Positions 1 to 64,000 of a stretch of DNA of 64,000 nucleotides are shown piece after piece. The notes beneath the pieces are model-generated. The model searched no databases. It was not told the DNA's origin and saw only the letters and a program-made list of their open reading frames with translations. The DNA is from Balanoglossus misakiensis (Eukaryota > Animalia > Hemichordata). How positions within the stretch are numbered: the first letter of the stretch is position 1; each line of letters begins with the position of its first letter. The position numbers and the translations under genes are program-made. The stretch covers positions 10,177,200 to 10,241,199 of the forward strand of contig CM082593.2 in assembly GCA_040954595.2 (NCBI GenBank), written 5' to 3'.

Positions 1-954
1 CGCAGAGCTATGTGACCTTCTGAGTCATATAATAATGTCACATTTAGTACTACATTATCTCTATGGAAACACAGCTAGGGGGAGGGTGGAGGGGGGGGGG
101 GGGGTTCTATGCTGGTTTCCCCCATCATAGACCCACCCGTGACCCCCACCACAAAAATCTGTAGTGAAACAACAGCCAAACCAGTGCACTATATCACAGT
201 CCATCTATTACATACTGTGACTGTATAAGCTAAAAAATAAGACATTCACTTTTTGAAATAAACATTTCTCTGTTAATTATCTCTGAAAGCTTGATATAGG
301 AGAACATTTCGGTTACTTCAATGTCACCATTGTTTTCACTACTATCACGTAACAAGCAATTTAAATTACCTTCGCAAAAACAGTATGCTCTATGTTTTTT
401 TGTTAACGCTTTGAGATGTCTGGCTCAAATCTTCGTGAATGCAAGCTGTCATAACTTTTGTACAAAGTAGTGTCTCATTTTTTTTTAAAGCAACTAGCTT
501 GATTTTTAAAATGAAAAAAACTTCTGATATACTAGGAATAGTAGGATTTATTCACTGCTCCAGAAGTTTTCTGAATTACAATGCACTTAACGGGACATTA
601 GCTGTAACTTTTGGCTTTAATTGATGTACATATATTTTTGTTCTGAGTATTAATGGGAATTTCTTGTTCTACTCCAAACAGCATGCTAATATACCCATTT
701 ATACTTCACTTGTCAACATAGCCCGTGAATGTGTAATGTTATCATTCACATTTTTTTACTACTGTTACGTAAATATGCAACATGTCTAAAAAATATGTTT
801 TTATAGAATATATTTATTTATTTAGAGTAAAATGTTTTTGGTGACATTTAAATATTTAGTGGATGGTATTTTATACATCAATTGTGGGTTTCAACATATT
901 GTTGGGAGTAGCACAAGAATCTTAAGTGGCCACATAGAATTAATTTTCAACCTT

Positions 955-1131
955 CAGTAAAACCTGTCAAAACCAAACCCTGTCTAATCTGGAAACCTGT
1001 CTATACTGAACACCTTTTCAGTACCTTCAACATAGAATCACATGTTAAAAGAACCTTTACAAACTGGAAATGTCTGTAAACTGAACAATTTCTTCAGTGC
1101 CTTCAGTGTTCGGTTCAGACAGGTTTTACTG
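955..1131. mobile_element. Tc1/mariner(pogo)-type MITE with CAGTAAAACCTGTC termini
   Basis: CAGTAAAACCTGTC at 955 and GACAGGTTTTACTG ending at 1131, followed by TA. Related CAGT...ACTG elements occur at ~35160-35346 and ~40209-40377. Confidence 0.65.
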
Positions 1132-1136
1132 TATTT

Positions 1137-1596
1137 AATTTCTCACACTGCTGGCCGCTGGGAGTGTGGGATAGGATATCCCCGACGAGTGTGAGAAATA
1201 CGATCTCAGGTCCTTGGGAGTGTGAGATTCTATTATTCTCACACTCTCACTGAATCGAAAGCTGTATATGACGCGAGCGCTGATTGGTTGACAAAGAGTT
1301 CTTTCTCTTCGCGCACTAAATGTTATCCAATGGCGTGATGTGTATTACAGGCACAGAACTATAACGTGCCCCCAGACGACAGTTCCACAGTCATTTATTC
1401 AATGTTTTAACGAATTTGGCTAATTTGTGACCGTGTGAGAAAAATAATCTCACACACCAAGGACCTGGGATCGTATTTCTCACACTCGTCAGGGATATTT
1501 TGTCCCACACTCGCCTGCGGCTCGTGTGTGACAGAAAATCCCCAACTCGTGTGAGAAATACGATCCCAGGTCCTTGGGAGTGTGAGATTCTATTAA
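1137..1596. mobile_element. Non-autonomous DNA element of the 'CTCACACTCCCAAGGACCTGGG' family
   Basis: Internally repeated and inverted GTGTGAGAAATACGATCCCAGGTCCTTGG motifs. A reverse-oriented copy lies at ~33649-34044 and a fragment at ~31090-31170. Confidence 0.6.
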
Positions 1597-2796
1597 TCCC
1601 AAATGTCATAGCAGCTGCCCCTTTAAAACAATTTCTTTAAAAAATGTGTTTCTAATAGATTTGGTCAGGTGGAAAAGTATGTCACATACTGTTTTCACTG
1701 AACACTGATGTGGTTGCAATTTTATTGACACAAATTGAATCACACTATGCATCACATTAGACTTAGGGGTAAACCATTTTATATTTAGGAGAGTGCAGTT
1801 TAGTTTCTACTCTGCCTATTCCCTGATGTTTTTTCTTTACTATTTGGCAGAGGCAAAATGCAGACTTGTTATGGAAGTGTTCCTAAGTAACTATGCATAA
1901 ATTATTTCTATTAATCTAAGCACATTATGTAAAATATAAATCAACCAGGTAGACTCATGTCTCCCCCTACAGTAATGGTGACAATTCTTTTTATAGTACC
2001 CAACTTACTCAAGTAAACACACTTAATGTTAGCAAACAGTCCTATAGATATAGCCTGGTCCCCTGTCCCATTCCTGCTGCTGGTAGTGACAGCAGGGTTA
2101 GAAAGTGGGCAGAGAACAAGAGTATCTTACAGGCCTCTTTCATGACCCCTGTGTGACCTTACATCCTGGTGATTTGTTGGTTTGACATCATTCATCATTC
2201 AATGTTGAACAGCTAACCTTTTCTAACAGGCAATGTTCACCAGTTTTGTTCAAGGATGAGAAAAAATGCATTGATTCAATAGCATGGTTGGTAAACTCGA
2301 AATTGTATACTCACACCGACAAAAAGCCAGGATGTAGAGGTCAAAAGGGGTCATAAAAGTGGCATGATATAGCACAGTTGCCAGTGGTGTAATGTTTATA
2401 TGAACTGTGCAACTTCATTCATATTTCTTAGTGGCAGTAATGTTATTATAAATATAAACTGACATCTGAAATCACTTTGCGATGTCGAAATTCAGTGGGA
2501 AGAAACAAACGCCAAAAGTTACCACATTTTATACTGACACTTATTTGTTTTGTACAGTTTACCCTATGGATCCAGCTATCATAGGAATAGGTGCAATAAT
2601 TGTAGCTTTGGTGGGCTGGTTGATCGCTTATGGGCTTGATCAATCATCCCATCTAGGCTACAATTATTGCAGATATCATAGGAAGGGCACATTGGGAACC
2701 CCCCTCCCCCTCACACACACACACACACACACACACAATTTGGGCGACAACACAATATATATATGATGCAGTCTACAAGTTGCACCGAAATATCTT

Positions 2797-3690
2797 TAGG
2801 TCCCATTTGTATATACTGGTGGTACCTCATGAGATCGGTTGCGTCCGTATGGATGTATGTCCGTTCACATCAAAAACTTGAAAACCGCTGAGCATATAAC
2901 CTCGATATTTGGTGTGCAGATGCAGGCAGGGCTGTAGATGGGAGTTTGTTCAAATGAAGTTGTTGGGAAAAACGTAAATTTGGCCAAAACTCAGAAACTC
3001 AACAACCACTGGTCATATTGATTTGAAAATTGGTATGCATGTACCTTATATTTACCTCACACAGTTGTGTATGTTTTGAACTAATAGTTTGTATTTTCTA
3101 TAATTTATGTATTTTTTTGTCTTTTTCCACATTTTTGGTAAAAAATCTACTTTTCTGGAATTGATGACCTGACTTCTTTGAAATTTAGTATGGGGCTTCA
3201 TATAGGTGATGTGAGTTATCAAAGTTTTGTTTAAATTTGCTGCAAAATTTGCAAATTTATAATTTTGGTGCAAATTTTGCCTTTTTGATCAATTTTTTTC
3301 TGTAAAACCGTTTGTCAGATTGCTTTGAAATTTGGTAGGCATAGAGATGTGTGTTTGTCAAATCAATTTGTAGAATTCAATAGTATATTTTTGGGGTGAT
3401 TTTTGCCATTTTTGGTCAAAACTCTTTCTCAGAACCCTCTACCCCATTGCTTTGAAATTTGATTTGAAGGTTCCATGGTGAGTTGTCATGATGATTTACA
3501 AAACCTATGATGAAAGTGTCAATGTTTTGTGGGGGCAATGTCTTGTATTTTGGGGGTATATTTACCAATTTTGATAAAAAATTATATTTCTCAGAAAGTG
3601 TACACTGTATGGCTGATTTCTATAAATTTTAGTTGTAAGTTAATGGGATTGGCTTCTTTAGAATTATTATGAAATCATATCATAGGTAAT
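2797..3690 (+). mobile_element. Dispersed repeat, Helentron/HINE-like
   Basis: Starts TTTAGGTCCCAT, then GTATG-type microsatellite and CACATCAAAAACTTGAAAACC core. The same family occurs at 8333-8809 (reverse) and ~48070-48900. Confidence 0.5.
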
Positions 3691-4562
3691 TTGGAATTTC
3701 TACTGGGCTTGCGTTTGATATTTTATTTTTTACGCGCAGTGCACGCAAAGAGCCAATTTTTTTTTCGTGAAATTGTATTTGAATTACGTGCAACAAAATA
3801 GCGATAGACAAGCAGGCTTTCAGATAAACATACTTGAATGAGTTCTCCCTTCATGTCTAGATGGCCCAACACAAAAAATATCATTTAGAATGTAGCGAAT
3901 AAAGTACATAAACATCATGAAAGAGACTGTGTACAGTGGTCCCCCCCCCCCCCCGATACGTATTAAGTACAGACAAGGTATGGAATTCTTGTGTTATATC
4001 ATCAAGGAAAATGACCCAGAAGCCCTACTTGCTTTGTTATATCTAATGGCTTCTGTGTGCATAAATTATAGCCCGACACGTGTCAAGTTTGTGGCCTAGG
4101 TTACCGCACGTACATCATTGTGCGTCCTGCTACAGCATACAAGCGCGCGTACGCGTACATGTGTACAGGGCGCCTGACCGGCCAACCTTGACAAGGCGCC
4201 CCAGATAGCCTCGCCCGCTGTTATCTTTCAATGGATTTTTTTTGTGCGCATGTCACGCAACTGTGACAACATATTTGCGCGCACACATTGTAGTTTTGTG
4301 TTATTTAGTGTTATTTTAAATGGGTGTCACACCGATTTAATCAGCCTCCATTCAAAGAGTACACAACAGTCGTGTTATGCATTAATTAGCAAAAGATGAT
4401 AAACTGATGCGGATACAATCAATATAGCTTAATGGTGATGATTCTAAAGCAGAAGGCTAATTCGCGGGTTCCGAGTTCTCAATAAAGTAGAAAGTTCATA
4501 GACTCTTGTCGCCTGAGGGCGTGCGAGTTGGGATCACTGCACTTCCGGTCCTGAATGAGGTC

Positions 4563-6235
4563 ATGTTTACATAAGTTCCTGACCTGAGAAAGTTTTTGTC
4601 GGAAAGAGGTATAACTTGTTGTAATACCTGGAAAGATAGACTAATTCAGGTAGTGGAGTTAGCTATAGAACTGGACGTTCGGCCACTAGAGCCTGGTGAC
4701 CAGGAAATTTCGAGCAAAAAAAGGCGGACGGTAGCAGACAATCGCGACCCAGCCAAAACATCACTTTGCCTGATCCGGCGACGATCACCGAGTGGGTCAG
4801 CGACCTCCATTCTCTTCTGAGGCTGTAATTGTGTTGCGTAAGTATTTTTTTATATAAATTTTATCATTTTAATCCACCGTGGCTTTTAGTTCTACCAGTG
4901 TGACTAGGTACATAGAAATGGTGGGTTGAAATAACCATGGTTATACATGTATTTTGACATTTGTTTTTTAGTTCGGTTTGCTTTATTTGTGTGTTTGGAT
5001 GAGAAAACTGTCAGTAGAGTCTGACAGAATTGTCTATGTTTTTCCAACAGTATCTGTTGACTAATTTAAAGTGCTGTTGAGGACTGTAAATCAGGATTTG
5101 CAAAATTAGATAATATTTGAAAATAGTTAATATGATTTCATTCTCCATTTGATGCATTGACGTTTTAGGTTTGAATACCTCAGTTTTCATTTGACAGTCA
5201 CTGCAGAGAGGCATAAACAAAAAAGCTGCAATCATGCGTTAACATTTACCATGTATCTGAATTTTTTTTACAGTGAGCATGGAACATGCAAACATTGTGT
5301 TGCATTGTTGTTTAGCATCAACGACTTCGATAGACGCCACAAAGACAGAAATATTCAAGTTGGTACTGATGTTCCTGTAAGTGGGATAAACCCCGCAGAG
5401 AGTCCACTCCTATGGAAATAGATGAGCTTGACATTAGAAAGGATAAGTCTGAGCCTGACACACCAAGACCAACTGTGTCCAACTATTATCCAGGTGCCAT
5501 TTGATGTCCTCCCATGATACCCTCCCATCAGGACTTGAACTAAGATATGGCTTGTCAGAACTGATGACTAAGCCAACATCTTGAAATTTCACTTTCCGGT
5601 GCAACTTTTTGTATTGCTCATGATATAAATGCTTAGCAACAGGTTCATGTTTAATACCACAATCAATGTGGGTTGAAGGTATTGTCCTGTGACTGCCAGA
5701 CATAATTTTTTGGACTATGTAGTCATTCAAATCCCGAGTTTCTTTCATGTGAAGGATATCATGTGCAATACTGGCAGTAACGCTCCCTTGTCTATACAAA
5801 TACCAATCCTCATAATCTCTTTGATCAGCTGTCAGTGATGACATAAAATCAATATCAGCTTCTGATACAGATTCTCCAATATAGCTAGTAAAATCACTAT
5901 CATTGCCAGCTTTAAATGTGTGAAATCAAATGTTCCAGCAAACACTGCAATATATTCCCATGTGATATATCAAGCCTAGAGTTCCCAAATACCATGTATT
6001 TTTGGATGTAGATGGCAAAGTGTGTTTGAGGAGGACATCAAAATGGTATACCCAAATACAAATGCAACTTGCTACTTGTAAACTGCAATGGTGTGATTTT
6101 GTGTTATTCACAAGAAAAGCCATTTCAATAGAGAGGATATATTTCGATGAATTGTTTGGGAAAACAACTGAAGCTAAACTTTCTACATTTTATGAGGATT
6201 TTATTGTAACTAACATTGTTGTCAGTTGTACATAG
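4563..6235 (+). pseudogene. SAP-like + SWIM + YqaJ (lambda-exonuclease-like) protein relic, internally inverted
   Basis: VPDLRKFLSERGI...KDRLIQVVELA; CKHCVALLF (SWIM end). YqaJ motifs W...RQGSVTAS, G..HE, GLVIS..PYLSSSPDG lie on the - strand (5434-5844 ORF). EIKC...YTQIQMQL...CDFVLFT...IERIYFD lies on the + strand. Stops and frameshifts present. Confidence 0.8.
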
Positions 6236-6307
6236 AACTGTTGTTGATAGTGAAAAGGATAACCAGGGTATAGCTTAGTATTGTTTACTTTTATTTTACA
6301 AGACAAG

Positions 6308-6563
6308 TGACTCTCACTTTTTGTTTCACTTATGACGTCAAAGAGGTTGTGACTGTAGAGAGATCAAATACAAAATATGTTGTAAGGGAATCAAGGAATG
6401 TTTGCATTAACCAACTAACCTACTAACCGAAACCAAGTTCCCCAGTTCACTAACCAACTGACCAACTAACATACAATATTCCCTTACAACATATTTTGTA
6501 TTTCACACTTCTCTGCAGTCACACCCTCTTTAATGTCAAAAGTGAAACAAAAAGTGAGAGTCA
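6308..6563. mobile_element. Foldback MITE nested in the ISL2EU-like element
   Basis: ~85-bp arms TGACTCTCACTTTTTGTTTCACTT...ATGTTGTAAGGGAAT and their reverse complement, separated by an ACTAACC-type spacer. Confidence 0.7.
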
Positions 6564-6958
6564 TCATTCATGGTACTTCTAAAACTAGTTAGTAGAGTGA
6601 TGTGTGAAACTCTTGTGAAAGCATTAAGATATGAATCAAAAAGACACCACATGTACAGCCACAGTTACATTTTTATTGGCTGAATAAAATTCATGACATG
6701 TCTAAAAATGTAACTATTATAAATGCTTTGTTTTTTTGTGTGTGGAGTAAATGTCAGCGAGTGTGAGCGCGTATGTGTAGGGAACACGTAGCGACGCTAC
6801 CAGAAACCATGAGATCAGTCTCAAATTCGAAACTCGCCTCACTACCAGAAACACGCTCAAGGCAAGCACGCACACAATATTGAGATTATGAATAAAGACA
6901 AACAAAAAATCACCGCAAACACACACAAAGTATTGATATTCCAAAAATCACCAAGCGA

Positions 6959-7132
6959 CTAGTGGGCATCCTTTCGACGTAACACGGAAATCCACTGCTG
7001 GCGAAGTCGGCGATGTTTCTCAGTTGGGAATGCATGAAATGTCACGTCTGCCAATCCTGGGTATTTTGCGGCGTTTCTTTTATTGCGCAAGCTGATAGTA
7101 CACTCCGGAGCCGCACAAAACCAATTAACCAT
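6959..7132 (-). pseudogene. Truncated THAP zinc-finger domain (N-terminus of a deleted transposase)
   Basis: Manual translation MVNWFCAAPECTISLRNKRNAAKYPGLADVTFHAFPTEKHRRLRQQWISVLRRKDAH* shows the C-x4-C, FHxFP and RxxW THAP motifs. Confidence 0.75.
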
Positions 7133-7453
7133 TTTCAGGAAGTCTTTTTGTCAAAATAATGCCAGTACGGAGTTGCAAGCAGAAGTGATCACGATCGATC
7201 ACACATGCACTGCCGCCATTTTGAATTTTGGTCCCATCGGATCATGCACTTTGTACTTATAATGACGTCATTGATACGCCCTCACGCGGCCAAGGTGGCC
7301 TGTTTCGGTAACTCGGAACCCACGAATTGTCATTAGTATCATACATGCAGAGCCTGAATTTGCCACTTTCTATTGTTCTCACCAAATTTAGTGTAATAAC
7401 CCCTAAGTACCACCCTCTAATTTTAAAGAACACTAATTATGGAAGCCCATTAA

Positions 7454-7538
7454 CCCTTTCACAACCAAGGTTCAGTCAAAACCCATTGTTTTCTATGAAA
7501 AGGTTTGACCTGCATAGAAGGAACTTGGGGTGAAAGGG
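7454..7538. mobile_element. 85-bp piggyBac-type MITE
   Basis: TTAA|CCCTTTCAC...GTGAAAGGG|TTAA. Degenerate copies at ~9726-9814, ~25050-25137, ~40400 and ~47000. Confidence 0.7.
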
Positions 7539-7699
7539 TTAAAGGGACAAAGTCGCTCTTTTTGACTTTTGACTCACTTGCTTTTATTAGAGGTTCCTAC
7601 CTTTAAATGTTTCATAAAATGTTTAATCAAATCTGTCTACAATCAGAGTAGACATTGTTTACATATACCTTTTGTTAAATGATTGTTGTTGTATTTCAG

Positions 7700-7798
7700 A
7701 TTGTTGTCAGGAGCAGGTGAGAAATATGGTATGATTTCTGAAGGTCTGAGTACTGCATTGCAGTTATTTGACGATATGAAGAGGTTACGATATTCAAG
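7700..7798 (+). pseudogene. MED25: MED25 VWA-domain exon
   Basis: tttcag|A TTG TTG TCA GGA...TCA AG|gtaatt; LLSGAGEKYGMISEGLSTALQLFDDMKRLRYS. Confidence 0.85.
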
Positions 7799-8332
7799 GT
7801 AATTATGGTAAAATTCTGAGTTTCAAGATCATTCTCTACATATGGCCCTGACTTTTTTTGGTGGTTTATCTGTTTTTGTAAAGTTCACCATGTCAACCAG
7901 GAAATGATTCCATACAGACAGTGGAGTACAACTGAGATGTGAAGTACATTGAAACCTGCCTAGGAAGGACACCTCTGGGACCACAAAATGTGTCCTTAAT
8001 AGAGAGGTGTCCTTAAAGGGACAAATTCTCTCCCTCGCTGCCCCTTTTCCATGAATTAGGTTTGTTACAGGGCACCATTTCTGTTATTCTCCATGTGGAT
8101 ATATAGTGAATCAATGTTTCACCACACACAACTTCAACCCTGCTTGTAGCCACCAGAGTGATAAAAAACACACGCCAATAATCGGTCTCTATCATTTATT
8201 CATTTTATGCGAGTTTTTATGCTCATATCATTCAAGTGGGATGGAAATTGTGTATGGTTGAACGTTCATTAACTACATATACACATGTACATTAATATAA
8301 AATGTCTCTTGTATCAAACATAATGGAAAAAA

Positions 8333-8809
8333 TCGCGTCAAGGACACAGTGGTCCCATTGAGGGAATACACAAGAAAAAGTCTACACCGGAGTAAATGGC
8401 GATATACTGACAGACACACACACTAAATAGAACAGCTGGCCTCTTTAAAACTTAGCCAGTTATGTAATCATTCAGGAATTTCCTGTGTATATAAACAACT
8501 CAATAAAGTAAATACACACCACTTCGCAAAGCAATCTGACCAGTAGTTCTTGAGTTACTGAGTTTTGACTAAGTTCACATTTTTCCAGCTAATTTGCATA
8601 TTTTTGGCAACGACAACTTCATTTGAACAAACTCCCATCTACAGCCCAGCCTGCATGTGCACACCAAATATCAAGGTGATACACACAGTGGTTTTCAAGT
8701 TTTTGATGTGGACGGACATACATCCATACATCCATCCATACATACATACATACAGATGCAACCAATCCCATAAGGTCCCATGGTATATAGGCCTATACCA
8801 ATGGGACCT
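8333..8809 (-). mobile_element. HINE/Helentron-like non-autonomous insertion
   Basis: Absent from duplicate copy 2 (TAATGGAAAAAAGGGCAGC at ~24111). Inserted in an A run without an obvious TSD. Has a terminal hairpin AGGTCCCAT...ATGGGACCT, a (CATA/CATC)n microsatellite and a second GGTCCCATT subterminal motif near the other end. Confidence 0.55.
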
Positions 8810-9880
8810 AAAAAGGGCAGCGAGAGAGAGACTTTGTCCCTTTAACAGAAATGTGCATGTAATATTCTATTCAAACCATTACTCTTGTCTTGAACAATCT
8901 TTCCTTAATAGAAAGGTGTCCTGATTAGAGAGATGTCTGTATTAATTGACAGGTTTCACTGTATTATCAACATTTTCAGTTTCATAATCCTTCTGGATGT
9001 CTTTGTCAGAAAATTTTGACAGCAGCCAAAACTTTCTCTGCCATACTCACAATAAGAGAAAGCTTGCACCTGTGTGTAAAACGGGTTATTTTCGCAAGCA
9101 ATTAATTTTTGCGAAATAGGCGAGAGCCAACAAAATGTGAAAAGAAAAAGTTGCGTAAAATGTTTTTCGGAGATAAAGATGCAATGAAATACAAGAACAT
9201 GAAAATTAATCCTCGCATAACAGTTGCCTCTTTTAATATCGCGAACATTTCCTGTCACGAAAATAATCCGTTTTACAGTAATATTGAAGGTCAGAATGCT
9301 TTTGATGAGAGAACAATACACCAGTTGCAAAGTATCTTGACTAACATAAAAATGATGGTATTTTCTGAAGAAGATATATTCTCGCAGTTGGTGTTTTGTT
9401 TCCTCATCAAAAGCATTCTGACCTTCAATATTATTCTGTTGAGCTATACATGCAATCTAGTCTGATCAGAGATGATTATATCATCGACAATAGATCCTGG
9501 ATACTAAAAGAGCATAAAATGACTGCGACAGATACCTTGTTAGTTGTAACAGGTGTGAAATAAGAATTTGGATAACACTGACAGTATTTTGGCTATTGTT
9601 GGGGGGTGGGGTGGAGCAATAAGTGATTTTGAAACCCCATGTAACACCTGTCTTACCATTAATATGACTGCATTTATGGTACCATAAGGAATGTTAACAA
9701 AATGACTGGGGAACCCTGGTTACATTACCCTGATCACCACAATGGTTCAGTCCAACTGCATTGTTTTCTATGTTAAGGTTGGAGCACTGAAGAGGAAATT
9801 GGGGTGGAAGGGTTAAAAAAAACACTGACTGACAATACTGCCAATAACAAAATATTGTTTTATCTTCTCTTTGTATACAG

Positions 9881-10000
9881 CGCACCAATATAGAAACATT
9901 GTATATTGATCTGAACTCTCCTCCATATCCTTTGCCAAGTCAAGGTAGTATTAATTACAGTGGATTTACTGTAGAACAATTGGCTGCCATGTTGGGTGAG
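9881..10000 (+). pseudogene. MED25: MED25 VWA exon, copy 1 (nonsense + 1-bp deletion)
   Basis: API*KHCILI(frameshift)NSPPYPLPSQGSINYSGFTVEQLAAMLGE|gtaagt. The counterpart at 25206-25326 is open. Confidence 0.85.
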
Positions 10001-10159
10001 GTAAGTAAGCGATGTAAAACATTTCATACAACACTGCATACTAACAATAGTCATATCAACCTGACAAGGGAAGATGAAAAAAGCCTAAGCCCCTTTGAAC
10101 AGCTGTATTTTCTTGGAATCTGGTTTTATAATACACTTTGATTGATTCCCTTACGAAAA

Positions 10160-11117
10160 AGTTCTATAGAACTTCTATTGCTTTTCAATAAAAATTTCTA
10201 TTAAGAATCAATGGATATTCCATGGAAACTCAATGGAATTTCTATGGAAATTCTATTGACTTCTATGGACTTTTGGCCACTTTTCAATTAAACTTCTATA
10301 GAAGAGATATAGATTTCAATTGATTTTCTATAGAAGAGATATAGATTTCAATTGATATTCTATTGATTTTCTATAGAAGAGTTATCGATGTGTATTGATT
10401 TTCTATAGAAGAGATATAGATTTCAATTGATTTTCTATTGAACTTCTATAGAAGAGTTATAGATGTGTATTGATTTTCTATAGAAGAGATATAGATTTCA
10501 ATTGATATTCTATTGATTTTCTATAGAAGAGTTATCGATGTGTATTGATTTTCTATAGAAGAGATATAGATTTCAATTGATTTTCTATTGAACTTCTATA
10601 AAAGAGTTATAGATGTGTATTGATTTTCTATAGAAGAGATATAGATTTCAATTGATATTCTATTGATTTTCTATAGAAGAGTTATCGATGTGTATTGATT
10701 TTCTATAGAAGAGATCTAGATTTCAATTGATTTTCTATTGAACTTCTATAAAAGCGTTATAGATGTGTATTGATTTTCTATAGAAGAGATATAGATTTCA
10801 ATTGATATTCTATTGATTTTCTATAGAAGAGTTATCGATGTGTATTGATTTTCTATAGAAGAGATATAGATTTCAATTGATATTCTATTGATTTTCTATA
10901 GAAAAGTTATCGATGTGTATTGATTTTCTATCGAAGAGATCTAGATTTCCATTGATATGCTATTGATTTTCTATAGAAGAGATTTAGATTTCAATTGATT
11001 TTCTATTGAACTTCTATAAAAGAGTTATAGATGTGTATTGATTTTCTATAGAAGAGATATAGATTTCAATTGATTTTCTATTGAACTTCTATAGAAGAGT
11101 TATAGATGTGTATTGAT
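10160..11117. repeat. Left subterminal tandem array (~75-bp subunits, 150-bp period) rich in TTCTATAGAA, TCAATTGA and TCTATTGA
   Basis: GTTATCGATG recurs at 10381, 10531, 10681 and 10831. TTCTATAGAA and TCAATTGA palindromes are dense throughout. Confidence 0.9.
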
Positions 11118-11442
11118 CCTGTATTATCTGGTTACCAAAGACAGAGGGGTGGGATTGGGGCAAAAAGATTGATATTTATAAAAAAAAATACTTCACTGAA
11201 TACTCAGCATATTCTTTCAGTCTGTTGTTTAATATTAACACATAAATGTGCTAAATACAGTGTTGCCTCAGTCAAATTAGTTTTCTGCTGGCTTTCAGTG
11301 AAATATTTGAGAAAAAACCAACATACTCATCAAATTAAAACTTAACATTTTATTGCAATAAATCAATAAAAAAGGTGACATGAAAAATAGAGTTTAAATA
11401 AATAAAGATAAGCAAAACACATAAATGAAACAGTTAACCACA

Positions 11443-14400
11443 CTACTTGTGTTTTGCTTCGGAGTAAATTTTCATTTTAATGTACTGCTCCACCTCAGCA
11501 ACCTTGCAGTCAAACTTGCTGCATACAATATCTGTGGGGAAACAGAGAAAAATAATTGCTGAATGAAATTGTACTGAACCAAAGCTCAAACCTTAGAGAT
11601 GTCTTTGTTTGCCATACTATATTTTTTTTTCTAAAACCTAACCGCCAGAAACAAAGAACAAACTAAATGAAAATATATCAAGGTTACGGTAGAGAGAATG
11701 GTATATTTGATTTGCAGTCCCTTAAACGCTTTTACAACTTTTTAAAGATGGCCTATCTCATTCCACATACAGGTCTCCATTAGCAGACCAAAGCAGATTT
11801 TGCAAAAGCACTGCAAAATTTGCACCCTATCTACAGCAGGTTACACTATGTTAAAGAGGTATACATCACTGATCACTCCAAATATACAAAATGCCAATAT
11901 ATCTTTGTGTATTCCTATGACCTAAAATAGCAAATTAATAATTGGAGATGATAAGTAACTTAATACCTACATACCTTTAATGGCTCTTATTTTGTCGGCA
12001 TCCAGCGCTGGTTTGGGTAAAGAACCCTTGACTGAGTTGCACACTCTGCCACTATACGAATGAGTCCTGAGTGTTTCCCTATCAAACACCACTGCCATCA
12101 AATCATACGTCATTTTCTTCGCTGTTGATTCGTCAACGCGGCTCAGCTGCTTGGCAGTTACTATCATCTCATCATTGACCAAAATCTGAAAAAGACCAAA
12201 ATAATTGGTAACACTAGAGGCAGACACAAAATAAATATGATTTCTGTCATAGAAAACCTGATAAAATAGAAAGTACAGTAAAAACTCTATCACAGAGTTC
12301 TTACAATACTTTCTATTTTCTATGAAATCAACAGCTCTAACAATACAACCACATTTTCCATGGAAGTAAAGTTGCAGAGCCATGATCTGTTCTAAACAGA
12401 GTTGCAATCATCAGGTCTGCAGATAAATAAACAAAAACTTTATGACCAAAATAATTAAATTCTTTGTTTTGCATCCACTCAGATTTTGATAGGTAAGTGC
12501 ACAAGTTCAGAAACACAGAAATTTTTAACAGGTAAATTTAATATTTACTCGATAGTTTCCATGTAATACAAGCACCTTATCAAGAATCCCAGCAGAAACT
12601 AATTTTTCACCCTGTTAAGTTGCACTCAAATGTGACATTCTGCAAGCATGCAGGTGTTCCAATCACATTTCCCAAAGCATGTATACAAAAAATTTGCAGG
12701 CAGAAAAGTTTTTTTCATGAAATCTCCCAAAACATACACATGCAGAACAAAGAATTTTCTTACTTAGGCCATATGGTTGAACCTAAGAAGCAGAAGTATT
12801 ATTTGAATGACTATGACTATGTCTATGCAGATTCCTGAAATCACACATTCATGATAAATTGAAATAGATATCAACAGTTACCTCTTCACTGTTCAATGGG
12901 GCATCATGTGTTCCACTGGAGTTATTTGTCTTTGAGACTGCAGGTGCACCAGTCTTTACACCAAATGTTCTTTTTACATCAGCAATTTGTCCAAGCAGGC
13001 CAGGTAACTCTATACCATTTGAAAAGATTAGAAAATAGAGGTATAGGACATATGTTCATTGATTTAACTCCAATAGTTCATAGGAAAAGGAATAAAAAAG
13101 AGACAATCCTGGCAAAAAAATATTGTTAACCAATAAGACAGTGGACCATCATCCATAAACAAAATTATTTTAATTGTGGTGAACTGAGATGTTTACATAC
13201 TGACCAGCATTATCAAACTATTGTCAAGTAACTACAAAACACATAGTTTGAGAAAGCTGGTCACAAATGAAGGCTTTCATTGGTGCTGAAAAAGGTAAGT
13301 TACAGCTTGCCCAGCTTAGTCATCATGTACAAGTGAATAAATTAAATGTTTTTCATTTATAAATTAATTATGGTAACATTTTACTTTGTATTTCAAAACA
13401 TATATGGAGTCCTTGATACTTCAATTTCTCGTCAAAAAAATGCTGAAAATGATGTTCTTTTGTGATATTCATGAGTATTTTCAAAAACAATCATTCTGTG
13501 ACATATTTTGGCTGTTGACTTTTGATATTTCTAAAAATAAAACCAAAAGAACACTGACAAAATAATTTGATTCAGCTAAAACCTACTCATTGCATTAAAA
13601 ATATACAAGAACTAAAACAATCCACTGACTTTATTCAATGCGTGTATCAATATTCTTTTACCTTTTAACACTCGAAGAGAATAGCGTAGTGCAGCATTTT
13701 CCTCCTTCAATTCCCTTATTTCTTGGTGTAGCTTGTCCTCATCATAGCCTTCTGAGCCACTGGACACTGGTGTTGAAGCACGGAATGAACTCTAGAATGC
13801 AGAGGAACATTAATGAAATAGACTAAAAATCACAGTTGTCAACAATAACAACACAGTTCATACATGGATTTCAACATGCTTGTGATATTTACCCATCAAC
13901 AGCACTGAACTGCAGTCACTTTTTGATGGAAATATTATTAGTTTCAATAATTGCATAACTTTGCTCACATTTTAAAGATACATTTTGCAGGGGTTGCGTT
14001 AACCCCATATTTTGCTTCCCGAACTTTTCAGGGGGACTCTTACTTTTTACACAGAGGGGTCCCATCTCTCACATAAATACAAAAATTTTAATTTCCTGTC
14101 TTTAATTTCATGTGACAGGGACTCATTCTGAGCAAACACTAGTGCAATCCCTGTTTCATAATTAAGCCACACAAGCTCACAACACTCTCTTATACGTCAG
14201 CATTATTTTAGCTTTTGTGCAAGTTTGGAAGTAAAAGTATATGCTTCAGGGGCAGAAATTGTAGCGTATGACATTGCCAGTACTTACAGACTTAAGTGAC
14301 TGGACATCCTCCTCCATTTTTTTACGAACTTCAGATGTCTTCTTGCTTTCTAACTTTCTCAGCAAATTTAAAGACGAATTCTTTTGGCTGATCTTCTTTT

Positions 14401-15270
14401 TTTTTATTCAAGTTATTTTTTTCCTGAAAAAGAAATGAAATGATTATTGTGAGATACTTCTGAACACTTGGCATGGAGTTTTGAAAATGGGTGTTTATAT
14501 TGACAACGAGAAATTAATATCATCTGTACCTAGATAAATCATATTGAATTCTGCATCAGCCACATGGTAGTTAAATATCAACTTACCGGTACATAATCAT
14601 CTTCATCATCTTCGCTGTCGGTGTAGATTCTCTTTGGTGCCTTTTCACGTTTCCCCCGTCCATATTCTGGAGTCTTAATGTTTGTGTTCACCCCTTTTTT
14701 GACATAGACGTTGGCTAGTCGCAACAGCTCCTGCCTGTCATCTGTAAAGATAAACATTATGACCTGGTTGTGAAAAACACACACACACACAACTGAATGA
14801 GAAACTTTTGCTGACGATCAAAAATGCACAACACAAACCACGTAAAAAATTGTGTCACAAAGTAAAACAAAGGGGTTGCTGGCTTTCCTGGCAACTTGTT
14901 TTGTTATGCAAATAGTATAACAATGAACAGGAAGTAAACAAGCTGTGTTTGGTTCAAGGGAGCCCAAGACCCTGGGATCGAGATAAAGGTAACTTTCTAC
15001 AATGAACGTCTTCAACATTGGGAAATGTTTCTACCTGACACGTTTTTTTTGAGTTTTGAAAAAATCCAAACAATTCTTACCGCTAAACTTGATAACTCTT
15101 GCTACATATCTCGCCGGATCTCTTCCTGCCTTCTTTGATGGCCACTGGACAGCACAATCTTCGTCGAAGTCAAAACTCATAACGTCGTCTTCATCGAGAT
15201 CTTCTATCCAATTCGTCTCACCAACTTCAACACTCTTTTCTTCGTAAAAATCAAATAAAGCGTACTTCAT
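11443..15270 (-). CDS. Transposon-encoded BEN-domain protein (~345 aa; N-terminal domain, basic/acidic linker, coiled coil, C-terminal BEN), one +1 frameshift in exon 3
   Basis: Seven GT-AG exons: 15270-15081, 14741-14587, 14423-14288, 13791-13662, 13009-12882, 12185-11975, 11531-11443 (TAG). Phases match once one extra base in an A run of exon 3 is removed. Coiled coil KLHQEIRELKEENAALRYSL. BEN pattern MTYDLMAVVFDRETLRTHSYSG...KPALDADKIRAIKDIVCSKF...IKMKI. AATAAA on the - strand at 11349-11354. Confidence 0.82.
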
Positions 15271-15709
15271 GGTGACTAGATCGACGTTCGTAAATAGAGA
15301 AATCTTAAGCGGAGCTGGTAGCGAGTGACGCGTGGTGTGTCTTCGGTGGTTACTGAATCAGCTGTAAAAGGTCAGGAGTTCGCCGACTATTTATTTACCT
15401 TGATGCATGCTGGGTAAGAAATGCGGGCGTTTATGAGAAGAGTCAAAGGTCATGCAGTAGGTCATGTGATTTTAAAATACAGCATTTCTTAGAGCTGAGA
15501 TGTTATTTGAAAAAAAAACACGTTAAGATATCATTCACTTTATTTTGAAACGCCAAAATTCACCTTAAAGTAGTACCACAGATCGATCGGAACGTTAAAA
15601 TTTGTACTTGAGATGATGCCATATCTATCACCCAGCATGCACCGCAGTCACCGACGCTTGCACAGCTGATTCACTAGATCATCAGATCGCTGTTCGTCGC
15701 AGAAGAGAC
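15271..15709. promoter_or_regulatory. Bidirectional promoter with mirror-image Staf/ZNF143-like and E-box motifs
   Basis: 439 bp between the two ATGs. TGAATCAGCTGT (15354) pairs with ACAGCTGATTCA (15662); TGCATGCTGGGT (15404) pairs with ACCCAGCATGCA (15630). CACCCAGCATGCACCGCA fits the Staf consensus YWCCCRNMATSCMYYRCR as recalled. Confidence 0.6.
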
Positions 15710-18700
15710 ATGTCGAGGGTCGTGCGCGGTCCATACAAGTGTTACCTAAATGATACCGAAGTCAGTATTCCAAAGAGAACCTTGTTTAGATGGCGAATTC
15801 GCGATAAACATGGTTTAGAGGTAAGTGTAGCTCTTTTTTACCACGGCCTGAAGTATGCGCCGCGCTTGCTGCAGCTGCAGTTCCGTAGCCTGCAACATTC
15901 CTCGATGTGTGTGTGTTACGGAAAGGTGCCCCTTCCGTAACACACACATCGAGGAAAGTTGCTGGCTACGGAACTGCAGCAAGCGCCGGGCGAAAACTGG
16001 CATTGTCTGTCATTTCTCGGTGATTGTTATAATTATAGGGTGTCATAGGTAGTGTATGCATTTTATTTCTGTTCTTTTTGGTTTTATTAAAGTCCAAAAG
16101 GCTAGCTTGTACATCTCCAACTCTTTGTCTAAATATAGCAGCATTTATGCTGCTGCAGTATTTTTTTAATTGAAAAATAATTTAGTACTACGAATATTGA
16201 GGGAAAAAAACAAAAAAAAACAGGTCATTACTGACACCAGCCTACTTTTCTTTATAAGAACTATTAAAGCATTAGCACTTTCCTCTGAGATTTAGAATCA
16301 AATGATGTAATATGCATTATGTAGTCCCGCTATACTGAAATACATATCTTAACCACATTCTATTCATATCTTTCAGACTGATGATATCGCCATCGAAACT
16401 GACAGTTGTTCTGTAAATAGTGACTACCAATCTGAAAGTGGCAATGATGAATATTTATATGATGGTAACGCCTCTCATGACAGTTATCGAAGTGGACTAA
16501 CTTTCTCTCACAGAGATACAGACATTGATGAATACAGCACTACAGAACCAGACACAGATGACTATTTATCAGCCGACGAAACATCAGATGATCAGACATC
16601 ATTCATCATAGATGACCAAGTACCAGCTCAGGAAACGTCACATGTCAACTTACTGAGTGACGGAAGTGGAGAGATTGAAGAAAGTGAAGAAATTATACAC
16701 ACACGCATATCAAACAAAAACACTAATGGGACGGGCACAGGAGAAAGTGGTGATGAATTGGTAGGTTCTGCTTTTGACTTTAAAAATTTTATGGTTGCCA
16801 ATTTGAATTTTGTGCGGTAACTTACCTTAATCACTTATGATCTATGACTTTTTACATTATTTTGATGATTTACTTTCAAAGTAAGTGTACTTACTGAAGG
16901 GTGTGCATTTACAACTTGAAAAAGTGGACATGGTGCAATATACACATTGATTCCTTGACAGAAACATGACAGTGATACACACCAAAATGTCTCTATTCTT
17001 TTAGCAATGTGACCAACTTTTGATCATCGGAAATTTAAAAATTGTTTATTTGTTTAGCTATTACAACATCGTTTAGTATTCCACTAATCAATCTGTTTTA
17101 TATGTTAATGCAACTTAATACACATCGTTATTATAAAATACAAGTATGAAAGCTAGTGTCTCTATGGTTGTGAATGCATTTATTTTAATTCTCAAGGAGG
17201 CCTATTATTTAGAGCATGACCCCTGTTTTCAAAATCTGGTGATCAATGCATAAGAGATCAGAGCCTGTTTTCACAAGGTCAAATCAAGGTTAAATGTGTC
17301 AGTCCTGTGAGTGTGACCATTGCATTGTTCATGTTATTTCTGGTTGTCCTATTTTTCTAAATGTACTACTATTTTTCTAATTCTCAGGGAGCTGAAGAAG
17401 GAACTGGAGAGATGAATGTCACAACAGAACAGCTTTGTCTACTTCTCCAGGCTTTTGTCCTCAGACACCGACTTACGAAAGATGCTCTCAAAGACTTGTT
17501 GCACGTCATTAACCTGATAGCACCAGAAACTGTACCAGCAACACCATACTTTTTTAAGAACTGTTTTGCTGAGACAGCTGTGTCGTGTAAGAAGCACTTC
17601 TATTGCTGTAGTTGTATGGCATATCTTGGTGCCGAGGGCGAAATTCAAACTGACACCACTTGTGGTAGCTGTAATGAGCCTTTCAGTGAGCAAATATCTG
17701 TAGCAAATAACAATTTTTTCATTGTAATGCCAATCAAGGACCAACTTGTAGATTTATTAGAAAATCAGAATATTATTAGTGAATTGTCAGTTTCAACTTT
17801 ATTGGATGGCTCCATTTATCAAGATCTCCTTGAAAATGGTATCATAAGAGATAATGACTTAACCCTTCTCTGGAATTGTGATGGGGTCCCTGCCTTTAAG
17901 TCCTCTGGTTTCTCAATATGGCCCATTCAGTGTGTAGTGACAGAACTGACTCCAAAATGTCAAAAACAAAATATTCTCATGCCTGGCCTATGGTTTGGTC
18001 AATCCAAACCACAGATGGATTGTTTTTTGGCACCATTTGGTGAAGAATGTGTGAAATTGGGTAATGATGGTTTTACCTGGAGAAATCAAAGTTCTGGTGA
18101 GATAATCACAACATGTGTCCATGTGTTATTGTGTTCTTCTGATTCAGCTGCCAGGCCTTTGATGCGCAATTGCAAACAGTATAATTGGCAGTATGGATGT
18201 GACTGGTGCCTGCACCCAGGGGAATACATAGCAAAGGGCAATGGTCATGCACGTGTATATAGTGTACAGGATCTTCCTCATCCTGAGTTGAGGAATAACG
18301 ATCAGTATGAGGATTGTTGTAGGCAGGCGGTTGAAAGAGACCGACCAATATTGGGTGTGAAGGGACCCAGTGTGTGTATGTTGCTTCCCAATTTCGACAT
18401 TGTGAAAGGGTTTGTTCCTGATTATTTGCATTGTGTTTTATTAGGGGTTGTCAGGCAAATCACCTCACTTTGGCTTGACAGTGAAAACAAGCAGAAACCC
18501 TGGTACTTAGCCCCTGCTAAACAACGTGTAATTAATTCCCGTTTGGTGCAGCAGTTTCCTCCAAATGAAATAACCAGGACACCACGATCGTTAGATTACA
18601 GAAAGTATTGGAAAGGTTCGGAGTGGAGGGCATTTCTCCTTTTCTATTCTTTAATTGTTCTGAGAGGTGTGTTACCTGCAGTTTTTTCTGAACCATTGGT

Positions 18701-19604
18701 TTTTGCTGGTTTTTGGAATCCACACGTTACTTCAGGAAAAAGTAACAGCCCGCTCTGTTGATCTGGCAGAGCAGGCAATCAGAAAGTTTGTGACTCAAAC
18801 TGAATGCCTTTATGGGAAAGAAGTGATGTCATTTAATATGCACATTCTACTGCATTTGTCTAGTAGTGTTAGGGAATGGGCACCTCTCTGGGCTACATCT
18901 TCCTTTGTGTTTGAAAGTCACAATGGTGTAATCATGAAGCTATTTCAGGGTACTCAAAGTGTGCCTTCACAGATATCAAACACATTCTGTCTGTGGAGAG
19001 ATTTATCAAGAAGATCCACAATTATACCACAGGATAGTGATCTGAGGCCACTATTTGACAAATTGTCTAGAGGAATTGTGCATTTAAAGAGGGACTTTCA
19101 TAGCTGCTCAGGGGTTGTGGCCATGGGAGCTGCTGACAAACGGATATAAGATTGACAGACAGGTTAGCTGTAGAGGAGGCTGTGGGCCACCCTATCTTGA
19201 ATGTGAACGCCAAATATTACAAGAGATTCACTATATCAGGTGCTGTGTTCACAACAAGTAGCTACACTAGGGCAGCAAAGAGAACGAACCATTATTTTCA
19301 GGGACAAGATGAGCAATTGTATGTAATAAGAAACCTTGTAATTCTTAGGCTAGGTTGCATATGCCAAGGTGATTGTCACTGTAATGAAAGATCATTCCTG
19401 ATAGCCAGTAGGTGTTTAAGTGGGAGGTCAATGTTTGTTGACAATGAAATTGGCATACAGTGTACACATGTAAAACCACTGCGTGAGATTTCACATGAAA
19501 GAATTGCTGTGCGACCGTCGTTTTTGAGACGTAAATGTGTAGTTCTTGGAATGGGTGAGTCAATTTACCTCTCACCACTCCCCAACCCTTTTGAAAGGGA
19601 CTGA
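15710..19604 (+). CDS. EnSpm/CACTA (Tnp2, Transposase_21-like) DDE transposase, 3 exons, two frameshifts
   Basis: Exons 15710-15820 (RGPYKCYL...IPKRTLFRW), 16377-16760 (acidic) and 17388-19604, all joined in phase 0. Motifs CCSC..CGSC, WNCDGVPAFKSS..SIWP, DSAAR, YGCDWC, PDYLHCVLLGV, WKGSEW, FNMHILLHL, PLWATSSFVFESHNG, C-terminal PNPFERD. Frameshifts at ~18682 (T6 run) and ~19147. AATAAA at 19741. Confidence 0.92.
15862..15986. repeat. Near-perfect ~60-bp-arm inverted repeat in transposase intron 1
   Basis: GCGCTTGCTGCAG..TTCCGTAGCC..CCTCGATGTGTGTGTGTTACGGAA / TTCCGTAACACACACATCGAGG..GGCTACGGAACTGCAGCAAGCGC. Confidence 0.85.
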
Positions 19605-19930
19605 TAAGGGCTGCAAAAAAAGTCTGTAGGTAGCAAACACTTACCCCAGTACTGTAGTTGAGAGTCCGTTTCTTCTGATTTGTATTTATATACAGATTTG
19701 TATATGTACCAGTGTTTTGCAGATATCATTTTGAAATTGTAATAAATGAATTATTTACAGAGACATATTTGTCAAGTATTCATTCACAATATAAAATAGA
19801 ATGATTAAGAATGAATAGCTGTGTGTTTGAGCTGAATGTATACTGGTATCTGTTTGCTCGGGGTGAACTGGTTACTTTCCATGGCCAAACGATACAATCT
19901 TCGCCTAAATCAAAATCCTTAGCGTCCGGT

Positions 19931-21157
19931 CATGGTTGGCAATATTTTTCAATAGAAAATCTATTGACGGCAATAGAATTCAATAGAGACAGTGGATTTT
20001 TGTTAAAATACACTGTTCACATTGAAATGTATGTAGTTGGGGCAAACCTGACAAACTCTTTGTCATTTTGTGATGATTATGTGCACACATTTGCTAAAAA
20101 CTAGGGGAAAATGTTTCTTTCACCTATTTCATGGTTGGCAATATTTTTCAATAGAAAATCTATTGACAGCAATAAAATTCAATAGAGTCAGTGGATTTTT
20201 GTTAAAATACACTGTTCACAGTGAAATGTATGTAGTTGGGCCAAACCTGACAAATTCATTTGTCGTTTTGTGTTGATTATGTGCACACATTTGCTAAAAA
20301 CTAGGGGAAAATGTTTCTTTCACCTATTTCATAGTTGGCAATATTTTTCAATAGAAAATCTATTGACGGCAATAGAATTCAATAGAGACAGTGGATTTTT
20401 GTTAAAATACACTGTTCACAGTGAAATGTATGTAGTTGGGGCAAACCTGACAAATTCCTTTGTCATTTTGTGATGATTATGTGCACACATTTGCTAAAAA
20501 CTAGGGAAAAATATTTCTTTCAACCATTTCAAGGTTGACAATATTTTTCAATAGAAAATCTATTGACGGCAATAGAATTCAATAGAGTCAGTGGATTTTT
20601 GTTAAAATACACTGTTCACAGTGAAATATATGTAGTTGGGCCAAACCTGACAAATTCATTTGTCGTTTTGTGTTGATTATGTGCACACATTTGCTAAAAA
20701 CTAGGGGAAAATGTTTCTTTCACCTATTTCATGGTTGGCAATATTTTTCAATAGAAAATCTATTGACGGCAATAGAATTCAATAGAGACAGTGGATTTTT
20801 GTTAAAATACACTGTTCACAGTGAAATGTATGTAGTTGGGGCAAACCTGACAAATTCCTTTGTCGTTTTGTGTTGATTATGTGCACACATTTGCTAAAAA
20901 CTAGGGGAAAATGTTTCTTTCACCTATTTCATGGTTGGCAATATTTTTCAATAGAAAATCTATTGACATCAATAGAATTCAATAGAGTCTGTGGATTTCT
21001 GTTAAAATATACTTTGTTCACAGTGAAATATGTGTAATGGGGGCAAATCTTACAAATTGCTTTGTCATTGTATGATAATCATGTTAAAACCTATTAAAAA
21101 TAATTTTTCACTTATTTCATGCTAGGTAATATTTTCAATAGAAAATCTATTGACGGC
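19931..21157. repeat. Right subterminal array of ~200-bp tandem repeats (~6 units)
   Basis: CATGGTTGGCAATATTTTTCAATAGAAAATCTATTGAC, or a close variant, recurs at ~19931, 20130, 20330, 20530, 20730 and 20930, with a degenerate copy at ~21118. Confidence 0.92.
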
Positions 21158-21548
21158 TAGTTTAATGGAAATCATCTGTATAATTCTATAGAAAATAATA
21201 TTCTATTGATTTTCTATTGAATTCTACACGTTTCTATAGAGGTCTATAGAGTTCTATAGAACCTTTTTCGGAAGGGTTGAAATGTGTTTTACATCTAAAT
21301 GCATCGTTTTGGGAACATTTTCTAGTATGTATGTGATTATTAAATTGAACTTGTATATTTGCTGGGGCAACTAAATTTTCAGTAAAGATAAGGAATGCCC
21401 AATGTTCGGATTGTCTTCAAAAAGATGACAACAACTCAAGTCTCAAAAACTCTTTTGTTTTTAAGTTTGAATTGTAGTTGTCACATCATTAACGACTTCA
21501 CATGTGAATGCCAAATTTCGATTCTTAGCAAATGTTGTATTTTCACAG

Positions 21549-21702
21549 AGAGGAGTCCATTTCTCAATCATATCACCCCGCAAACTGCCTGAACTCCAAA
21601 AACTTAACTTCAAAGCATATGGTGAAGTACAGATGGTACCAATGAAGGATTATGCGGCTGATCCACACCACATGATACTTCTCAAAGGTTATCAACTTGC
21701 AG
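21549..21702 (+). pseudogene. MED25: MED25 VWA exon, copy 1 (open)
   Basis: cacag|RGVHFSIISPRKLPELQKLNFKAYGEVQMVPMKDYAADPHHMILLKGYQLA|gtaggt. Confidence 0.88.
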
Positions 21703-22245
21703 GTAGGTATCTGTTGCTACGCAAATATTTGCAATCATACCATGATCTAGATTCTAAAGTTCACTGGTCAAATATATAACTTGTTTACGTGGTCATTTAC
21801 AACCAATTCATCATTTTGTGGTTTGTTAAGATTTTCAGTACTCTAAATTGGTACTTCAATAAAATGGTTGTAATATATTTATTAATATTTATTACACATC
21901 ACGTATTATTATGCGCTCCTGGTTGGCTAATACTAAATATGACAGAAATTCATGACCTGTGCACACGATCTGAGGCTTATGGAAGTTATTGTCGTGAGTG
22001 ATGCAGTGTATTCTGTTGCAGTACTTTCACAAGCCAGCCTATTATTCCCCATCATTTCATTGCATGGCCAATTAATTACACATCCTCCTGAAAATTGTTG
22101 GAAGGTGGGCAATCAATTTCCATGGTTACATCCTGGATGAAACACTGGTACAGGTTCAAGACAAGTTTAGTGACATTGTGTGAATCCACAGCAGAATTTC
22201 ACATAAACTGTATAATCCTCCATTTTTGTAATGATTGTGTTTCAG

Positions 22246-23609
22246 AAAAATCTGTGTCAAGTGGTGATACAAAAGAGGTTGCCATAGTGAAACCTACTAC
22301 CATAGTAACCACTTCAGTGTCTACAACCACTACCACAACACAGCCACTGAAACCTGCAAACAGTTACCATGGTTACAAGGGCCTAGCTCTGGTATGACCT
22401 CAAATCCTCTCAAATCAACTGTTGGAAGTTCATCTTTAGGTAAAGTCTCCAGTGTTGCTTCCCAGCCATTGTCAAATTAAGTCCACACACAATTAGACCA
22501 CCAAGTGTAGTGTGAGATATAGTAGAATTATTAAGAGTATTGCCGTGTTGATCTTCAGTACAATATGAGTTAAAGTTATATAGCACTTTGTGATCAGAAA
22601 TTGACTCAACCAAGTCAACCCCAGATGCAGGGCCAAGGTAGAGGATATCGGTGCAGTTAGTGAAATATGAGAATGCAAAATTTAAGTGTAGCGTAACAGC
22701 TGTCTCCTTTGATATGCGAACATTTCCTGTCACAGAAAATTCCCGTTTTACAGTATATAAATATATCAACTAGATATTTTTACTGCAGGTGCCACACCAA
22801 GTCATCTGTCACCTGGACAACCAAGTCAAATTGGAAGTCCGTCTCCACAACATCTGTCATCCTCTCAACAGAAACTGAGTCAGTCCCAGATGCAGGGCCA
22901 AGGTCAAAGATCATCAATGCCTTTTGCCCAGCCTACCAGTTTACCAAACCAACCAGTATCCACTGTCACAGCAAACAGGACACAACAACCCAATGTGACT
23001 GTTTCAAGTATCCCCATGAGACAATTTTGTCCACCCAGGTACAGTTGTGGTCTACCTTCTACTTTATGAGATTCAAATTAGCTGTTTCTAGTTACCCATC
23101 CTGTGAATTGAAAGCTTTTTATGACTGTTTCACATAGCCTTGTGTTACCATTTTCTATACAGTAAACTATTGTTTCAAAACACATTCAAAACTTCTGTTT
23201 TGGTTGCTAGAAACCCACTCTGTGAATGCAAAGACTCTTTTGGATAATGCCAGAGACTCAGTGATCAATTTCAATTTTTAATGAGATGTGTGTTGAAAAT
23301 AGGACTTTGAGAGTTGCAAGCTCAACATCGAATCAAAAATTGAAGTCATGAATTTAAAATGGGGTTTTGAATACTGGCCTTGATAATGCTTCATATTAAC
23401 TAGGTTTGTTACTCTTTTTGGACAGGCAACTTCACCACCAAAGATGACTTCCCAGCATGCACCAGCTGCTGCACTGAAAGCCACAGAGGGTGTCATGCAA
23501 ATGGTAAATGCTAGTCAGTTCAGTAAGATGCCACCAATTGCTGCTGTGAATTCTATCAACTCACAGCCAGAGCAGAGATGGCCGGGTACAGATTCAAAGC
23601 CACAAAGAG
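22246..23609 (+). pseudogene. MED25: MED25 low-complexity S/T/P/Q exons, copy 1 (22246-22439, 22789-23038, 23426-23609)
   Basis: GT-AG-bounded exons KSVSSGDTKEV..TTTTTT, ATPSHLSPGQPSQ.., ATSPPKMTSQHAPAAALKATEGV. The first has a 2-bp deletion relative to copy 2. Confidence 0.7.
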
Positions 23610-23907
23610 GTAGGTACAGTCAAACCTGTCTATACTGGCCAGTCAAGGGACTTCCAAAACTGACATTTATAGACAGGTGGCTTCTATAGACAGGTCAATA
23701 AATGTGCAATGTACATGTACATGAAATGAAACAAAGTTGCCACTACATAGAGGTTGCAACAAACACATAGTTGACTGTCATATATGTTATGTTGCCATGG
23801 CAGTCATTTACCATGAGTTCGATTATACATTGCCAAAACCGGAGGAAAAAATATTCAAGTTCCCCTTTTCATATTCTCCATCAATGGTATAATACGCCAG
23901 TGTCATG

Positions 23908-26900
23908 ACCACACACAACTTCCACCCTGCTTGTAGCCACGAGAGTGAAAAAACCTCACCAATATGAACAATCGGTCTCTATCATTTATTCATTTTGGGC
24001 GAGTTCTTATGCTCATATCATTCAAGCGGGATGGAAATTGTGTATGGTTGAACATTCATTCACTACATATACATATGTACATTAATATAAAATGTCTCTT
24101 GTATCAAACATAATGGAAAAAAGGGCAGCAAGAGAGAGACTTTGTCCCTTTAATAGAAATGTGCATGTAATATTTTATTCAAACCATCACTTCTGTCTTG
24201 AACAATCTTTCCTTAATAGAGTGGTGTACTGATTAGAGAGATGTCTTATTGACAGGTTTCACTGTATTACCAACATTTTCAGTTCCATAATCCTTCAGTG
24301 TTTGCCAGAGAATTTGACAGCAGTCAAAAACTTTCTCTGCCATACTCACAATAAGAGAAAGCTTGCACCTGTGTTTTACTGTTAAATTACCATACCACAA
24401 AAAAACAGGTTGTTTTTGCGAGCAATAAATTTTTCGCAAAATATGCGAGAATCAACAAACGTGAAAATAAAAAGTCGCGTAAAATGTTTTTCGGAGATAA
24501 AGATGCAATGAAATACGAGAATGTGAAAATTAATCCTCGCGTAACAGTTTGGTCTTTTAATGTCGCGAAAAATTTCCTTTCATGAAAATAATCTGTTTTA
24601 CAGTCCGGTAATATTGAAGGTCAGAATGCTTTTGATGAGAGAACAATACACCAGTTGCAAAGTATCTTGACAAACATGAAATGATTGAATTCTCCGAAGA
24701 AGATATAATCTCGCAGTTGGTGTGTTGTTTCCTCATCAAAAGCATTCTGACCTTCAATATTATTCTGTTGAGCTATACATGCAATCTAGTCTATATATGT
24801 TCAGAGGTGATTATATCATCCATAATAGATCCTAAATACTAAAAGAGCATAAAATGACTGCGACAGATACTTTGTAAGTTGTAACAGGTGGGAAATAAGA
24901 ATTTGGATAACACAGTATTTTGGCTATTGTTGGGGAGCATGAATAAGTGATTTTGGAACCCCATGTAACACCTGTCTTACCATTAATATGACTGCATTGA
25001 TGGTACCATGAGGAATGCTAGTAAAATGACTGGGGAACCCTGGTTACATTACCCTGATCATCACTATGGTTCAGTCCAAAAGCATTGTTTTCTATGTTAA
25101 GGTTGGACCTCTGAAGAGGAAATTGGGGTGGAAGGGTAAGAAAAAACACTGACTGACAATACTGCCAATAACGAAATATTGTTTTTCTCTTCTCTTTGCA
25201 TACAGCACACAAGAACAGAAACCTTGTATATTGATCTGCAACTCTCCTCCACATCCCTTGCCAAGTCAAGATAGTATTAATTACAGTGGATTTACTGCAG
25301 ATCAATTGACTGCCATGTTGGGTAAGGTAAGCGATGTAAAACATTTCATACAACACTGCCTACTAACAATAGTCATATCAATCTGACAAGGGAAGATGAA
25401 AACAAAACATCTTTTCAAACTAGCTTACTGTGCGGACCAATTTCATTAAGCCCCATTTAACAGGAATTCTGGTTTTATAATTAACTTTGATTGATTGACA
25501 TGTGTTTTACATCTAAATGCATCGCTTTGGGAACATTTTCTAGTATGTATGAGATTATTAAATTGAACTTGTATATTTGCTGAGGGCAACTAAATTTTCA
25601 GTAAAGATGAGGAATGCTCAATGTTTTGATTGTCTTCAAAATGATGACAACAACTCAAGTCTCAAAAACTCTTTGTTTTGAATTTTGAATTGTTTTTGTT
25701 GCATCAGTAACGACTTCACATGTGGATGCCATATTTGATTCTTAGCAAATGTTGTATTTTGACAGAGAGGAGTCCATTCCTCAATCATATCACCCCGCAA
25801 ACGGCCTGAACTCCAAAAACTTAGCGACAAAGCGTGAAATACAGATGGTACCTATGAAGGATTATGCGGCTGATCCACACCACATGATACTTCTCAAAGG
25901 TTATCAACTTGCTGGTAGGTATATGTTGCTATGCAAATATTTGCAATCATACCATCCAGATTCTAAAGTTCACAGGTCAAATATATAACTTGTTTACGTG
26001 GCCATTTACAACCAATTCATCATTTTGTGGTTTGTTAAGATTTTCATTACTCTAAATTGGTACTTCCATAAAATGGTTGTAATATTTATTACACATCACG
26101 TATTGTTATGCGCTCCTGGTTGGCTAATACTAAATATGACAGAACTTCATGACCTCTGCACACGATCTGAGGCTTATGGAAGTTATTGTCGCGAGTGATG
26201 CAGTGTATTCTGTTGCAGTACTTTCACAAGCCAGCCTATTATTTCCCATCATGTCAATGCCTGGCCAATTAATTACACATCCTCCTGAAAATTGTTGGTA
26301 GGTGGGCAATCAATTTCCTTGGTTACATCCTGGATGAAACACTGGTACAGGTTCAAGGCAAGTTTAGTGACATTGTGTGATTCCACATCAGAATTTCACA
26401 TCAACTGTATAATCCTCCAATTTTGTGTTTCAGAAAAATCGGTGTCCAGTGGTGATACAAAAGAGGTTGCCATAGACAAACCTACAACCATAGCAACCAC
26501 TTCAGTGTCTACAACCACTACCACAACACAGCCACTGAAACCCGCATCAACAGTTACCATGTTTACAGCATCTACCTCCAGTATGACCTCAAATCCTCTC
26601 AAATCAAATGTTAGTCTCGGTTACCCAGATGCCTTTGCTTCTTCCGATGCTCTCCAGAAAAGGGTCTGGGGAAATGCTATTGAAAGCTTTGTAAAACAAA
26701 ATGGCCGATGTCAGGATTTTTATCATCGCCTGATTGGCTGAGCTGTCAGTATGACCCGGGTCACTGGCTCTCAACAATGTGTGATTTTTTGTCGTCTCTT
26801 CATATCAAGAGACCGGTACTTGTTGGTTGATGCGAAAGGCAAAAGGCGTCCTCTGTTAGCATTGTTGGAAAAATTATACGAAATATCTTTGGTAGACGAT

Positions 26901-28975
26901 TGTCGAAACTATTGCGGTGACCCGGGTCATACTGACAGCTCAGCCAATCAGGCGATGATCAAAATCCTGACATCGGCCATTTTGTTTTACAAAGCTTTCA
27001 ATAGCATTTCCCCAATTTCCCCAGACTCTTTTCTGGAGAGCATCGGAAGAAGCAAAGGCGTCTGGGTAACCGAGACAAATCAACTGTTGGAAGTTCATCC
27101 CCAGGTAAAGTCTCCAGTGTTGCTTCCCAGCCATTGTCAATTTAAGTCCGCACATAATTAGACCACCAAGTGAAGTGTGAGATATAGTAGAATATTGCCA
27201 TGTTGATCTTCACTACAAGTTAGTTAAAGTTATATAGCACTCTGTGATCAACGAGTTGAAAATACAGCATGAGTTTTCGGGGACATGTAGTCCCCTTCAT
27301 CAGATGCACACGTGGAATGAACAGAGAAACAGAGAATCATGGGGTATTCAAAGTAGGAAATATGTGCAGGACCAGGTGCATCAGAAATTTTTCCTGCAGT
27401 GGATTTTCTATCTGAGGATGGTGACTTCATGACCGAAATTTTGTGTCCGTGAGCAAGGCACTTTACTTCTCATTGCTCTGAGGAGACTCATGGCTTTGTG
27501 TAGGTGATTTGCACCTTTTCTAGTCTTTCTACTAGACATATTTTCTGTGTTTGTGATAGATGAATTACTGTCTTACAGGAAATTTTTGTGAACTTCGTGA
27601 GAACCAAAAAATGCGAATTAAAAAGTCATGTAAAAATATTTTTCAGGGATATTGGTGCAGTTAGTGAAATATGAGAATGCGAAATTTAATTGTAGAATAA
27701 CAGCTGTCTCTTAGGATTATGCGAACATTTCCTGTCACAGAAATTTTCTGTTTTACAGTATATAAATAAATCAAGTAGATCTTTTTACTGCAGATGCTAC
27801 ACCAACAATTCATCTGTTACCTGGACGACCAAGTCAAATTTGAAGTCAGTCTCCACAACAACTATCGTCCTCTCAACAGAAACTGATTCAACCAAGTCAG
27901 CCCCAGATGCAGGGCCAAGGTCAAAGGTCATCAATGCCTTTTTCCCAGCCTACCAGTTTACCAAACCAACCAGTATCCACTGTCACAGCAAACAGGACTC
28001 AACAACCCAATGTGACTGTTTCAAGTATCCCCATGAGACAATTTTGTCCACCCAGGTACAGTTGTGGTCTACCTTCTACTTTTTGATATTCAAATTAGCT
28101 GTTTCTAGTTACCCATCCTGTGAATTGAAAGCTTTTTATGACTGTATCGCATAGCCTTGTCTTACCAGTGTCTACACAGTAGACTATTTATTTTCAAAAC
28201 ACATTCAAAACTTCTGTTTTGGTTGCAAAAAAGCCACTCTGTAAATGGAAAGACTCTTTGGATAATGCCACAGACTCATTAATCAAATTCAATTTTTAAT
28301 GTGATTAATGTTGATAAGCCCTAAAACCTGATCCCTTCCAAATGTGAGTATGTGTGTTGAAAATGGGACTTTGAGAGTTGTAAGCTCAACATCGATTCAA
28401 AAATTGAAGTCATGAAGTAAAAAATGTGGTTTTGAATACTGGCCTTGATAATGCTTCATATTAACTAGGTTTGTTACCCTTTTTGGACAGGCAACTTCAC
28501 CACCAAAGATGACTTCTCAGCATGTGCCAGCTGCTGCACTGAAAGCCACAGAGGGTGTCATGCAAATGGCAAATGCTAGTCAGTTCAGTAAGATGCCACA
28601 AATTGCTGCTGTGAATTCTATCAACTCACAGCCACAGCAGAGATGGCCAGGTACAGATTCAAAGCCACAACGAGGTAGGTACAGTCAAACCTGTCTACAG
28701 TGGCCAGTCAAGGGACTTTCCTAAACTGGCATTTATAGACAGGTGGCTTCTATAGATAGGTCAGTTAATGTGCAATGTACATGTACATGAAATGAAACAA
28801 AGTTGCCACTATAATAGAGGTGGCCACAAACACAGATTTGACTGTCATATATGTTATGTTGCCATGGCAGTCATTTACCATTAGTTTGAATATACTTTGC
28901 CAAAACCTGAGGAAAAAATATTCAAGTTCCCCTTTTCGTATTCCCCTATCAATGGTATAATACAACAGTGTCATG
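23908..28975 (+). repeat. Tandem segmental duplication, copy 2 (MED25 exons 25206-25326, 25766-25914, 26434-27104, 27794-28055, 28491-28674)
   Basis: Collinear with 8121-10147 plus 21277-23907. Lacks the EnSpm and HINE insertions and carries its own MITE. Confidence 0.9.
26612..27078. mobile_element. Foldback MITE with TAG...(C[T>A]A) termini and 9-bp TSD (AcademH-like), inserted in a MED25 exon
   Basis: ~150-bp arms TAGTCTCGGTTACCCAGA... / ...TCTGGGTAACCGAGACAA. Flanks ATCAAATGT / ATCAACTGT; the empty site ATCAACTGT lies at ~22414. Confidence 0.75.
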
Positions 28976-29155
28976 GTAAAATTTTGTGACATTTTTGCTA
29001 ACTGCTAAAGCCCAAGTAACATTGTTTTTTTCAGTATTTTTCAGCGAAGGAATTAACCCTAGTTTCTTGTTCTGCTATGGATAGCTTTATGAAATGTTCA
29101 GTCTTTAGCTTCTATACAAAACTTGTACATGAGTAATGGCCATTGTGAATATTAA

Positions 29156-30351
29156 CCCTTACGCTGTCGAGTCCGTAGCAGAGCGCCCGATTTCCGGTGT
29201 GGGTAGAAGTCAAACGTTGGCGAGTGATGAATGACCTAATCGGTATGGATCGATATGATTCACCGACCCGCTGGAGTCTCTAGGCGTTTGCGTGCGCTTC
29301 GCTATAACGGGTTGACTTTGAACTACCGTTTTGAGGGCAATATCTGTTAGGACAGGAAAGTCTCGACAGGGTTCTTTGCCTTGAACTACAAAGAGCACAC
29401 TATCCTAAGAGGCACATTCCGCCGGTCATTCCCGACCCTGTGGAGACCGTTTTTTTGCGTCCGTCAAAAACGTACTTGGCATCGATGCATTGTTTACTAT
29501 AACAGACGGTTCCACAACGACAAAGGGTATCGACCTTTTCGATGGCCAGCGGTGTCGGATGCACTCGTGGGTAGCACTGTTTGGGAAAGTGCGTTTTGGG
29601 ATCGACTCGGGAAACATGACGAAATGGTGCAATGGGGCCCGCAGAGCTTGCGGGATACCTATGACTGTGTCGGTACAACCCTGTGCCGTAAAAAATTTAT
29701 AGCGTATTAACACCGTACTGAACGTCAGTTTGCCGTGCGTAAGTAACCAACGTGTCGTTATCACAACGTCCGTGTGTGTCTCGTCTGAAGAAATGAGTCG
29801 TTATCACAACGTCCGTGTGTGTCTGGTCTGAAGAAATGAGTCGTTGTCGGGCGGCTGTAGAGTGGGACACTGTGCGCCAGTGTCTAGTCGTTCGCATTAC
29901 GTGTCGAACTAACTCGTACCCTACGGGAAAGTGGCAGGGGAAGGTGTGCCCGAACACCCCTGGCGGTACACCCTGGGTCCCCTACTGACAACTAATGGTG
30001 TCGTCGTTGTGACGTGATATGGCGTGTGCTAACACACTAACTTTATTTTCGTAAAAGTAAGCCTCGAAATGACGTTGACAGATGCTCCCCTCCCAGGGGA
30101 ACGAACCCGATGACCCCACAACTTTTACCCGGTTAATTGTTGTTTGAGGTCCCGCCAACACGGGACTGTGCCAAACTTGAGGTCTAGCACGTTCAAAAAC
30201 AGCTAAAATGACCCTCCAAAAACCCGATTTTCAGGCAAAAAGCCTGGTAATCCAGCGGGTGTAGAATGCCGGATTCTACATACACCGAAAAGGAGGCGGT
30301 CTCGTAACGACTCGGCAGCCCAACGGGTTATGACCCCCGGTAGCAAGAGGG
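29156..30351. mobile_element. GC-rich non-autonomous piggyBac-like element
   Basis: TTAA|CCCTTACGCTGTCGAGTC ... GACTCGGCAGCCCAACGGG|TTAT (30327), with a second GGG|TTAA end at 30351. Internal ~43-bp direct repeat at ~29758-29846. No recognisable protein. Confidence 0.6.
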
Positions 30352-30546
30352 TTAAATGAACTCAGACGAGAATTCATTTTTCAACAATAACAATGCTGAT
30401 CAATATATAAAACGCCTTTGTTTGAAAACCAAACTCTGAATAAATTCTTAATGTTTTACAGAGTAGAATAAAGTCTTACAGCTGATATCCAAAGTTAACA
30501 TTGAAGTTATTGACGTTTTAATACTACTGTGTTTACTTATCAGCAG

Positions 30547-30695
30547 GTATGCAGTCAACGATGCGAACAGGAGTGCAGTCAACACAACCGACAGTACCTA
30601 ATGTGAGCGACAGCAAAAATCCACCTGTCACCACTGGCACCAATGTTATTCCAACTCTGACACAGCCACAAGTACATGTACAAAACCAGTCATTG
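30547..30695 (+). pseudogene. Probable MED25 T/Q/P-rich exon
   Basis: cag|GT ATG CAG...TCA TTG|gtatgt; the phase-1 start matches the exon ending at 28674. GMQSTMRTGVQSTQPTVPNVSDSKNPPVTTG... Confidence 0.6.
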
Positions 30696-32075
30696 GTATG
30701 TTATGTTATGAGCTGAGTTATAATACCCACCTATCCCTTTTGCCTGGCAAGTGACAGTTTATCACTTTTCAGTATTTCAATGGAACTGTATTTGGATAAT
30801 TTGTTACCTAACATGACATCAGAAGATGGCAGCTTGATGTCTTAACTGAGGACATTGGATGACCAGTAGATAAAGATTTTCTTTGATATCAATGACATCA
30901 GACGCAGTTCCGTTGGCATTCAAATTTCCAGCTGACGGGGAATTTCAGCAACGTGGTGCAAATGACATCTGTGCAGATGAATACCAAGATGCTGTTGAGG
31001 CACCATGCCTGATACATATTACCTGTCTGGTGGTACTAAAGTATAAACACATCCGGAAAAAAATATTTTACGGGATACCAATTGAGACTAAAAGAATCTC
31101 ACATTCCCAAGGACCTGTGATCATATTTCTCACATGAGTTGGGGATTTTTGTCCCACACGAGCCGCAGGTTGTTATAAATCTGAGCCCAGGTGTCTTTGG
31201 TGTGAGATTCCAGTAGTCAAGAGTAGGCTTACCTTGAATAATGTAATGCTTGTAAATAATTTATAATTTCTTCTTACCCTCCAGATATGAATGTCACAGT
31301 GGTGGAAATGCGTGCCAACACTATTGTCAGAATACCCATGGTAGTTATCTCTGCGCTTGCAGACCAGGATTCTATCTGCTGGAGGATGGCTATGCATGTG
31401 GCGGTATGTAACTGTGGATATTGATCTCTTCTGTGGCTACACTGTTTGGGGATTGTATATTGCTATGGTTACAATCAGCTAAACACACATCCTGTCAGTC
31501 CATTGCACACATTTTAAAATTTGAAATCAACCGCACACTCGTACTGAACACATGTTTGTTGAAATTGTATCTCAGAATTTTTCCATTTATAATTATGCAT
31601 AATATAAACAAATTAACAAATGTGAAATTTTATCTTTGAAAATTTGTTTGCAAGGGTGAAAAAGTAATCTGTTTTTTTAAAAATCAGACAAAGTTTTGCT
31701 GACAGGGTACACGAGTTTCAGGGGATTTTGTTAAAATGAGAATGATAGAGAGTGTTAAAATTCTTAGATTCTGAGATTGCCATGGATATTGAGGACTTTG
31801 ATGTAAAAACAATTAATTGATCAAGAAATATGTGGTTAAGTATATGTGTCATCAACCTCACACTATACTATAAGACTGTCTGATATATTTATGCACAAGT
31901 ACAATGTATTTTCACTACTTATATGCATAACTCAATCAAATTAACATAATTTATCGACCTATAGCTAAATAAATTACCACAGCAAAGAATAAATATACAC
32001 TTAGAAAATTCATATAGTTTTCATCTCATTTTAAAGACATTATAAATGCTTCTCCGAGGGGTACAGTAATTTTTA

Positions 32076-32630
32076 GGGTAAGCCTAATTCAAGATTCACG
32101 TTTCAAGATTCACGTTTCACGTTCCACAGCCCAAGATTCATATTCTGATTCAGATTCTAGTCTTGTCTAATATGTTTATGCTGCCGTAACCAGGGGTGCG
32201 TACGATTGTTTATTGTCCTTGATCCCTGCCCAAGCAAGGTTCCCCAAATATTCTGTTCGATTAACGCGTGACGTCATTGTCGGGTATCTCTTCAAGTTCA
32301 GTTTCAACAACATTTTTCAAAGAGAGATGCACCCTATTTATTATTTTCTAACACATGAATGACCCTAGGCCTGAGATCGCACCATGGCCGGCAATCTTGG
32401 TATTCACAGATACTTTTAAGCGTAATTCTGATATAATTGATAGGTTTAGGTATATTTTACAACCAATAACTTAAGCAAAGGACTAATTCCTATATTCTGA
32501 ATCAAGTGAAAGTAATATTGTAGATGGCGAAAGGACGTGACAAGACTCGAATCTGAATCAGAATATGAATCTTGGGCTGTGGAACGTGAAACGTGAAACT
32601 TGAAACGTGAATCTTGAATTAGGCTTACCC
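32076..32630. mobile_element. Mutator-like MITE with 9-bp TSD
   Basis: TAATTTTTA|GGGTAAGCCTAATTCAAGATTCACG...CGTGAATCTTGAATTAGGCTTACCC|TAATTTTTA. Duplicated at 37273-37817. Confidence 0.8.
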
Positions 32631-32699
32631 TAATTTTTAATGGGTATATTCTTGATAACTCATCACCATGAATGATCATTTCAAAACTTAACAAGGCAT

Positions 32700-33004
32700 A
32701 TGGCTAAAGAGGATTCAGTGTTTGTGCACCTTCTATCTGCTATGCTGGATCTATTGACAGTTTTCAAAGGGGTTTAAAGACTCGTCTTTTTATTCAGTAC
32801 TTTCTATTTCATTCCATTGCTTTTTTGGTTAATAGGGACTGTCTTTCAGAACTCTTTGGTTTGTTTCGTGTTTTTAAGTGTAATTTATTATCCTTTAAGC
32901 TTTCACTTGTTTTCTAATTTTATTATTTTCTGTAGAAAATGCACTGAGATGTATGTGTATTATGTTTGTCAGGAAATAAATAATAATAAAATTAAAAATA
33001 ATAA
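32700..33004 (+). mobile_element. 3' end of CR1/L2-type LINE
   Basis: FSVCAP...SIDSFQRGLKTRLF-like C-terminus, T-rich 3' UTR and (TAA)n-like tail. Duplicated at ~37887-38191. Confidence 0.5.
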
Positions 33005-33648
33005 ACTATCTTTGATTTCAGATGTCAATGAATGTATGGAGAGAGCAGATCTTTGTGAAGGCCAGTGTGTGAATACAGCAGGCTCTTTTTATTGCACTTG
33101 TGTTGTGGGATATTGATTGGTCAATGGAGAGTGTACAGGTAAGACCAGCACAATATGTGGGCAACGAAAGGTCCTGTATCTGTAACTTTTGAATTTTTAT
33201 TCAATATTATTCTGGGTGTCACCCATCATTTCTTGTTCAGCTCGGTGAAGCTAGGTAAGCAATGTTGTTATTGTTTAAACATTGTATTCAAGCCTGGGTC
33301 TGGACTTGGATGCAATTTGTCAATAATAACAGTGATTGGTAACTGCATGTTTACATAACTGGCTAACTGTTAAAGAGACCAGCTGTTCTTTTTGCTGTGT
33401 GTACAGTACACATGCCATTGGCAGCTTATGGCTCAGTCAGTGTTTGCCTGTTGATTTCTCTATGTGTGTGTGTCTGTCTGTCTGTATATGTACTCCGGTG
33501 TAGACTTTTTTATTGTGTTATCCCTGAATGGGACCACTGTGTCCTTAACGCGATGTTTTACACTCAGCAGCGATAGTTTGTCTAACACGAGCCAAAATAT
33601 CCCCAACTCGTCTGAGAAATCTTATCCCAGGTCCTAAGGTTGTGAGAC

Positions 33649-34044
33649 TAATAGAATCTCACACTCCCAAGGACTTGGGATCATATTTCTCACATGTGTT
33701 GAGGATTTTCTGTCCCTAACAAGCTGCAGGCGAATGTGGGACAAGATATCCCCGCCGAGTGTGAGAAATACGATCCCAGGTCCTTGGTGTGTGAGATTAG
33801 TTTTCTCACACGGTCACAAATTAGCCAAATTCGTTAAATAAATGACTCTTGAACTGTCATCTGGTACATTGTAGATTCAGTATCGCGTCATTGGATAACA
33901 TTTAGCACATGTTGTTAAAGAACTCTTTGTCATCCAATCAGCGCTCGCATCATATACAGCTCTCGATTCAGTGAGAATGTGGGATTGATTTGTTCTCACA
34001 CTGATCCAACACTCTCAGCATGCCAGGAGTGTGAGAATCTATTA
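33649..34044. mobile_element. Non-autonomous DNA element, taAT|AGAATCTCACACT...AGTGTGAGAATCT|ATta (ISL2EU-like AT flanks)
   Basis: Terminal inverted repeats; reverse-complement copy of the 1137-1596 family. Confidence 0.6.
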
Positions 34045-36189
34045 CGAGTTTGAAATCTTAGGTGAAGAGTTTATCAATTTCACTGCCAACCCTGTAGGGC
34101 ATTCTGGGATATGTGCTCATGCCAAAGCACAAACAGCCATGACCTGACAGCTCAGTTTGTAAATCATTTCTACAAATCCACAAAGAGACTCAAAGTTTAG
34201 AAAAGTTGTGTCTGTTAGAAATATTAGAAATATTACTGTTAATACTTAATTTCAAAGCCATGTGAATTTGTTCACTTTAATAGGGAAATTTTTAAAGGAA
34301 GGGAGGATTGGTATTGACTTGAATAATTACAATGGATGTTTTTGTTCTCTATTTTCAGATGTGAATAATGAGTGTTCAGATTCTGTTTGTGCTGGAGGGT
34401 GTCTCAATGCAGAGGGTGGATTCAGCTGTAATTGTGGTGATGATGGTTTCTCTCTGAGTGCAGATCATGTCAATTGTTTAGGTAAGTTTTTTTTGAGTGG
34501 GGAGGGGATAGACCAACAATTGCTTTGCATTTCCTGCCTCAAAAGGGCGCTTACACAAGTTGTAAGTGGCAAAGATTACAGCGAGTCACCATGTAAAAAA
34601 AATAATAAATAAAAGTTATCAGGCACTTTCCAAAGTTACACATTTAGAAAAAAATGAGTTTGTTGTCTCATGTGTGATATTTTTGGCTAACAAAACACAA
34701 GCGTCTAATGTGGTTACTACATTGTTTGTTTATCAGTATACAGTACTGGTACATATAAACATATGATATGACCAAGTTATATGCCAGATGATATTTATCA
34801 AGTTTCACACAATTTTGCTCTCTTGTATATTTTTTTCAAAGCCAACTGTACATGTAATTCAGATGTATTCATTCAAACACAATGTATCATATTTGTGTTT
34901 TCAAGCTGGTTGGTCACCATGCCAACAAGCGTGTTACAACACACCAACCAGTTACCAGTGTGGTTGCAGACCAGGATTTAAGTTGCACAGAAATCAACAA
35001 ACATGTGTTGGTGAGTATCTACAATTGGGAGAAAGTAAGATGTAGGTGTTTGTGCAATGTAAGTGTCCAATACATGTACATGTATATGTGACACTGAAAT
35101 TACACATTGTACAGTCAATAATTGGTAAATGTCTATTATTCATGACACAAATCAACATACAGTCAAACCTCTGTGACTGGCCACCTCTATTAAACAGCCA
35201 CCTCTATATAGTGCCCACTTTATTCTAGTCCCTGTGTAATTTATATCTACATTAATTGACTTTTCTACCAGGTATAATGGCCACCTGTCTATAAAGGCCA
35301 GTTTAGGAAAGTCCCTTTACTAGCCATAATGGACAGGTTTGACTGCACTTGTGTTGATTTCTGTCTGTAATACGTGTAACACAATCATAAAATTTTTCAT
35401 AAAGAGGGCACACTTCCAAAATAAGGTGTCATCTCCAAGCAGACAATGTGAAAAAGGAGGCCGGTAGGTTACAGAGTACTGCTAGAGCTCATCTACTTTG
35501 TTGTATACATGATACAAGTTGCGTGTAAAACTGACCTTACAATAAAATGTGGCTGTCGAAAGTCTGTCCCAACTATAGTGTTGATACACAAGACAAAGTT
35601 TTTACTCTTTGACCAACTGGCCTCATGTTTGCGTCTTGGAAGGGCACCCTCTTTATGAAAAAGGCATATGATATCACTACAAGGAATAAATTAACATGAT
35701 AGAACATTGCTGATTAATGTCATAGATCATGATAACATGAATGCATAGCAATGTTTTGTTACAATTTGGTACATAAAGAAATGGACTACTGTGACAGTAT
35801 TGACTCTGGGCACTACGTAGATGATTCCCAGCCTCAAAATTCTGACTTGCTTCACCGTTGGAAGAAGTCAGTTTTCAGGTTAACATGTATATTTGTACAG
35901 AGTGTGGCATTAGTGAGTGGTTGCATCACATCAATGCATGACAAAAGGTCATCACTGTGTAAGACTCAGAAATAGAATTTGAATACAAATCCTATTAAAC
36001 AAAATATTCTAAAATTTACATGTTATTTTAACATGTTTACTCCTATAAAAGTGAGTGCACGTGTTTTCGAGGTCTCTTCAATTTAGAAGCCACTGTGTAG
36101 GCCTTAGTTGGTGCATGCAGCTCGTAGACTTAGAAATTAAGTTTGGTTCAACTCAAACGCTTCAAGTCCAGTTGACCATCTCACACTTC

Positions 36190-36243
36190 TGGCACTGGTG
36201 GGATTCAAACCCACGCCATCGAAACGACTGCAGGTGCCTAAAA
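36190..36243 (-). pseudogene. tRNA-Leu(TAG)-like 3' fragment
   Basis: Reverse complement TTTAGGCACCTGCAGTCGTTTCGATGGCGTGGGTTTGAATCCCACCAGTGCCA resembles the anticodon, long variable arm, T arm and acceptor of tRNA-Leu. The 5' half is not recognisable. Confidence 0.5.
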
Positions 36244-37272
36244 CCCCTTGTCTGTAGGACACAAATGCCTGACAGTGATATAACTATGTTATAATGTTAC
36301 ATCGACAATACATAAGTTTGGGGATATGTTGTCTCAAATGATCAAATTGAGACAAATTATCCCCATCTTGTTATAAATCTGAGCCCAGGTGTCTTTGGTG
36401 TGAGATTCCAGTAGTCAAGAGTAGGCTTACCTTGAATAATGTAATGCTTGTAAATAATGTATAATTTCTTCTTACCCTCCAGATATGAATGAATGTCACA
36501 GTGGTGGAAATGCGTGCCAACACTATTGTCAGAATACCCATGGTAGTTATTGCTGCGCTTGCAGACAAGGCTTCAATGTGCTGGAGGATGGCCATGCATG
36601 TGCAGGTATGTAACTGTGGATATTGATCTCTTCTGTGGCTACACTGTTTGGGGATTGCATATTGCTATGGTTACAATAAAACATGCATCCTGTCTGTCCA
36701 TTGCACACATTTTAAAATTTGAAATCAACCGCACACTCGTACTGAACACATGTTTGTTGAAATTGTATCTCAGAATTTTTCCATTTATAATTATGCATAA
36801 TATAATCAAATTAACAAATGTGAAAACTTATCTTTGAAAATTTGTTTGCAAGGGTGAAAAATTAATCTGTTGTTTTAAAAATCAGACAAAGTTTTGCTGA
36901 CAGGGTACACGAGTTTCAGGGGATTTTGTTAAAATGAGAATGATAGAGAGTGTTAAAATTCCTAGATTCTGAGATTGCCATGGATATTGAGGACTTTGAC
37001 GTAAAAACAATTAATTGATCAAGAAATATGTGGTTAAGTATATGTGTGATCAACCTCACACTATACTATAAGACTGTCTGATATATTTATGCACAAGTAC
37101 AATGTATTTTCACTACTTATATGCATAACTCAATCAAATTAACATAATTTATCGACCTATAGCTATTAAATTACCACAGCAAGGAATAAATATTCACTTA
37201 GAAAATTCATATAGTTTTCATCTCATTTTAAAGACATTATAAATGCTTCTCCGAGGGGTACAATAATTTTTA

Positions 37273-37817
37273 GGGTAAGCCTAATTCAAGATTCACGTTT
37301 CAAGATTCACGTTTCATGTTCCACAGCCCAAGATTCATATTCTGATTCAGATTCCAGTCTTGTCTAATATGTTTATGCTGCCGTAACCAGGGGTGTGAAC
37401 GATTGTTTATTGTCCTCGATCCCCGCCCAAGCAAGGTTCCCCAAATATTCTGTTCGATTATCGCATGACGTCATTGTCGGGTATCTCGTCAAGTTCAGTT
37501 TCAACAACATTTTTCAAAGAGAGATGCACCCTATTTATTATTTTCTAACACATGAATGACCCTAGGCCTGAGATCGCACCATGGCCGGCAATCTTGGTAT
37601 TCACAGATACTTTTAAGCGTAATTCTGATATAATTGATAGGTTTAGGTATATTTTACAACCGATAACTTAAGCAAAGGACTAATTCCTATATTCTGAATC
37701 AAGTGAAAGCAATGTAGATGGCGAAAGGATGTGACAAGACTCGAATCTGAATCAGAATATGAATCTTGGGCTGTGGAACGTGAAACTTGAAACGTGAATC
37801 TTGAATTAGGCTTACCC
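37273..37817. mobile_element. Mutator-like MITE (duplicated copy)
   Basis: Same TIRs and TAATTTTTA flanks as 32076-32630. Confidence 0.8.
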
Positions 37818-38419
37818 TAATTTTTAATGGGTATATTCTTAATAACTCATCACCATGAATGATCATTTCAAAACTTAACAAGGCATATGGCTAAAGAGGA
37901 TTCAGTGTTTGTGCACCTTCTATCTGCTATGCTGGATCTATTGACAGTTTTCAAAGGGGTTTAAAGACTCGTCTTTTTATTCAGTACTTTCTATTTCATT
38001 CCATTGCTTTTTTGGTTAATAGGGACTGTCTTTCAGAACTCTTTGGTTTGTTTCGTGTTTTTAAGTGTAATTTATTATCCTTTAAGCTTTCACTTGTTTT
38101 CTAATTTTATTATTTTCTGTAGAAAATGCACTGAGATGTATGTGTATTATGTTTGTCAGGAAATAAATAATAATAAAATTAAAAATAATAAACTATCTTT
38201 GATTTCAGATGTCAATGAATGTATGGAGAGAGCAGATCTTTGTGAGAGCAGATCTTTATCTCAAGGCGCCACAGAGGAATAAAGGTCCTTCTTTTGTTGC
38301 ATTTCGAATAGATTCGTGTAATTCACTTTTGTTTGGGCTCCCTAAGTACTAGATCAGCCGTATTCAAGTTCAAAATATTGCTGCTAGTTCCAAAATCACT
38401 GTTTACATCAATGCAATTT

Positions 38420-38580
38420 CAGTTCCATTGGTTACCTGTGTCTGATCGTATTGTTTTCAATATTTTATTTCTTATTTTTGAATTCATTCATAGACTTGGA
38501 CCATCATATCTGTCTGATATGATCAAATTATATGTTCCAAATCGAAACTTGAAGTCAGCTGATCAGCTCAAACTCTGTCC
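38420..38580 (+). mobile_element. CR1/L2-clade LINE ORF2 C-terminal fragment
   Basis: FHWLPVSDRIVFNILFLIFEFIHRLGPSYLSDMIKLYVPNRNLKS matches the LHWLPV..RI.FK...PSYL...Y.P.R.LRS motif. Confidence 0.75.
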
Positions 38581-41481
38581 TGTTCAGCCCAATGCAATGA
38601 TGACAACAACAATTGCTTGCCTTCAGACACAAATATTTATTGCATATATTATCAGCGAATAAAGGGAAATGGTTTTGAAGTTACAGTTGGCATTTTGCAT
38701 TTTCGAAATGTCTACTTATATCCCAGGCCACGATACGGAGAAAAAAATAAAAATACACCAGCTGAGCTCCTCACACGTACATAGTCATGTATGGTAAACC
38801 TGGCATTCTGTCCATATGGGACCTACATTTGTAGGCGATTGATCGATGTTGTGTCGAAATCAGGCCAGTAATTAAGTTAAAACTTGGTTAATACGTTACC
38901 TTAGGGTGTTATACATTATCCAGTAACTGTTTTACTTAAGAATTGCCTTTCAAAAGCTGTTTACCCACGGTAAACGTATCGTTTCACGATCAACGCAACA
39001 CTTCTGTATTTACAAGTCTAACATGGAGCCGGAGAGGTCAACGTATACTTCCGGGTCATATCGTCGAACGACATTGATTATTTTTAAGCGGACTGTTACA
39101 CAAGCATTTCGAATTAATTTCTTTTCACGGATGTTCGGACCGATATTAGACCTCTCTGTCAGGAAAGTTTGGTTAACTTCCGAGGTCGTTTTCAATGATT
39201 TTTGAAACGTTTGTGGACGTCTCTTTAGGGGTCACCAACATACCACCGAAAACACGTTAAAAACTTCTACTACTATTAAGGACAGATTTTCATAAAATTT
39301 ACGTCTGCAGTGAAAAATGGGAATCACTTTCGTAATTTATCCAGCTAACATGGTTTTTTATTGCACAACAGAGTTGCAGACCAGGATTTAAGTTGCACAG
39401 AAATCAACATACATGTGTTGGTGAGTATCTACAATTTGGAGAGAAAGTAAGATGTATGGGTTTGTACAATGTAAGTGTCTTATACATGTATATTTGACAC
39501 TGAAATCATATATTGTACAATCAGTCATTGGTAAATGTCTGCTATTCATGACACAAATAAAAAAACAGTCAAACCTGTGTGAGTGGCCACCTCTATTAGG
39601 CAGCCACCTCTATATAGTGGCCACTTTATTCTAGTCCCTATGCAATTTACATCTACATTAATTGACTTTTCTACAAGGTATAATTTCTACAAGGTATAAT
39701 GGCCACCTATCTATAAAGGCCAGTTTAGAAAAGTCCCTTCACTAGCCACAATAGACACTTGTGTTGATTTCTGTATGTTTTACGTGTAACACAATCAGGA
39801 CATTTTTCATAAAGAGGGCAGCCTTCCAAAATAAAGTGTCATCTCAATGCAGACAATGTGAAAAAGGCGGTCAGTAGAGTACTGCTCGAGCTCATCTAGT
39901 TTGTTGTATACATGATACATGTACAAGTTGTGTGTAAAACTGACCTTACAATAAAATGTGGCTGTCCAAGTACATAAGTTTCAACTATAGTGTTGATACA
40001 AAAGACAATCAAGTTTTTACTTTGTGACCAACTTGCCTCGTGTTCGTGTCGTGGAAGGGTAACATGACTGCATAGCAATGTTTTATTAAAATTTTGTACA
40101 TAGAGAAATGGACTACTGGGAACTATGTAAATGATGCCCTGAGCCTAAAAATTCTGACTGTCTGCAATTATAGTTTTAGCATTTTTGTTCAATTGCACTT
40201 TCAAGTACAGTCAAACCCGTCTAACACCAAAGGGACTGAAGAAATTGTTCAGATTGCAGGTGTCCAATTTAAAGAGGTTCTTTCAACATGTGGTTCTATG
40301 TCAAAAGGTTTGAACAATGTCTTTGAAATAGACATGTTTCTAGATTAGACAGGGTTCGGTTGAGACAGGTTTTACTGTATTTTGATACATGCTCTGGCTT
40401 AACCCTTTCACCAACATGGTTCAGTCTAAACCCTTTATTTTCTATGGTAAGGCTGGATCTTTAAAGAGGAAACTGTTTTTTTTCTGGGAATCTCTTTATT
40501 TCTTCTGTCACAAAAATTGCATGGGAGTTCTAATTCTAAAAGGAAAACTGATTTCATAAAAGATCTCAAAGTCAAGTTTTGGATGTGGCTCCATTTCAAG
40601 TATTGTAGGTGACTAGTTTTCCGGAGTTCAAGTCTTTATACTTGCAGTAGAGTTGGTCACATGTACTTGGGTAATCTGAGTGTGGTCAGAAATTGAACTT
40701 ACACACATTGAGTTGAGTTAAGAATATGTCTGGTGTATTACTGTAATATGACTAGATACAGCAAATGCATTAACTATAAGCGTATGTTAAAATACACAGT
40801 TTCCATGGACAAATCTGAGTGATGAAATTAAATACACATGTTCATTAAATCCCACCATGATAGAGCGCCCCCACTGTTCAGAATGTCCATTTTGAAGTCC
40901 TACATATATGATGTCATGCCTAGCTGTCAATGTTAACTGATGTGTACTTGTACTACTAGTAAATGGAAGTACTTTAAAGTAAAGCTCAGATGCAAGGTTT
41001 TGTAAAATAAATATAATATTAAAACATTGCCATCATTTTAGCCATTTTGAACAGCGGTCCAATTGACTAATGTGATCACTCTGTATGCGGCATATGGCAT
41101 ATTAAGCATTTAGTATTTTTCAATCAGAAGCCGTTAATCCTGTGATTAATTCTGCTTCTTGCAGCATTGATTTTAAATCACCACACATGAATAATTTTGT
41201 CCAAAGGACTGCAGTGCCCAAGTGTTTATGATAAGATAAACAAACGGTGAAATTCACTGAAGAAGTGAGCGAGCACTTGCCCATTCATTGTTCAATGAAA
41301 GGTGACCACCAAAACAAAAGTATTGAGAAAATAACCCGAAGTTGGAGTTACTGAGTTTTAAATTGATTTCAAGTGAAAAGCTTGGATTGGCTGAAGCTCC
41401 TGTAGTCAGTTACCTGTAGGTAGATTGACACACATGACAATGTTTGACTGTTTACACTTTTCTTTGTTTGATCTTTCATAG

Positions 41482-41726
41482 GAATATTCAAGCACTGCAG
41501 AAGAATCTAGAGATGGCACAGAAAAAAAGAACTTGAATTGAAACGACAGCAAGATCAACATGCCAGACAAAGTCCACTCATAGCACTAAGACAACAACAT
41601 CAACAACAACAGCAATTACAAAGGTTACAACAACAGAGAGCCCAACAACAACAACAACAACAAGCAGTGCAAGCACAGCCATCCAATATACAATCAACAA
41701 ATCAACAACTAAGTCACCTCTTACAA
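41482..41726 (+). pseudogene. MED25: MED25 polyQ exon with LxxLL (NR-box-like) motif
   Basis: catag|G NIQALQKNLEMAQKK(+1 in A7)ELELKRQQDQ...QQQ...NQQLSHLLQ|gtaagt. Confidence 0.65.
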
Positions 41727-42029
41727 GTAAGTTGTCATAATAATGTGTACAGTGAATATTTTGAAAACCAAGACTGGTACCAGTGGCACTTCTGGGAATT
41801 GTTATGTGGGGAAAAATAAAATCAGTTTTCTCAAAAAGGAGCTTTCTTGATGGTACAAATAACATTGGTCCATTCCCAAAATTATTTTAATGTATTGAAG
41901 ACCTGAAAGTCACACAGAATAAATTCAATGCACTATTTGCCCAACATGACAACTTTTCCCCACACAGATTTAGACGTGGTGGGTATGGCCGATTTGCCTC
42001 AAATCGGCCATACACACCACATCTATTAA

Positions 42030-43527
42030 CACTTTCACTGCGTAGTTAATATATGCTAATGTATTCCTGTGCGTAGTTTCCTATGGTAAATTTAACTAAT
42101 AAACAATGTTTTACTTTACCCTCTCTATCTCTTGTAATATGAAAGTATATGCAATGATATTTCCAGCAAGTATATTTTATAAGACAACCAACATAATAAA
42201 ACTGAAAAATGGTCACATGACCATTAATTGGTCATGTGACACTGGCAGCCATAATGGATTTCTGTCGAAATATGGTAAAAACAACAGATATTGTAATATA
42301 AGTGACTGAAATACTGTATTTAATTCATTGTATCACAGCTGACAGACAAACATAGTCAAAAACAACTTCCCCCTGTATAAAAGGGAATAACAAGTGACTT
42401 TTGAGCAAGAAATTTGATCAAATTTATTAATGGACCATAAAAACAATTATCAAATCATGCCCACCATTTACATGTATACATGTTTAAAATCTGAGAAAGA
42501 AATATAGATTATTAGTGAAAAGGTGAATGATTGAACTTGTAAATAAATAATAATAATAAAATAAATTAATTAAGTAATTTATTAAATACTCTACGTTTTA
42601 ATGAATTGCAAGTTGAAGAAATCAAGGTTGGTAAATATGAATATACACACATTTAAAAAAAATTCATTAGCATAGTACTGTTTTGGCAATTCATTTCAAA
42701 TGGATATAATACTCTGACAACATAGACTTCTGGCAAAGTCCCATCAAGATTTGCAAAGAAACCTACGCCTTCATTTAATTCAGTGAAGTAGGCATCTAGC
42801 GAAATCTTGACCGTAAGGGCAACTCATCAATTGCAGGGTTGTCAAAAAATTGTGCGGTGTACATATCAGTTTGCTCTGACAATGACATCAACTCAAACAC
42901 ATCACCAGGAAAGAACAGCTGAAAAAAGTCAACCGGTGCAAAGTCATCAGTGTCAACTAATAAACCTTGGCGACGATCGTATACAGACAACCAGTCCGGT
43001 GTGTAATTGTCATTTACGTCATACAAAACCCACCGCGTGTCACCATCAACGTTACGACGTCCGAGAACATGACAAAAACCCTCCCTCTCTCTCTGTCTCT
43101 ACTCTGTTGTCTCCGTGTCTGGCTTCTATTTCTGGTTCTATGATGTTGTTGTCCGTAATTTGGCTTCCGCTATCGCTATGATCGCTGTCACTATCCTGAA
43201 AGACTTATTCAAGAACTTCGTCGGCATCAAACTTTGCCCATGTCGCCATTTTTAAATACCAAGTGAATGAAAAAATATGATCGGGGCGACCTAAAATCAG
43301 CTGTTTAAGGAAACCCTTTGATGACAAAATCGACTTGATTGTTTACAATACATATGCGCATGCTCAATTAGGGTTGACCCCTGTCCTATATATAGTCATA
43401 CAAAATGAGTAAATAAGCAACGAACATAAAATAGAACAGACCAAGTAACGGACGCGATCTTGGCGCATTTATGCGCCTCCCGCATTCTGACTGCCGGCGC
43501 AGAAAATGCCCTCCCGCAGCGAAAGTG
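42030..43527 (-). mobile_element. Internally deleted piggyBac element with transposase N-terminal relic (~43249-42712)
   Basis: TTAA|CACTTTCACTGCG...CGCAGCGAAAGTG|TTAA. The - strand reads acidic N-terminus, then PVDFFQLFFPGDVFELM..EQTDMY.AQFF...SLNEMKA..SLQILMGL (PGBD-type), with stops. Confidence 0.85.
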
Positions 43528-44676
43528 TTAATATTCATGAGTTTACTTTTCTTGTTTACGTACACTACTATAACAATTGGAAATCTAGAGAATGTCTATT
43601 TCATCAAGTTGACAACCCCCACATGTGTAAGTCATGTACATAAACAAAAATAGTCTGGTGTGTGGAGCCTCCTCCCTTTTTGAAATACTTTTTTATGCAA
43701 TCAGTCCAAACTCATGATCAGTCCAACCTGTTCAGTTTTAGTGTGGGGAAAAGCTGGAATGAAAGCAGACCTAAATTACAGACAACGAAATACAACAAAT
43801 CTTGTCTCATTCTTATTTTCAATTCCTCTAGTTTTTCCATGGTACCAGTGTGGAAGCACTGATGATAAACTGTGGCAGACAGTTTTAAATGACGACAATC
43901 ATCTTACTCTTATGTACATATGCGTTAATTTTGTGTGTACAAAATAACGTCCAATCCAAATATCTGCAAATTTTATGTGCGTGCATTCATATAGTGGACT
44001 GCCTTCGCTTCCTTCTATATTTCTTGCACGCCATATAAGAAGAATTTAGTTTTGACTCTTCTTTTCACTCAATTTGCTGTCTTTTCCTAATCTATGACAC
44101 AGACTATGGTTGCCGCCACCTTGTCTGTTGTTAAGACAGCACTTGTGGCATAGATAAAAAAATTATAACTAGAGTCTCTGCTTTGGCAAGTGTGCGTTAG
44201 ACGATCAATACCCTTTAACAAAACTCTGCTTAGAATTCAAATCATATTCTTTTCAAAATGTCAGCATCTGATTACATAGTGAATTAAAGCTGCAAGCAGT
44301 GTTCACTAGGCCCAAGCAATTCCCAGGGTTCCTACAGAATGCCAAGGATTATCTGCTGTGGATACCCACAATTTTGTCAAAAAGTTTTGATCCTAAACTG
44401 ATCTATGTCCTACAAAATCGAAACTTCTAGATCTATTGGTTAGCCTAGAATTAGGAGTGTACATAATTAATTAGGTCAACGGGGGTCCTGAAACTAACCA
44501 TCAAATTTTAGACACAGCTTAAATCAATTTCCCATTGTACAGTTACTATATGCCGCCCTAAATTTCAGTCTGATTGACAAATGTGAAGAAAATTAAAAAG
44601 AGATGTCGTCTGATACATTGCCATTTTCTGTGAAGTGACTTTAAAAGAAAACTGTTTTGTTTGTATTCAACTGCAG

Positions 44677-44949
44677 CAGCAACAACAAGCCAGCAGAACA
44701 CAAGCAACCATTCCACCACCAAAACAACAAACAGCAGCAACAAAACAAACATGGCAACAACAACAACAACAGCAGCAGTTATCACAACAACAACAACAAC
44801 AACAACAGCTGTAACTAGGACAACAGCCAAGGCCGCGACCAAAGGTACCTCAGATGGGCTTGGCACCCAGCTTGCAACAAACACAGCAACAATCAAGTAG
44901 TACTCTGCTGGCTGATGACCGGAGATTTTTTGATATTCTGAATCAATAA
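44677..44949 (+). pseudogene. MED25: MED25 terminal polyQ exon with premature TAA (44812)
   Basis: QQQQASRTQ...QQL*LGQQPRPRP...SSTLLADDRRFFDILNQ*. The end resembles the acidic/hydrophobic MED25 C-terminus. Confidence 0.6.
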
Positions 44950-45662
44950 ATTTATACAGGAAACTGACTATAATGAACAGGAGACTGTTCATGCCTTTAT
45001 TACCATTGTAACTTCTATATACTAAATGAAACACAGATGCCCAAAGAAATGTCAAAAATTTCTCAAGGTATGCGGGAATTTTCAAATATTCCAGACAGTC
45101 GAGTGTTGGGGATTTGGAATATTTATCACTCTCATTTACTGTATACAGACATATCCATTCCAAAGCTATCACCTCCACTCATTCTTCAGTGTTCCTTGAT
45201 TTAAAAAAAAATAATTTCGAAACAGATCAAATAACACGAAATTGTTATTCCAGTGTAGTAACAGAATATACTCGGTCTGTACTAATTCTTGCATTAGCTT
45301 TACATTGTTTCCATCACAATGCCCTATTTCAATATAACCATATTTGTATGCCGGGCGGATGTAACTAGTTGTCAGTGTCTATTGTAATACAAAGTCTGCC
45401 ATACACAAAGCAACTGTGCATTGTCTTCTGGTGTGAAAAAAAGATACTTAGGATGTATGTAAAATGGGAAATTTTCATGAGAGATAAATTCGCCCGAATC
45501 ATGCAAGTGCTAAAAAACACGAAAACTAAAAAGTCGCGTAAACATGTTTTTCAGAAATAATGATGAATTGAAATTCGAGAATGCGATAATTAATCGTTGC
45601 ATAACAGTTGCCACATTTGATATTATGAAAATTTCCCGTTGCGAAAATTTCATGTTTTACAG

Positions 45663-46035
45663 TATATAGCCATATTTTTTCCACTTCCAAAACTAACATC
45701 AAGAGTCATGCATGCCACTGGCCCAATAAAGCCTGATAGCTCTTGCTGGGAATTGTGATGTAACTAGCATCCCCCTTAAAGTCACTGACATTAACTGAAC
45801 AATGGCGATTGTGTGTAAGGTTATAGTAAAGGCAAGGCTAATTTAAATTTAAAATGGTACCAATCCTTAATCACACATATGTATCCTTTGACCAATCATT
45901 GGAAAAACAAAGTCCGTGATTGACTTCAAAGGGATGCTAATTACATCACGATTCCCTGCAAGGGATATTATGCTTTATTTGGCCAGTGGCATGCATAGTT
46001 TTTTTAAAGCAAAGCAGATAAAATACAGCTATATA
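45663..46035. mobile_element. Degenerate foldback MITE
   Basis: TATATAGC...CATGCCACTGGCCCAATAAAGC...GATGTAACTAGCATCCC versus GGGATGCTAATTACATC...GCTTTATTTGGCCAGTGGCATG...GCTATATA. Confidence 0.6.
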
Positions 46036-48069
46036 CTAGACTAATACCTTATTAACTCCTGATCATTGGAGAATGTATCTCTAAAGTTACTCTCTATCGC
46101 TCCCTCAGGGAAGAGAGCAGTAGACAGCTCTTTGAGTGTCAGAACTTCCAGTTGTATACCAATCATTTGTATTACCCAATCACAGACTTTGTGTTATTGG
46201 TCATTTATCTATCCAATTGAAACTCATGTGTTCATTGGAGCATTACACCAAAGAAGTCACACTATAACAGTGACAATACAACACTTGCAAAAACATGGAT
46301 TGCTCAGGTCAGCCTATCTGGTTCCAGATTATCTGTGACCCAACTAATGCAGCTATAATGAATGTGTTTGGTTATATACAGAGATTTGTAGATTGTATAA
46401 GACGTGTTAATATCACACTCTAGCATGGGGCAATGTATATTTATCTTGTGAAAGCCACAAAGTCACTAGCTCTTGATGTTCATTTTCTATTTTTGTTGTT
46501 GAATAATTTATTATGAAATTAGATTGAAGCTGAACTCACGACATATGTGTGGACATAACACGTTTATACGTCCATGTCATAATTTTTGTTAAAGCCAAAC
46601 AATTAAATATCACCATTATAACAAAATTAACAACAATGTAACCCCGGGGCTGTCACTTTTTTGAATGGATACCGATCCAGAGTTAATGTTTCATTGGAAA
46701 GTCTAACAGTGTTTTGAAATGTCACATTGTAATTTGAAAGTTTGGGCTTGGGCAGTGACAATGACATTGTTTGTGTACACAATTTGAAATGGAGCTCTAT
46801 GAAAAGAGAAAAGTGGTTTGTGGAAAAGAATGAAGTCTTTGGGCTTATATCAGGTGCCTTCATTTGACTCTCAAGGAGAGTTTTGTAAAACAATTAACTT
46901 GTTGTGTGTCAGCATTATTGGGAAAGATTAAGCACACACATGTATACAGGTTAGATTATAATGGAAAATCACCATCAGCCTTTTTTCTTAGCACTCTCAC
47001 CTTTCACCCCCAGTTCCCTGTGTAGACATCCAACTTTTCCAACAGAAACAATGGATTTGGACAGAACCATTAGTTCATTTGAATACCGGTATGTATGTAA
47101 TATGTGTATTTATAACATACATCATGCTAACACTGTGTCATGATTCACCAGAATCCGTCACGTGATAAGAAAATAGAATCGACTATGAATCCTCTAGGGA
47201 AATAGCAGAAAATATATAAACTGGTCACGTGACCAACAGGATATAAAAGAATCCCATGCATATACTTTGTCAGTTCACCTCTGTAGCCAGACTGGCCATA
47301 CGTATGAACTGATGATGTCCCTGTTATAGGCATATGTCTTGTGAAACATATAAACCACTTTGGTGTGTTTTGTGTTTGGTGAACAGCGTGACAAGCATGT
47401 TAGAATCAAACTATTACATGCATGTTAAGAAATATAGTCTGTTATATGGAAGTGACCATAGTTGCCATATTATTAAAATCACATTTTTAATATCAATATT
47501 CACATGTCATTGCTTTCTACGTTTCTTGAATTTCCTATCATTTTATGTTAACAAAAACAAGAGCCTTCTGTGACAACTTTCGAAAATATTTCATGTAATC
47601 AGCCATTCATTTTATGTGTGTGTGAATAATGACCCCATGAGGCTGTAGAATCATGTATAGTGCTGAAGGGGACGCCATCCATAGCTTTCATATTGCATAA
47701 GATGCTAAGTTGGTATTTTCCACATATTGCTTTTTTGTACTGAGAGTTCTGTATGTTACGCAGTCCTTAAGAAGAGCTTTTGACAAACATTTCATTGTAC
47801 TTTCAAGACTGCTACAGTATTTAGATATTATATGCAGTATTAGGAAGAAATATCTTTAATATTTTTATTCTAACAATTTTCCCATCATGCTAAACAAGTA
47901 GACAGAAATGTCATGTTAGGATTTTTGCATACATAAAATAAATATTCTGACAAAATAAGTGCTTTTGTCTGTCTCTTTGATTTCAGGTGAGGATCAGTAT
48001 TTGTTGTTGCTTTTTCCAGCGTAGATTCCAATCAGAAGACAATTGTGATGAACAGTATGTTCTGTTTGA

Positions 48070-48900
48070 TTGGGACCTTATGAGATTGGTTGCATCTGTA
48101 TGGATGTATGGGTGTATGTCCGTCCACATCAAAAACTTGAAAACCGCTGCGCGTACAACCTCGATATTTGTTGTGTAGATGCATACCGGGCTGTAGATGG
48201 GAGTTTGTTCAAACAAAGTTGTCATTGCCCAAAATATGTAAATTATCAGGGAAAAACCTAAATTTGGTCAAAACTCAGAAAATCAACAACCACTGGTCAT
48301 AATGATTCTGTATGTTTTGAGCTAATACTGTGAATTTTCCATTTTTTATGCATATTTTGTCTTTTTCCACATATTTGGTAATAAAACCTACTTTCTGGAA
48401 TTAATCAGCCCACCGCTTTGAAATTTAGTATGGAGCTTCATATAGGTGATCTGAGATACTAAAGTTTTGTTTAAATTGCTGCAAAATTTGCATAATTATA
48501 ATTTTGGAGCAATTTTTACATTTTTGATCATTTTTTTCCTGTAAAACCGCTCGTAAGATCGCTTTGGAAATTTGCATGCATGTTCAAATCAACTTGAAGA
48601 ATTCAATAGTATATTTTTGTGGTGATTTTAACCATTTTTGTTCAAAATTCATTCTCAGAACCCTCTACTCCATTGCTTTCAAATTTGATTTAAAGGTTCC
48701 TTCCTGAGTTGTCATGATAATTTACAAAACCAATGATGAAAGTGTCAATCTTTTGTGTGGGCAATATCTTGTATTTTGGGGGCATATTTTCCAATTTTGA
48801 AAAATTATATTTCCCAGAAAGTGTAAGGCTGATTACTTTAAAATTTAAGTTAATAGGATTGGCTTATTTAGAATTATAATGGAATCAAATTATAGGTAAT
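48070..48900 (+). mobile_element. HINE-like dispersed repeat (same family as 2797-3690)
   Basis: Collinear similarity to 2825-3690 (GGTTGCATCTGTATGGATGTATG...CACATCAAAAACTTGAAAACCGCTG...ATAGGTAAT). Confidence 0.7.
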
Positions 48901-51900
48901 TCAAAACTTTTATATTTTGTAGGATATTTTGTTTTATCATACATGCAACGCCCGTATTTGGCACTTTCTATTGTTCTCGTCCCGAAGATATTTTACGGTA
49001 TTACACTGAGTGCAATATATCTTCACTCCGCGTCTCGAACTATTTTTGAGAACGCTCGGCACGACAGTTCGCTGCGCGTGCGAGCGACGTACGGGGCATA
49101 GGACGCTAGTGGAGAGCAGTGTTGTAAAATTCGGTTATTAGAAGCTATAATAATGTTTTCAAAGTTGGCTGTTTTGCCATGTTGAATGTATCATTTTTAC
49201 TTCTTCGAAATTCTCAATGCAAAATAATTGTTAACATGATAGTTTGAAAGAGAACGTAGACAATTTTATTTTGAATGCGGATGTGCCCATCGTAGTGAAA
49301 GCTGCCAACCCCCTTAAAATGATACTACGGCCCACACGTCATACGTCACAACATGGCTACTGCCGTGATCCCAGGGCGCCTGTTCAAATTTGAAATTGTT
49401 TTTCTCGGCGCATTTTCGCAAATCGTACTGTTTTATAGGTAGGCATGTATGATAAAGGGGTTATTACACGAATTTTGGTCGATAACGCGACGCATTCTCG
49501 TGATGTCCGTATTTTGATGAGTTGCAAAGCAACGAGTCAAAATACGGACCCCTAAATATACAACAAAACATTTTATCTCCGCGACCAGCTGTTCAATTTG
49601 GTGCATGGACAGTGTTGGACTCTTGATCTGTCTATGTTTAGAAAATTTGATCAAATTCATGATGACTTGGATTGAATTGAATCAATGTTTATTCGCTCTA
49701 GGAACACTTTATTGACTACAAACTTTTGTTTTGTTGTTTGTTGGATGGGTAAAATTTAAGACCTCTCGGCCAACGCGGAGCAGAGTTTAATTAGTTTGAA
49801 GTTGTGAAAATCGACGAAACAGAGCGAAAAAACGGCAATTTGCGCTGTCGGCACATTTCTTCTGCCTCGATTTATCGACACCAGGACCTCCCCCCCCCAA
49901 AAAAAAAATATATCAATTATGGATCATCAAATAACTAGACTGCATCGTCCATGAAATCAAACTCGACGACAAAAAAACTTCGCCGATTCCGAGGTAAACG
50001 CATCCCGACAGGATAAGAACTCCGCTATGTGACATCATCTGATTTCTCTGTAAACATTGGTTGGTCGTTACTTCGGGAACGGCACTTAATCTTCTCGGTT
50101 GGGCCTTTAATTTCCATGACCCCGGTCGATTCGGCCAAGACGCAAACCGATTCTTCACTTTGCAGTTCAGTAAAGTTGGCGAACGGGATAGTCTGTTAAT
50201 GGTGAATGCAGGCCTGTACGCAGTGCTAGCGAACGGGACAAATTGACATAATAAAAGCGAGTGTTGTCAGATTAGTGGGACTGTCATATCATGAACACAA
50301 TACGGGAGGCGTGATAAGGGCATTATAAAGAGCGAGCGTGAAACTGACATGGAAACGATCGACAGTACGGTACAGCACAGTGGCTGTGGGTAGAGCGAGC
50401 ATGTTGCTGTGCCGAACACATTTACCATGTTTGTTAAATACAAAACACACCGACTTGACCTGCGGCCGCAGCTGCAGCTTCCTAACGCGCCCTAATCCAA
50501 GCAGTTTACGATCTCGTGGATCGTGGTTGGACTGACAAAATGACCCAGAAAGAGAACCACATTAGGAAGTATTATAGGTCTGTTTCCTCAAAGTCCAATA
50601 AGTGCAAAACTTAACGCACATCAAAATGTTGCCCAGACAACGGTAGTTAGCAGTTTGCTTGCTCGGTTTGAAATGCGCGGCTGTGGTAGAAAATTACCCC
50701 CTGTTCTTTGGGACGTGAGCCACCCCCCTGAGACAATGGTGCACTCACACTCGAGAACATAGGTTTGCTATTTGCATATACAAATGGAATATTCCTTCGA
50801 ATGCGAGCATGTTCCAGTGCGTTCTAAAATAATAAAATATGCAGCTATAGCATGTATGCATATTCATTAGTGTGTCGTAATGCTAACTTTGGTCTGTGAT
50901 TGGGTAACAAGTCCCACTCTCCATAACAACAGGTGATCATTGACCCGTTTCCGGTGTGCGACGTCGGGTTTCAATCACTTTCCTTCTTACTGCCGCGGGA
51001 TCAAGACGTCTTTTCGGTAGGCTCATAATCCAGTCATTGCTTTTAGTACCATAGCCTATATAGCTACGTTACCGTCGCTCGATTGTTTTGTCTGGTATTA
51101 GGTGATTTGCAGCTATCCGTTCAACACCTTGTAGTTGAACAGAAGTAGGTCTTATTCCAGAAAAAAATCCGAGCTACGGGCGTGCAGCTAGCCATGCCTC
51201 TCGGCCATTCTGTGTATGGCTTCGCTGCTGACCCTGAGGTCATAATCGAGAAAGTCTAGTCATATTCATAGGGCTATACTCTGTGAGAATTTTATTGCTA
51301 GGCCTCTTGCCTAAGCGCACGTAGAGCCAGTGTTTGCATTTTTTTTAATTTTACGGTTTAAACGTGGTTGGTGTATTTTCGCTTTTCTGTTTGTTTTTTC
51401 GTAACATTTTACTGTTTACATGTTGTTGGCGTATTTTCGTTTTTCTGGTGTGATTTCCACCTCACTGTTGGCATACTTAAACAATTATCCTAATTTTTAT
51501 TGGGCAAACCGATAAAACCAGAACCACCACAAGTAAAGAAAATTGTAATCTGTTTGGTGATAACCCTTTTAGCTTTGAAAGATAACCGATTTGATGTTTT
51601 AGTAAAACCAAATTTTTGACCAGGGTGACAAGCATTTTTTTCTCCAAGAGTCGTGTTGCTTTGAAGCATACATTTGGATATATGGTCCCATTTGATGAAA
51701 ACCTGGTTGATGAAAAATGTGCATATTTATAATTTTGTAGAATTTTTTGTCTTTTTTGGTCAAAAATTGTTTTATCTAAAACTGCTTGTCAGATTGCTTT
51801 CAAATTTTGCAGGGTTGTTCCTTGGGAATAATTAAGTGAGATGTTTTAGAAAAATACTTGAAATTTGCATATTTGCGTTTTGTGTGTGATAGTTTTGGAA

Positions 51901-53960
51901 TTTTTCATTAAAAATTATTTTCTTTCAAACTGATTGTCAGATTGCCTTGAGCTTTGGTAGGCATGTTCCCTGAAGCGATTGACGTAAGATATTGTACAAT
52001 TTTGGTGAAAATACTGATTTTTCTGAAACTGCATATGGGATTGCTTTGAAATTTGATAGGATTATTGCAATGGGTAACCCAAGTTTTGTCTGATTGTGTT
52101 GATTTCCCTATACTGAGACTCGCCAAGTACACTATATGTTTATATTACTAGAGAGTTCAGAATCCAATATGGCCGCCATACGAACTGGGACATACTGTGT
52201 AATCAGATTATTTTCTAAACTTGTCATATTTTAATTTCTCGATCTCACAAATAAAAATGAAATGCCAAAAACTGAGTAACTTTCGTTTCTTCCCGCTTGG
52301 TGTCCATTAAAGTCTTTTTCCTCCCACTGGGAAAGTGGCTAGAGTCAATATGTGCATAATGGCAGCATTATATGGCACTGAATAAATGGCAGGGGTGTTT
52401 ACATCTCCTAATTTGTTTTCACTTAAACCATTATAAATATCTAACAGTATATGATCATATTGTGTATGCAACTCGGAGATGTGTTTCACTTCAGGGTTGG
52501 AAGTTTGTTTAGTCAAGTCTGGGAAGTGACATGTCTTCAAAGTGACTGATGTTATCTGCTTAGAGCTGAATGCCCATTGGTGTTCTTTCCTAGGAATACA
52601 TTTTCTTTGCATTTCATAGACCTGTGTATAATTATAATTTCAGTTATATATTCTAATTTGCGTTTAGGTAGAGTATGCATGGAATTAAAATAATTATTCT
52701 GTAATTACCCAACAAAAATGTTTGTCTTACAATTGTCTAGCAAGTGGATATTTTGATTGTTAATTTGCACAGGCAACATTATGGAAGTAGCATAAAGAGT
52801 ATTCAATAATATAGCAGACCTTCTAGCCAGAAAGAAGAGCTTAGAAGATTTATCAGCTCATAATATTCCTTTAACCAATGAACTTTATATGAACTTGCAC
52901 ACCTGCCTTCAAGATACAGGGATTAATGTTCAGGAAACCTTACCAGCTCTAGTACATTTATTTCAGCCAGAAATTGAATTACCAGATAAAAAAATCAGTA
53001 ATTTTACAAAGATACAGTCAGAAAATAAATGGAGAAAGCCAGCAAGGAAGGCATAAAAGTGGAATACATGAAAGACACAGTTAGCTTAAACTACATGTGT
53101 ATGCAGTAAAAACTGTATGGTGCAAGGACGTTCATTTTTATGATTTATAGCCAGCCAGTCTTTCCATGCATATCATACCAAAATTAATATGAAAATTGTG
53201 TAAATGTTAATAGACTACAAGGAAAGTACAAATACATGTAGAAATTACACTATCCAACTTTCTCCACTTTTGATATCTGCTCAACACAGGCAAGCAAAAG
53301 GGCCGATCTGAGAGTTTGACTTGAATGATGGCAATTTTTGCTGTCCAGAAGTAACTGTATAAAATATTTTTTGGTAGTAGTATTATTGCTCAAAATACAC
53401 AAGAATTTAAATATCTCCGCTCGCTACAGTGATTGAACTGATTTTCAGCAAATTGCAGTGTATAAATAAACATTGCCATCTAATGAAATATCAATCCAAT
53501 ATGGCCGCCCATTTGCAATGGTAAAATGCTAGGTTTTTCCTTTTTTGAGCGCCTGGGAATTTAAATTATAATCCAGATATCAAACACTTAAGTCACTATC
53601 TGTATCTGCACATATATTGTAATATATTCTGAAAATTTCGTTACAATTAGATCAACTATGATTGAGACACGGAACATCAAACATTGCAAAATTTCATATT
53701 TCCCATGGTGCCATGCAAAAAATAGAGAGATTTTCTTTACAAGTTTAGATGATCTCCTGTAAAACTGAAAGAAGTATTCTTCTGTGAATCGTGCATAATT
53801 TTTTGAAAAATGTTGAAGGTACTTGAGAATATCAGTATTTTTTGATGCTTTTGTACCTTGAAAACTGGTGAACCGATTTTGATAATTTTCTTTATTATAA
53901 CCTACAAAGACCTATAAACATTTTTTATCAGTAAAATAAACAGCCTTATATAATTTTACT

Positions 53961-54649
53961 GGTCCAGCTGTTACAGAGACCACTGGCTATTTTATTATAA
54001 ACTGGTGGTAGGTCAGTGAATGCCTCTGTCTGATTGGACTAATTAGCTTGTCATACTCGCATGTATTTTTAAAGACAGTTTTTGGACAACAATCAGCTGT
54101 GGTCCAGCTGTTACAGAGACCTCCGGCTATTTATTATAAACTGGTGGTAGGTCAGTAAATGCCTCTGTCTGATTGGACTAATTAGCTTGTCATACTCGCA
54201 TGTATTTTACAGACAGTTTTTGGACAAAAATCAGTTGTGGTCCAGCTGTTACAGAGACCACCGGCTATTTTATTATAAACTGGTGGTAGGTCAGTGAATG
54301 CCTCTGTCTGATAGGACTAATTAGCTTGTCATACTCGCATGTATTTTACAGACAATTTTTGGACAAAAATCAGTTGTGGTCCAGCTGTTACAGAGACCAC
54401 CGACTATTTTATTATAAACTGGTGGTAGGTCAGTGAATGCCCTTGTCTGATAGGACTAATTAGCTTGTCATACTCGCATGAATTTTACAGACAGTTTTTG
54501 GACAAAAATCAGCTGTGGTCCAGCTGTTACAGAGACCACCGGTTATTTTATTATAAACTGGTGGTAGGTCAGTGAATGCCTCTGTCTGATTGGACTAATT
54601 AGCTTGTCATACTCGCATGTATTTTACAGACAGTTTTTGGACAAAAATC
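53961..54649. repeat. ~139-bp minisatellite, 5 copies
   Basis: GGTCCAGCTGTTACAGAGACC at 53961, 54101, 54239, 54378 and 54517. Confidence 0.95.
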
Positions 54650-54867
54650 TGTTTTTTTAGTGCTGCTTGTAGGATTGCAGTGACACATAACACTTGATTG
54701 GGCATAGTGAATTTTTTTATGTTTCCATAGTATTTGAATATTTTTGCCATATATGCTTGCCAATGTCGCCCGTGATTTTAATTCTGGCGAATACCTAAAA
54801 TCTGTGTAATCCCCAAATGGCACAACAGTATCCTATATGCTATGTTTTAAGAAGTTAATTATACATA

Positions 54868-56599
54868 GATATGCATCTTGTTAAAATGCACAACAGTCAC
54901 GATTTTGTTCACACGAGTTTGATTGCTGCCAGGACATAACCCAAATATTTTGATAATTTTGGCAATGACCTTTGAACTACTATCCCATGCCTTGGCATGT
55001 ACAGCAGATACAGCCTTCAAATTTGGAGGACTGGAACACCTAATGAAGTACATGTATTAACTTTAACACAATAATTATGTACATAAGCTCTTTAAAGTTA
55101 CCCAATAGATCTTAGAAGTCTGGTTTTTGCTGGACACTGATTAGTTTGATATCAAAATTTGTTGGCCCAACTTTGCGTGAACTCTGGCTTACTTACCATT
55201 TCTCAGCACCCATAACAAATACAGCCTTTGCTTTCTGTTGGAACCATGCTAACCACTTTGGCTCCTCCAATGCTGCTTATAGTTGGGTCTTCTTCATGGC
55301 AGCCATATTTGATTTTTGGATAACCTTTAAAAGTTGACATTTTTTTCAAAAATTACAAGGCCAATCAAGTTCTAATTTACAGTCCGTTCCAATTTTTTTC
55401 AATAATATTGTTAGTGGTCATGCGAATTTGGATTCATTATGGATTTTTGAAAAATCTCATGAAAAATTTCCAAAGTCTTTTTTTAATCAAGCTTTCAAGT
55501 GAATTGTGATTGCTTTAACCTCATTCGAGCCAAATTGTATTTTCTGAACACCGATGAAAAACAAAGATTTCCTATTTCTAGCCTACTCATTGATAGCACA
55601 CAAATTAATTTTATTGATACGAGTCACCATATGACTAGAATACGTTACATTTTTGGCAACTTTCACATGTTCTTTGATCCAGTTGTTTTTCAGAATTTGA
55701 TTAAACAATTTATTGGCCACTCTCACATGTCCTTTGATCCAGTAATTCTAGAACTTAATTTTATGTGGATATGCCTCTTGTTAAAAAGCACAACAGTCAT
55801 GATTTTGTTCACATGAGAACTATTGCTGCCAGGACATAACCCAACTATTTTTATAATTCTGGCAATGATCTACTTTCCCATAACTTGCCATGCACAGCAG
55901 ATACAGCTTTCAAATTTAGGGGACTGGAACATCTAATGAAGTATTAATCTTTAACACAATACTTATGTACGTATCCTATTTAAAGTTAACCAATAGAGCT
56001 TAGAACTTTGGTTCTTGTTGAACACTGATCAGTTTGATATCAGATTTTGTTGGCACAATTTTGCGTGACCTCTGGCTTACTTACCATTTCTAGCCATCCA
56101 AAAAAGATACAGAGCTTGCTTTCTGTTGGAACCATGTTAACTGCTTTGGCACCTGTAATGCTGCATGTTCCTTTAATTGTCTTCTTCATGGTGGCTATAT
56201 TGAATTTTCTGATAACCTCTAAAAGTTGACATTTTTTTCAAAACTACAGGGCCAATCAAGTTCTAATTTACTGTCCCTTCCAATTTTTTTCAATAATATT
56301 GTTAGTGGTCATGCGAATTTGGATTCATTATGGATTTTTGAAAAATGTCATGAAAAATTTCCAAAGTCTTTTTTTAATCAAGCTTTCAAGTGTATTGTGA
56401 TTGCTTTAACCTTATTCGAGCCAAATTGGATTTTCTGAACTCTGATTAAAAACGAAGATTTCCTATTTCTAGCCTACTCATTGAAAGCACGCAAATTCAT
56501 TTTATTGATATGAGTCACCATATGAATAGAATACTTTACATTTTTTGGCAAATTTCACATGTCCTTTGATTCAGATTTGTTAGAACTGAATTGTACTTG
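54868..56599. repeat. Two tandem copies of an ~830-900-bp unit (satellite progenitor)
   Basis: Units start at 54868, 55768 and 56600 with GATATG.CTCTTGTTAAAA.GCACAACAGTC. The internal sequence is collinear (e.g. 55330-55680 versus 56220-56570). Confidence 0.9.
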
Positions 56600-59500
56600 G
56601 ATATGTCTCTTGTTAAAAAGCACAACAGTCATGATTGTGTTCACTTGAGTTTTGTCGCTGCCAGGACATAACCGAAATATTTTGATAATTTTGGCAATGA
56701 CCCTTGATCTACTTGGATATGTCTCATGTTAAAAAGCACAACAGTCTTGATTTTGTTCACACGAGTTTTATCGCTGCCAGGACATAACCAAAATATTTTG
56801 ATAATTTTGGCAATGACCCTTGATCTACTTGGATATGTCTCTTGTTAAAAAGCACAACAGTCTTGATTTTGTTCACATGAGTTTTATCGCTGCCAGGACA
56901 TAACAAAAATATTTTGATAATTTTGGCAATGACTCTTGATCTACTTGGATATGTCTCTTGTTAAAAAGCACAACAGTCTTGATTTTGTTCACATGAGTTT
57001 TATCACTGCCAGGACATAACCCAAATATATTGATAATTTTGGCAATGACCCTTGATCTACTTGGATATGTCTCTTGTTAAAATACACAACAGTCTTGATT
57101 TTGTTCACATGAGTTTTATCGCTGCCAGGACATAACCCAAATATTTTGATAATTTTGGCAATGACCCTTGATCTACTTGGATATGTCTCTTGTTAAAAAG
57201 CACAACAGTCATGATTGTGTTCACACGAGTTTTATTGCTGCCAGGACATAACCCAAATATTTTGTTAAGTTTGGCAATGACCCTTGATCTTCTTGGATAT
57301 GTCTCTTGTTAAAAAGCACAACTGTCATGATTTTGTTCACATGAGTTTTATTGCTGCCAGGACATAACCCAAATATTTTGATAATTTTGGCAATGACCCT
57401 TGATCTACTTGGATATGTCTCTTGTTAAAAAGCACAACAGTCAGGATTTTGTTCACATGAGTTTTATCACTGCCAGGACATAACCCAAATATATTGATAA
57501 TTTTGGCAATGACCCTTGATCTACTTGGATATGTCTCTTGTTAAAATACACAACATTCTTGATTTTGTTCACATGAGTTTTATCGCTGCCAGGACATAAC
57601 CCAAATATTTTGATAATTTTGGCAATGACCCTTGATCTACTTGGATATGTCTCTTGTTAAAAAGCACAACAGTCATGATTGTGTTAACACGAGTTTTATT
57701 GCTGCCAGGACATAACCCAAATATTTTGATAATTTTGGCAATGACCCTTGATCTTCTTGGATATGTCTCTTGTTAAAAAGCACAACAGTCATGATTTTGT
57801 TCACATGAGTTTTATTGCTGCCAGGACATAACCCAAATATTTTGATAATTTTGGCAATGACCCTTGATCGACTTGGATATGTCTCTTGTTAAAAAGCACA
57901 ACAGTCATGATTTTGTTTACGTGACTACTATTGCTGCCAGGACTTAACCCAAATATTTTGATAATTTTGGCAATGACCCTTGATCTACTTAGATATGTCT
58001 CTTGATAAAAAGCACAACAGTCATGATTGTGTTCACACGAGTTTTATTGCTGCCAGGACATAACCCAAATATTTTTATAATTTTGGCCATGACCCTTGAT
58101 CTACTTGGATATGTCTCTTGATAATAAGCACAACAGTCATGATTGTGTTCACATGAGTTTTATTGCTGCCAGGACATAACCCAAATATTTTGATAATTTT
58201 GGTAATGACCCTTGATCTTCTTGGATATGTCTCTTGTTAAAAAGCACAACAGTCATGATTGTGTTCACACGAGTTTTATTGCTGCCAGGACATAACCCAA
58301 ATATTTTGATAATTTTGGCAATGACCCTTGATCTACTTGGATATGTCTCTTGTTAAAAAGCACAACAGTCAGGATTTTGTTCACATGAGTTTTATCACTG
58401 CCAGGACATAACCCAAATATATTGATAATTTTGGCAATGACCCTTGATCTACTTGGATATGTCTCTTGTTAAAAAGCACAACAGTCAGGATTTTGTTCAC
58501 ATGAGTACTATTGCTGGCAGGACATAACCAAACTATTTTGATAATTTTGGCAATAACTCTTCATCTACTTGGATATGTCTCTTGTTAAAATGCACAACAT
58601 ACATGATTTTGTTCACATGAATTCTATTGCTGTCAGGACATAACCCGAATATTTTGATAATTATGGCAATGACCCTTGAACTACTTGGATATGTCTCTTG
58701 ATAAACAGCCCAACAGTCATGATTGTGTTCACACGAGTTTTATTGCTGCCAGGACATAACCCAAATATTTTTATAATTTTGGCCATGACCCTTGATCTAC
58801 TTGGATATGTCTCTTGTTAAAAAGCACAACAGTCATGATTTTGTTTACGTGACTACTATTGCTGCCAGGACTTAACCCAAATATTTTGATAATTTTGGCA
58901 ATGACCCTTGATCTACTTGGATATGTCTCTTGATAAAAAGCACAACAGTCATGATTGTGTTCACATGAGTTTTATTGCTGCCAGGACATAACCCAAATAT
59001 TTTGATAATTTTGGTAATGACCCTTGATCTTCTTGGATATGTCTCTTGTTAAAAAGCACAACAGTCATGATTGTGTTCACACGAGTTTTATTGCTGCCAG
59101 GACATAACCCAAATATTTCGATAATTTTGGCAATGACCCTTGATCTACTTGGATATGTCTCTTGTTAAAAAGCACAACAGTCAGGATTTTGTTCACATGA
59201 GTTTTATCACTGCCAGGACATAACCCAAATATATTGATAATTTTGGCAATGACCCTTGATCTGCTTGGATATGTCTCTTGTTAAAAAGCACAACAGTCAG
59301 GATTTTGTTCACATGAGTACTATTGCTGGCAGGACATAACCAAACTATTTTGATAATTTTGGCAATAACTCTTCATCTACTTGGATATGTCTCTTGTTAA
59401 AATGCACAACATACATGATTTTGTTCACATGAATTCTATTGCTGTCAGGACATAACCCGAATATTTTGATAATTATGGCAATGACCCTTGAACTACTTGG

Positions 59501-62500
59501 ATATGTCTCTTGATAAACAGCCCAACAGTCATGATTGTGTTCACACGAGTTTTATTGCTGCCAGGACATAACCCAAATATTTTTATAATTTTGGCCATGA
59601 CCCTTGATCTACTTGGATATGTCTCTTGTTAAAAAGCACAACAGTCATGATTTTGTTTACGTGACTACTATTGCTGCCAGGACTTAACCCAAATATTTTG
59701 ATAATTTTGGCAATGACCCTTGATCTACTTAGATATGTCTCTTGATAAAAAGCACAACAGTCATGATTGTGTTCACACGAGTTTTATTGCTGCCAGGACA
59801 TAACCCAAATATTTTTATAATTTTGGCAATGACCCTTGAACTACTTGGATATGTCTCTTGATAAACAGCCCAACAGTCATGATTGTGTTCACACGAGTTT
59901 TATTGCTGCCAGGACATAACAAAAATATTTTGATAATTTTGGCAATGACTCTTGATCTACTTGGATATGTCTCTTGTTAAAAAGCACAACAGTCTTGATT
60001 TTGTTCACATGAGTTTTATCACTGCCAGGACATAACCCAAATATATTGATAATTTTGGCAATGACCCTTGATCTACTTGGATATGTCTCTTGTTAAAATA
60101 CACAACAGTCTTGATTTTGTTCACACGAGTTTTATTGCTGCCAGGACATAACCCAAATATTTCGATAATTTTGGCAATGACCCTTGATCTACTTGGATAT
60201 GTCTCTTGATAAAAAGCACAACAGTCATGATTGTGTTCACATGAGTTTTATTGCTGCCAGGACATAACCCAAATATTTTGATAATTTTGGTAATGACCCT
60301 TGATCTTCTTGGATATGTCTCTTGTTAAAAAGCACAACAGTCATGATTGTGTTCACACGAGTTTTATTGCTGCCAGGACATAACCCAAATATTTCGATAA
60401 TTTTGGCAATGACCCTTGATCTACTTGGATATGTCTCTTGTTAAAAAGCACAACAGTCAGGATTTTGTTCACATGAGTTTTATCACTGCCAGGACATAAC
60501 CCAAATATATTGATAATTTTGGCAATGACCCTTGATCTGCTTGGATATGTCTCTTGTTAAAAAGCACAACAGTCAGGATTTTGTTCACATGAGTACTATT
60601 GCTGGCAGGACATAACCAAACTATTTTGATAATTTTGGCAATAACTCTTCATCTACTTGGATATGTCTCTTGTTAAAATGCACAACATACATGATTTTGT
60701 TCACATGAATTCTATTGCTGTCAGGACATAACCCGAATATTTTGATAATTATGGCAATGACCCTTGAACTACTTGGATATGTCTCTTGATAAACAGCCCA
60801 ACAGTCATGATTGTGTTCACACGAGTTTTATTGCTGCCAGGACATAACCCAAATATTTTTATAATTTTGGCCATGACCCTTGATCTACTTGGATATGTCT
60901 CTTGTTAAAAAGCACAACAGTCATGATTTTGTTTACGTGACTACTATTGCTGCCAGGACTTAACCCAAATATTTTGATAATTTTGGCAATGACCCTTGAT
61001 CTACTTAGATATGTCTCTTGATAAAAAGCACAACAGTCATGATTGTGTTCACACGAGTTTTATTGCTGCCAGGACATAACCCAAATATTTTTATAATTTT
61101 GGCAATGACCCTTGAACTACTTGGATATGTCTCTTGATAAACAGCCCAACAGTCATGATTGTGTTCACACGAGTTTTATTGCTGCCAGGACATAACAAAA
61201 ATATATTGATAATTTTGGCAATGACCCTTGATCTACTTGGATATGTCTCTTGATAAAAAGCACAACAGTCATGATTGTGTTCACATGAGTTTTATTGCTG
61301 CCAGGACATAACCCAAATATTTTGATAATTTTGGTAATGACCCTTGATCTTCTTGGATATGTCTCTTGTTAAAAAGCACAACAGTCATGATTGTGTTCAC
61401 ACGAGTTTTATTGCTGCCAGGACATAACCCAAATATTTCGATAATTTTGGCAATGACCCTTGATCTACTTGGATATGTCTCTTGTTAAAAAGCACAACAG
61501 TCAGGATTTTGTTCACATGAGTTTTATCACTGCCAGGACATAACCCAAATATATTGATAATTTTGGCAATGACCCTTGATCTGCTTGGATATGTCTCTTG
61601 TTAAAAAGCACAACAGTCAGGATTTTGTTCACATGAGTACTATTGCTGGCAGGACATAACCAAACTATTTTGATAATTTTGGCAATAACTCTTCATCTAC
61701 TTGGATATGTCTCTTGTTAAAATGCACAACATACATGATTTTGTTCACATGAATTCTATTGCTGTCAGGACATAACCCGAATATTTTGATAATTATGGCA
61801 ATGACCCTTGAACTACTTGGATATGTCTCTTGATAAACAGCCCAACAGTCATGATTGTGTTCACACGAGTTTTATTGCTGCCAGGACATAACCCAAATAT
61901 TTTTATAATTTTGGCCATGACCCTTGATCTACTTGGATATGTCTCTTGTTAAAAAGCACAACAGTCATGATTTTGTTTACGTGACTACTATTGCTGCCAG
62001 GACTTAACCCAAATATTTTGATAATTTTGGCAATGACCCTTGATCTACTTAGATATGTCTCTTGATAAAAAGCACAACAGTCATGATTGTGTTCACACGA
62101 GTTTTATTGCTGCCAGGACATAACCCAAATATTTTTATAATTTTGGCAATGACCCTTGAACTACTTGGATATGTCTCTTGATAAACAGCCCAACAGTCAT
62201 GATTGTGTTCACACGAGTTTTATTGCTGCCAGGACATAACAAAAATATTTTGATAATTTTGGCAATGACTCTTGATCTACTTGGATATGTCTCTTGTTAA
62301 AAAGCACAACAGTCTTGATTTTGTTCACATGAGTTTTATCACTGCCAGGACATAACCCAAATATATTGATAATTTTGGCAATGACCCTTGATCTACTTGG
62401 ATATGTCTCTTGTTAAAATACACAACAGTCTTGATTTTGTTCACATGAGTTTTATCGCTGCCAGGACATAACCCAAATATTTTGATAATTTTGGCAATGA

Positions 62501-64000
62501 CCCTTGATCTACTTGGATATGTCTCTTGTTAAAAAGCACAACAGTCATGATTGTGTTCACACGAGTTTTATTGCTGCCAGGACATAACCCAAATATTTTG
62601 TTAAGTTTGGTAATGACCCTTGATCTTCTTGGATATGTCTCTTGTTAAAAAGCACAACTGTCATGATTTTGTTCACATGAGTTTTATTGCTGCCAGGACA
62701 TAACCCAAATATTTTGATAATTTTGGCAATGACCCTTGATCTACTTGGATATGTCTCTTGTTAAAAAGCACAACAGTCAGGATTTTGTTCACATGAGTTT
62801 TATCACTGCCAGGACATAACCCAAATATATTGATAATTTTGGCAATGACCCTTGATCTACTTGGATATGTCTCTTGTTAAAATACACAACAGTCTTGATT
62901 TTGTTCACATGAGTTTTATCGCTGCCAGGACATAACCCAAATATTTTGATAATTTTGGCAATGACCCTTGATCTACTTGGATATGTCTCTTGTTAAAAAG
63001 CACAACAGTCATGATTGTGTTAACACGAGTTTTATTGCTGCCAGGACATAACCCAAATATTTTGATAATTTTGGCAATGACCCTTGATCTTCTTGGATAT
63101 GTCTCTTGTTAAAAAGCACAACAGTCATGATTTTGTTCACATGAGTTTTATTGCTGCCAGGACATAACCCAAATATTTTGATAATTTTGGCAATGACCCT
63201 TGATCGACTTGGATATGTCTCTTGTTAAAAAGCACAACAGTCATGATTTTGTTTACGTGACTACTATTGCTGCCAGGACTTAACCCAAATATTTTGATAA
63301 TTTTGGCAATGACCCTTGATCTACTTAGATATGTCTCTTGATAAAAAGCACAACAGTCATGATTGTGTTCACACGAGTTTTATTGCTGCCAGGACATAAC
63401 CCAAATATTTTTATAATTTTGGCCATGACCCTTGATCTACTTGGATATGTCTCTTGATAATAAGCACAACAGTCATGATTGTGTTCACATGAGTTTTATT
63501 GCTGCCAGGACATAACCCAAATATTTTGATAATTTTGGTAATGACCCTTGATCTTCTTGGATATGTCTCTTGTTAAAAAGCACAACAGTCATGATTGTGT
63601 TCACACGAGTTTTATTGCTGCCAGGACATAACCCAAATATTTTGATAATTTTGGCAATGACCCTTGATCTACTTGGATATGTCTCTTGATAAAAAGCACA
63701 ACAGTCATGATTGTGTTCACATGAGTTTTATTGCTGCCAGGACATAACCCAAATATTTTGATAATTTTGGTAATGACCCTTGATCTTCTTGGATATGTCT
63801 CTTGTTAAAAAGCACAACAGTCATGATTGTGTTCACACGAGTTTTATTGCTGCCAGGACATAACCCAAATATTTCGATAATTTTGGCAATGACCCTTGAT
63901 CTACTTGGATATGTCTCTTGTTAAAAAGCACAACAGTCAGGATTTTGTTCACATGAGTTTTATCACTGCCAGGACATAACCCAAATATATTGATAATTTT
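56594..64000. repeat. 116-bp satellite DNA (>60 monomers, runs off the window end) with higher-order structure
   Basis: ACTTGGATATGTCTC at 56711, 56827, 56943 and onward (period 116). Diagnostic variants recur at 5336-bp spacing. Confidence 0.97.

Follow-up and report, generated by a model that had tools for sequence, protein, structure and literature searches.

An animal CACTA/EnSpm transposon with a divergent BEN-domain gene, a candidate transposition cofactor

Does a BEN-domain gene found inside a DNA transposon belong to the element, and could its product act as a transposition cofactor? The question is raised by a locus in a window of 64,000 nucleotides of the acorn worm Balanoglossus misakiensis (contig CM082593.2), where a first-pass annotation had proposed a two-gene EnSpm/CACTA element with ends defined by terminal inverted repeats and target-site duplications. 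These ends are confirmed. The element is 11,129 bp in length, with boundaries at 10148 and 21276 and termini CCC...GGG. The left inverted repeat (10148..10172, plus strand) begins with CCC and has the first palindrome 16 bp inward; the right one (21251..21276, minus strand) ends in GGG, and the two show 24 matches over 25/26 nt. A TT flanks each end (10146..10147 and 21277..21278), and a paralogous empty site inside the window has one TT only, at 25495-25496. Contigs from runs X1 and X2 contain the corresponding joint without the element (10145->21277). Runs X4 and X5 gave short, low-depth pieces only and were left out of the analysis, and the X1 contig depth of ~660-850 is not read as copy number. 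A DDE transposase with Transposase_21, CCC...GGG ends and a 2-bp duplication (here TT) are marks of animal CACTA/EnSpm elements (TRC; CMC/CMCT), and GGG ends are also seen in related elements. The element is a member of the animal CACTA/EnSpm (CMC) transposon lineage, and the copy described here is non-autonomous.

The transposase gene is on the plus strand. Exon 1 (15710..15820) has a conserved YK.YL...IP..T..R motif, and exon 2 (16377..16760) encodes an acidic linker, similar linkers being present in full-length relatives. Exon 3 (17388..19604) encodes Transposase_21, with two conserved D residues, C(2)C and H(3)H motifs and a predicted E, and has two frame breaks. The proposed Tnp2 type is borne out by Pfam, which recovers Transposase_21 with a score at the cut-off (E 9.6e-7, 28.6 bits); there are 178 relatives of the transposase, the best with 48% identity. 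C(2)C and an H(3-4)H motif are expected to lie after the second D but before the E (PMC12730594), and CDWC at 18198, HILLH at 18841 and FESHNG at 18910 are found, the latter two past the first frame break and with the catalytic E assigned by position. The breaks are near 18685 and within 19089-19146, and the main X1 contig shows identical ones (0 gaps over 14844-19178). Small introns were considered as their cause and rejected, since relatives align gap-free across the first break. Because of the two breaks, with translation first halted at codon 623 of 903 and ahead of the predicted catalytic E, the open transposase frame of an autonomous element is absent. To move, the copy would require transposase supplied from elsewhere.

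The second gene, described at first pass as a divergent 7-exon gene of ~345 aa that ends in a BEN domain, is on the minus strand, and 6/6 of its introns are GT..AG. The seven exons, the divergent orientation and the BEN domain stand; the open frame does not, and 345 aa holds as the read-through length, with a stop at codon 146 of 345 in the sequence as assembled. Exon 1 (15081..15270) encodes a predicted Tudor-like beta barrel (model pLDDT 82.6) and exon 2 (14587..14741) a conserved GRG[KH]R motif and an acidic patch. Exon 3 (14288..14423) contains the frame break of this copy, at an A9 run (14397-14405). A predicted coiled coil is encoded by exon 4 (13662..13791) and ends in exon 5 (12882..13009), which continues with a linker and has an LPGLL motif common to the homologues P0127 and L006. 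The BEN core is in exon 6 (11975..12185), and exon 7 (11443..11531), which has a homologous exon in L006, adds the last BEN helices and the stop. One contig of run X3 lacks intron 2, joins exon 3 to exon 4 and has its loose end at the end of exon 4; thus 2/6 introns have sequence support. This contig uses the modelled acceptor of exon 3, so an alternative one was discarded. It should be pointed out that this sole spliced contig carries the broken form of the gene, which counts against a cofactor role. The breaks in both genes had been overlooked at first pass. Between the two start codons are 439 bp (15271..15709), likely a shared two-way promoter; across 8 related lineages the gap is 320-554 bp.

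A BEN fold is evident from Pfam (E 6e-7, 30 bits, cut-off 23.2), from sequence comparison of exon 6 with BEND6 (E 1.5e-4) and Insensitive (E 1.1e-3), and from the structure model of the full-length homologue P0151 (E 3.9e-8, rmsd 1.6 to 4ix7). A word-index search using exon 6 alone gave no matches. The nearest solved BEN domains are those of Insensitive, Bsg25A and BEND6, which speaks for a cofactor role. A coiled coil before the BEN domain is typical of BEN-solo factors, and the partner has a single C-terminal BEN domain, as does P0151, with a predicted coiled coil ahead of it. In the coiled coil 8/11 a/d heptad positions are hydrophobic, and a CCDC92 match is below cut-off; the homologue's model has a helix at 189-221 in this region. 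BEN-solo factors such as Drosophila Insensitive, Bsg25A/Elba1 and Elba2 and human BEND6 likewise have one BEN domain at the C-terminus, and it is of the partner's subtype (PMC4281564, PMC10206803, PMC8887127). They are host genes outside transposons, whereas the partner adds a Tudor-like domain and has a putative site with no exact Insensitive match.

The Tudor-like domain of exon 1 had been overlooked at first pass. Its predicted model compares best with three Tudor chains (Z 8.0, 7.1 and 6.7; next 4.4); to the Tudor domain of ARID4B (Z 8.0) the rmsd is 1.1 over 50 residues, at 14% identity. Foldseek places KDM4 Tudor domains on top, with E merely 0.16. By sequence, exon 1 has no Pfam match and no match among solved structures. 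The fold is seen again in the homologue's model, and the domain is retained in most partners. Like the hybrid Tudor domains in ARID4A/B and KDM4, it is a predicted beta barrel with a disordered stretch behind it that includes an RGR-like motif (PMC8038949), but the partner's domain is single, has 63 residues and carries a net charge of -8. A complex prediction for the transposase core and the Tudor-like domain, made without alignments, gave a score of 0.00.

The gene pair is not peculiar to this copy. In clusters of related transposases with at least 6.5 kb upstream (n=9), partner exons are found on the opposite strand, head-to-head, in 8/9, and the BEN exon in 6/9; the transposases in this survey are 31-48% identical. 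Five of the seven BEN exons of related loci pass Pfam, with one further exon 0.3 bit short, and in L006 both genes are enclosed by its inverted ends. The intron positions after exon 1 and after the BEN exon are identical in 17/17 exons checked. In 49/49 partner pairs pN < pS, with synonymous sites saturated and the protein kept. The similarity of the N-domain follows that of the transposase (rho 0.57, p 0.0002, 11 loci); the BEN exon shows no significant tracking over 8 loci (rho 0.16, p 0.18). The first-pass annotation would have been refuted by other copies that lack the gene or show it evolving neutrally. Instead, related elements retain the partner at the same place and the partner is under purifying selection; together with the BEN fold, this signifies that it is not a recently captured neutral fragment. 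Judged from these sequence comparisons, the pairing of Transposase_21 with the partner is old. Counted against a cofactor role are one long locus without the partner (L073) and four undecided ones (L003, L020, L031 and L071).

Both ends of the element carry motif arrays. The left subterminal array (10162..11117) is an 11-bp ladder, after which come tandem units of 75 bp (32+32+11) with many TTCTATAGAA and CAATTG motifs. The right array (19930..21066) has 5.7 copies of a 200-bp unit with TCAATAGA/TCTATTGA motifs in each, and a motif ladder with a spacing of 10-11 bp is at 21136..21261. CAATWG, the core of Insensitive and ELBA sites, is present 35 times on the left, 27 times on the right, seven times in the element interior and 71 times in the other 53 kb, motif counts being inflated by tandem copies. 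Within the element there are 0 matches to the exact Insensitive site, TCYAATHRGAA or CCAATTGG, which counts against a cofactor role. In 21 of the 37 loci having enough downstream DNA, CYATRG clusters exceed the shuffle maxima; eight others have ATATAT-type arrays and eight have neither type, and these also count against it. Distinct motif spacings are in helical phase in 86/110 cases (40% expected), the phase windows having been chosen after the histogram was seen, and the outermost motif is 16 bp from the element end in 8/9 cases. Relatives fall into CTATAG, CCATGG and ATATAT array subfamilies, which provide a ready swap test of the end-reading protein.

It is, on balance, somewhat probable that the Tudor-like/coiled-coil/BEN partner serves transposition as a cofactor, bound to the palindrome arrays of the two ends. 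Both genes would be transcribed from the one short two-way promoter. Insensitive binds its palindrome as a homodimer (PMC4281564), and the partner may similarly dimerise through its coiled coil, so that two BEN domains would read one CYATRG-type palindrome. The spacing of 10-11 bp would load dimers along one helix face, from 16 bp inward, with the terminal tip left free for the transposase. The coated ends would be drawn together and then passed to the transposase, which is the task of TnpA in maize, here performed by an unrelated fold. The Tudor-like domain would touch chromatin or another protein.

The transposase itself might however do the reading. Animal Spm transposases typically have a fused helix-turn-helix domain (bioRxiv 2026.08.24.746577), and this opens a real rival to the cofactor model: the N-terminal DNA-binding part of the transposase would read the arrays, and the BEN protein would be a separate regulator (an anti-silencing shield, insulator or promoter damper), dispensable for cutting. 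The conserved N-terminal motif of the present transposase fits this and counts against the cofactor model, and the fixed 16-bp offset suits a transposase site just as well. BEN-solo factors are known as repressors and insulators (PMC4281564), plant TnpA is described as a sequence-specific anti-silencer (bioRxiv 2026.08.24.746577), and the predicted Tudor-like domain looks like those of chromatin factors. A palindromic motif, however, fits well with a symmetric dimer, for instance a BEN protein with a coiled coil, the reported TnpA motifs being non-palindromic (bioRxiv 2026.08.24.746577). In addition, the arrays are at both ends, distant from the promoter, which has almost none (6 degenerate matches in the 8.8 kb inside the element). 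A separate regulator is the main alternative, possible though rather doubtful.

Should the partner be a targeting factor, its BEN domain would grip the ends and its Tudor-like domain would steer insertion by reading a host protein or histone mark. The top fold matches of the predicted model, KDM4 and ARID4 Tudor domains, and the retention of this domain in most partners agree with such a role. Yet what is matched is one half of an interdigitated double Tudor, DNA is bound by the Tudor domains of ARID4 (PMC8038949), and just one insertion site is known here, which makes targeting unlikely. Highly improbable is a passenger, i.e. a host fragment captured as in Pack-CACTA elements and without a role for the element. 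The partner is broken in this copy and databases label its relatives as host genes ('BEND6-like'), both of which might be expected of a passenger, but the conserved pairing (where the gene lies, how it is oriented, its intron phases and the promoter gap being constant across the divergent transposases), the shared introns and a protein preserved under purifying selection despite saturated synonymous sites largely refute it.

Plant En/Spm elements have CACTA ends and a 3-bp duplication, whereas the present element has CCC and 2 bp. With the maize and Arabidopsis En/Spm elements (TnpD, TnpA) it shares the transposase superfamily, an accessory DNA-binding protein and terminal motif arrays (PMC1636069; bioRxiv 2026.08.24.746577). 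TnpA binds the terminal motif arrays, is required for transposition and brings about demethylation of the termini; that the partner may be its analogue is plausible. It would be an analogy only, since TnpA has helix-turn-helix domains of the tri-helical kind, arranged in tandem and derived from the transposase, often via alternative splicing, and seems confined to flowering plants (bioRxiv 2026.08.24.746577). The partner has instead BEN and Tudor-like folds and is encoded by a separate, head-to-head gene. In PIF/Harbinger elements a Myb/SANT partner functions in transposition, and partners of this type have been repeatedly domesticated. These elements likewise combine a transposase with a separate DNA-binding partner (PMC12730594, Nuwa), but differ in superfamily and in DNA-binding fold. 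Also close are the animal TRC elements SmTRC1 and those of Tribolium and Aedes, with CCC termini, a 2-bp duplication, Transposase_21 and tandem repeats near an end; no divergent second gene is described in the available text on them (PMC1636069), whereas the present element is 11 kb in length and has the Tudor-like/coiled-coil/BEN partner. The preprint also lists 'various accessory proteins', among which there may be BEN proteins (bioRxiv 2026.08.24.746577). A literature search over titles and abstract starts, with Repbase and Dfam outside its scope, found no paper on a pairing of Transposase_21 and BEN, and BEN is absent from the transposon-derived DNA-binding domains in the available Codebook text (PMC11601247).

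A broader reading can be put forward tentatively, and it is less than probable: animal CACTA elements may have solved the TnpA problem anew with a Tudor-coiled-coil-BEN reader of phased palindromes, and its gene may be a reservoir of repeatedly domesticated host BEN-solo factors and insulators (Insensitive/ELBA, BEND5/6-like and perhaps bracovirus BEN genes), many 'BEND6-like' entries being transposon genes. Seeding of host BEN genes by partner genes is no more than a lead, with P0148 and P0160 as candidate domesticated genes, and is based on a short-alignment tree (82 columns, BEND5/6 and Insv sequences left out) that cannot carry statements about direction. A search of viral_contigs found no relative. 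Among viral models, a search by fold returned BEN proteins of bracoviruses (E 1e-4 to 1e-3), but they superpose very poorly, so that this too is no more than a lead. If the proposal is true, animal CACTA elements gain a defined cofactor, a large class of orphan BEN proteins gains a named natural binding site, and BEN joins the DNA-binding domains that animals may owe to transposons. Entries from fish, insects and acorn worm to which RefSeq gives labels such as 'BEND6-like' or 'early boundary activity protein-like' may then denote transposon genes.

A two-gene variant of animal CACTA transposons is real and widespread, and the window holds a broken copy of it. The element occupies 10148–21276 (11,129 bp), starts with CCCTT and terminates in the reverse complement of CCCTT; its terminal repeats have 24 identical positions over 25/26 nt, and TT adjoins it on both sides. 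It resembles the animal CACTA ‘TRC’ elements, whose described hallmarks are CCC ends together with a 2-bp duplication (PMC1636069). The flanks are part of a locally duplicated stretch, and the paralogue at ~24118–26612, which is 88–91% alike, has a single TT at 25495–25496. The borders proposed in the first-pass annotation are thus borne out by the matching ends, the flanking TT and the single-TT paralogue. Besides the two built-in matches, i.e. the element's own ends, the end pattern does not recur within the 64-kb window. Contigs of two sequencing runs, X1 and X2, join 10145 directly to 21277, and these may derive from paralogues and not necessarily from an empty allele. Pieces of a MED25-VWA-like frame flank the element at 9914–10000 and 21471–21776 (Pfam E 5e-5 and 7e-15), and since the site falls between them, the element is likely inserted in an intron. 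Inside the genes, the window departs from the main X1/X2 contigs at four listed bases only (12727, 13501, 16397 and 17776), and contigs end at the right end of the element; the family is likely very young and multi-copy.

The transposase is encoded on the plus strand by exons 15710–15820, 16377–16760 and 17388–19604, and the gene model agrees with full-length fish relatives at the N-terminal motif and at the last residues. Its Pfam Transposase_21 score is at the cut-off. It has both the C(2)C and H(3)H motifs that mark the CMC group (PMC12730594), and two D residues are conserved without exception across an alignment of 35 sequences. Relatives number 178, and the named ones include oysters, fish, corals, ticks and ants. 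Alignment to relatives places one frame switch near 18685 and a second within 19089–19146; the reading frame first closes at codon 623 of 903, and both the predicted catalytic E and the H(3)H motif lie beyond it. From 14844 to 19178 the main X1 contig aligns to the window without gaps, and neither break shows an indel in any X1 or X2 contig; the form common in the sample therefore also appears broken. Contigs lose rare variants, and an intact master copy is thus possible in the sample. A 41-bp inverted repeat (95%) is present in intron 1 at 15874–15980; X1 contigs exit the element at 15947–15982, and part of this repeat therefore also lies elsewhere in the genome.

The partner gene has seven exons on the minus strand, with six GT..AG introns, and its start codon is 439 bp from that of the transposase. 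The first-pass annotation described a divergent seven-exon gene of ~345 aa ending in a BEN domain. The exons and the domain stand (exon 6, Pfam E 6e-7), but the frame is closed in the assembly at codon 146, in an A9 run of exon 3 (14397–14405); the protein is 345 aa when the break is read through with X. An X1 contig is one base shorter here, which gives an open frame; none of the X2 contigs listed has this shorter form, and a contig of the third run, X3, matches the broken window form. One 845-nt X3 contig lacks intron 2 and runs from exon 3 into the end of exon 4. As X3 is not recorded as RNA, this spliced contig, in which the partner is broken, represents either a transcript or a processed copy. 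Two of the three breaks in the element (14397–14405, 18682–18687 and 19089–19146) fall within homopolymer runs.

Among sequences of solved structures, the BEN exon is closest to BEND6, Insensitive and Bsg25A. The best full-length relative is P0151, a RefSeq ‘BEND6-like’ protein of Ptychodera flava (residues 2–343 aligned, 30%). The P0151 model combines a beta domain with a long helix and a BEN domain, the last of which can be superposed on that of Insensitive (E 3.9e-8, rmsd 1.6). Exon 1 modelled alone is a four-strand barrel (pLDDT 82.6), and the Tudor domains of ARID4B, KDM4C and ARID4A rank as the top three among 48,161 chains (Z 8.0, 7.1 and 6.7; next 4.4). With Foldseek, KDM4 Tudor domains rank first, though at an E of only 0.16. 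Exon 1 is therefore predicted, from these models, to form a Tudor-like domain.

A scan of metagenome contigs found related transposases on 340 stretches, and the best 80 of these form 57 clusters. Nine of these clusters have at least 6.5 kb upstream of the transposase, and a BEN exon is found in six of the nine; two have the first partner exons only, on contigs that end ~3 kb past exon 1, and in one, L073, no partner exon was found. A further BEN exon comes from locus L009, 1.4 kb upstream of the transposase. Ten clusters with 3.5–4.6 kb upstream gave no partner match in the first profile search. A variant first exon was later recognised in two (L024 and L046), four have contigs that start within ~700 bp of the transposase first exon, and in the other four no partner exon was recognised. 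The partner profile was iterated on its own matches with Pfam as a check: five of seven BEN exons pass, one scores 22.9 against a cut-off of 23.2, and one has no match. Every counted match is upstream of the transposase on the opposite strand, with start codons 320–554 bp apart in eight clusters and further in two, and the same G|GT donor position ends all 17 partner exons checked. In the transposase tree, partner-bearing loci occur on most of the major branches (L006 was left out for short coverage).

The annotation had allowed that other copies might lack the gene or show it as a neutrally evolving capture. The BEN exon in six of nine clusters speaks against this, as does pN < pS in 49/49 pairs, which were selected by protein similarity and have mostly saturated synonymous sites. 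L006 and L009 retain 70% of BEN residues at pS 0.94. N-domain similarity tracks transposase similarity (rho 0.57, p 0.0002, 11 loci); BEN-exon similarity does not track it significantly (rho 0.16, p 0.18, 8 loci). L046, L050 and L024 form a sub-lineage with ATATAT-type end arrays and a Tudor-like exon interrupted by an extra intron. L077 (515–3118) and L073 are a divergent pair, and the partner was not seen in either; the L077 transposase (867 aa) is intronless, and the palindrome is absent from the 310-bp end repeats of this locus. In L062 an inverted second copy of the partner first exon lies downstream of the transposase (14187–14417), within a long inverted duplication.

The palindrome TTCTATAGAA and its variants are found at both ends of the window element, 10–11 bp apart near the tips, and are amplified there into 75-bp and 200-bp tandem units. 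Elsewhere in the window, tandem arrays have a 139-bp unit (x5, 53960–54653) and a 116-bp unit (x64, 56594–64000). Hand-picking gave 37 loci that extend 1 kb or more beyond the transposase, duplicates retained; CYATRG clusters exceed every shuffle in 21 of them, ATATAT-type arrays occur in eight, and eight have neither. In 17 loci selected for clusters, 86 of 110 distinct spacings are in helical phase with windows set post hoc (40% expected). In eight of nine loci picked from 20 examined, 16 bp separate the outermost motif from the terminus. The Insensitive homodimer binds TCYAATHRGAA and TCCAATTGGA (PMC4281564). No exact Insensitive site is present inside the element, but its ends are enriched in the shorter core CAATWG. 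A CATG core is described as bound by NACC proteins.

The simplest reading, which we hold to be somewhat the likelier, is that the partner is a transposition cofactor that binds the end arrays. A BEN dimer would coat the phased palindromes, and the coated ends would be paired for the transposase, much as TnpA helps to pair element ends in maize (PMC1636069). The partner is not homologous to TnpA, since TnpA-like proteins are reported from flowering plants only and are built of helix-turn-helix domains (bioRxiv 2026.08.24.746577), whereas the partner has a BEN domain instead; neither ‘BEN’ nor ‘Tudor’ appears in the main text of that work. According to the same source, helix-turn-helix domains are usually carried by animal transposases themselves, which makes the transposase a serious rival candidate for reading the arrays. 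The partner would then be a regulator acting in anti-silencing or insulation, a tentative and less probable explanation than the cofactor. That it serves as a targeting factor seems improbable, and we give very little credence to a passenger gene.

A full-text literature search found no paper on the CACTA–BEN pairing; Repbase was outside its scope, and an earlier mention is possible. Partner relatives bear RefSeq host-gene names, and several exist in identical or near-identical copies, a pattern that transposon genes would be expected to show. The BEN tree is weak (82 columns, 51 rows; BEND5, BEND6 and Insv not included); in it, three element-borne BEN exons cluster with P0148 and P0160 from pike and carp (99/95), and L006 and L009 cluster with ‘BEND6-like’ proteins of pipefish (92/88). 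These groupings are leads toward domestication, short of proof. The pike and carp BEN proteins P0148, P0160 and P0144 have short branches and sit beside element-borne BEN exons; they are candidates for a domesticated gene. The pipefish ‘BEND6-like’ models P0125–P0127 have a transposase exon-1 motif fused to partner exons, with the Tudor-like exon missing, and possibly represent a chimeric gene.
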